From contig NC_134029.1 in assembly GCF_964204645.1 (NCBI RefSeq), forward strand, positions 21,384,950 to 21,448,949: a stretch of DNA of 64,000 nt, written 5' to 3'. Of this stretch, positions 1-64,000 are shown in pieces (the first letter of the stretch is position 1; every line of letters begins with the position of its first letter). The notes under the pieces are model-generated. The model was not told the origin of the DNA. It did not search any database and saw only the letters and a program-made list of their open reading frames with translations. The position numbers were made by a program, and so were the translations under genes. Origin of the DNA: Tubulanus polymorphus. Lineage: Eukaryota > Animalia > Nemertea.

Positions 1-3000
1 TCGAACAACTTAGACAAACAATACGAGATTAATTTCATTGAAATATCATCCATTGATACCGTTATAAATATATTACGCGTTGGGAGGAAAAATTGCGTCA
101 TGTTACGACCGGAACTGTCGATGCCCCGGAGGTGAACATCAGTTGGAATATGATCTTGGACATTTTCTCTACCGATTTGTCGTGCGCGGCTATTGTGCCT
201 AGGGCTATGGCGCGAACTCATTAAAGTTCACTAAAATAGACGAGACGGCAGCTGATCTCACAGGACACACATTTGACAAAGTCGTTGCATGAAGATTGAC
301 CATTGTCTAAAAAATTATGTGGAAAGTTAGGTTTATAGCGATTAAAACCATTTGAGCCCATCTTGTCGCTTTACGATATGAGGGAACATTTTCTGAGTTT
401 ATTTTGGGTAAATATGCGGGGGAAAGTGTTTTATCAGGTTTGCAGCAGTTTTGAGCTATTGCACAGTTTTTGTATCCCACCTGGTTTTTTATGGCCATGT
501 GAATCTGGAAATGCTTCACAGCGCATTTTTTGTATCACTCCTGAAAACTACCAGACCAAACCTAAGCAATCGTCAAAACATTTCTGATTTGCATTTTGAC
601 TTTAGATCGTGATTTGTCGGAGCAGGTCCCCGGTCGAAGGTCTGGGAAAATCGCGCGTTGGCAAACAGTAAACCGACGGTCCATGGCACAAACAAACAAA
701 CGTCCGGACGGAAAACCGCACAAAAATACGTCACCATTGACTGCAGGTCAATATGCATATAATGTCAGTGTGTTTAGAAAGTGTCAACGTTTTCGGAAAA
801 CTCTCGTTATTGTTTATCAAATTCGAAGGGAGTTGGTTTCTCAAGAGCGCTTTGGAAATTCATTCAATACGCGTATTTAAACAAGAAACTGTTGACACAG
901 TGTCTACAAGTATATGAACATGTCCTACAATGCAGTTGTGCTTTATTTGCCTTTGCGGGTGTAGACCAGAAACCATTCGGAATTTTATTCTTAAATTCTT
1001 CAAACTTCGTGAGAGTTTATATATGTATAAATGACCTATTAAAGACAGTCATTTTAAGTTTCGTAGGACGAGTCCACGATCGGAAGTAACTCGTAATTTG
1101 AAACTGTTTGCATTTGCCTCTTTCAGATTCTATATAGGTGAAAACGAATTAGCGATAAAAATTGAAATGCAAAAGTGAATGCAATGGCGTAGGTATTGAA
1201 AGTAGGGGAAAATGAAGGAAAAGATGATATTTCCCTATGACCTGTTCAGGTTGGATCCCTGTGGAGCTTCAGCTGGGGACACTTTATTCATTGGCAAGCG
1301 CATATCAAAACCATAGCGGTTATTATGATTAATTCGACAATAGCAACTGAATTCCGCCGTTTACAATGTACGATTTCGCAACACGGCTCCAATTCCGAGT
1401 TGGCCGATGTAGACTCAATTACTTTTCGGCACAAAGGCATATTGAAAATACCCCCGACCGTTTTCAAATTATTAAACTCCGCACTGGCGAAAGTAAGAGT
1501 GACAGTCACGGTTGAATATATTCGTATAGGGTTGTTTAGTTTTCCATTCTATAGTCGTGGGAAAACATAATCTACAATATGTTGTTCGATTGTGGAACTC
1601 GGACGTCGAATAAGAAAAGAAGCCCTTCAATTCTTAATCCTTAATTCTGATGACCGTATTCAGAAAATCTAAGCGGCGAATAATAACCGTTGAATAGATG
1701 TACACTTGTTGGAAGTCGAGTAGTGTATAGAGTTGATTACTCGGGTGACTGCGTCACTGAAGACTTTTGTCTGAATTCGGGGAGGAGTGTTGTCTTACCA
1801 GTCACGAATAAAAACAATGCTAAACCAGTGTGTACGCGGCCCCCTGACGGGTAACTTCTCACCAGGCCTGCGCGGTACATTGTGAAATACGCTGTCAAGC
1901 ATATTTTCTTGTTGAATAATATCGTCGAATACAGTTCTGATATATACAATATACGAGGCTCCCTGCGAGGTGTTTTTTGTGAAAGGAATGAACCAAATCC
2001 TCGCCTTTGCTTTCTATATACGCCGGAGGAGTGGATGGTTCTTTCTTCGCTGACGGGTCAATTTTCAGACGATGTTTCGCTGGTGTTTATTTTCACTGAG
2101 ATGCGGTTTTTATCAACCAAACAGCCGACAATCTGCGATGCAGCAAAAAACGCGCATAAAGCAAAAACAAATCTGTTGATATTCGAGCCGTCGCAGCGTG
2201 TAGTCGCTTTGATATCTGCTTGCAGTCGAACCACGGAGTCGCGCCTTTTCCCAGCAAGCTGCCAATAGCGTGCTCCAGTCGGCTATCTTCTCATAATATA
2301 TTTCGAGAAAACACGACGGTTTTGATAATGAAACAAAGCGAAAATGCCGCGAAAACACAAAGAACGGATTCGTCGAATATCAAAATATGAAGAAAGAATT
2401 TCATCTTCTGATAAGAAGATGTTATAAGAATGCCGCGTGTAAATGGCATCTCTTTTAACCAACTTAGTTTTGTTCGGGTTTTCTCTTCGTGGAATTAGCT
2501 TCTGAAGTTAAACGTAGACTGATGCATGGAAACAACATGGTTTATGGTCCAACATTTATGAATCCCACACGTTTGCCACCGTAATTATTATGACTCTACT
2601 CTACAATCAACGCCTCGGTTTATTGCTCTTAGAACGTGGAGCGTGGAATAAACCAAATGTTGTAAATGTTGTCCCTCTGTGGCAAATTGGCTTCATTTCG
2701 GACGCCCGAGTCAGCAGAAACTGGCGACTCCCGCCGTTCAATAGAAAACGGAAATCGTTAAACGAAGAAACAACTGCGGCGATCATCGAGCACAGGCATT
2801 GTTTGGACGGGTGCCCGTATGAACAAGACAGACGGCGCATTGTCGGCACCAAGCTAACCAGTAAATTCCAATTTTACAGGCGATTTCTCAAAAATTATAG
2901 CAACCGAACAGCCACGAATCATCCAAATTCCAGTCTTTCGACCCGTGCGTATCGAGAGACAAAGCCTTAGCCTTAGGCAGATTTTTAAATACCGCGAGGT

Positions 3001-5762
3001 CGTCTGTGCCTCGGTTTTTCTGAAAAATTATTTTTGCAACTGCGTTCTCGTTTCCATACATTGAGTCGAAACTTAGATACAAGTATACTTTCATAGAGTT
3101 TCATGAGAAGTTTGGAGCCAGCAAACCATCTCTTCCAAGTGCCAGATACGTCTCGATATCTGAAACTTGTCAAAGATGAACGGCTATCGAATGTCAATCA
3201 AACGTTCAAATTGCTGATATTCGCAGTACTTGAGTTGATAATAATGTTAGCATTGATAGACATTTTGACATTGAGAGAAGTAACCTTGTCTACCAGGTCT
3301 GGTTTATACAAACACGCTTATCGTGTAATATATCCAAACTTCTTGTTCCTCGGAACATTCAATGTAACTGTTATTGACACTTTTAGAAAACCGATTATTC
3401 GAAAAGAACTGCGTCCAACGCCGAAATATCGGGCCGCTTCTCAATAGGTTGAAATTAGAGGTGGGTTAGACGAGGACATGGTATACCTTTGTGCTGAAAA
3501 ACCTGAGTTTCTGAGTTTCAGTCCATACACTTTTCCCCAGAGACGAACTACGGAGTGAGTAACGGCTTTTACGAGTTGTTTTGTTACTGCGACAGTAATA
3601 ATAGTCGTCTGTCGTCAGCTACTACTGAATTCTACTCCGGTGTTTTGTCGATTGTGAATTGCCGGGCAATTTTCTCAGATCGGTATAATTAACACTATTA
3701 ATACGAACGCTTCGCATCGAGCACCTGTCATCGTTCAAGCACCCTCGTCTCAATTTCCAGCCGTCATTTTCTCAAGTCAAAAGACAACGGTCTTTGATCT
3801 TGCGCTGTGTCTTGATTATGTCGCTCCTCGGCAATTTCCCAAGCATTTGTTCGTAGGAATACATCGTCACCGGGATCCACGCGAAATGACCCGAGTTGGA
3901 TTGGCCTTGGATGGTTCATCGGTAATTTTGTCCATTACGTGCCAAGCGATTTTTGTTGGAGTGATGATTTAGATGTGATAAGAAACACATGGTGGGAACC
4001 CAAAGATATTACCCATAATGGATTCGTCAATGGCTAGTCAATTTTGATAGGGTCCTTTGGTATTTTTGTGGTTTTTGAATCATTTAGGACAAATTTGTGG
4101 GTCAAAACCTCCGCCATTTTATACCGAAAGTAAACAGAGAGACTGACAAATACTGAACAGATGATGGTCGTCGAGATGATGTACACAGGACGCTAAAAAC
4201 AGTAGATCTTTCACGCCAGGTTCTCCTTCTTTCTTCTGCTGACTTACAGCTGTTTAAGAGCGGAATTTATATCTCAGTTTGAGTCTTGTTGAACACATGT
4301 ATATCACCTGTACTACCGACAAATACTGGATGTTTAGCGCGTAAATTTCACTTATAAACATGGTGGTCTCTCATTAGATATAAAGATTGATACCGCTTCT
4401 TCAATATACCCAACATTGAAGCCAAAACTCACTTGTCGCATTGGACTACGTGAGTCGATGTGGATTTTCAGGTTGACAGACTGAGCTCCAAGAAGTCAGC
4501 ATTTCCATGTCTGACCAGGACCTCAAAATGTAAATCGCTTATATCTGTCATCGGATGTAAGAGGATTCTTCATGTATCACTCTTGAGTTTGTATCGGATA
4601 TTCCTCATATAGATCATCGGTACAGTAACCGTATAATCCTTCTTTAATCCTTCTTTAATCTCGGTTTACCTATAAAGCCAACTACTTCTACGCGTTTGTT
4701 TAGATTGACTAGCCTCTAAGGCTCATCCCTAATGGCTAATGGCCACTCGAGTTAAACCTATAGCTTTGGATTACTGCAACTTCTTCAAATTCAATAAAGT
4801 TTTAATGAAGATCAGATTACCAGGTCGATCTGCGCTCCGCTGCTAACTAGCCATCGCTGTCAATTAGCTTTAAGCCCAATTTTTACACAAAATCTCAATA
4901 CATCCATCAGCATACGGTCAAAACTTTCGGCTACTTCGTAATAAAATGATGACGTCACATACCTCGTTGTGATACGAGAACATTGGATTTTCTGGGTCGC
5001 CTCTAAAGTATAATCTCAAGTTTCGCTTGTTTTCACGTTGTAAAATTCCAGACGTGTTATGGAAAGGCACTTGGAGATTTTCGATAAGAAAGCAATGCGT
5101 GTGTTAGATTTTACATACGCACTTTGTGAATGGACCGTGATTACTCATGGGTTTAAAACACGAGTACACAGTTTCTTTTCCCCCATTTTCTTCGAGAATA
5201 GTTCCTTACAGGAAATAAATGATCTTGCGGAATGAAATAGATCGGTTCATTTTGAATTCTAGGTTTGGACGGAGGACGAGCCGGCTCCCGGCAGCCTGTG
5301 CGCAAGCGTTTTTTTTTTTTAATTTTTAGTTGTTGTCTTTCATCAGCTGTACGCGCGTATCATGTTGTACGATCGCGTTAGTGTTTTCTGCTCGGTCGGG
5401 TATATCTAAAGGGCGGATTAATGACAACTAATTTAACGTAATCGTCTGCAAATATAGAGATTTAATCAGGATTCTGAATTCGCCTCGCAGCGTCCACAGC
5501 CGCCGCGTCGAGCGCTGAAAGATTCTCGATACTCTGAATGACTAGCTCGCATGATGTGTCCGCTTTTGACAAATTAAGGTGTTACAATAGAACTGACGTT
5601 GTTTTCATAATTAAGCGCGCTAGATTGTTCCCTCAAACACGATCTATTGTGGTCTCATTTTTACTCGGATTTCGTGACTAATAACCGGATTATGTGCGAG
5701 ATTACAATCCGGTATTGTATCTAGCGGTCGTTTTTTTGTTTCGACGTTTTTGCGCGGACAAC

Positions 5763-5780
5763 AGAGAGAGAGAGAGAGAG
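5763..5780. repeat. (AG)n microsatellite
   Basis: Nine consecutive AG units read directly. Confidence 0.9.
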
Positions 5781-6906
5781 GTGAAGGCGATGAAACTAAA
5801 TGAAAAATGCATTTCTAAAATGACGAACCGAAAACTGTCAATTAATTGACAAATCCGTCATAAACCACTGACAATGGCAGCCGATAAAATTGCTATTGTT
5901 CTTACACATTCAGCTCGCTCGTCACGAATAACTTTTAGATTGAAAAAAAAAATATACCGCATATAGCGTGCCACACCCTTCGAGTATTTAAAAAAAATAC
6001 AAATTTCGGGTTATTTTTGTGTTCACGAGATGTTTATTCTATACCCCACAAAAGACGTCGATAACACAATGATGTTTACTTGACGATCAAAGAAGACGAA
6101 GTCGGATGAGCAACGTTGTAAATTCTATATTCATCTTTCAGTCTAGATACGCGCAAGGACACATACATGATTGTACGACAAGGTTGACTGCGATCAAACA
6201 CGATTATCGTGTCCTACAAAAACGAAATGATCCATCTTTCGACCATCGATTAGTGTTCATTATTGGAGAAGTTAGTTTTCATTTCTATTGAAATTTCTGA
6301 ATGTACATCCGACATACGATAATGAGACAATCTTTAACTTCAAAAATCCCACAAATAATCTTAAGATCTTTGTCTTTAACTTAAATCAGGACTCGAATCT
6401 ATTCTGCTAAGACAATGAAGTATTCTCATCTGCGATGTGTATACAGCTGAAGAGTTTGTGAAATAGCCGGCCGGAGTCGTACGGAATCAATATTTGAGCC
6501 GATGGACGATGTTCTTACGTCAGTGCCAAGACCAGAGATTACAGGGTAGCATCGCATTTAGTTAATCCGGATTACTGAGTTTCTGAGTCACAAACACACA
6601 GACTTGTAGTAGATGGAATGACTTGAGAGGACACAACATTAAGATATAAGGACACTAAACGCTTCTAAAATCAAAGACGAAACGAAAATTCTCTGACCTA
6701 AGCTATAAGTGACTCAATGTTATATATCCTATAACTTCATTCATTTGAGTTTACCAGTTTATTACTTTGACTTTTCATACCTTAACGGTCATAGTACACG
6801 TAAATGGTCAAAGTGTTAATGAATGATTTACACGTACGCGATATTCTTGTTGAATAGATCCCGTTTTTAAGAGGATTGTTGAAAATTTATTCTAACAAGG
6901 GATTAG

Positions 6907-7049
6907 TTTTAGCACGTCGTCGTTTCGGTCGGAAGACTTCGCGGATTTCGAAACCGAAATGACGACAAATGGGTCGTGTGTAGATACGATTTCACGGTCA
7001 ATCGACTGAACTGAATCGGTAACAGTGTTTTTCTAACGACGTGCTAAAA
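6907..7049. repeat. Short foldback element
   Basis: Perfect 14-bp inverted repeat TTTTAGCACGTCGT (6907-6920) / ACGACGTGCTAAAA (7036-7049), plus an internal stem 6916-6929 / 6953-6966. Confidence 0.55.
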
Positions 7050-8241
7050 GCATTATTTGTGCTTTTATTACGAGATCGAGCTGAAGATTTTTATGAAAGG
7101 GACAGAGAATTCGGTGATCTTGAAAGCCTCCCATGAAGGCCACGACTTTTACATTTATATATTTACAGTATCAAAAACTTTAAAATCCTTTATAAAATTT
7201 TGATAATTACACACGTCATTCATTTGGAAGCGCGTTACTGTCACGACCTTCAGATATTTCTACCTAGTCCACAAAATAAGCCGCGTACTAAAGGTCGCCA
7301 GAGGTAAAAAGTGTTTCGTTCACTCATTGTCTGCGGGGATCCAGAGATTGAATATAGAATGTGGATTTGGTGAAAAGATTTCCCGGAGCGTAAACCAAAA
7401 CAATTTCTTTTTCAAATTCCCGAACACTCTATATACAAACAAAGTTTTAGAGAACACGAATATAGATCGAATCAACGTACGTAAATCAAAACTCAAAGAT
7501 AACTTGATGTTTTCGGACTCGTAACAAGATGGACCCTAGTAACGGACATGTCCAGATAATGTTTCGGAAAACATTTCTAGAAACATTTCCATCGATATCT
7601 TCAATTGCGTCTTTGATACTAACTCGAGTGACTACTATCTGGGGTTACACTTGCTAAACATTTGAAGTAGAGTATACGTCGCTTTGTCAACTATCTTGGG
7701 AAGATGTGCAAAGGGCATATCGATCACGACGATCTAAGCTCCTTAATTGAATTCGATACACAAAGACAGTCAGTTGCGAGCTATGATGTGACAATTTACC
7801 CATTGGCACGGCTAAAAGCAACGTCGAATTTTAATACGCACGACTTTGGATTTTACAGGGATTTCTGCTGCCAGGGATTTTTAATCGCCAGAAATCGCGC
7901 TAACGTATGCGCGCTCGCGGCTGGCGAAGCCGAGCATATACGAATTTCCAAAACAATGCTCCATCGCGCATTAACCCTTTTGTACCGAGGAGCGCGGGTA
8001 TGAAACCTTTTAAGAAAACCTTTCGCGAGTTTATCGGGTTATGATGTCATAATCGTGGCCGATCTTTTCTCCTCGGTGTTGTCGTAAACCCGAATTGACC
8101 GCGCGCCCAGTAGGGGATCAAGTCACAACTGCGAAACAGTAAACTTGGACTTTTCACCTCCTCGTCGAAGAAATAAACATAGAAGCCTTTTCTAACTTAT
8201 CTATCATACGCATTCGTGAAGATTGTTTAAAAGTTGCCTAC

Positions 8242-11200
8242 CTTTTCTTGTTGTTCTTGCATTTGCTTTAGGTAAATACTGCGTTTTTTATCCTTGCATC
8301 GCTTGTTCTGGAACCACACTCGTATAACGCGAGGACTTAGCGACGTCATTTCCACTAATTGTTCTTTCATTAAAGCGTCAGGTCTAGGATTAGCGTTATA
8401 ACAAGTTCGCAACGTATGAAGTTGTTTCTCATTAAGTACTGTTCGTACGCGAGTTGTTTTTTGTTCCTTTCTGGTCTTTTCTCGAGGCCGATCCCGTTCC
8501 CGTTCCGACATTTGTTCCGCACGACCTAATTAGGAAATAAATCATCAGTTAATCAGTTATCGATAATTCAAATTATTCATAGATACAAAAATAACGCGTG
8601 TTAAACCGCAACGAAATTGGATAAATGGATATTCAATATCCCAACTTTGGCATTCTTATTTGTCTAAATTCGTTGAAAGTTACGTTTGTCACTGCAAAAA
8701 TACGGCTAATACACTACTCTGAACTATTGCGTGTTTCTGATACCGCGCGATGTTTGTAACGCACAATCAATACGTTACAACCCCAAAGCAAATGACTTTT
8801 ATACCGTTTGATTTCCTCAAGACCTTTCTTTGCTTTGATTTCTCGATGTTAGATTCCGAGTCAAACGAATAAGTTACCTGTAGAAAAGTTACGTTAAAAA
8901 TGCTTTTCCTTGGGCTTATGTACGATAGATATATGTATCAACATGTGACGGAACATTTTTGAATAATCTTCAAATGACTGCGTTTTTTTCTGCACGAACA
9001 ACACGACCAAACGGTTAAACAGACGTTTGAAGACGAAAATATAAAAAATCAGCATACAAGAAACCGACTGCACTCGGTAAAAATATGAAAAGTGCTGTTG
9101 TGCTTGGGAGAACAGTTGGGTCCATTGTCATACGGAATAATAATTCGGCAAGGCGATTCAAAGGAGGTTTTTTTAGAAATCCGAGTTTGAATGCTCGCGA
9201 TGTGGAACAGGCCATCTGGACTGAATTTAAACCGCGCCACTGAAAATAGGACACATTCTACAACGTCATATCCGCCATAAACGAAAAGCTTAGTTTCGTA
9301 ATCAATAGTATAGACTTAATTTCAGCGTTTAATTGTATTTTGATCGTTAAAGCGTGTATTTTACATTTTGATTAATGCTGACAATAATAGCTGCGCGTTA
9401 CTTTTGAGTGCCACGTCAGCGTAATAAGTAAATAAACAAATATATATATATACTGGAAGTTACGTGAATTCGAAGGTAAAACGATAACTATTTGTTATTT
9501 TTTGCCCGATCGATTTTACGCCGAAGTCGTCGAATCGGCACAATAGTAAGATTGACGAATTCAACTGTATTGTGTTTCTATGAAAATCGGTCGCAACCGT
9601 TTCTCAACTAAATATAGACGCGGCAAATGAATAACGGGAAATAAAGTTCGCGTGCTTCTGCTGACGGAAAAAAAATGCGGCGCATAAGCGCGTGGCTATA
9701 TAAAGTTACTTTGCGCGGCTCTGAATTCGTGTAATTTTACATGCGAAACGATTAAAGTTTAGTACAAGCGGTGTCGAGTGTCGCGGCTGATTTATAGGTG
9801 ACGTGTCACATTGGAAAAGTCAACGCTTCAAAAACGGACTTTTAGCCTGCGGAGTTGAGTCGTTGAGTTGAGTATAATTACGTTAATACACGTACTGAGT
9901 ATAGTTGTGTCTTCGCGGTGCCCGTATATTGGCCAAATCATCGTTTTTTTGTGTTTAATTAAAAAATAGAGAAAATGAATTGATGAACTGCTGAAGGAAT
10001 ACACAGTGTATATTATATTGCTATTGGAATCAGGTTATGATTCGAGCTTCTTTCCAAATTCATAAGACGCACAGACTAGTACATGATTGTTGAATAATCT
10101 ATAAGACCCACTTTTTATCTTGGAGCCAGAATTATCTAGTCCTAAGTCAGATGTCAAGTTCAATTGGCAATTGTGGAACTCGGTTTCAGCACGTTTTGAT
10201 GATGGCTTGTACGATCGAGAGATTGACAGTTTGATGAAGAATGCCCGTCAGCTAAAGTCAACTTTTAATCGTTAAATAACAACAGGTTTTTCGTGGTTTT
10301 TTTTCATCATACATATTCTAGGGCTGCAAATAACGATTACAACACAGCCTATACTGTTTATGCCTGAAGAAATTAAACATGTGCAATTTGCGAAATCATA
10401 CTCCAAAACCCTATAGTTCTGACAAACCAATGATCGGGGAATAATAAGAATATGGTCGAGAATCGAAGCTTTAGTTGAGAAAAACCCTTTTCTATACAAA
10501 GTCAGTGTAGCCTATATGCACCAGAAAACTATTCCAGGCAGGAGCCTTCCTCTGTTTGAAATGGCCGTACCACGGGTGGTACAGTAATATATATTTTGGT
10601 TTGTAGTTCATGTGTATCGGAGTTTAGAACACATTCGCGATTTTATTTGTAAATCCCGTTGGGAAATCGACTGTTATTCTATTTATATTGGTTTATAGAC
10701 AATTTCTAACTATAAGCGATCAGGTTTACGCGTGCCCGAGGGAGCTAAGTATCCGATTTTATTATACATTATCGTGGGCTCGTTTTAATTCGTCTTCAAC
10801 GGTTAGAAAAATGAGTATCTGCATTGAAAAAATATTTTGAAAGGGTGTATTTATCGGTTGACTCATTTCCGAAATAAGAAAAAACTTGCACTAACGTATG
10901 CGTACTGGTAAAGGGCCAGGGGAGATAATTCAAAAATGATTAAATTTTCTGAAAACTATTTGAATAAAACAAAGGAATAGTCAATTGGCTTGGATCTTGT
11001 TTCAAGTAATATTCCGATCGAGTTTCTATTGCCGTTTGGAGCTAAATACAACGTTTTAAAGTAATTTCATCGATTCGTTCTTGCGCAGTTCAATTCGGAG
11101 CGCGTAGATCCGATCGTGTTCGGGACTTTCCGCCAAACCCCGAGCAGGAAGCCCCGAGAAACGATGCATCACTTCAACAGACGGCCGACCGAGTCATCAT

Positions 11201-14200
11201 CGCCGCATGATGATGATGATGATATGATCAATCATAAATCTAGCAATTAAACGAATCCCAGCGGAGAGACCTTCAGTGCATCGGTGGTCGAGCGGGGCTT
11301 TCGGAAATTTCATTATTCACCCGACAAACGGCTCGAATAATCTTCCATAATCTCTTGTTTACGGCGGATGGTCGGCGTGAATGTACATGAATAAGTAATT
11401 ATCTTTCGTAGCGAGTTTCAATTCAATAAACGGTCAATTACTGAATATAATATCATATCACAAGAGGTTTAATAATCCCCCACAGTAGCAAGCATTTAAC
11501 GATTCTGCGGGGGAAAGTTTAATATGCTGAACGTTTTGATCTGGTGACTTATCGAAAACCTGGATCGGAACTGCCGATAACCAGGGACACGAACTTGATA
11601 ACCATAACCTTTCATTTTGGTGTTCCGAGACACCTTTCAGAGAATTTCATATAGCATCACAATTCTAAGGAAGACCAATGATCATTGCAGGGGCACAAAG
11701 CCATGCATAGACACGCGGGTTCATAGAAACATTTATGACATTTCAATATTAGATTTGCGGAAAAAAGGCAACCCGTGAAACGACCGTTTTTTAACAAGAT
11801 TTCCGGGGAACTCAGTTTCTGGAGCTGTTGTGATGACGTCATCAGGTTTTGGTACGGACGAGTTTGCGCACCTGTCGTATATTTCGTCTGCTTGTCGCAC
11901 TAAACCAACAAACTGTGTAGTGTCGTCTGCCAGAATAATCGATCAACGAACAAGAAAACTTCATCAATCGGTTTCTTTCATCTCAATATACTCGCGTACC
12001 CGTTTTCACATCATCATGAAATTATTGCATATGCAATGATATTATGATATTTAAGCTCGGAATATTTTTTGTCTTCGATCTTTTGAATTCGTGATTAGTA
12101 TTCAAATCACATATATCTAGTTAAGAAATAGGGGCTAAACGATTCGATGCCTCCTTGGCGTTTGTTTTCATGGCTATGTTATGAATGTTTCGTCCTCACC
12201 ACGGATGTTTAAGGTACCAGAATTTACATTTTTATGATATATCATGATCCAGGGATCTAAGTGTAAATGAAGAGATTTTACTTGAAAATGATTTTACCTG
12301 CTAATTGTAAACCCTGGCCTGCTAATTTATTTTCTCCATTATTGTTGTTGTTTACCGGGCTGCCGTTGCTGTTTTCCAGTGAGCCGGCCCTTTCGACGAC
12401 CTCGTGGTCCGCTTTACAAAATAAACCGTCTTCCCGTAACGCGAACTCATCGCCCGGTATTAACTGGCGACTACAGGCCACGCAGCGGAAACAGTCAATA
12501 TGAAATATTTTATTCCTGGCGCGCATCACAAAGTCGCTCTTACTAAATCCGATAAAGCATTTTGTACACTTTTGACCGAACAGCCTGAAATGAGAAAAAA
12601 ACACAAGCGATCGAATAGCGTGCATGTATTTGGGCATGTATTATAGATTTTCGGTTCGAGGTGACATCACGTATGGGCGACAGAGCCGACGACAACATAT
12701 TGTTGGACGCTTTGCATTCTCTTAAAATTCCGAACGTATACGATGTTCGTGGTTCATATCAAAAAATACCCAATCAATCGCTTGCCGGTTCAAACTGGTG
12801 GATGATAGTTTGGACAGGAACTGAAATTTCCAGTTACGTTCAAGATCAAACCCCCGGTTTCGTTCCCGGGAACTATGGTCGATTTGTGACACTGACAATT
12901 CAAAACAAATAAAAATTAATCAAGCAATTAGATAAATAAGAGGAGTTATTTCCAACTTCAAGATCAAAATAGTCGGCGACAAGTCAAGTCAATACATATA
13001 TAGAGTAAAGAGATATCAAAATTTTGTCATTGTCTCATACTTTCGAGTGATGTTTTGTGTTCATCAACCGAACTTTTTAGATTTAAAGCTGTTCAAAATG
13101 ATGGAAATTGGAAACGACCGGGCTGGTGATAACCTCTACACCGAGGGTCGCTTCGTATCAACATCGCGCGGTTTAACTGGTGCCAAAAGTCGGGTATAAA
13201 CACAGTCAGTACATCTCGTCTACAGATCAGACTGTGCGCGTATTCGCTTCAGATGAATCCATACCGAGATAGATTCCATAAATGTATATTAACCAAGGCA
13301 GTCTTTCCAACCGAAAGACTATCTCGTCGATGACGGCTATAAGGATCCAGTTCCACAGTTGTGAGTTAGCGTTGAACTCAGACCTAGAATCAGTTCATTT
13401 TCAGTCATTTCGAGTCAAATCTTACTCGAACTGTGGAACTGGGTCCAGCAGACTTAATAAACTCGTCTGCAATGGCACAATATGCAAATCATTTTTTTTC
13501 TAAAATCTTATGTTTATATATGCGTTATATTGTGCAAAACAGCGAAGAAAATTTCTTCGGCAATTCTCAGAAATGACGATATGGGCAGAAAAAGGGAAAT
13601 CGCGAAAACCTGCAGTAAATAATAAGGGCGACCGCAGATCTGGAGACTTTTGAAAAGATGAGGACACCTGCGCTGACAATAAGTGATGGTTTGTGCTCTT
13701 ATGAGGTTTCTACTATTTGTTCAATTGTGAAAAGGAATGGATTTCATTCAGTTTGAAAAGAAATCGTGAAACACGAAAAGAATAGACTTCAGCCTCCCGT
13801 TGGGATTAGGCCACTTTCGCCTCTGAACACACGTCCCATACAACAATCGAATTCACAATCACTGTTGGAACCCACGGGATGTCTACAAAACTGAAGCCAT
13901 ATACAATCAAAACATTTTCAATGATCAAGTCCGCGTGTCTTTTCTTGATCGATCATTGTGGCCAAAAATCAGCATCCCCATTATGCTAAGATTTGCCTTC
14001 TTCGAGGAATATATCATGAGACAAGAGCGCATATGAAAATGTACAACCATTGCTTTTTATAAGTTATACGCAGGCAATGTAGACGATTTCTACCCTAGAT
14101 TCAACTCCATAAACATCATGGAAATGTAGTGAAATGTTAAGTTTTGTCACATCGATTCGCGCGTTTACGACGATATCGATATTCCCCTTATGAGGAGCAG

Positions 14201-17200
14201 GCACCCAATATAGTTCATGTTTTCGAAGCTGAAACACGATGGACAAACGAACGTGAGAACGTCGGGTTATATCGACATATTGTCAAGGACCCGGGGGGGT
14301 GAACAGACCTAGCCATCTGGACTACGAAGAATGCCGGTTAGTGTTCACGGAAAACTCGAGCTAGATAGCTAGCGGCAATAACGTAGCTTGTAGCCGCCGG
14401 TTGACAGGTGACTGCATGTCGTTCCTTCGCGAGGAACAACCTAAGAACAGTACACATACGGACACGAACGGCGAGATTTTCATTTTTCAAAGCGCTACAG
14501 TTAGAAAGTGAACTTATGTATTTTTATGCTATGTGCATGACATGTGAAATCGATGGCAAATTTCTTTCATTGGGATCATCGAACGTGCCGTTTACGAAGT
14601 CAATTCATATGAATATTTAATGAGTTATTCTAATGAAAAAGTATTGTTCTGGGTTCGTTCCGCGTGAACGAATTGATTAGAACTGCAATAGTCGGAACAA
14701 CAGACCGAAACAGTCAGCTATCCTCGGTGGAATTCGTACGTTGACTGCTGACATATTTCAGAAACCAGAACAAATTTCACAAAGCCGACACACCCCGCAA
14801 TAGACGACTGATCAGTACAAACGGTTGTATCTAAGAAATGCAAGATCAAAAGAAATGATGAGTTTGTAGGCGTCCTTTAACGTGTTGAACACGGATACTC
14901 GCGGGCCGGCAATTTGTGAAACGCATTAGTTTTATTAAAATTGACTGACGTATAGATGATTGGCTTTATAACAAACGGAACTTCAAATGATTGAAAAGTG
15001 ACTGATAACACAAGACACGGTTTTCGAAGCGACAGGCGACAGTGTAGATGATGACACCGTAGGCGACGTGTGACGTACTAATTACCCCCACAGGCGTCAA
15101 TATACATCATACCATCAAACGTTTTCTTAATCGACATTGATTAATTCGAAATTACAGCTCAACAAACGTTAGAAATCCTATTTTAATCAATTCATTGTTA
15201 TACGGCGGGAAAGACTATAATGCGGAGATTTTAGTCGGTCGGCTCCGTATTCGGTTAATTCTAATCATGTCACGGCGTAAAATGTATCCAATTGCACGCG
15301 TTCAATTCTTGCGAGAATTGCGGATTAAGTCCGCTAAGATTAATGATGGAAATTAAATATCGTTTATATTCTGTAGATAAGATTTCAGATATCGATAGTC
15401 AGTGCCGCTATATCGCGATTGCGCCGAGTGAATTATTACGCAATTCGTTTTAAAAACAGACGATAAAACGTTAAGACGATTAAAGTCTGTGTGTTCAGTT
15501 AATCAAACAAATAATCAACGATTATAAGAAACGAATTTGAAGTCATCGAAAACTAAACTACATTTCATTGGCATCTCGGGTGCCTATGTGGACATCCCTT
15601 GTGGATATACAGCCTTTATGGCTCTGTCCAGATTCAGCGGCTTGTTTTTTTTGAAATATTGAATTTTGATGGCGAAATAAATGATAATTATGAATGATGG
15701 TAATGAAATGCGAATAACCGCTGAAAACCGCACGAGATTTTTGAAAAACGTTCTGCGAAGTAACTCGTGGAATGCTGCGATAATGTTGTTCAAATTATGA
15801 ATGAAAACGTTTTGATTTTACGTAAAGGATCGGATCGTATTCGATAGGTTACTATATGAACTGTAGAGCTGTACATGTCGCATAAGTCGTGGCTATGTGT
15901 ACTGGGGGATCATTACAAATATTTAACGTATAAATATATATATACCCTGTACTTCTGGGTAAACAAAATATACCTGTACTTTGTACGTGTTGTCAATCTG
16001 AACGTTTGTGTTGTCATTTTCAAGAGGTTCCGATCAGCCATAGTCCCTGTCTTTACAAGCGCTTTGACACCCGATAATCGGCGCCAATAGAGATAAAACT
16101 TATCACAAACGGGTAAGACTGGTTTACCTCTTATTTACCGCATAGTTCCCCAATGATAACTGCTACAATCTTACAGACGTTGAAAAAATTCGGATACTTC
16201 ACTTCATCTGATTCGAGTTGTTGAAGTTCTTTCAACTCCCTGAGAAAATCCCTGATTAATTTTATCAACTTTTCCGATTTCAGGACGCATTTTCACAGCC
16301 CGCCCCTTCCTTATCCTAAACACACGACTGTCAAAATTGCCAGGATCAAGATTCGCGTTGTATAGTTTATCTGAACCGTTTCATATTCCATAAGGAATTT
16401 TCCGTGGATTTTAGCGAATTCATTTTGCGCATCGGAAAATTTCTATGTGGCGTTAATTGGATTGAAAACCTGTGTTTATCAAACTTAACGGGCAAATCAA
16501 AAATGCATTATCGTTTATGGAGAAGCCATGAGTGGGAGGATGGGTTGGTTGGTTACTGGGAAATGGTGATCACCAGAGCTTCATAGAATTTCATAATTAC
16601 AAATTTCTTAATATGAAGATATGAATCCCTACTCAAATTTTACCACGAGAAAGGTCTACGGTATTAGTTGAATATTCATCGAATATCGCATCTTAGACCT
16701 TGTATCTTTATTCATATTTTACCTGAGGTAATCCCGTTTGCAGTAGGTTTTTCCGTCTCTGACGAAACAGGTACAAGATTCGTCCAAGTACTGATTACAA
16801 TCGGCACATTTCAAACATCTCGCGTGCCACTCCAAATCCGGGGCTACCCTCAATATATACTGATCCTGTATTTGTCCACCACAACCCACACACATTGACA
16901 ACCGACGTTTCTCTGGAAATGAAACAAAATTATTAGTACCAGTATCGAAATAAATGACATCGAAAAACATGCCTCCCAAATTTCACAAGGATAAATGATA
17001 TGAAGACTGAGATGACCGGTCAAATTTTGAAATATTTCCTATAGATATTAGATGTTTTAGCATTTGGAATGATAATTTAACATTATTAACGTTGATATCA
17101 ATATCGAAACAGCACAGTACAAAACTACTGAACAACGGGACAACACCATTGCGCAATATTGTTTTCTGACTTTTCTATTCGGGTTTGAATTACGATAAGG

Positions 17201-18074
17201 TTAGTATAACCATGAACGTATAAACTAGAGTTTATAAACTCTAGTTTAAACGCCCACGGTATATGGGATATCAACATGGACATATTACATATGCGACAGA
17301 AGCGGCAATGATCAGGGCACAAAATTATATATGCTCATCATTTTGTATTCAAGACAATAATCTAACTAATCATCGGACGCTATTATATCTCTCGTGCCAT
17401 CCTACGATTTTGAATCTAGTAAAAACAGATCATTTTACACCGCCACAAAGCTACAAAATTGTTAGAATAACAAGCCTTGCGCTGACATGTTGCGTGACCC
17501 GATCTACGATATTTGTATGTTTTTGAAAACGTACGAAAATATTTCTTCTATTTTGATTCTAACTGAGATCTTTCGGATAAATGAAAGTTATTTCAACTAA
17601 ATCTCATGGGTCCAAAGTTTCGTTCGCATATATAGAGTTACAATATAACTTAATGTTTTCGGATTATATACTGACCGCCTACAATCATGAACTTTGACCA
17701 GTCAAATTACTAATCGTAATATCTAGTATAGAATTCCACAGAAATTGGTAAAAATGATAAATGAAAACGTGAATTTTGAGTTGAAACAATACGATATGAT
17801 AAGCTTTGACCTGTCATTCAACTTCCTAGAGAAACCAACAGAAAAATACTGTGCAATGTTCAAACGAGGACAAAACTACTAATCAAATTCAGAGCACTGA
17901 TACATATGAATTTAAATCTAAAGTCACCACAGGGATTTATAAATAATAACGGGAATAGATAGAAGAATGCGCGGTTGCAGTCTGGTGGAAGTTCTTAGCT
18001 CTATTTACAACACAGTTAGAATAGTGTAAAATGTGAGGTTTCGACTTACTTGTCGGGTGAGGGTCCGACGCCAT
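8242..18074 (-). CDS. ISL1: Islet LIM-homeodomain transcription factor (ISL1/2, tailup ortholog); partial, exons 1-4 only
   Basis: Phase-consistent GT-AG exons: 18074-18050 (MASDPHPT), 16912-16723 ([36 protein letters not shown]..., LIM1), 12584-12298 (LFGQKCTKC...[37 protein letters not shown]2), 8525-8242 ([58 protein letters not shown], Islet-type homeodomain). I found no C-terminal LIM-interaction-domain exon in 1-8241. Confidence 0.96.
13343..13446. mobile_element. MITE-like element, CCAGTTCCACAG TIR family
   Basis: TIRs GGATCCAGTTCCACAGTT ... AACTGTGGAACTGGGTCC; related termini occur at 46669-46797, 35346-35418 and 26864-26992. Confidence 0.7.
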
Positions 18075-18262
18075 GATCTCCGCTTTTGAGGGTGAAATTT
18101 TGCCGGTTAATCCTTATCCAAAATAGAAAGAAAATCCTTCACAAACTGCTGCAGTAACCTATAATACACGTTTTCCTCCAGCGACTATCAGATAATGTTT
18201 ACGAGCAGTAGAACTATCAAGTTCGCCATATAAATTCCCAGTTTCGCCGAGAAATGATTCCG

Positions 18263-18348
18263 ATTGGTAGCTCGCTAATTATCACCGTCACGTGATCACG
18301 CACAGTAGCTGTCATATCGGCCCGAACCACGCCCTAATGGTGACGTCA
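18263..18348 (-). promoter_or_regulatory. Putative Islet proximal promoter motif cluster
   Basis: About 190-270 bp upstream of the ATG: CCAAT on the minus strand (18263-18267), E-box TCACGTGA (18288-18295) and palindromic CRE TGACGTCA (18341-18348). These are motif matches only. Confidence 0.5.
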
Positions 18349-21300
18349 CGCGGTTTTATGTTCTCTAATTCGCCGCGATATGTAATTATATGGTTATTCT
18401 AAGTTAAGATTGGAAGTTGTGCAGAACTACGTGCGAGAGAGACTGGTGACAATATGAAATGAACACGCGCTCCAGAATAACAGAACTTCACGCGCAAGCG
18501 ATCGCGGCTGCACTTTTCAGATGCATCTTCCAGTGATGGCAGAAAATTATTATGAGGATTTTCCCTCAGAAAATTTTTTGAAAATTTCTCGCTATTTAGC
18601 ACAAATATGTTAAAATAAAACAATACCAATGGTGTTATTTGTATTTGAAGTCCTGTCACAGGAAAGTCATCGTTTGAACAATGTTTTACCCAAACTAATA
18701 AAGAATATTTCATTACTGACACAAGGTCAAAGGAGACTAGCAACATGTCCATATTTTTCTGGAAAAAGATTGTTGGCGATGATTATCCCACTACGACGTG
18801 ACACCGTGTTATCGGGAGTTCCAAGAAGTTCTTGCATCGCCGCAAACATGGTTCCGTTTCTTAATCCGCATCCAAAGAGAATCTTCGATTCGGGTTGGGT
18901 CTATTCATATCGGCGTGGACGTATTGACAAGAGCTCTTCTAGTTCAGGAAAAGCCGATATATCACATCGGAGGTCGAATATTTTTACGGCTTCGGTCCAA
19001 ATGGGAGAGGTGTTACGAAGGTGGGCCAATTCAGTCTATTAAAACCAGACCTTGTGTGAGGGAAGAATAAAGAGTCTTTATATCATGAATAGAACACCCA
19101 GGTAAAGAGTAAACTTGGCCCCGGTATTCACGGCTTCGTTTCTCTTTTCGTGATAGTTTGTTCCGTTGGCCTTTTATGTAGCTCTCTTGTGTTGCAGACG
19201 AGAACAAGATACCGGCTTTGAAATGGACAGAAAGGAGCGCGACAATTTACTTCACTCCGAGTTCACATTGTTTGGCGACATTTTTCTTGCTTGTTGTTAT
19301 AGTTGTGGGGTGACAAGGTTCGCTAAACACCAGATTGACAGTCTCGTGTCAAATTATGGTCTATCTGTGTGTACATATTCAACCGTCACGTAAAAAAACT
19401 CTTTCAATCCGCGCATTGTATGAAAACTATGACACAAATACTTGGGTTTTTTTTAAATAGCGACACTAAAACGAAGAACATTTTTCGAAGCTTTTTTAAA
19501 AAAAACAGAAATTGAAACCAAGCCTTCGTCCTGAGATTTTCACAACGAAATCAGCATCTACGCTGAAAAATATCTTAACAACCAATTTTCGGTTTTAGGA
19601 AATTACCTCAAATCAATTTTTGTTATATATTTTTCAATGCATCTTATATATACAGAATACAAAAAAAAATATCTTCATAGTTTGAATATTTCTAGTCAAG
19701 ATTTCGTGAAAAACTGCGATGGTTGTGGTTTATGAAATGATATACTTGTTATTTTTTCTGTATCTGAGCTGATAATGTATCGAGGCAAAAAACTGAACTA
19801 TAGATTGTCGTGATTAATCTGCAATCTTCGTCGAAAGGTTTTTGCGAAGCACTTGAATTTTCTCCAACACGAGTTCATGCGTATGTGTTTAAGGAGCTAT
19901 TTAACGGTAGAACAAGCCCATAGTCGTCGTTTATTGTGTCGAACGAGTTTTATTTGTGCGAAAAATGAAAAGTGTCGTTAAAATAAATATCGCGATCTGC
20001 TGCAGGATGTTGATCTAACCTATAATTTCAGTTCTTCGCCTGATCTCGCGTTCAATGCACCGTGAAATGTGCAGTTTTTAGACAGGTAAAATTCCGAATT
20101 TTCATTGTTTCTTTGTAGCAATGGAACAATATAAAATAATGGTATATTGTAATGTGTATAAGTATCTATTTGCTGTAGTGAAAAGCTTCTATCCAGGCGT
20201 CCGTAAGCCTTGTATTTATATTAGCCTTATTTATGTATGTATGCTATACATTTCTACTGGGTATATTTTTTACGACCATGGAGCTACGGCGGGATGAAAA
20301 TCAGCCAACGCCATCTGGTGATAAATTGTAGTAGTAAGTAAACGTAATTTTCCCGCCGTTTTCTTGCGCTGAAGATCAGCACGCTTTCAATTCACTTTTA
20401 ACAAAATCATTCTTAAGTTGGAACCTTTTAGACAAAAAAAAAGAAAATCTTGAACAAATATTACCGGCCCCATTCTTATGTATAAACTTTTTAGAATTAC
20501 GCATGTATTGGCAATCTTGAAATGCAATCTTACAATCTAAATAAAGAATATGAATCGAAGAGCATTTTAGATCTCGAACTAAAAATGCTTTCAATTGATT
20601 TAATCGTTCACAAAAGAAAAAAAAGTAATTCGTTGATAAAAAAGAATATAAACTGTCGAAACTGAAGATCTTGTTTCCGATAAAAATACAACGTGACAAA
20701 GACCGCGATTGTGAATGTAATGTGTAATTTTAAAACGTTTTAGACATAAAAATGAGGCCAGTAATATATAAAGTCATTCGAAACATCCGTCAAAATCTCA
20801 TGAACGAAGCATTTGTCAGAGTCACAGCACGAATTTTATTGCCCTCTATAGAATGATTTCAAGTGGCTATCGGGACTTTAGGTCTACCTCAACCGCCAAC
20901 CTTGAATCAGCCACAACCACATGTCCATTAGATACGAGTACATAGTTATCTATGATATTTCTTTATTTTATGCAAGTTTTATGACGTTTTACATATGTTC
21001 GGTTTCCGAGGACGTGTTTACCTCATCCTCGATTGCCACAGTCAACTCGCGGTAGCCTAGCTGTTGACGGTGAAGTGCACCGTGTTTCAAGTTGCTGAAA
21101 GGTTTCGTTTTTCATCTGACACAAAAAGGAATATACGTTTATCGATAATAAAGATCAGCAGTAATAAGACGTTATATCCCAAATTGAAAATTGACTAATA
21201 TGTTAATTTAAAGATTATTAGAACGACCCTTCTTCGGTCTAAAATGACAGAAATCACATTTTCAACTAAGGATGGTACTAAACCACCCAAAATATTTCTA

Positions 21301-21373
21301 GTAATTCACTGATAGATTGATATCAATCTCAATCTCAATATTCAATATCAATCTCAATATTCTCGTTATTTTT

Positions 21374-21455
21374 GTTTCTCTGATGAAGTTTAGTCAAAAC
21401 TTCAAAACTGTGAGAATATATTTCTTAAATCATCAACTGTGGATTTTGCTCGTTA
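21374..21455 (+). repeat. Dispersed repeat fragment, copy 1 (related to 26518-26643)
   Basis: Shares GTTTCTCTGATGAAGTTTAGTCAA...CTGT.AGAAT...CAACTGTG..TTTTGCTC with 26542-26638. Confidence 0.75.
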
Positions 21456-24400
21456 TTTCTGGTGATTTTTAATTAACTTTTTAGCCCATTTGAAATTTTG
21501 AGATTTAACGTCTTCTGCGTCAGAGATTTTGTGTTTTTAAGCGATTCATCAGCGGATCAAGTACGTATCTTTCAAATGGACTAACAGTTAGATTTGATGA
21601 TGTAGCCCAAAGAGGCTGTTTTCGATTGGCCGTATGAATTTATATCGTCCAAAAATCAAGTGAAAAAAACACGTTCAAACCCTGTTTGGAAATTGAACTC
21701 AATTAAACATACTCGCGCACGTGTAAATACTAGAAATACGGTTTATTAAACGATTAACTGCGGGCAATTTTTAACAAAAGCTTTTGTTTGATCAAAACTT
21801 AACCTAGGTGCAATTTTAGTATCGGCGGCAGGCGGAGACTCGCTATCAGAGCGTCAGATTCACGCGCGCTCACGACGCGAAACCACTTTATTAAACGGCC
21901 CGGTAAGTGGTGCCTTATCTAAAACATGATAAATCCCGATAAATGACGATAAAATAAGCGTTAATACGATTTGTGAACCTGGGGCGGCACCGTTTAATAG
22001 CCTGTTAACATCGCTGTATCGTTTGACCACGATAATTGTTGTGCGTGTATATTTACAAGTATAATATAGTCCAGTCTGATACAGGGTATCGATATTGACG
22101 CTTAATGGAACACCTGTCCAGCTAGCAAAAATTCCCCTATTTGTAGTTGACGCCAGGGCTCTCCTTGGCAATAGTTTTCAAATACATATACCTCTCGGAT
22201 TTCGTAATATCGCAGATTATTATTAGTAAACTGCATTGGTAAAATTTTCATTCATGAACGAGACAGATCGACATCACATAGCAAATCTGTGAGCAGACGG
22301 CACCCACTACATACACAATATTTATCATCAGCCATAAATGAAAATCGGTGATTCTTCAATACTTCGCGAGATGAATACAGTAACCGATTGTTCGGGAGAT
22401 ATGTTCGCCGGTCGCCCGCCCGTCGCTTCCTCATTCGCGTACCAGTCACCAGAACAAACAGCGCGCGCGCACGGGCCAGCATGTTTTATTGTTCGACGCG
22501 AAACTCAATCTACCATCAGCGCGGTGAAGAGAGCATTGAGTTTGACCCCATATCGTTCATACCATATGGCCCCTGCAAATGGACGTTCATACCATCTGTC
22601 CCTAGTGGAAGTGGTACGGATCCGAACCGTTAGCACGCGATCGACGAACGCGCGCGCATACACGCAAAATATCTCGTCTGAAAGAAAATTACTCTCCAAC
22701 TGTCATCTAACGTTATCTAGTATAAACGATTTACTTCAAATATGAGTAAGAAATATACTTACATGATGTACGCGCTGCCTCAGCTTTTTGATATGGTGCG
22801 AGAAAACGAAAATGGGCGTAAAAAGTTTTATCGTGTCTCTATCCGTACAGAAACATTTGTTGGTATATTGGCCCTGTGGCCCGAAACAGCCTGCCATTTC
22901 TATAGCCTGGAATAGAAATTAAAAAGGTGATCTGCGACAAAGTTATTCTCCATCAGAACATCGTTTCTCGTCTTCGCATTTTATATTCGATCCAGTTTTC
23001 GATTGTTTTGTTTTTACTATTGTCTAAAACCATTCCGTAGCGAAACTTTTTCTCTATAGTAACTCGCTCTAAGTCGTGGCCGTGTAAAAAAAGTAGTGAT
23101 GTCATCACTGCACAGTATACCTCGGGTTGCAGGCGATTATTATTCATGCTCTGGTCGTTGTCTGATTAACACAGTTAATATTTACCAATAACCCGGTCCT
23201 GTGTTATGTGATTTTGATTCGGAAACGAGCAAATATCGGAGCAGTCAGTACTTTCCGTCGGGCGATGATTGCAACTCACACTTTCACAAAGGAATAAATC
23301 AGATGCTATTTGCCGTCGGTAAATTCATTCCGACCCTGGCTGTTTGCTTCGTAGGAATTAATTTGTCAAAATATAACAAGATCAGCAAACCACGATTGAA
23401 GTTCGTGTCGTCCTGGCGTTTCTCCGTTGAAAGATGAGCATCTTTTTAAAACACGGCAGATGACAGTGACAAAATGTTTCCTGTCACTATTTACCGGGCG
23501 GTTATCAAGATCTTTGATTAGTGACTTGGGGGAAAATGTTCGCGAGCGATCTATGAATTTTCGTATTTCATTCCATGACTTTTACCCCGGAGTTACCGAT
23601 TTAAATTTGAATTTAATTTTCAACGACGGGCGCGCTCCTACGGATCATCTCCCGCCGTGTCTTAGTTCTGTCGAGGAAGCTAGATGGCAGCACGTTCTGG
23701 AGCCGGGAACCTCCAAGCCTTGGGTTCGAATCCTGAATATAATATCATGCTTAATTCCTTGAAACTTCACGAGAACAAGATCAGTTGTTGGATAAACTGT
23801 TAAAACATTTTATTTATTGCTCAAATATTAGCTGTTTGCATTGGCACATGCCTCAAAATATCATCTAAACCCAATTTGGTTAAGCGAAGGTTTTTACATC
23901 AAGTCTTGGCCAAAAACCAATAGCGCAAGACATTTCACACAATAACGTCACAATTTCAGCAGCATAATTAGGTAATTAATGCATATCAACGATCACTCGT
24001 TAATTTAGACAAGATTCAGAAACATATATAGTAAACATACACAATAACAAGGTCTTAACATTTCATATATAATATAAGCCAGCAACCCCATTCCTAAAAC
24101 GTGTATACAAGTGTCAATATAATGCATAAATCACTGCGTTAGTAAAGGCCTTTTTTTCAACTATAAATACCCCGGTATAATAATGATTTATGAAGTTAAA
24201 CAATTACCGTTTATACCACCGTGATAAGATATTGATTCTACTACAGGAAACATTATTTAACTCTAACCCACAACAAAACATACATTTGTTTCATCACATA
24301 ATATATACTACCTACAAATATAACTCAGAATATGGACAAAATATGTTTTTTCCTTAAATTGAGATGCATGATTTAAGTAAAATACAGCCAGCCCCAAAAC

Positions 24401-24495
24401 ATTTGACTCACCAATGAGGTATTGTACCGTAAGTGAAAAGAAGCGTATAATGACTCCAGTTTTACGGGAACTCAGATTTGTGGACCCGAGCAGCA

Positions 24496-24622
24496 CTACT
24501 GATGCTGTTGCTGTAAATGATGCGAAGAATGATGCTGTTGCTGCAAATGATGATGATGAGTAAGATGATGAGGGTGATGTTGTAAATATCGAGATTGTTC
24601 CACTAACAGTTGCTCAGGTGTT

Positions 24623-24655
<33 letters not shown>

Positions 24656-27600
24656 TGTTGATGATGCTGTGAAGCGTTCAGAGTTGATGCGTATGAAGTA
24701 ATCGGAGATGTTAACGTGCCCGTATTAGACTGCTGAGTCGTACCCGACTGATGGGGCTGCTGTAACATCCTCTGCTGCTGCTGCTGCTGCTGCTGCGGAT
24801 GAGAGCCAATGAGATGCTGCTGCTGCTGCTGCTGCTGCTGCACGATATTCGTGTTCTGGCGAGCCGGAGCGCTGTATAACGAGGAATTGTGTCCATACAT
24901 AGACGTAGTGAGCGCTAGCATTTCTGTGAGCATCGGTTGCGGAATGTATTTCTGCTGCTGCTGCTGCTGTGTGTCGGATTGCGGAGTCGATTGCGCTCCG
25001 GTGGTTGTCGTGAATTGCGGATGAGTCATACACTGAATCGTTCGTTCGTAATTCGACTGCGGTAGTGGGGTACGCTGGTACACGATATCCGATATGACCT
25101 GCTCCATACCGACGGCCGCCAGATTCGTCAAATGCGACAAATCCGCCTGGTTACCGACGGCGATCTGCGGCGTCGATTCGCGATGCAACGGCGTCTGCGA
25201 CGAAGCGCGCTCCGATTCCGCCGCCGATTCGAGTTGATCCGTGAATCCGCCGCTGAGAGCGATGCTACGCGCGACGATATCCATACACGGCGCCTGCGGC
25301 AGCAATAACTGATTGCTGACCTTCGCGATCTCGCGCGAAATCGCGTCGCTAACGTCGCGTTCCGTTTCCTCCTCCGTTCGCTCGTTCCGCTCCTCATCGA
25401 TGACCTTGACCTTACGCGCGGGCGGCATGTTCTGATCGGTGCCGTGAACGGACTTCATGTGGCGGCGTAGATTGTACTGACGATTGAAGCTGCTGCCGCA
25501 CCAGCACAGGTGCGGTTTCAGCTGGCTGTGACATGTTTGATGGCGGCTGAGCGCGTTGGGTGTTTTGAACGCTTGCGGACATTTCGGACACTGGAAATTT
25601 CTCGTGTTCGTATGACGGTACAGAATGTGAGTCTCGAGCGTTTTCTTCGTGTGGAACGCCGAGCCGCACAACTCGCAGATGAAATTGCGTTCGGAGAAAT
25701 GTCGCAGGATGTGACGTTTCAGATTGGTGTTTTCGCGACATTTATAATCGCAATGTGGACATTGATGAGGTCGCTCGTCCGTATGAGTCTTCATGTGTCT
25801 TTGCAGAGCATATTTTCTATAAAGGAATAAACAAAACGATATAAATCTTAAGTGGTTTACCCTTACATACTCATCTCCCAGATTTGGCCAAACCCTACCT
25901 GATTAGCCCGATGTACATGGGGCAGATTAGATGTGGCACATTTTTAGCTATTTTAATCAGAAACCACAATTTATCATAGCCAAAGTTATTCCTTTTATAG
26001 CCATCCGAGAAATATTTCTCAGCAAAATATTTCTCTGCAATTTCTCAGGCAACCTGATTGGCACTGCACCTAACCTGCACCAATCGATTTGAATCCTTGA
26101 TGAGGAAGAAGGATGATTGATGCATATTTTCTGTACATTGCACTTCTATCAAGGCAAGGGCCTTTACATTTTTTAACTTTCATTGGTCAGAGTCCAGGTC
26201 CAATAAGTTTTACTGTAGCAGTTATTGAATACGAATTACCTGAAATAAGCTTGTCCACACAGAGCACACAAGTGCGTCCGTTCTTTGCCTCGCTGTCCGG
26301 TTTTGACGAGATGTGAATTTGTCATTTCGTGTTTCTTGTACGCTTTTATTGTCCGGAAAAACATATCACATATTTCGCATTTTACCGGTCGTTCACCTGA
26401 AAATAAAAGACATGAGTACCACTAAAATATGTGTCATTCATTGGATCAATAAGTACATAGGGTTCTTACAGCTCAGGGAATCAAAACTTGACTGATATTA
26501 ATTTCAGTATTTCAGAGTTAATGAGCAAAAGCCACAGAAACGTTTCTCTGATGAAGTTTAGTCAACGCTTCCAACACTGTCAGAATTCTTACTTACTGTC
26601 AGAATTGACTGTAATACCACCAACTGTGAGTTTTGCTCATTAACAATGAATCCAAAATTCTATATATATTTCTCTGGCCCTTGTGACCATAAATTCCCTG
26701 ATTAAACTATAGATATCCTCTGTATCGGCTGTTTTTTCTCAAAGGATTCCTTACGTGCAACTTACTCATCACCAACAAGAACGACAAGACACCAAAAATT
26801 GAAATCCCAGACTTATCAAAAAGGTTTTTGAACTCCCTGACTTCCCTGATCTGTAACAGAAACCTGGACCCAGTTGCTGCGAAGTTGGTAAAAGATAACC
26901 AGTGGATAAATACTATAGAAACAATGAACTATTAATTGTCACTTCGTCAACTATCCACTGGTTTAACCAACTTTTGAGTTAACTAGTCCCAGATGATAGA
27001 GGTAAGTGTTCAATATGTACCTGAGTGAATTTTCAAGTGTTTTTCCAGCAGTTTAGGACGGAAGAATTTCTGATCGCATTCCGTGCATCCATATTTCAGC
27101 TCGTCGGGGTGCGCGTCGTGTACGTGATCACGTAACGCCGATTTACTCGCGAACGCCTCGCCGCAGAACGCGCACAAAGGATCGTGCACGCGTTTATGCT
27201 GCACGTACAGCGCTCGCGTGTCGAACGTTTTGTCGCATTGTTTACACGTGTTTCGCGACGAGCCGCGTTTATGCGACGTCACGTGAGCGTAATACTCCTC
27301 TTTATCGGCGATGAACTCGCCGCAGTGTAGACAAACGAACCGACCCTCGGCGTGTATCTTATAATGCTTGTAAAGCGTCAATTTGCGACTGAAGAATTTC
27401 GGCTGCGAGCAATAAACGCAGAAATACTTCGTCGACTGGACCTGATGTTTTAGACGCACGTGGCGACGTAGTTGACTCGTCATCAAGAATTTCGCCGGGC
27501 ACTCGTCGCACGCATGGTTTTTCGAGTTCGTTTTTTTGCATAGTTCCAGGTGAAATTCGTAGAGCGCCGCGTTCGCGAATTCCGACCGACACAATCGACA

Positions 27601-29183
27601 ACAGACGCCGTCTGCGCCGTGCGACGATAGGTGGCGCTTGAACGTGCGCGCGTGATGGAAGACCTCGTCGCACGCTCGACAACGGTGTTCGACGTATTTA
27701 CGTTTCGTCGTTATCGCGGCGACGCGAACTTTTTTCGCGGAAGCGCTTTTCGAATACGAAGCGATATTTTCGTCGGTTTCGGAAACGATTTGAATTCTTC
27801 GCGATTTTCTCTTCAGTTTCAATTTTATCGGTTGAACGATATCCGGCGGTTCGGAATTTTTGACGTCGCAATTTTCGGATCGAGCATCCGTTCCATTACC
27901 GTGTTCAACCTTATCGGAAGGCGCCGAATTTCCGCCGATATATTTTCTATGTATATTTTTATTAGCACCTTTAAGACTTTTTCTCGTTTTCGGCGGTTCA
28001 GCATCGGAACTCGCCTCATCAGGTGAATCGACGTAATTAATGGCTTTTTTCGACCGCGTAGATCGCGTATTCATCGATTCGGGCGACTTTCGCGATTTTC
28101 GTTTATTTCTTTTAGGTTGATTTTTCACATTTTCTGTATCAGCAGTAGAATTAGTATCATCGATATACAACGGACCCAGCAATAACTCATCAGTGGCAGG
28201 TACAGCGGTTGCCCGTGTTGCAGGTACAGCGGTTGCCTCTGTAGCAGGCACAGCAGACGCCTCTATAATGAATGAATCGGTATCACCCTCAGCATCCTCC
28301 AGCTGTTGTTCATACGTTTCCGAACTCATAAAATCTATGAGGTTCTCGATCAAACTTTTCAAAGCTTCAATCGAATGCCTGCGTTCGTCATCATCCATTT
28401 CCTTGAACATAATTTGCAACTCATCAATCTGAAAAAATAAATGAATCGTGATTACTAATTAGATAATAATTCAATATCTAATAATATTCTATCATTTAAT
28501 TAATTCTTTTTAGAGGGTTAAGGGGTTGTTTTAAAGCTAGGGTTAGTGCTATATGAAGTAGGCCTACATTCAGTAAAATTCAACGAGCCTCGGTGGTCTA
28601 GTGGAATGACGCTACACTAGCAATATACTGGTCCGGGTTCATTATTGCTCTATTTGTTCTATTTTCTTTATCGCTGTTTTCAACTATTTTCTTGAATTTT
28701 CTAATAAGTTGCACACCTCAGTGCGCATGAGCAGTGTAAATTGGCCAATCAGAATGAGTTATCAGCAAAAAAGTGTTAACAGAAATAATGCCGCTTCAGC
28801 GAAATATCATCTGCCTTTTATTTCATCAATAATTTATCAATAAATTTTTCGGAATATTTACACTTGAGCCCAGTACCAAATTCCATTTTTCTAAAAAAAA
28901 TATAGGCCCTACAATATGTTTTTTATATAACTAAAGGTCTAAACCATGCTAGCCCTATCTATTTATCACTGACAAATTGGCTCATATTCTTTAATGCAAA
29001 TAATTTGATTTCCTGGAATTTTTCATGCATGGATGAATAAATGAAGTTTCAAAGTTAAGCGGGGTAGGAACGCTGCTGGCGAGAAGAGGATATCGCTGGG
29101 ATTGATAACCAGGATGAACGACGAACCTTCTGGAAAAAAGACTTCAATTTCGGCTTGAATTTTGTGCCCCAAAATTCAGCCAT
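24496..29183 (-). CDS. Multi-C2H2 zinc-finger protein (~980 aa, ~14 fingers) with C-terminal polyQ/polyH low-complexity tail
   Basis: Exons 29183-29127 (MAEFWGTKFKPKLKSFFQK, least certain), 28428-27021, 26396-26240, 25816-24496. Phases 0/1/2 join in frame (IHS|GERPVKCEIC; AYFR|KYALQRHMKTH). Repeated CxxC-x12-HxxxH fingers with HSGERP/HTDERP-type linkers. Confidence 0.9.
24510..24970 (-). repeat. Coding (CAG)n and (CAT)n trinucleotide tracts
   Basis: Several (CTG)n runs on the + strand encode Q6-Q13 tracts and His-rich runs. Confidence 0.9.
26518..26643 (+). repeat. Dispersed repeat copy 2 with inverted ends
   Basis: Ends TTAATGAGCAAAAGCCACAG ... CTGTGAGTTTTGCTCATTAA; core shared with 21374-21455. 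Confidence 0.75.
26864..26992. mobile_element. MITE-like foldback element
   Basis: CTGGACCCAGTT...AAGTTGGT..AACCAGTGGATA pairs with TATCCACTGGTTTAACCAACTT...AACTAGTCCCAG. Confidence 0.65.
28192..28264 (-). repeat. 24-bp coding tandem repeat (x3) in zinc-finger gene
   Basis: Encodes EASAVPAT-EATAVPAT-RATAVPAT. Confidence 0.8.
28587..28650 (+). mobile_element. Degenerate tRNA-derived SINE head or tRNA pseudogene fragment
   Basis: Pol III A-box-like TGGTCTAGTGG followed at tRNA spacing by a decayed B-box (GGGTTCATT); no intact cloverleaf. Confidence 0.45.
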
Positions 29184-29464
29184 CGTGGTCAAAACAGGTG
29201 TTAAACTGTAGGGAACTTATTGAAGTGTATTCGTAACATATTTCGTACGCATATCACCGGCCGCTTTTACAATTTTTGGACGTAAATTGACACGACTTCA
29301 TCGTGGATTTTTGCACATCGGGAACCGCTAAACGTATGCAACAACCTTGACTTTTTATGAGCATTCCCTAATTCGCGGACACAGCTTTGGACTCGGATTC
29401 GACCCTTACGGAACTAAACCGGGGTGCCTCCGGTGATCACTGCATCGTAGACATAAATCGTTGG

Positions 29465-29764
29465 TGGTTTAAGATTTTACAATCGGATTGGCTCATACCA
29501 ACGTGGTTTGTGAAACTAAACCAGGCGGGGCAGTTTACAGACCAAGTAAACCTAAAATCCTGTTACAGATGTTCTCACACAAAAAAATCTTGACCAGCAT
29601 CGTTAGACGATAACTTATAGGCATTGATTAGCTCCTAACTGAAAATACGATCCATTCTCCATAGTCAGTAACCTGTCTGTGGTTTAGTTTCACGATCGGA
29701 TATTTTCACAAATCACATATACCGTTGGTGGGTATAAGCCCATCCGATTATAAAAAGCTTACCA
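29465..29764. mobile_element. Diverged ~300-bp foldback (MITE-like) element
   Basis: AATCGGATTGGCTCATACC...GTGAAACTAAACCA pairs with TGGTTTAGTTTCAC...GGTATAAGCCCATCCGATT. Confidence 0.6.
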
Positions 29765-30665
29765 GCAACAATTAGGTAACTAACTACATTCTCCATTGAT
29801 GTTGCTCACTGTAGACCATTTGCTTCGAAAGCTACTTTGCTCCCAAAATTAACAAGCAAATCAACTCCAAATTGCAAATAAATAAGTGAATTTTTATTTC
29901 GCAATCTCAAAAAAGATGTACAAAAATATTTACATATAACACAATCTAACTGGGGTAATTATCAATTAATAATAAACAATGACATGCTTCTGATTAATAT
30001 AAGTTAAAGCAGTTAAAATTATTCTTGCAGTGTTGGGATGACATGTTTCTTAAATCTAAGTGAGTGAGAAATTAAGATTAACATAATAGAAAGCAAATGC
30101 AGTCGTAGTTGTGAAAAGAGGAAAAAGAAAAAAAAGAGCCTGAAAAAACTGGAAAAAAGAAAAACACAGAAAAAAAAGTCTTCGATTAACCATTCTTTAC
30201 ACTCAGAATAAGTACTTGTAAGTTCTCGACAGAAGTTTGTTCAATTTCTTTATAACATCGATATTGGATTTACGTCTCGGGTATACCAGCTACATACCCA
30301 CACAATGGAAGCTAAATTCATATTTCTAAGAACCAAAATACGGCGTCATATTTCTAGGGGGGGCTCCTGAATTTTCGGGAAAACTAATTGTGGCACAAAC
30401 ATACAGTTCATAACGACTAACATATAAAATACATTTCTAACCCTAGAAAGAGGACATTTACGTTGATAAATTTTGTAGAGCGTGTAGCCTTTCGGCCAAC
30501 CCCGGGAAAACTGGTAAATTCAAAACATAAATATCATAACCCGAATACCAAGTACCAAATTACATCCGATACCACTTGAATATATTACACATATCTTTGT
30601 TCTGTTGAAATATAATTGAACTACTTGAATACAATATTAGACTGAAACGGATGAAATTTAAGCCA

Positions 30666-30957
30666 CGTTCATTTGGCAGAGGAGTCGATTCAAGTCAGCT
30701 TGGTCTGTCATTTGGCAGAGAACAAGTCGACTTGGTCAACTTTGTCTGTCATTTATATGGCAGAGAACAAGTCGACTTTGTCAACTTGGTCTGTCGTTCA
30801 TTTGGCAGAATGAGCAGACTTGGTCAACTTGGTCTGTCGTTCATTTGGCAGAATGAGGGGACTTGAGTTAACTTGGAGTGTCGTTCATTTGGTAAAGAAC
30901 AAGTCGACTTGGTCAACTTGGTCTCTCACTCATTTGGCAGATGAAGTTGACTGACTC
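30666..30957. repeat. Minisatellite, ~41-45-bp unit, ~6.5 copies, in presumed ZDHHC 3'UTR
   Basis: Unit consensus TC(GTTC)ATTTGGCAGAGAACAAGTCGACTTGGTCAACTTGGTCTG; unit lengths are not consistently multiples of 3. Confidence 0.9.
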
Positions 30958-31163
30958 AAATGGCTCTAACGGGAGCAGCAGTTGACTCGGTCAGCCAAAC
31001 GAACGTGGCTATCGCAATAATAATCGCCAGTATGATACGACACAATCTGATAACACCATTCAACAAACCCTGCTTCCTTTTCTCACAACACAACACAAAC
31101 TTTTCAGGAGAGAATTCACGTCAGTCTATTTCACCAGTACTATAAAAGCTGGACAGCAGCGTA

Positions 31164-34100
31164 TCACAAATGATCATCTTGCGTATTTGCACCTTCGTTC
31201 GCAAATGATAACTTGGCAGGAGCTGAAATGAAAAATAACGGTTGTGAATCGATGAAGAACGAGCGCGAGAAACATTCGTTGGTGGAACCTCATTATAGAA
31301 GAGACCTGATGATAATTCATCAATTATTGCAAACCTAGATTTTCATCCGAAATTTAGATAATTTCTTACAGGGTATAACGAACATATTTTCTGGTGTCCT
31401 GGTTCGTCGTTATGAGGTCCCACTATACTGACTAGTCTGCATGGCCAATTCAATGAATATGATTACATACACCAATTATTACTTGGTATTTGGGAATGGT
31501 TACTAACTAATTCCGCCAAATTTCATTTGGTTGAATTACCAACTTGATTGATCGCAAATAGAGATGGGTCTACTCTATTCATAAACCGTAGCTCAGGAAT
31601 TGTTAAACAATGACTGTGAAGCATAAACATCTTTGAAACAGCCACCATAGATTTCCAGCTTGAGCTTAAGACCAGGCAGTTAAACCCTTACCTGCATCAT
31701 CATCAGCCTCCTCAGCCCAACGCTGTCGTTGAGCCAGGAGGTTATCGGTGTCTATATCTTCATTTCTAGTCGGGTACGTGACGCCATCACCGAGACTAAA
31801 ACATAGAATACGAAGACAAAATAGTTTAAAGACAGAGTAAGACACCGGCTCAATTTGTTCCCAGCTTTTTAGCGACATGTAGAATTGACATACATATCTG
31901 AAACGAGCCGCATACTAAGATATACATAAAACTAAGCAGCTACATTAGACTATACAATCATTGTTACTTCCATTGAAAATACATGTATTTTTGTTGCTAT
32001 ATGCAAGTGGTGGTTCCCCAGTCAACCCCGCAATAATGTTGTATCCCTCAACTCAGCTATCAACCTACGGGCTATAAATAAATACCAAAGCATGGGATTT
32101 CTGCAAAGCACGATATGAATCCCATCATTACTTATTGTTTTTATAGACTAAATTACAAATTTCTCGACAGAAAATGGAAGTAACAATAAGTCTTCTTCAA
32201 GCTATATGACACATGATAATAACTCTATTTCAGCAACTCATAATGCGACAAGAAAATCGATTACTGAAGCTGAAAAACACACGGACAAAAAGCCAACTAC
32301 AATCAAAACATAGTACATGATGACTAACTTTAATTTTGACATTTATAATAGTAGATGCTGATCAACGCATGCAGCTCGACCTGTTATCAACTAAATACTT
32401 ATCGCTTTCAATTTATCGAAAAATGTTTCTCGTAGTATGTAAACACGGGTGATTCGAATCAAATCATACGAAACGCAGAAACCAACACCATTTAATAACG
32501 CAAAGTGAAAGGCGGTGCTGGGAGGGATAATACACAAATCAATAGTCTTATTTACCTCTACACCAAAGATGTGAAAGAACTTATTACCAGAAAAGATCAG
32601 AGACAAAATATGCAAGACACACGTTAAATATGCTTTCATAATTCTAACATAAATGTTTAGTTTTAGTAACGTTTCTTATCATTTGTTAGTTTGTGCTTAA
32701 CAGCTAGTTCTTCCTGCCGGATGTCTTATGAGTTACTGGTTATTGCACTTAAAAACCGTCGCAAATATTCCTACAATTTTTTTGTTTACCGATGACAAAC
32801 TTAAAGTTAGATCACATGTACCTGTTTTGAGTCGGTAAAGTCGATTCCATAGAATTGTAGTTACTGTGCACACCGCGAGTGGAGTACGAGACCCCATCAC
32901 CAACACTGTAACCGAAACAAAACATAAAAGCACCGTTCAAAATATAACCGATAATTCGCAATCCACGTGCTTTCCTAGGTGCCTCTTGAATGTATAAGGA
33001 AGGTTCGAGTAGAATAATTTTTGAGGGGATAAAATGTTTTCGTATCTCAATACAAACCTGCTTGATATAAGTCGATTTTATCGATATATGTAACATCAAA
33101 AATCCAAAACCTATCCTCATTATGTATTTTTGGTTGTCTAAATAAGTAAACCTGTGCACGGGGTAAGATGGGGTCCAAATATCCGGGGTAAGTGGTGCGC
33201 AAATATCAAACACAAATGATACAGTAAACCTCACCTTACTCAGGCAAGGCTTAGTCGGACTTTTGACAAACTCGGACAAAAGCGGAATCGTATTTGTGCG
33301 AGTTAGACGAGGTTTACTGTACGATCCTAATCCACTTTTCATGTTGTCTAATAAATAAGTTGTAACAGATATTCTGAGTTGCAAAACTTCCAAACATGCT
33401 TTTTAGGTGCTACCATAAATTAAACAAACTGTATTTTAAGTAGTATGCGCTTTGCTTGTTTATGAAGTCTGCAGGAATAATCTTAAAAATATTTACGATG
33501 ATGATGATGATGATGATGACGATGATAATAGTGATAATGATGATAAATCACAGACAACAATGCCGCAATACTAACAAGGTCTATATGAGAATGACCCTTT
33601 AAAAGTGAAGGATGAGACTACACCATAAAACCTGCGACAGATTAACATTGAAATGGAGTCCTTGAATGATTGTGAAATTATATGGATTTACGTCAGAAAA
33701 CATGGGAGTCTGTTTATCAATGAATACACCATATCTTTCATCAATTAGAGATCTCAGGTTTTATTTAAAGTAAGCAGTCATCATCCTCAGCAGGGCTTCT
33801 TAATCGTCTAAACATTCTAATCGAAACGTGACGAAAACAAAGTGAGATTTCCATTACAGACATATTACACTTACGATGTGGCGATTGGCAGAAACCAAAT
33901 TTTCTTGTTGTCTCCGAATATTTCTTGGAAATTGGCCCCTTTCCCTAAGTTGAAACCATTCTTATCGGGTCCCGTGCGGAACATAGGAGCCCTAAATGAT
34001 TCTGCAATAAACAACAGCAGGAATGTTATACAATGGCAGCCAATTTTCATACCATTCTTAGAAATGTTCTGAAAGAATAAACTTTATATAAAGCCCAACG

Positions 34101-36685
34101 AAAACAATACATGGAAGAAACAAACAATGCAGGGAAACAAGAGAGTAGCCAGAAACATGTTTCAAAACATTTCCTCTCAGTGTCATATGTGCATTTACGA
34201 GAAACATAGTTTTGGGTAAGAAAATTTGCGAGGTCAAATTTTTTTCATTCAGTATTTTTCTGAGTTTCCCTGTGTCAAGCTTGCGTTAAGCTTAAAGTGC
34301 AAGTAAATGAAAATCATGACAAAACTGATTCCCATCCAGTCCGCACTTCTTATAGATTATAGACATTACCTAATGTTGATCGATTGAGTGTAGTGAGATA
34401 ACAGTGGTATCCGAACAATGATATCAAACTAATGGAAAACATCACAGCAGCGAAAAATAAAAACAAAATGTGGAACTTTTCCAGATGATCCTTCAAACCA
34501 AACTGCAATGACAAAGGACCGATAATCTTTATTGGATGACCAGTTCCTATATACCGATATATTTATCAGAATGAATGGGTAAACTCACCTGCCAGAATTC
34601 TATGAAGTATTTTAGTGATGTACAGCTGACAAATAAACAGTAAATGAACGAATAGCCCAAAAACAGCACGAAAAACTTGTAGTTGGTAAAACATACGCAG
34701 TTATTCACCCTGAAATGATAAGTATGTCAAGTGATTTTTAAAGTTTGATTTCAGAATTTCATCATGGCTTGGCACTAGATTTCACATTTCTGAAACTAAT
34801 ACAAATGAAATCTTACCATGGACAGTGGTGATCCATTTTCAACACACATCTTGAGAAATAGACAAGAAAAACACTCAAAATCAAGCAGAAATTGATGGAA
34901 ATACAGCATTTGGTCTGTTATAATGCCACTGTTGGGACCAATGAAAAACACGGCGTTAAAACCAATAAAAAATACATGGTATTTTCATTGAATTTGAGTT
35001 AGATGGAGCAAAGTTGTTTTCCATTAAATGCTGGCATCAAGCGAGTAATTGAAAAGGATGGTATTATAACGGACTTTGACTGTAATTGGAATAAATTCTG
35101 TTTGTAATAAATCTCAGGTTTGGTTGTCGGACTAGTACTTACACTCCACATACAGAGCAATGATGCGCACGATCTGGTTTCAAACATTTACACTTCTCAC
35201 AATATCTATAAGCTGAAAAATGCAAAATCATCATACTAAAAGCAGCTTTCATTTTCCCTGTGAAATGTCAGAAACAAGATCTAAGTATCGAATATAATCA
35301 AGTTACATAAATTGTCATATTATCTGAAGACAATAGATAAGAAGCCTGGGTCCAGTTTCATGAAAAAGTTTAAGTTTGAAATGTTGCAATTTAAGTTAAC
35401 TTTTTCATGAAACTGGGCATTGGTCGGATATCAAAAGCCGATTATCGTTTATCAAAAATATGACTATAAGTTCCATTTGGCTAGACTGAGATTGTCAATG
35501 ATTTACCTCCTGTTATAGTCCGACACTGAATTGGTAAATTTCGACCGTATTTTGCTAGTATACTACGTTGGTTGTCATCGCTTTCCTCATTGTCAAATTT
35601 CTCGGCGTCTTCCGGAGACAAGAAGAACTGAAATATGGAAAAGATACGCATAAATATTTCTACGTAGACGACAGCATTCGTTGATAAACTCTCTTTTAAA
35701 CTGTATTCACCGACCTGCCGAGGTACTGTGCCGATTTTGGTAAATATAGCTTTTCCGTAAGACCAGAAAAACATGAACAACAAAGGATGGTAGACCAGTA
35801 AATATAGCACTGAAAGGTTAGAACATAATAAAATTGAATATCTGAAAAACAAACAAATCATATAAAGCTAACACAATGCCTTGTTCCGTTTATTACAGAT
35901 ATGCCCTTTTTCTAGGCCCTTGAATTTGTAAAAGTTGTTTCGTCTATTTGATTAGAATTTTTTTCCTTTCCAGGGCATCCACCCCCAACTATTGGTACAG
36001 GGTTAAGACTCAGCGATGTGCTATCAATTATGTAGGACAGGTCGGCAAATTGGTAAATCTTATACATACAATCTACAAATATCTTTATAAATATATGATT
36101 ACTATCACTATTAACACAAAAGCAAGTTAGAATTTTTAGTGGACATTACACCATTGTCACCATGGTTACAATGCAATTGTCACTAGCCTAGGGCATTTAT
36201 TTATCCACCGATTTGTACTCCTTAACCTTGAGAAAGTGATCCCAAGTCTTGAGACATACCCACACTATTACAATTACTTACCCTTTTCTACTGTGTTAGG
36301 TACAGTTTCTGAAAAATAAAATAGTTCAAAGTGAAAATACAAAAAACCAACAACACTAACAGCTCAAGTCCAAGATACCACTACTCAATAGTGGTACTCT
36401 ATTCAGAGAAAGTCAAGTGGGAAGCGGAGTGAGTAATCTAGGAGCTAGTTTAACTAAAGTTGGAGCCTGAATAAGCAATAAAAGACTACTCGTCCCGCCC
36501 GCATCATCGGGATCAGCAGGACAGAAAATGAGATTTTTTACGGCAAAAAAGCCGAACCTATAATACTCACTTATACACAGTACTACGACATAAGCATAAT
36601 ACGACCATAGAACAACCGCAGTTATAAATACCACTGGAAACCATTTGATTACACCCAAACATCCCCGGACAATCTGTGGTGCCAT
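31164..36685 (-). CDS. ZDHHC2: DHHC palmitoyltransferase of the ZDHHC2/15/20 subfamily (~362 aa)
   Basis: Exons 36685-36571, 36308-36282, 35809-35715, 35627-35507, 35212-35143 ([19 protein letters not shown]), 34849-34817 ([11 protein letters not shown]), 34709-34589, 34502-34370 (NRSTLE, TTxE-type), 34001-33875 (SFRAP...NFQEIFG..W.LP), 32905-32822, 31795-31692, 31222-31164. All phases are consistent. The N-terminus [21 protein letters not shown] is typical of the subfamily; the symbol stands for the subfamily, not a 1:1 ortholog. Confidence 0.93.
33222..33319. mobile_element. Tc1/mariner-pogo type MITE (CAGTAAACCTC TIR, TA flanks)
   Basis: TA|CAGTAAACCTC ... GAGGTTTACTG|TA; relatives at 63443-63551 and 61807-61913. 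Confidence 0.7.
33497..33545. repeat. (GAT)n microsatellite
   Basis: Imperfect GAT run read directly. Confidence 0.85.
35346..35418. mobile_element. Short MITE-like foldback
   Basis: 19-bp perfect inverted repeat CCAGTTTCATGAAAAAGTT (35352-35370) / AACTTTTTCATGAAACTGG (35398-35416). Confidence 0.65.
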
Positions 36686-38898
36686 TTTAATTACGAATTC
36701 TCATTATTACATTTATTTTGACAGCGAAACCATTGTGCGCATACACTGATGACGTGGTACGCAAATTCATGCGGCTCTCTGAATACACAGGCAAGAAGAA
36801 TTTAGTATTAGTAGTAGTGGGGCTGCTCCATTCGGGTCTCTGAATACTCACTCAAGAATTTGTCTGGAGATGGGACTGCTCCAAGCTGGCATGAAATGGA
36901 AACCGCGGTTATAATTATAACCGCCTTCAATTTGCTCACTTTCCTGCTGCTGAAGAATTCTATAAACCCAATTTAAAAAAAGAACTCAAAATATGAATGA
37001 ATGAAGATTTTATTATGAAGAGATACCTTGTGAAGCCAGCATTCAATTAATTGTATAAACAATTCTGTACGAGTACATTTTTTCATCATGATTAAATATA
37101 TTTAACCTATCTCTTCATCGTTTATAACCCTAGACACAATTGTCAAACTCATTTACATTAAGTTTACAAGAATCCATACTAGCAAAAACAGTCTTATTTT
37201 ATATAAATACCAGTATGATATCAAAATGTAATCACTTGCCCTATGCCTGAACAGGGGAATATACCAACTCCCTAAACGTCTACTACGATAAATATATTTA
37301 CTTATTAGAAAATGAGATTTGTACCGTTTTTGCTACTATGGATTTTTAACTATTTGAACGCTCATTCGCAAGATGTCATTAAATTCTTGAGTTTTTTATC
37401 AATTATGTGCTAAGACTTTGCAGTGATTATTTGAATCAAACCCATGAAAACTCGAGAAACAAGATCGACCAGATCTATTATGATTATAACTAGCTAATAT
37501 ACCGTTGTATTTTTGCTAGAAATGAATCAACGAAAAATCTCGAGTTTTGCGAAAGAATTCTTTTTAGGGTTTTCATATTAACGGATAATTAAGTTACGGT
37601 ATTCATTGATGATTACACTTATTCATTATTTCTTAAGAACAACGATATTTACAATCATTACACGTAATATTTGAATCAATCATGACAAATAAATTATAAG
37701 AATCTCCCGTCATATACATCACCATCCTGTACAAATCGCGCGATGCCGATATACCGTGTATGTCATAATTCTCAAAAGTGTTCTATTTCATGAACGAAGC
37801 AGCACATTATTATTGCAGGCATGAAATGCAAAAAATATCATTTTCGCCGAATTTTGACACATCATTCAGTAAATAATCACTCCTTATAAATATCTAATGA
37901 ATCGCCCCATTAACAACTATGTACCTTTCATGGTCTAAAAGTTTCAGTATAAAAGAATGGTGTCTATTTCTAGTTTAAGATTAACCGGAGTAATATCCAT
38001 AACCGCAATAAGATCAGGAAAACTAAGTTTAAAATAGACATTTTCATTAGCATTTTAAACAGCTGAAAAAAAATTAAGACAGACACCTCAGGATATCATT
38101 ACAAGAGGGCAAATACAGAATGATTTTAGGGGCATGACCAGATCACTTCTACAGCTTTACCAGACTTTATCAGACAACTATTGTACATAATGAATATACC
38201 GGTAACAGATCCATCGTCTAACCGGTACATAAACCTAAACATAAATTACTTAATAGGTCAGCGAGTAAAACAAAATTAACTTCTAAAACGTAATTGATTT
38301 GACCTAAATAAAAAAATCGAATTGCTCAGGATCTTCACGGGTTAAAACATTCCTCGATATCAATCTTACATAATATATTTAATAAATAGGTAGATATTAA
38401 ACACGTTAAAACTTTATTACTGACGAGACGTGCCATTAGTTTTTACGTTCCACGAGTTTTCGGAGAGTTGTTACGAACACGATTACAATTACACGTAGTA
38501 CATAGATAGTGAAACGATGTTTATGCCAAAAGCCATGAATCTATTCGTAAAGCTGGTTTGGCACCGATAAATGATGAAGACTCTGGTTTATTCAATATCT
38601 TTCACTTTTAGATAATTAGTAAACTATATTTATCACACTTTGTTATGCTTACTATCATAAATATTGATAACTGTCATATTTCCAATAGAAAACAAATATC
38701 ACATATTATTCTATTTAAAGAGAGTTGAATCTCCACAAATTCGGTCGTTCAAAAAATTGAATTAACATCGTTCCCATTCCACAAAAATCCTTTGTTTCCT
38801 CTTCTGTCCAGATGATAATCATCGACAGCGCAACGAATGAGGAGATCGCACGCAAATAAAATTGTCTAGTTCAGCCCTCATTGGGGGCAATATTAGCA

Positions 38899-41800
38899 TT
38901 AAAAACATCCTTCTTTCCAACTGTCATCATGAAACGACAAGTCCTTTCGGTAAGTCGTCACCGGGAGACTTGACCTGCAAAGTAAATACTTTCAATCAGT
39001 CCCAGTACAGACAATTAACATCATTAATCATTAACAGACAATTTACGTTCATTTATTAAGAAAAAGATTTAATGATTAAGATTTATCAAACCTAAGTCAG
39101 ATGTCAGTAAAAGTCTGCTAGAATCTGACTCGGAAACTGATCCATGGTGCCAAGCTTTCTTGAATAATATACAGTCGAAAATATATAACAACCTGGGAGA
39201 AGGAGCTATGACACATTGATAAAGGCCTTACATGCTAGCGGTTGGATTTCCGGAACGTTGATTAGGCGATACACTCCGCGTTCGTGGACTAGACGCACCA
39301 GAAAAACTGCTATTAAGATAGAATATATAGAAAAACATGCTATTTTAGGTGATACTGAAAGCTGAGGTTACGATATAAATGAATCGGCATCTTCACTAGA
39401 ACGAAAAATTAAATTCTCGAGCGTTTATTTAGAATCCCATAATTTATACACGCCGCAGTGTGATATGCCGTTACTAAGCAATTGAAATTCGAACCAAACT
39501 AAAATACTAAGGCTAAACAAAAATGATACCTTGTTTCTCCGCAGCGGCCGGGTCATTATTATAAAATATGATAAAATTTGTAAACAGTTCATTTCTATAG
39601 CGGCCGGGTCTGTTATGGTAAAATTGATCACGATTTTTAAAAAAGTAATGTATAGGGTAGATAGGCGGCCGGCCGGGTCAACATTTAAGCTCAGCAGAGC
39701 GGAGAAACCAGGTATCAATTTTTTTTAGCCTAATTCTAAGTTCTAGTAAAAAGGTCTAAGTTAGTTGCAGTGTCAGGAGCTAAAGAATAAGCTTGATTAC
39801 AAACAACGAATCTTATCAATATCATGCAATCGAAATACAAAAACAGACAACAATAATCGAATATATATTGAATGAAAGTACGATTAAGTTTCAGGATCTA
39901 GAATATTTCTAAATGTCCGGGATAAATATACGTATATTTTCATCGATATTCTATAGAATATTGAACCTTATTATTTTTGCGAGTCGTAAGGTTTTGTTAT
40001 CCTGAAACGGTTAAAGTGAGAATGGTAGAAGAAAGTTGAGAAACGAACATCTTCATAATCCTCGCTTAGATCGGCAGTAGTTCGCTTAATATATTCGCAC
40101 GATATACAACACTCACAAACAACTGTACGATACTTTAGAGAAAAAAATCCACAGAATTAGATCAAAATGCGTCGCGAACTAAAAGGGGTTAACGAATCGT
40201 TACTTTCAAGCCAACATAAGCAACATTTTGATTTAATCAATTCACAATCAATGACGGAGGGGAGGTATTATTGAAATCGTTTAAAGTACCAATCATCTGA
40301 AATGCGTTGTACGAATCCACTGAAAAAATAGTGCAGCAGTAAATAGTAAAGAGTATATCGCATGCGTCAGAATCAATCCGACCGGTCGGTGATTGTGTTA
40401 AACGGTTTGTTACAGTTGGTTAGATCATTGATTTGAACGTTCGATATTAAAAGCGGTGAATTCTACCGGTGTAGCGCTAGAGCAGATGAAAATCGCCCGA
40501 AAAATATGAATATGATATTTAGATGATTTATGATTGAATTATTCACCTTCGAGCGACGGGTATCCCTCGTTTGGTCGGTGTGGTCATTCCAGACGGACGC
40601 GGAATTCCGACTTTCTTTGGACTGGGAATTCCTGGACGTCGTGCTGTAGTCGAGGGTGACGTGCTCGGCTGACGAAGCCCGCGGGCCGGGGTCGTCTGCC
40701 CCGATGGCGACAGGCGTCCGTTGATTGATGAAGCCGGTGACCTGCGACCGGTCTGGCCGAGGGGTCGTGTAAGATTTTGCGCGGGAGACGTGGCTCGACG
40801 CATATGCGATAGTTTAGAGTCACTATAATTTGGTCGCAATCCGCTGGATTTCAAGTTCGGGAGACTCCTACGAGGAGTAACTGTAATGAAAAGTTATACG
40901 TAGGTTTTAACCTTAGTAGCGTTGAGATAAAGGTAATAAGAATCTTGTAAACAAGTCTGTTGGCTGATTTTATAAAAACTGTGTTTTTATAACATCATTA
41001 TTCATCATTTATCTAATGGTTCTAAATCTTCATATGATTGTCAAAACGATTTTGACAAATTAAGGACTTTTGATAAGCGTTAAGTTAGCTGAATTCAAAT
41101 TACAAGTCTACATTTTGGAAATTGGGGATTTAATTAAAATTTTGCCTTCCTTTAGCTTTGTCGCATGTGCAAATGCTTACGCCATGAAAATTATCACTCA
41201 GCCCAACTCATGGAATCCAACATTCATTGAATATGACTAAAATCTATTTGAATAAATCTCAGTATTACAGTATTACACTATTATCTAGTCTTTGATCCTA
41301 CTAGCCCCAGTTGCCTAACTGTTCTTATATTTTCACCAATACATATGTCCTCCATCAGCGAACTTTTTGTTTTTCGATATGAATAATGTTTTGATTACCG
41401 TACCTATAGAAGGCGGTTCCGTTAAATACTGATTACTACTGTACGGACTCTCAGACGGACTACTCTCATTGCTTCCACTGTTCAGCGAATTGTTTGATGA
41501 TGTTCGGCTGTTAATGCTATTCTTCCTGTGTTGAGGCACGTAGTGTACATCGGCTAGAGACGAAAAGCGGAGATAATGAATTTTTCTTAAAAACATTTTT
41601 CCCTTTGGTTCAATTCGACAATTTTAGTCATGAAGTGCAGCGGTGAAAGGTGACAAAATTTTAGAGCATTTAGGCTAAAAAATTGATACCTCATTTCTCA
41701 TTTCTGCTGAGCATAAAAGTTGACGCTGCTGGCAGCCTATCTACCCTGTACATAACTTTTTTCAAATCATAATCAAGCTGAACATAACAGACCCAACAGC

Positions 41801-44800
41801 TATAGAAATGATTACAAGTTCTTTGCAACTTTACAAAACGACCTGGCCGATTAGGAGAAACGAGGTATCAGCTTTTTTAGCCTTATAATCGATTGACACA
41901 GCAAGAGATTGGTACTTACAATCAAACCTACATGGACTAGAACGATTAGAGCTATGAGAGGACTGCGCGTCGTCATTCTGACTCGATAAATAGAACCCTC
42001 CACCACCGAGTTTCGATCGCGAAGCTGCAAAAAACACCCGTCGTCGTTTTTTAGATCGTTCAGTCATAAATGAAAACTTAATCTTCGGCCCTCGACGACG
42101 ATTCTTTTCAATTCAAAGCGTACAGGATTCGAGAGAGAATCGTGAAATATAGATTAGAGCGAAGGATCGATTGTGAAATTCGTTGCCCGAGTGACATTAT
42201 CGATTGCGGGTTAAAGGAAAATCACTGCAAACGCACGCGTAGAAAAAAATTATGGTAAAAACATGTTAGTTTGAACTCACATTTTCTCGATCCGACCATA
42301 GGTGAAAAACTTTGCCGTAAACCTGAAACGAGACGAGATAAATTTATTCTCTCCAAATACAAGTATAATATTGTACAGGGTCCATTCTAAGCACTTGTAC
42401 GATTGCCCGGGACAAGCATATTATCATAAGGGCAAGTAGGTTATCATTATCACTTGTCCTCCGGGCTAGTGAAATTTAATGTCTCAAAAGCTTTTTGCCA
42501 ATCGATACAACAGTTGGTCTGCTTGTGTAGAGCAAGTAGATTTTTGAGGGGGGCGAGTAAAATTTCAGATATGCTTGCCCCCCGGACAAGTGGCTTTCAT
42601 TCCTTAGATTGGACCCTGTACAACAATTAATATAATGATATATGAGACAATTTTCCAATATTCTATTCCAATTTATATCTTTACAAAGATTGGCGAAGAT
42701 TGTATTTCATCATATGGTCTATAATAGGTATATGCTAAACATGACAGGTCTGAAATGAGAAACCTGGAGAAATTGATATCATTAAACCAGAATGAGGAAA
42801 AGGGTATAGAATCAAACCTATACGAAACCATGAAGAGTAGAAAGAGCCGTTACGACTTATGGCAAGGAAGATGTACAATTTCTAATTTCAAGCTAGAAAT
42901 CGAAGCCCAATACGATGGATATGATAGATGAAAAATCCCACAAATAGAAAGGTTTATTACAGCAGGATCCTTACAGATCTGTCATTTGGATACAAGGAGT
43001 AAACCATTAAATTGGTGGTTTTTGTTAACAAATTTCTTAATGCTAACAAAAAATCAGATTCTAATTCAGTAAACGCTTAATTGGGTCAAGAAAAATCCTA
43101 GTCCCAGCTGTATCGATCGAGGGATAGTTTACTGTACAACTACAAACATTTTTAAATTGAACAAGTTTAAAGCAGTTTTGGGCATTCTGCTCGAATTAAA
43201 GGAGTTTCAAGCAACACCTTTATAAAGAAATTTCTGTTTAAAAGGAGTTTTAAAGGAATCAAGGAGTCATAAGAACCCTTTATTAAAAGATTATTGGAAA
43301 TATTTCAGGTGGTTAAACGATAACTTACTTTCTTCTTGCATTTTAGCGAGCGTTTGCACGTCCAGTATTGTCGTCTCCGGTTTTTTGTCGCCGGAATCGC
43401 TTCCGTTATCAGACGGAGAAACCGAGTCGACGTTATTCGCCGGGTAGTTATAGTCCGATATACGCGGCCGGCTTTTCTTCGAACGAGTAAAAGTTCCCGT
43501 ATCTACTCTGGTACCTACGTATGAAAACAGACAAAAATCACAAATATCAGAAAAGTTATATTCGAATACGAATTCGGGTTAGTAAAAAATTTTGAATTGA
43601 GATTTTTAAAAGTTACAACATGGAATAACACAAAGATAGGAGTGAAAAAAGATTTTGAAAAGACATACTCGAAAATCATGACAATTTAAATACATAAATT
43701 CTATTGAATAAACCAGTTTTTTAATTTAAACCCGAGAGGTCACAAAGTTTAAACTGGCCTGCATGTTGATCACCAGAATTTATCGATCATCGCAATTTCT
43801 TACTCATAGTTCGAAAACTAAATTCGGGACTGATAAATTAAAAATACATCATACATTATCAGCGTATGATCATGACTTCAGTGAATCATTAGTCGCGGCA
43901 ATCATTATAACACTTCAGACAGAATGAAAGGCAATTGATCCTGAAGTTCCAAAGCGCGTTATAAAACGAGATCGCTTGAATAGTAGATTTTTACGGACCT
44001 ACGATTAATCATTTTCAGCCACGGAGACAAAAGCTTCGATCGGGCTTCCGGGAAGCATATGTATCGAGGCTTGGCTTCGTATAGACGTGATATAACTTCA
44101 CCACTTTTTCACCGGTAGCGTTCAGTTAAACCACGTCTACGCGACCACGCCGTTGACACAAGCTCTATGAATGATGAAAGCTCAGTGTTACTAAACTGAA
44201 TTAATGTTGTTTCATGCCAGCAGCGTTAGCATTCGAAATCAGGACGAAGATCCTAATTTTTTTTACATTTTTTTTAAATGAACGATCATGCTACATTACA
44301 TAGTCTCCAAAAACAGACATTTAATAATACTGCCAAATACTCCTGTAATTATGCTATATATATAGTGCTTATTCTTTTTTCAGGTGACATTTTCATCGGA
44401 ATTACATTCAAAGAATATGTTCATTCTAGTAACTGAGAAAAGCGAAGGGAATATTGAAAACGTAAAGATCGAAGATATTCTATGGTTATGAAGGTGGATA
44501 CCGGAACGAACCATCACCTGGAGAATCAGAAATATAATCATCTAGATAAACAGCGTGTAATAGGAAGAAATTATCACTGGCTGGCGGCCAAATAAATTAT
44601 ATACACACCAGCCCTTCATAGTTCCGCGAAATTATTCGAATTACTGGTGGTATTCATTTTATTCATTCATTCAAATTGTATCTGGTTCAACAGTATTTTG
44701 CATTCTTTCAACTACTTGGTTTTCAATTTATAGCTAAGTTTTTAATTCAACTTATGCATATAACGCGCTAGATTATTGTAAACCGTTCTAATATAGTTTG

Positions 44801-47800
44801 CATATACGCCAAGTTACGGGGGTCGATTGCGTTGCTCTTGTTAGAAATCCAACTTAAAAACTTCTCGACCGAAGTGAAGTCCACGGAAGACGATTTAACC
44901 GACTGTAAAAACAAGTCGTTGAAGATTTAAAAAAACCAAGTAATTGTAGAACTGGCAGGCAGCTGACTCAGGAGTATCTGACTACATGCTAGGTCTAAAC
45001 CAGCGTAATACGGATATAGTCACCTATATCAGACCAGATGCTATCTGGCGATAGGTCGACATCGGTATCACCAGCGCCATCTGCAAACAAAATAGCAACA
45101 AAATTCTCCGTTATGTAACAGCAACCACATCTCATAAACCCATAATTCTTGACGTTCAGTCACACACATCCCAGACGAGAGTCTCTCTAGTGAGAGAACA
45201 TAAGAATTTCAATGATTGCTTTTACGATTATAGAATTTTCATATACACGTTATATTGGCTTTTTATATATAATAACTTGGTTAAATAGATCACAATGATA
45301 ATCAGCCTCTTCCGCCGAAATCTTTTGCTCATATATAAACTATTGGATGAAAGCAAGAAAAATGTATGTACAGCCGATATATTGCTTAATCACTGAAGCG
45401 AATGATATTCAATTAGATTGTTCTCTGAACCGAGAGGGAAGGGAATCCCTAGACCGACGAAAACGAGCTTACAAATTGTCTCTCCATTTACGCATATCGT
45501 TACATCAGCTGAAGAATAATTATGACTTCATATAAAAATATTCTATATCGAATTTCAAAACTTAAGCCAAAAACCGATAAAACCCAAAACGAAGGTTTAT
45601 GACACTTCAAAGGATGAAAGTCTGGCTTTGCATTGAAGTTCGTGAATCGATATCAACGGTCTATTTTTAAATTCCTCGCTTTGAGGTTGGGAAAGTATTT
45701 CTCATTTCTGGTTTACTCTGGTTTACTCAATATCGACGTCATGTTGCACGCATTAGGAGTGTGAATAGAGTTCACTGTGAACATGTGTGTATGTGTGTGG
45801 AGGGAGCTGTGAATTATGAGTGGGAGCGATCGAGCTTTACTCAACATACACGAGTGAGTTCACCAACGATGGAGAAACTACTACCGATAACGAACTTCCA
45901 GAATGAAGTAGTACAACGTCGTCGCGGAAGGAATGAGTGTTCATTCATTTTTGATTCGTTCATTCCGATCGCGGTCGGAATTCCACGAAAAAAGATTAGG
46001 TATATACGGTATATAGAAATCAGAAATACGTATAAGACGAAAACAAATAGCATCGTAAAAGAGATAGTAAAACAGAATGAAATCTACAACAACAGTGGTA
46101 AAAAGTTACTTTAAAAAAAATTTGAAATTTTGACAGCGCCACCTTAGTATTATTATAGTAATTGGTTATGACATAGAAAAAATACGACAAATTTCTATAT
46201 TACGATAATACATTACCATTTCTTAGGCCTGTTTGGGAAAAAAGAAAAATTAGAGCAATATAGTGTTAGTCAATAAGTATATAATTTGTTGCCGATATTA
46301 GCTGCTTGCTTGATAAATCTATAATACGTAGAAATAAGCTAGATTGTTTCGTGAATATTACATACCTAATCCAGCAACTAATGGTTGCTTAATAATGGGT
46401 ACTCCATTTGTTTTTGGTGTATTGGTACTGTCCCCGAGTGTATTATACGGAGCGCTGACCGGTGAAGACAAACTCGCTAACGTATGACTGCTTGAACTCC
46501 GTGAAACTATAAAACGTGTTTTAGAAAAAAATCATAAATTAGAAGATCTCTACCAACAAACACATGTTCTACCGAATAAACCTTTACAAACACCGTGGAC
46601 TGGTTCTTTGATGTACAAAAATATTGCCTCTTGAAGGCAGACTTAAGAGGAAAATGTTCAGAACTCTGGGGGCCAGTTCCATAGTCATGGCTTAGACTTA
46701 AGCCCGTCTTAGTTCTATAGCCATTCTAACAACTTAAGACCAGTTTTGTGATTTGAGACCACTTTTGAACGTAAGTCTGAACTATGGAACTGGCCCCTGA
46801 TGTAATAAGTTTTGAACAAATACCTGAAACGTTATTTTCTATTCAATTCTATACTAGCGCCCTAAGATCAAATTCGCTTAAAAGTTGTAATAGCTGGGAT
46901 GATCATTTTCTCTATGACTTATCTACATGACTACCTATCGGGATACCAAACTCGAGCGACAAATTCAGTAATATTACCGCTTAAGCGAGTTTGACTTGTA
47001 TTTCTAGACAAAAAAATCTAACTTCATTCTTAATTGTGGCGTAAAAAGAAAAATATGATATCTGCAGGCAAGACGATTACCTCTTCCACGTGTAACCTCT
47101 TCTAGTTTATACACCAGCGACCGGCGACATGTCTCGATCTCCGGACTAGGATGTTCGAATTCTTCCCGCAACCACTTGTACGGAGTCTGCGATTTCTGCG
47201 ATGGACTCAGTCCTTTTGGTGACTTATACAACCTGATAATACAAACACAACTTAACTTGTTGCAAATTGTCCCTTTCGAAATTTATTTTGGAAAGTAGCT
47301 CTGCCTTCCTCAGCAGCCTAAGCAATGGGATTGTAAATATTATCTTTTAGTAAAATTTAGGCCTACCAACTTGACCATTGACCAGTGTCAATAGTACTAG
47401 AATATAAATTTCCATCAGGCTAGAAATGGACTATTCAATGATGTTTAGTTTATGTGTTTGACATGTATTTTCATCAACATTTTCAGGTTCAGGTCATGAA
47501 GTCAAAATTAGCCCATAATTAGTAAGGATAAGGAGGTATTCTTCTTTCAACCGACAGTCCATTATACAGAAAATTAATCCAACAGCACTTTTTCTGATAG
47601 GCCTGATTGGGGTTTTTAGTATTTTGTTTGTAAAAGCGAGTACCTACGAGGAACTGAAACAGGGAAAAGATGACCATAGTTAGGCGGCAGGGCTACAAAA
47701 AGAGTTAAAATGGGATGCAGGTTGACAATAACAAATCCATAATAGAACATCATAGATCTCGAGGTATAATGTAATACAAAACAATACAATAGAACTCTAT

Positions 47801-48330
47801 TTGTAAATTTCACAATAAAAACATTCAAAATGATAATCAATGTCCACATACAACATGACAAAGGTATACACGTTCGTATGGGGTTTAAAGCCCCTGTGAG
47901 GGAAGGATTTCTCAATAAAGATGTTAGAGGGACCTATGCCCAGTATCAGAGAACCAGACACACGTTTCTCTGCTTACCAATTTTCCTCATCATCTTCATT
48001 CTGAAAACTGCAATCGACATCGATCAAATCCACCGATTCTAACGACGTCGAGTCGGTCGTCGTATCCTGCTTCACATTTTTACAATCGTTATTTAACGTA
48101 TATTTCGGTTTAATTATCTGTTTGTCGATGATATCCAACGAGGTGTTCTGATTTTCGAAATCTGACAGAATTGACAGATCCTGCTGCTGCTGTCTGGTCG
48201 TCGTATTGTTGACATTATTATCAGTTTGTTTATTCCGCAGGATTTCGTTCTGGCGTTCTAGTTTTTTCACTAACTCCTGTAGTTTTTTCACCTCAGATTC
48301 TGGATCAAGTGTAGCATCGTATCCATCCAT
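38899..48330 (-). CDS. SLAIN2: SLAIN motif-containing microtubule plus-end tracking protein (~537 aa)
   Basis: Exons 48330-47978 (EVKKLQELVKKLERQNEILR coiled coil), 47232-47081 (WLYKSPK..W....EHPSPE), 46506-46366, 43514-43329 (DVQTLAKMQEE), 42322-42281 (SLRQ), 42024-41920, 41553-41404, 40880-40547 (RRSLPNL; GIP SxIP-like motifs), 39306-39232, 38974-38899 (DDSWKEGCF*, matching the SLAIN C-terminal WxDGCY/F). Phases are consistent. Probably co-orthologous to SLAIN1/2. Confidence 0.92.
39511..39730 (+). mobile_element. PIF/Harbinger (Tourist-like) MITE, copy 1
   Basis: TIRs GGCTAAA..ATGATACCTTGTTTCTCC ... GGAGAAACCAGGTATCAATTTTTTTTAGCC, with a TAA target-site duplication on both sides (39508-39510, 39731-39733). 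Confidence 0.8.
41673..41882 (-). mobile_element. PIF/Harbinger (Tourist-like) MITE, copy 2, inverted relative to copy 1
   Basis: Same TIRs and a TTA duplication on both sides (41670-41672, 41883-41885). The interior is the reverse complement of copy 1 (e.g. GCCTATCTACCCTGTACAT vs ATGTATAGGGTAGATAGGC). Confidence 0.8.
42376..42618. mobile_element. MITE-like element with CAGGGTCCA TIRs
   Basis: TA|CAGGGTCCATTCTAAG ... CTTAGATTGGACCCTG|TA; internal repeated CCGGGACAAG/CCGGACAAG motif. Confidence 0.7.
46669..46797. mobile_element. MITE-like element
   Basis: 17-bp perfect TIR GGGGCCAGTTCCATAGT ... ACTATGGAACTGGCCCC. Confidence 0.75.
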
Positions 48331-48404
48331 TAGATCGCGTTTACCATTAAAATTCGACGCATAAATCCAAAAATAAATCTCTAAATTCACTCATTTGACA
48401 TCAA

Positions 48405-49265
48405 GTCGGCCATTTTGTTCTGAAACAATTACGCATGCGTAAAAGACGTTCGGTGATTGCTCGCATGCCAGTGTTTGCAATTCTAATTCAATATAGATTA
48501 TTTGTATCAATAAAATTAAATTGAATTCGACAGCTCTTTCTAATCCTAGAAGCAACTAAACCACGGGCTTGTGATGAAACTTTTTTGCACCTGTCAATTC
48601 TGTTCGAACTAGATACTGAAATGATTGCGAGTTTTTTCGGCTGAAGTTAACAAGACACAACGTGTGCCCCGGCCAGTTCCATGAATAAACTCTTAGGCAC
48701 CCGCTTGATGGAGCAAACTCTCAATTTGAAATTGTAACAAAGCCAAATTCTAACATATTAAATAAGCCCTTTCACTCGTCGATATGTTAATAACAATGAC
48801 TTTGATATATTTCTTATAAGCGCTTTACATCACTAAACAATATCAAAGCCGGCCTCTTTACAACAAGATAAAATTGACCAGTGAGTTGAGATAGAATTCT
48901 CTAAATGTTATTCAAATGGAAGACCAAAATCAATCAACAAAAGTGTGAGTTAATTTTTGATAAAGTTTCAAGCAGTTTCACAACCGTCGTCACGTACGCC
49001 ATCACAGTCCTCGTATTGACTTTATGACATCTGGTATTTTCATTAGCGCCTAGCATTTTGTCAGGCAGTTTCAACACCTGCATAGAGTCGCAGATAATAG
49101 GCTTACGTACTGGCCTGACTGGCTCAATCCTCTTTCCCCGATACAAATTACTAGAGAAGGCAGATTTTGTTATTCCCACCAAAACGCGCACCAACTACGA
49201 AACTTAACGTCAGTAAATTAAGATTATTCTCTATATGTATCCATAGCAACCTGAACGTCATCAGC
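48405..49265. promoter_or_regulatory. Divergent promoter region between SLAIN (-) and PHM (+)
   Basis: YY1-like AAAATGGCCG (minus strand, ~48407-48416), NRF1-like palindrome ACGCATGCGT (48431-48440) and RFX X-box GTATCCATAGCAAC (49237-49250). A strong donor GAG|GTAAGT at 49425/49426 suggests a non-coding first PHM exon. Confidence 0.5.
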
Positions 49266-50383
49266 GTGCGACGCAGAACGATGAACAGTGCTGCGTTAGA
49301 TCCCGCCAGTTGACAACGATAGATTCAATTGCCAAGTAAAGATAGCCAGAAACGAGGGATTAACTACGATTCAACTAGGATTTATTTCTCATATAACCAC
49401 GCGACTGTTGATCATATCGAACGAGGTAAGTAATTTTTCGACGCGCAGAAATTGTTTTAAATGTTTTCCAGATGTTCCGTTTTGACACACACATATCGTA
49501 GCTGTATTCATTCTATTGAATAAAGGTAGCGTCCATCTTACACAGAAAATTGATTTATCGGTGCTGCGCATCATTATAATATTTACATGATATCATCGGC
49601 ATTGTGGCTTTACAGTCAGATATTTTGTTACGGTATCAATAGTCATTTTTCAATCTGCCCGTTTACAACAATCTTATCCTTCCAAATTACTCACTTCGGA
49701 GACATGGTATATCTACGTTGATCCATACTAAGTTCATTTTGACGAAAAATCCTTTATTGCCATAAAATACGTATTTGTGCATCACTTGTTTAGTTTCGTT
49801 TTGATAAATGGGATATATAAGGGTGGTTATTTTTGGCCGGGGTGTATACCATCACAAAATCCATTTTTAAGTTCGATGGGTCAGTGGCTGTTTGCAGCAA
49901 AATGTGTGAGCAATAATTTGTAATGTCATCTGATATGGGTGTCCATTAAAAAAAGATTCGAGTCGTTGAGGCTCCTCGATCTCAACCATCCATATAAACT
50001 CTGGTCGCTGCTGTAGTTATATACCATTAAAACTGTAGATAATTTTTGCTGTTCGATATATGATGAAATGTGATATGTACAATATCGAAATGGGGGGAGA
50101 CAGACACCCTGCTAAGTGATTATACAGCGGAAAAATACCAGATGTGACGATCCATTGTGGCTATTTAATCAGAGTAAATGGGTACTGACTCGAAAACCTG
50201 TAACGCTTTAACTCAGGCGCATCACGTAACAATCCGTATTCGATTCCCTTCCTGTTTGTCCAGGAAGGAATATGAGACTTAGAATATGAGACTTGATCAT
50301 AAACCTTGATTATATGAAAGATGCGCGGCTATTCGATGATAAAACTATGCTATGACATTTTCATGATGCATTTTCAGAGGACT

Positions 50384-53300
50384 ATGAGCGGGCAAAGCGC
50401 TCTGCGTATTTGGACGTGGATTTTTTGTTTGGTCTCCGCCGTCGGTGCCAAACAGAACAAAATTTTCGTTCAGATGCCAAATGTTCAACCGAAAGTGGTA
50501 AGTTTCAGCAGCTTACAGCCAGTATATTGTCCTCCTGTCGACCCCGCTACGACTTGAATACACTGCACACATGTCACTTGTTTTCATAACAGGTGTCTCA
50601 CTACATTGAATCTCATGTACATTATCTGAACAGGTGTCTGAAAGAAATATGAATTTTAAAAGAAATATACATAACATTATTTTTGCTTTTTTGATGGAGC
50701 TGTTTCCCCTATTCTGACGCCATTATTAAATAGAAATTAGATAGAAATTGTTGGTCTCGATAGAGGCCGTTGTTTAGGAGAGTTTGATGAACAATGACAT
50801 CATAAGTAAACATCTTAATTTCAATTATCAAGTTTGGTTTTGCAGTGAAATAGGTCGCTTCATAATTAGTCAGCAGTGAAAGCCAGCTAGGCGCGATGAC
50901 CAATTACCCTTAATATGTAAAGAAGACATCCTACTGATTACTAATCCATCACAAAAATTCATTTACTCATATAGATTAAGTTACAAATGTTTAATCATTT
51001 CGGAGGAACCATTTTCGGGGACACACTGTATTATAATGTTCACAAATTCGAATTTAAAAAAAAGTATATCTATTAGATTTTCTTGCCACAAAAATCTTAT
51101 CTAGGCAGTAAGCGAAATTCTCTCAGAGATCCTCTCACCCTGAGATCCTATTCACGCAATCTGATAAATTGATCGTGTTTTCCTCGGCCGAAAAGGACGG
51201 GTGCAACCGATGGATCTCACAAATGGATATTTGAGTAATTTTCAAAACGAATTACAAGATCTGTAGAATTTTATACGGAAATATGTATACAATTTCACGT
51301 AGATCAGTGTACAGCTGTGCTCTCCTTGCAGATACAGAAGATTTATGTTCAAAAAGGAACAATAAAAGCGATTTCAGTAGATACTCTACATAATGCGAGA
51401 AGATAAACTGAACTAAAAGAATATTTAGAATACATCATATCGGGATAATGTATATCGATGTATTTTTAGTATATCATTGACAACGTGACAAAAGGCACGG
51501 CAATATCATCGAAGCTGAGTGGGCGAATCGTGCCACGATTCTCTAACGACTGAGCTGACATTTTCTCGTATCACCGAGGAAAAAAACGGTCGCTATTGAA
51601 GAATAAACTAGGCCGAATTATATATTCTACGCGAATAAACCGATTATCATCTATTAAAACCAATCCTCTTAATAATCTTTTGAAATAGAGACTTCAAATT
51701 ACTTATTCATTCACCAGGCGGTTAAGTCATTTATCAATACAACGCCGGAATTATTAAACACTACTTCACGATGAAATTCTTGATGGAACACTCCGCGATG
51801 AAACGATTATACGGTACAATACACGACCAAAAAATAAAAAAGGATTTTTTTCGAGTTAAAGTTTAGAATACGTTGAAAATAAAATATAGCTTAAAGAAAA
51901 CCTTTCGGACTATTTTCATTTTCTGAATCGTGGGATTTTACAGTATTACATGTGATGAAAATGTTCCGCTTCCCCGGATGCACAAGCACTGGCGTGCGTT
52001 AAATTATGAGTTAACAATTGAAAATGAACTGATTCTAACTGAAATCCAACTGCACACTACCTACGAGCAATCATGATGATTGCTCGTAGACCCTGCCAAA
52101 CTGGGCATATTGGATACTTCAACATGCCACAGGTAGCAGGTCCTTGAATTGTTGATAATGGATGAATAGCTTCACACAAATATTGCTATAGATACGTAAT
52201 TAGATATTTATAACGTAATGAATTAATCCACGCTACAATGACGTTTCGACGTCGTTGCCATAGAAACAAGGTGCGCGAAAAGACGATGCTACAGCGTGGA
52301 GCAGACGTGGATACATTCTGTCACCTTATTACCGGGCATCAACGAATTTAATTATCACCGCTTTGAGAGAAATCCAAATTCCAGTAATCGGGATGTATAT
52401 ATGCGTCGCAGCACAAGTATCAATCCATTAAAACCTTGTCAATAAAGTTTCATTAATACATATATAATTCACACTTATCCATCGATCGATTTAACCTTGT
52501 TGACCTTAACCTTCGCCTGAATTGAAATTTCAGTTGAAGTGACAATCGATGAGATATCTTTGTTTTGTTCGTAGATGCCGTTTTCAATCAAATTTAAAAG
52601 TCAGATTTAATTTTGAAAGCATTCGTCTCTAACGCGCATCGAAATGTTGAGAGTCCTAAGCGTTTTTCTCGTATTTCGAGTATGCGGCGTTCCACCAGTC
52701 AGATAAAATTATATTCCTATCATCAATAATTCTGTAATGCGTTTTATGAACGTTGTTTCAGCATGATACATACATGTGTACTGCGATGAAAATGAACTCA
52801 ACTGAATATGTCGGTAGGTTTCAATACATCGATGATAATAACATCGATCCAATATCTTGTCAAATCATTTGTTTATTTTCTCCGATTCTTTTGAAATTTC
52901 GTAAATCAGTACGTTGAAGTATCTCATGATTACTCTATTATCTAGTGTCATTTACTCCGAAACAATCAAAACCACACACGGCGCATCACATGTTGTTATA
53001 TGGTTGCGAATCTCCAGGATTCAAAGATTCCTCATGGTAAGGAAATTACGCCATTTTCCTGTAACTATTTGCAGAAAAATTTTCCGAAGTCCTAAGACAA
53101 GAAATTGAAAGAAAATATGTTGAAAAACACAGAACAATTGTCTTCAAAATAATTTAGATTTAATTCATTGGATTCGATTTTTATTATTCAATCAGTGTAC
53201 CAATATCACGTTTAAATGGAAACAAACATTGAAATTCTGATTGATTTTCTAACCGTTTATACCAAAAAGCAAAGTCTTCGGATTCATAAGAAATTTTTTT

Positions 53301-56300
53301 GTCATTGATGTCATTCAGGGATTGCGGAGAAATGCATTCGGGTGATGGTAAAACCATGAGACAAGGCCCAACTTGTGCATCAGGAGCAAAGATCATTTAT
53401 GCCTGGGCAATGGAGGCGCCCAACCTTCAGCTACCGAAAGGTAATAGACCTCTCAGGAACCTAATCCAACCAGTCAATCTGATGTTTGAAACGCGTATAA
53501 GAATTGTTTTTTTAAATCTATATGTTCTTCTCAATTTCAGATGTCGGTTTTAAGATCGGCGGAGACAGTAAAATCAACTGGCTCGTTTTACAAATTCACT
53601 ACAAAGACGTAGATAGATTTGTCAGTAAGTCTTGAAATACTTCTCTCCTTTAAGACGATCTTTGAGACATGACTAAGTTGGTATTCACGATTTTTCCAAG
53701 TCACGTAGTCGGAAACTTTTAGTTGGATTATACCAAATTTATAGTTGATGCTATGTCTGAAATTGCCGTGCCGATCCTTTCTAATTACAGAGGGTGATAC
53801 GGATAATTCGGGATTAGAACTGCAACTCTCTCCGCAGCCGTAAGTTAAAATCTAATTAAATCGAGAGAAATGCATATTCATTTCTCCTGCGGGCGAAGAA
53901 CACGTTTCCACCACATCACTGCCAGTAATAGACCCGATAGCGCGGCGTATGACGAGTAGAGAATCAAATTAGATTCGATCCACGTCAAAAACTGCAATTC
54001 AAATAATACTTCATATCTCTTCTGCTACTTCATTTCGCAACGTAGGAAATCAATAGACTAGACGTATATGGCGTCCATACCTACATTATATTCATTTACG
54101 AAATCTTTCTAATTTTCTTACATCAAAAATATATATCGCTATGTATCATCTATATCAACTCTCCTGTGTAGAAAGCCTGTTATTAAATCAGTACACGATC
54201 GTTATATTTGCATGATAGAACACCTAAGAGTGCTGGAATTTATCTAATGTCCACAGTGGGGTCAATCGCCCCCAGGAGTACAGGTAAAATAACCACAACA
54301 TAATAACTGCGAACATGTATCTACGTTTATGTCTTTTTTGTGTAATATTAGTGTTTATGCATGAGGTATCTAAGAATACCTTGGTATTACCCGTCCCTCA
54401 GATGTAATCAAACACCTTCTAACTAGCTGTGGTAGTTTTTTGTCTATTTGTAAGAAGTCATTTTCAAATGCATAAAACATAATCCCACTACCAAAATTAC
54501 AACACAAAGCGTACGGTATACAAGAATTCAAATGCATAATTGAAAACCTAAAATGTCGGGCTAAAAAGTCGGGCTATATCTAAAACATGAAACATCGATA
54601 TTAGAACAGACATTAATAAAATAGTCAGCTGCATCTAAATAGGTTCATCATTGATATAGATCAAAATGAAATCAATTAGATATTAAACCAATGCGATATC
54701 CTATAGGAAAACTGACTCCACTGGTTACCGAGCACGTTGTCACAGTAATAGATATGGTCACGTAACTAAGGGTCGAATGAAAGCACCCAAAAATGTACAG
54801 AAATTATATCTTATCACAGATATACTCATGGCGTACATACATTTCATATCCATCATCTTGCGAATCATTTTTCTGTTTTATTCGTAACAGAACTCCGATG
54901 GTTGGTGGAATATACGTGATGTCCACCGGGGGAACGATAGCCCCTGAAAGTACCGGTATGGCCATGTGTTAACTGGGCTTTCAGTATAGATATTGTCAAC
55001 ACTTATATTGCAGCAGCATGAAATTACTTTGCCTGATGTGCAAATTATGGATTAGGGACAAATTTAGACACCATGGACAACTAATGATAAGCCCTCATAA
55101 AGCTAAAGCTAACCTTATTCACAGCGACAGAAAATAGGTACTTTTTATGAACCAACGGGGTATATATACTCATTGATATTTCAGTACTCCTAATGGTGCC
55201 GGTGTCATAGCAATGGGAACAAGCGGGGCGATCTCTGCTACATCAATTGGTATAATTTTAGAAAATCCGTTTCCCCTACAGTTTCTTTAGATATGTGAAC
55301 TGAAATTTGGGTGACGGACGTGAAATTGAATACTTTGGCAATCCGTTTCATGGTAAACGGGCTTCAGAACTCATATCTTGACTAAAATGCCTTTCTTTTC
55401 TAAAAACCTGAAAAATCCATACATGTTTGGATTCGTGGGGACGAATTCGCTTTGCTGTGTTGTGACCTATTCCCTTCAAGATTCCTCTAGGGTGACTGTT
55501 GTTTTGTTTTTCTTAATTGTTTTGTCGATCATACTGGTCCGTAGATATTCGAATGATCGTTATTTCACGTATTTTCATTCCTGGATATTTTTTGTCGTGA
55601 TGATATTCAATGTCTATTAATTTTGACTATTGTCTTGTCGTGTCAGAAATCACGTGTGTCCAGGATGTACACTTTTTCTATTTTTTGTGTTGTAAATCTG
55701 GAAATCTAAAATAAACAACTGCATGATTTCTCAAATATAGATAAACTGATACACGCAGATGTACTCATACGATTACCCCGATAATTATTATCTTTAGTTT
55801 ACATGGAGACGGCATGCAAATACAAAGACAAAATCGACATCTATCCATTTGCGTACAGGACCCATGCGCACAGTCACGGTAAGCGCATTATCCACATTTG
55901 ACGATCAAACATGAAATACACATTCATTGCAACATTTTTGGTAATTTGCTATCGCGTGAGAATCGATAATGAGAGAGAGAGAGTTCTCTATGATTATAGG
56001 CGTGGTCAATTCTGGATATCGAATACGTGATGGAAAATGGACGGAGATAGGTCGGAAATCACCGCAACAACCTCAGGTCGCTATCGTCTATAATCTGCCA
56101 CATCTCACCTCGTGTTTAAGAGTGATTAACGTGTTGATATTAACTCGAATAATTCATATGATTACAGATGTTTTATAAAGTGACCAATCCAGGCATGGAT
56201 GTGAAGAAAGGCGATATCTTAGTAAGTTCATGAATACTTGATAGACCATGGACGTTTAGATACGTCCATGGATGCTGTATTAATAAGACGAATGATTTCA

Positions 56301-57001
56301 TCGAGTAATTTACACTCATTCATTCTCATTTTAGGCGGCGAGATGCACCATGGTAAATAAAGATAACGAGGTTGTACAAATTGGGTAAGGAATAGAAATA
56401 TCGGATGATTCAGAACGGCAATATCGATGATATATCGTGCCAATTAGCAGATTCGTGCGCAATTTACATGAAACGTTTCTTTTTTACTTCCTCATCCTCC
56501 AGAGCACAAATCATTCTAGATTAGATTAGATAACCGTTTCGTATACAGCTTTTATGTATCGGCCTATAATGCTAATTGCATCTGTTCATTTTCAGTTCAA
56601 CGGCTAAAGATGAAATGTGTAACTTCTACATTATGTATTGGACACACGGGGATCATTTGCCTAGCGTGACTAACTGCTGGACGTTCGGACCGCCGCAGTG
56701 GAACTGGGGAAACTTCGAGGACCAGAGAGCCATCAATTTGAAAGCCGAACCGAAGACGGCCAGTACGGATCCGAATAGTCACCAGTCGTACAAACAGACC
56801 TCTCTATTGAAACAGATAATCAAGACGGCCGGTGCCCAGCAGACGACCGGCGATAACTCGGCTTACGAGTACTACAACGAGGTTCGTCCCGAAGATGAGC
56901 AGGAGATGCGCGATAGGATTCTCGCTGAACAATACGACCAACGATTCGAACCGGACGACGAGTATTCATTCCTCGGACAGTCAGATGCTTGGAACTACTA
57001 A
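50384..57001 (+). CDS. PHM: Peptidylglycine alpha-hydroxylating monooxygenase (monofunctional soluble PHM, ~414 aa)
   Basis: Exons 50384-50497 (signal peptide), 52762-52813, 52946-53036 (AHHMLLYGC), 53319-53440 (IIYAWAMEAP), 53541-53624 (LVLQIHY), 53791-53839, one of three 65-nt alternatives, 55798-55878 (FAYRTHAHSHG), 56000-56076 (SPQQPQ), 56168-56221 (MFY), 56335-56384 (AARCTM), 56596-57001 (DEMCNFYIMY). All CuH and CuM ligands are present; there is no PAL or transmembrane domain. Confidence 0.95.
54219..54283 (+). CDS. PHM: PHM alternative exon a (TPKSAGIYLMSTVGSIAPRST)
   Basis: 65 nt, AG/GT flanks, phase 2 in and phase 1 out, open frame; homologous to copies b and c. Confidence 0.85.
54891..54955 (+). 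CDS. PHM: PHM alternative exon b (TPMVGGIYVMSTGGTIAPEST)
   Basis: 65 nt, good polypyrimidine tract plus CAG, donor GTATGG, same phases, open frame. Confidence 0.88.
55185..55249 (+). CDS. PHM: PHM alternative exon c (TPNGAGVIAMGTSGAISATSI)
   Basis: 65 nt, TTTCAG acceptor, donor GTATAA, same phases, open frame. Confidence 0.82.
55677..55701 (+). promoter_or_regulatory. Putative intronic RNA docking site for mutually exclusive splicing
   Basis: TCTATTTTTTGTGTTGTAAATCTGG is complementary to both 54491-54509 and 55117-55138. Confidence 0.65.
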
Positions 57002-58988
57002 AATCAAAATCACTCAAAATTTAAGTTATGGTTAGAATTAATCAAACACCTTTGACGAGGTTATCAGTCTCATTCGGCGTATTAGCTAGAATCTCTGCAA
57101 TTTGATCAACGATACATTGCTCAATTGAAAAGTCTCAATTAAAACGAAAATTCTAAAACTCCTCAATAGTTAATGATTGTTTACACGCAAACCACTGATA
57201 GATCTTAAAATAAGACGATATTTATCAATAACATCGCTTCAAATCCAGCGAATGTGACATAAATTCTTCTAATTAATGAAACATTCTATCTTCTGCCGTT
57301 GATTAATCTCCCTATAAATAAGTTATATAATATGTATCAGTTTCTTTGAATTCAACAAGTAATCCATGTTTGTTGTTGCTTTTTCGAAATGTGTTGTACC
57401 TAATTATAGTCAAATCACACACACACACAAAAACATATGATACAACTACAGGATCAAGGTCAATTTATCTAGATTTTATGTTCTTCGACCTTCGGTGAAG
57501 GTTGAAACACGTATCTAAGTACTTTGAATTTGTATACCATAGGTTATTTCAAAATCTCAATAAGTAAGGGTACAAAGTGTAAGATGTAAGACTTAAATGG
57601 CTTAGGACCGAATGGGCATTGATTCCAATTTGGACTAGTCCCATGTTTGTAATGCCCTCTGATTTGTACATAGCTGCTAAAGCTGATGTATATACGGTTT
57701 ATGGTAACGTTTTCTACGGAATGAGAACAATGAATACACGACAAAAATCCTAAAACTTTGATGATAATATTTCGGTATATTCCCATTGACCCGAGCAGTG
57801 AGTATTTGTGTTAAAACCTGTATATTGCCGCCCCACATGTATAAACTTGCATTTTAAAAAGCTGTGATCGATGTTCATCAGATACAAACGATGAAGCCCA
57901 TATAACGCAACATATTGTTGGGAAAACGGGGAATGAGTCTTGGGCAAATGAGATCATAACATGTTGTCAAAGATGGTGTTGTCAAACGTAATTAATGATC
58001 GTGAAATAATGTATTAATTATTTGTTAACTAAATTAATGTTATAAATAACACATGTAAATTATTGAATATGTGTGCAAAACCAGTGACTTCCGGTGAGGG
58101 ATAAGATTCGTTTGAGCTGGTAAATATAGGGGGAAATTTATCATTGTTTTGTTCTAATCAGGGAGGTGGTCCTCCCAATTGCTTCACGGGAGGTATCTTT
58201 TTTCTAATGTATGCGACACGCGTCCGCCTTTTGTCCATGGTAGTTCTGAAAATAATGGGGGAAGACAGCGAAAAACTGCGCAGGGGGTGGAAAAAACGGA
58301 TTGCAAACTTGAGGAATAAAAACAAGAATATGAAACATAGTTTCTGCACTGAATTATACCGTTTCGATATTTCATGGTAAGCGCTCTCCTTAAACCTTTG
58401 CGCGAAGAAAATAGAATCATTATCATCGAAATCAAAAACATTTATTGTGAAACGTTAATCCCTTTCTGTCAGGCATACATTTTTTTGATTGATTTATTTG
58501 AATTGTACTCTAAAATGTTCAACAATATTTCTAAACCATTGGATGAATAAGTCGGGTACGCTACGAAGGATAACGGCTGCTATTATGTAAATTACCGTGT
58601 GTATAATATCATTTTATTTTTGTCAAGTGAAAAATATATTTAAAAGATTACGATCACGATTTAGCGTCTCTGTTGATTTTGGATTCGGGTGGTACTGGCA
58701 TTTGCAAGCAAAATGATCGGCCCGAGGATATTTCCCATGGCAGCTGTGACTGACATTCAGTAACATTCAGTAAGGGGTTGGAGGAGCCGGCATCACCATC
58801 ACTTTAGTGACTAATGGCTTATCATAAACCAAACTATAGACCGGTTTACCGCTAGACTTGTTTTCGGCGAAAGCGTCGTTGGACCCATTAATATCGGAGC
58901 CCGCCTTCATTTGATCCACTTCGACGTTGCGCAATACCAGCGTTGTTTAAATCGGGATTCGAACTCACTTCATTCATAAATCGACAAA

Positions 58989-61229
58989 ATGGCCGCATCC
59001 CGATCCGTGTTAAGCCGGGCGTTATTGAGAAATTTCAGAAATTTTCAGGTAAACAGCCATGTTAACAAGACCAAACTTTTTGATGCCATGATAAGCATAT
59101 TCTTAATGCTGCAAATCGTAAATCTTACAAAAATTGTACATCTAAAGCCCCAAGTTGTTGTATCATACTGTCTCCATTCTCAGTATTCTGTATTCTAAAC
59201 TTAAAGCAGGTTGGGTTCGAATCCCAGATATATTCATTATATACATTGCGTAATGAATATTTCGTCTTCTATTTAGGGTACCGCATTAATAAATCAAACG
59301 AGATTTCGTTCGTCGCGCCCGTTGAATACTGTGATATTGTTTGTACCGCAACAGGAAGCTTGGATAATTGAAAGATTCGGTAAATATCATCGTTTATTAG
59401 AACCGGTAGGTAACCCGCTATTTCCGTGTATTTTCCATAATCATTCGTTATAGCATGTTGATGCTGTATTTGATCTTCTTAACTTTAGGGTTTGAATATC
59501 TGTATACCGATCATAGACACTATTAAATACGTGCAAAGCTTGAAAGAAATAGCAATAGATATACCCGAGCAAAGCGCAATTACTACTGGTAAGGGTGAAA
59601 CAATTTTTCAATAGAGTTGACATATTGAAACTAACTGTCTAGAGAATTGGTAACATTTGTTTTTGACTTTCTTACAGATAACGTGACCCTCAATATTGAT
59701 GGAGTTTTGTACCTAAAAGTAAAAGATCCGTATAAGGTAAATAAATGAATCATTCGAACTGGTCCATATTGTGGGTTTTACCATCGAGTGAGTGGTTCGC
59801 TTACTGGTTTTATCACCTATAGAAACATATTGAAGTTTTCAATTCATTTCTGCAGGCGAGTTACGGAGTTGAAGATGCCGAATACGCTATTACACAACTC
59901 GCTCAAACCACGATGCGATCAGAAATCGGTAAAATTAGTCTCGACCACGTATTCAGAGAGAGAGAATCGCTTAACATCGCTATTGTCGGTGAGAATTGTT
60001 CGTTGGACTTAACATCCTTTTTCCTTAACGGCTTAAATCATCATATCGATAATGTTGATGTATATTTCTATTTCAGATGCGATAAACAAAGCTTCTGAAG
60101 CTTGGGGAATCAACTGTATGCGTTATGAAATCCGTAAGCAAATATTCCGCCCCGTTAAAACCGAACAGCAGTCGTCCGTCGGCAGGCCTGTAGCATTTGT
60201 TTCCTATTTTAGGTGATATGTCGCTGCCGGCAAGAATTCAGGAAGCCATGCAGATGCAGGTGGAAGCTGACCGAAAGAAAAGAGCAGCGATTCTCGAATC
60301 GGAAGGTATATTTCGATTGAGAGTACATAGACTTTCGACGAAGTTGATGAAGATTCTCGATGAAATTGTTTTTTCGATTTCAGGTATTCGAACTGCCGAT
60401 ATCAACGTGGCGGAAGGTAAAAAACAAGCGACGATTTTAGCTTCCGAAGCTTTCAAGACGGAGCAAATCAATCAAGCTGAAGGTAGGAAACTAATCTACA
60501 AAATATAAAGTCAATTCTCTGGCAAAAGAACGATGTCTTATGGTAATCATTTTAATTTACAATGGGCTAAATTTTTGTGATCAGAAAAACGAGGGTGGTG
60601 GACAATCAAGGGTGACAGGCTGTAACTGAAACCAGATAGTTTCAGATAGTCTATGTTTTGCTAAAAGCTATAGTCCAATTCAGATTGGATCTTAATAAGT
60701 TGTGGAACAGTGACACGATTAGAACCGTTGGAACCGGTTTAGAACCGTCGCCCTATATTAAATGTACTGTAATTTTCTTTTTAAAGGTGAAGCTGAAGCG
60801 CTTAAGAACATAGCGAACGCACGCGCTGAAGCAATCAAAACTATAGCGAAATCCATCTCTGAACAGGTAATGGTCTGCTTTGAATTATCTTAGTTTTGAC
60901 CATTTACTTGAAAAATTATGTACAGTATTACTGCATACATTGATTGTTACTTGTATCATTTTACAGGATGGGCCGAATGCAGTTTCATTGAACATAGCCG
61001 AGAAGTATATCGAAGCATTTGGCAAATTGGCGAAAGAAGGCAACACTGTATTGCTACCATCAAACACTGGCGATATCAGCTCAATGGTAACACAGGTACA
61101 GTATATTCAGATTCGGTCCTGAAACTATTCTCCGTTAGGGATTTTGTACTCATAAATTTGATAACTTTTCAGGCCCTGTCGATTTACAAAACTGTCGGCG
61201 TAGAAAAATCCAACAAAGATGAATCATGA
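58989..61229 (+). CDS. STOML2: Stomatin-like protein 2, mitochondrial (~331 aa)
   Basis: Exons 58989-59048 (Arg/Ser-rich presequence), 59277-59405 (FVPQQEAWIIERFGKY), 59489-59588, 59678-59736 (DNVTLNIDGVLY), 59856-59988 (ASYGVED..AQTTMRSEIG), 60077-60133, 60213-60305 (MQMQVEADRKKRA), 60384-60482, 60787-60866, 60967-61095 (AEKYIEAFGKLAK), 61173-61229. All phases are consistent. Confidence 0.96.
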
Positions 61230-61475
61230 TAACAAGATACATTTACTCTATCTAGAGATTGGTAATAAAGCGAACTGACTCCTGGTACTGTTTGAATTCC
61301 AAATATCAACTTGAAACAAAGCGATAGTTAGTTATAAATATAAATATAAAACATTTATTATTGTACAGTAAAAATAAATTAAATGTGTCGTAAATTTTGG
61401 CATTTGACTTATTTCAAACACATTCAAGAGACCACAGCTTATTAGTTCTTGTTTTGTACTGAATATCGGACAAAC

Positions 61476-63874
61476 TTAGATTTCTTCATCGTCGAGTGTA
61501 AGGCGCTGTTTGCTACCAAAATTCACCTCTGAAATGAAGAAAAGCACAGAATATTTGAAACCTGTTTGAACCAGGCAATCGTGTACACTTATAAGTCTCC
61601 AGTGAAGCACAGAGAAGCTTAGCGATGCAGTGACGGTACTCCGATCAACCACAAGACCCTTTTTCACGTAATTGGTGGAAAAGTTCTCTTTATTCTCGCC
61701 ACCATGATTGACCACTACAAAAAATATTTACAACAAAACACCCAGTGTAGGATTTACATACGGTGCAGCATACAAAGGGCTAACTTAATATCTAAATAAT
61801 AATATACAGTAGACTCCATTCTACTCGATTAGGTTGGGACTTTCAGATAGAGTGAGAAGATTTAGGATCCAAGAAAAAGGTTTTTGCTACTTGTAGGGTT
61901 GAGGAATCAACTGTATATTAGACACGTACTATAGAATCAAACTCACAATGCTAGATAATAGCGCTTCTATCTGAACTGTGTGTATCGTGAACACACAAGT
62001 TTTCACAAATTGCTGAAATTCAATGCCGAAAATTTCATTTTCACGTGAAAATAAATATGTTTGACTAAAAATAAAACGAACCTATATCGCACAGTTCGGC
62101 TAACAAAATCGAAACAAAAAATTGAGTTTAACAATAACAAAAACACAAATTCTTACAAAAATCAACAGATACAATTAATAATTTAAGGTTTGTGGAGATG
62201 AGATTCTACTTCGATTTAGTAGTTTAATATTTGATTCTTACCCTCCGGGTGATTCGATCGGTACTTAACGCTGGATTGATGCGAAAAGTTCCGCGATGCT
62301 ATGAGAGCCGTTTGCGATGTAGCTGATTTACTGCTCGCTAGACTGTTGCGTCTGCTTTGAATATAGGTCGATACGCTGAAAAACATACGTAAGAGTAGTC
62401 AATATATCAGTAGTCCTTTTCATTTCACATTTTCTCACCAACCAGAACACGGCTTAATATGACTATGAAATTATGGGTCATCATTATTTCCAAGATGAGT
62501 TCATGTCAAGCAAAAAACAAAATGGCAACTTATTCAACTGGAGAAAATTAGGATCTAGATAGGTCAAGGATAAGTAGTAATAGTTTAGGATCTGGCATCG
62601 TTGACTCTTGTAGTTAGAACACAACGCTACCACAGCGTACTTGCAAGTTCGCATCCCAATTTTTGTGATTGCTCAGATTTTTTAAAAGAGTCCAGCGGAT
62701 TCTTGCGTACACATCGAGGCAACTCATCTTAGAAGCAATGATGACCAGATTTATGCAGCTACAATGTATGCAAGACATTTAGGAACATATCTTTTCTTGA
62801 TTAATTAGGAACAGAATTTGGTATTAAGGATTCCTTTGTATTCATATGCCTGCAAACTTACTGATTAATCAAATCTTCCAATAATTCCATATAATGTTCG
62901 AACTCTCTTTTTCCAAATTCCTAAAAAAATGAGACAGTAAATTTCAGATACTGCCGTATTTGAGTTAATCAGGTTGAAAAAACAGTCATCTATTTCCAAA
63001 TAGAATTACAGTAGTCGAAACATAGTGAGTGGGTTTTTGATGGACTTACAGCTGGATCATGTCTCGCATGCTCATAAACATCAGCAAAATCGTGAATTAA
63101 ATCCGTCTTGATTCCTTTTAAAGGTCCCGACTGTAGCGTTGTCAAATAATAACGTAAGTTCTGACCAGGTTTTCGGACCAATGTCCGGTCATAATAGCGA
63201 ATTTCCTGATCTAAAATACAGTTCCATAATGAAGATCATTGAAGAATGAAGATCATTGTGTCGTATTGAAATTTCTAAAATCTTGAGCTTCATTTTTTTT
63301 AAGCTTTTACCTAATGAGGTCAACGAATCCATAGCTTTCATTCTGTACAAAAAATGCGTATCTAAAAACGAATCGAAAATTAAGGCCAAGACATTTCAAA
63401 TGTTAAGGTTTTTGTGTCCAAATCGTCCAAGTAATCCAAGTACAGTAAACCTCACATAACTCAGACACGATGGGACTGGCATAATTGGCCCAAAAAATGA
63501 TTTCATTTTTTGTTCAAGTTGGCCATATGCGAGTAAGGTGAGATTTTACTGTGGTTACGGCTCCAATTGTTTCTGCTAACCTTTCTCCCCGGTTTTAAGC
63601 GCCTCGGTATATTTTTGGCAAAGTAATTTAGGCTCCACTTTGATATCGGCCACTCGACGTAATCTTGATTCAATTTCTTGTTTTAATGCCTACAATACAT
63701 AAAATATTACAGTCAATATATCATTATTTAATGAGATTCGTTGAGGGAATGAAATATAAAATCTGTACTCACGAAGGGAGCGTCTGCCCCGATTGCGCTG
63801 TGTGGAATTCGACTAGCACGGATTGTAAACCGGGTTATTTGACGTTTCACGAATAAGAACAAGATCAACGACAC
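61476..63874 (-). CDS. C1orf43: C1orf43 / NICE-3 family protein; 5' end outside window
   Basis: Exons 63874-63773 (LFLFVKRQITRF..PHSAIGADAP), 63689-63581 (LKQEIESRLRRVADIKVEPKLL), 63361-63311 (YRMKAMD), 63210-63050 (GQNLRYYL..YEHARH), 62920-62862, 62375-62242, 61714-61476. Motifs match my recollection of human C1orf43 (FIFVKRQIMRF, EPQLL, YRMKALD). The structure of the last exon is uncertain. Confidence 0.85.
61807..61913. mobile_element. Diverged pogo/Tc1-type MITE
   Basis: TA|CAGTAGACTCC ... GGAATCAACTG|TA. Confidence 0.5.
63443..63551. mobile_element. pogo/Tc1-type MITE related to 33222-33319
   Basis: TA|CAGTAAACCTCACATAACTC ... GAGTAAGGTGAGATTTTACTG. Confidence 0.65.
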
Positions 63875-64000
63875 CTAGAAATAATAAACCAATCTCTAAA
63901 GCGAAGTGAGCGCAATTTTGGTCGCCTACGAATAATTTATGAAACTCATATCATAATTTATGAAATGTATGTCCAAGGCTCGAATTTAGTCTCAGGGCTC

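Follow-up and report, generated by a model that had tools for sequence, protein, structure and literature searches.

The PHM gene of Tubulanus polymorphus carries three homologous 65-nt copies of one exon (A, B and C), each preceded by AG and followed by GT. Our preferred reading, to which we assign a probability of about 0.6, is that these form a cluster of homologous mutually exclusive exons (MXEs) that supplies three used, functionally tuned PHM isoforms. Under it, three old copies in tandem of one exon, which encodes the inter-domain hinge and the first strand of the CuM domain, would be alternatives for splicing, with likely one copy in each productive mRNA. The three resulting enzymes are predicted to differ in their preference for peptides or in the motion of their domains. 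Throughout, the window is the whole 64-kb stretch of DNA that was analysed.

Gene identity and structure

By its sequence, the gene is a monofunctional PHM (a copper type II ascorbate-dependent monooxygenase) with predicted peptidyl-glycine hydroxylation activity. The last exon, used as a query, matched a single protein at 100% identity, PHM isoform X3 of Tubulanus polymorphus, whose cluster holds three RefSeq members of 414 aa each. Gene models that include exon B, A or C match RefSeq isoforms X1, X2 and X3, respectively, letter for letter, so the trio is already in public annotation. All three isoforms pass the Pfam cut-offs for Cu2_monooxygen and Cu2_monoox_C, and the Pfam search found no PAL domain or other family in them. 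In the alignment to 1OPM (rat PHMcc reference structures: 1OPM, 1PHM and 8DSL), the CuH ligands H107/H108/H172, the CuM ligands H242/H244/M314 and the substrate residues R240/N316/Y318 (roles as in PMC12164859) are all present and lie outside the cassette, and each single-copy form keeps all six copper ligands. The predicted structure of isoform B (mean pLDDT 85.8) has rat PHM structures as its best Foldseek matches (E 1.6e-32). The hydrophobic N-terminus encoded by the first coding exon is likely a signal peptide.

Table 1. Coding exons of the PHM gene and a candidate intronic stem (positions within the window)
Feature	Position	Strand	Evidence
First coding exon, ATG at 50384	50378..50497	+	Spliced contig of run X2; model equals RefSeq proteins
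Constitutive exon	52762..52813	+	Joints in run X2; RefSeq-matching model
Constitutive exon with CuH His-His pair (rat H107/H108)	52946..53036	+	Contigs, rat alignment, model
Constitutive exon	53319..53440	+	Spliced contigs, RefSeq-matching model
Constitutive exon with third CuH ligand (rat H172)	53541..53624	+	Contigs, rat alignment, model
Constitutive exon before cassette, last CuH-domain strand	53791..53839	+	Joints in run X2; predicted strand E162-168
Alternative exon A (RefSeq isoform X2, XP_074650132.1)	54219..54283	+	Model; none of its joints seen in contigs
Alternative exon B (RefSeq isoform X1, XP_074650130.1)	54891..54955	+	Joints on both sides in run X2
Alternative exon C (RefSeq isoform X3, XP_074650133.1)	55185..55249	+	Model; none of its joints seen in contigs
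Constitutive exon after cassette, equivalents of rat R240/H242/H244	55798..55878	+	Contigs, alignment, model
Constitutive exon holding the skip-all premature stop (56030)	56000..56076	+	Contigs, model
Constitutive exon	56168..56221	+	Spliced contigs, RefSeq-matching model
Constitutive exon	56335..56384	+	Spliced contigs, RefSeq-matching model
Last coding exon, equivalents of CuM Met (rat M314), N316 and Y318, stop	56596..57001	+	Contigs, alignment, model
Candidate intronic stem looping out exon A	53923-53951 with 54546-54582 (approx.)	+	-25.4 kcal/mol

Upstream of the coding exons, a likely non-coding first exon of PHM occurs at 49320-49425, with a good donor right after 49425. A contig of run X2 has ~107 letters upstream of 50376 that lie beyond the compared stretch, in line with this putative non-coding exon. 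A minus-strand gene, presumably SLAIN-like, begins ~1 kb upstream of PHM (ORF 47974-48390, without a Pfam match), and the two genes may be arranged head to head. The large PHM intron contains fragments of multi-copy repeats (50800-51135 and 51950-52100), where depth in run X1 reaches 341 and many loose ends occur.

Three copies and one reading frame

The coordinates and peptides of the three stop-free exons agree with the original prediction, and the borders it drew for the two flanking exons are borne out by spliced contigs. Each copy translates into a 21-residue segment (residues 172-192), and a gene model with any single copy yields 414 aa. With no copy, the model ends after 207 aa at a stop at 56030; with two or three copies it ends after 200-201 aa, the stop always falling within the second copy, and productive joint inclusion is thus ruled out by frame. 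It had been predicted that 0, 2 or 3 copies would break the frame, and the early stops in the full gene model, with one copy giving the enzyme, agree. The premature stops lie 150-363 nt upstream of the last junction (150 nt in the form that skips all copies, here skip-all), and zero- and multi-copy mRNAs would likely be removed by nonsense-mediated decay. Early stops before the last junction combined with such decay point to the reading frame, and not to U12 incompatibility or steric block, as what enforces exclusivity.

Pairwise nucleotide identity among the copies is 31-44 of 65. Counting both strands, the window has 115 stop-free AG-65nt-GT segments, to which we applied a segment profile built from 118 PHM homologues. 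Positive scores were confined to A (40.9), C (29.1) and B (16.6); the next best candidate reached -27.0, and no fourth copy was found among the 115 candidates in the window. Exon A is closest to the family consensus, and exon C retains the conserved Ala, Gly, Val, Gly, Thr and Gly positions. The score of exon B falls below those of all 118 homologues, whose minimum is 29.8.

Divergence and selection

Pairwise pS is near saturation (0.73, 0.68 and 0.75), against pN values of 0.19 for A-B, 0.42 for A-C and 0.44 for B-C. With length, frame and AG/GT also kept, the copies look selected, as originally proposed. For the 100 nt of intron next to each copy, alignment scores mostly do not exceed those of shuffles (8 to 161 of 200 shuffles reached the score in six tests). 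We simulated neutral drift by substitutions only, starting from exon A rather than from the ancestor, with 20000 trials per distance. Copies that kept splice sites, an open frame and a B-level score numbered 14, 0 and 0 of 20000 at d = 0.5, 0.9 and 1.8, which argues that all copies were constrained for most of their history; a recent silencing of one would still be compatible with this. Among the differences listed for run X1, one is non-synonymous in C, none falls in A or B, and three are synonymous in constitutive exons, a pattern that is uninformative on selection.

Splicing in public sequencing runs

Contigs from five public runs (X1-X5) were placed on the whole gene for runs X1, X2, X4 and X5 and on 53700-55330 for run X3. 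None of the runs is recorded as RNA, and X5 was only guessed to be. Runs X1, X4 and X5 have no spliced joints over the whole gene, nor does X3 over its narrower stretch; X5, from which a single unrelated 35-letter piece was placed, is uninformative on expression. Run X2 has 12 GT..AG joints, nine constitutive and three at the cassette, and as the only run with spliced joints it most likely holds transcripts. Besides the joint 53624>53791, the exon ahead of the cassette is joined by 53839>54891, which together with 54955>55798 includes exon B (word depth 11.1), and by 53839>55798, which skips all copies (15.1, contig word depth not being an inclusion level). Joints between cassette copies were not seen in the spliced contigs. 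The three cassette joints have 29-30 letters on each side, just under the 31-letter bridging threshold. When run X2 was placed without the downstream exon, the loose end behind 53839 consisted of 30 letters that are the start of the 55798 exon, indicating a true skip of A, B and C rather than an unplaced exon.

Inclusion in RNA is therefore not strictly one copy. The skip-all form is non-productive, so exclusivity holds for protein and not for RNA: the claim that only one copy per mRNA gives protein stands in its frame logic, whereas the transcripts themselves also include a form without any copy. That skip-all is about as prominent as B, as far as depth can say without measuring inclusion, is unlike what would be predicted for a tightly regulated switch.

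Joints into exon A or C were absent from the contigs of runs X1-X5, from which rare variants drop out. Assemblers collapse equal-length bubbles, and A, B and C would be such; with rare variants dropped as well, the missing joints are weak evidence either way. The putative use of A and C is indicated by their RefSeq models. When residues 125-235 were searched for shorter relatives or spliced fragments, five matches at 38-55% identity came up, none from Tubulanus polymorphus. The predicted trio of isoforms is thus complete in RefSeq and seen spliced for B, while direct joints of A and C were not seen. Under our preferred reading, splicing factors would favour one copy by cell type, and A and C would be used in other tissues or stages.

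An alternative that we consider improbable is that B is the working exon and that A, C or both are recently silenced relics or noise-spliced, with RefSeq models derived from trace reads or homology-based prediction. Joints seen for B only would fit this, as would the weakest donor match, in exon C (4/9), the poorest pyrimidine tract, in exon A (0.55), the candidate stem that would loop out A, and the haplotype that carries an Ala>Ser change in C. However, A is the copy nearest to the family consensus, C keeps its conserved positions, RefSeq lists all three isoforms, and the drift simulation excludes long neutral decay, though not recent silencing. Exon B is spliced despite having the lowest profile score, and divergence in this cassette is thus no sign of decay.

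Splice mechanism

The introns around the cassette are 379, 607, 229 and 548 nt long. Three known means of enforcing exclusive choice were considered, of which U12/U2 gating and steric block were rejected. The donors are ordinary GT sites without the minor-class consensus, which speaks against U12/U2 gating. Steric block is described for distances of <50 nt from donor to branch point (PMC5740500), and the introns here are 229-607 nt. For a Dscam-type docking-site and selector mechanism, dock scores are not above those of shuffles: the best shared 3' dock (55678-55701) was equalled by 7 of 25 shuffles and the best shared 5' dock by 15 of 25. The stem around exon A was matched by one of 80 shuffles as low as -25.4 kcal/mol, a result chosen post hoc among six statistics.

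The pyrimidine tract of exon B carries a 7-nt indel polymorphism (54880-54886), with the AG kept in both alleles. The deletion is present in an intronic contig of run X2, and the same-sample runs X3 and X4 have contigs that start at 54887; sample S2 looks heterozygous at this site. Skip-all may then be allele-specific, and more broadly it may be a leak, a regulated off-state or the product of one allele. Under the regulated option, skipping of all copies could serve as an off-state of the gene. It is very improbable, in our estimate, that the skip-all form alone reflects an allele with a weaker B acceptor, or a processed DNA copy, and not regulation. The indel lies where such an allele would need it, in the pattern expected of a heterozygous site, and the skip:B depths are near 1:1, but a T-rich tract and the AG persist in both alleles; a processed copy is unlikely given that runs X1, X4 and, over its narrower stretch, X3 are without spliced joints.

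The cassette segment in relatives

From 20 other PHM clusters we compared the members of near-full length; short fragments and two multi-domain records were set aside. Among the differences listed, an isoform swap confined to the cassette segment occurs in one of the 20, that of Lineus longissimus, where isoforms X1 and X2 differ at 12 of 21 positions, all within residues 172-192 and with the borders of the Tubulanus exon; this swap is known from protein models alone. No such swap was found in the molluscs, Lingula, arthropods and amphioxus among the cluster members compared, and none of 149 further proteins has tandem copies of the segment within one protein. Tubulanus and Lineus belong to different classes, Palaeonemertea and Pilidiophora. 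In a tree of the 21-residue segment none of the 14 branches is starred, A and B are grouped at 88, and AU tests rejected no grouping (p 0.38, 0.23 and 0.28), which allows both a shared and an independent origin of the Tubulanus and Lineus swaps. The likely origin of exons A and B, which share 14 of 21 residues and 44 of 65 nt, is within the Tubulanus lineage.

A different segment, the one with the CuM methionine (rat M314, N316 and Y318), has two homologous versions among the RefSeq isoforms of Lineus, Haliotis and Daphnia, as seen in proteins only. In Lineus it distinguishes X1 from X3 (P0123 and P0124) over residues 284-334, internally and with a shared tail, whereas in Haliotis (P0029/P0034, P0134/P0136 and P0028/P0131) and Daphnia (P0191/P0192 and other pairs) the swap is apparently terminal. 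These proteins suggest a second, wider duplicated-exon swap in invertebrate PHM. In Tubulanus the last coding exon, which holds the Met314 equivalent, is single-copy, with no second copy in the window. Equal-length isoforms of Haliotis asinina (P0029/P0133 and P0034/P0135) differ by a single residue, Phe or Tyr at 196, which closely follows the cassette segment and may reflect a recent duplication of the exon after it. In oyster and Dreissena (P0137 and P0180), records of 773 and 812 aa cluster with two different PHM types, which suggests tandem PHM genes or two-domain models in bivalves.

Position in the enzyme and possible function

Residue 172 corresponds to rat Gln198 in the rat PHM alignment (offset 44, checked on H107/H108/H172), which places the inter-domain hinge loop (198-201) and the first CuM-domain strand within the exon. 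The loop joins the two copper domains, which rotate about Ile201 to give Cu-Cu distances of ~4.5, 11 and 14 Å (PMC12164859), and hinge motion has been described for the first strand of the M domain (PMC9064607). In the isoform B model the cassette forms the linker, strand E174-183 and the following loop, and the exon sits at the start of Pfam Cu2_monoox_C.

At the Ile201 position A, B and C have Ser, Val and Gly, and Lineus has Thr and Arg; this exchange of the pivot residue is predicted to shift the open-closed balance. Positions 198-201 as a whole are variable across the 118 homologues. The next residue, Ala202, is invariant in all 118 and is Gly in exon B. The Leu206 position is occupied by Leu in 112 of the 118, and by Leu, Val and Ala in exons A, B and C, respectively; the Met208 position is Ser, Ser and Gly. 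Leu206 and Met208 presumably form part of the wall of the pocket that takes the penultimate side chain of the substrate, as in the Prigge structures, and a smaller side chain at 206 is predicted to widen this pocket. A wider set of 149 proteins yielded 69 of these segments, seven with Val at 206, two with Ala at 206 and two with Gly at 202, so such changes are tolerated in nature.

These tolerated residues, together with the free variation of 198-201, would also suit a reading in which every copy serves as the spliced exon of one cell type or another and the main role of the cassette is to set the amount of enzyme, through inclusion versus skip-to-decay, the residue differences being largely neutral. 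The skip-all word depth, similar to that of B, and a stop 150 nt before the last junction favour it as well. Nonetheless, B and C alter positions that vary little or not at all in the close family (Ala202 and Leu206), the same segment is swapped in Lineus, and the variable residues of MXEs generally cluster at functional sites (PMC7954323); we hold this reading to be rather unlikely.

Functional tuning of the isoforms remains the reading we prefer. The usual view of PHM is of a single enzyme of broad specificity per gene. If the isoforms do differ, an animal would be able to select, through splicing, the peptides that a given cell amidates or the rate at which it does so. Somewhat tentatively, and with the odds in our view against it, the cassette could be a four-state switch on the catalytic hinge (Leu-, Val- or Ala-pocket, or off) for cell-type, peptide-selective amidation, in a family where invertebrates would have repeatedly duplicated two substrate-facing exons, namely the cassette in nemerteans and, in Lineus, abalones and water fleas, the exon with Met314. 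The switch would then sit exactly on the hinge, whose motion from open to closed is the step of PHM catalysis under dispute, and three isoforms that are alike in all else would amount to a series of hinge mutants provided by nature. Current mechanistic work ties the 198-201 loop and the Ile201 pivot to an open-to-closed catalytic cycle (PMC12164859). Proteins identical but for 21 residues (three here, five variants with Lineus) offer a ready test of the role of the hinge.

Comparison with known systems

In kind, the PHM cassette is common; its presence in this gene is what we found undescribed. Like the homologous MXEs of Lam et al. 2021 (PMC7954323) and Hatje et al. 2017 (PMC5740500), it has copies of the same length that encode the same protein segment, with variable residues near a functional site. 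Like 377 (60%) of the human clusters analysed by Hatje et al. 2017, it has an exon length that is no multiple of three. Unlike in those systems, the zero-copy form is also spliced here, without a U12 or steric lock.

Exons 6a/6e of coq-2 (Tan et al. 2020, PMC7434440) are also an exon swap in an invertebrate enzyme, there shown to change substrate use; coq-2 is, however, a different enzyme with two splice forms tested for function, whereas PHM has three copies with tuning predicted. The PAM zymogen of Lymnaea stagnalis (four PHM domains and one PAL) likewise provides several PHM cores per gene, by whole-domain duplication and proteolytic release (PMC6669573) rather than by splicing of a 21-residue exon. 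Rat PAM has up to seven splice isoforms (PMC6669573) and shares its fold and copper ligands with Tubulanus PHM. Its isoforms alter linkers and cleavage sites outside the catalytic core (PMC6669573), in contrast to the swap of the hinge and first CuM strand in Tubulanus, whose gene also differs from rat PAM in being a monofunctional PHM without a PAL domain.

The original prediction took an exclusive cassette in the PHM core to be new. No published description was found by title or start of abstract, a search that left subscription journals largely outside its scope and did not cover supplements with genome-wide exon lists, and the main text of Lam et al. 2021 makes no mention of PHM (PMC7954323). 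The novelty is nevertheless partial, as the isoforms are in RefSeq and the MXE class is described and frequent (PMC7954323; PMC5740500). With the kind well known in invertebrate genes and the isoforms annotated, the surprise is limited.

Other genes in the window

LIM and homeodomain exons at 8227-12640 on the minus strand resemble, as we would assume, an Islet-type LIM-homeobox gene. Two long C2H2 zinc-finger ORFs, one with Gln/His-rich tracts, occur at 24496-28458, also on the minus strand. Two ORF pieces are without a Pfam match: one at 35481-35867 (minus strand), which we take to be DHHC palmitoyltransferase-like, and one at 60194-60508 (plus strand), presumably stomatin-like.
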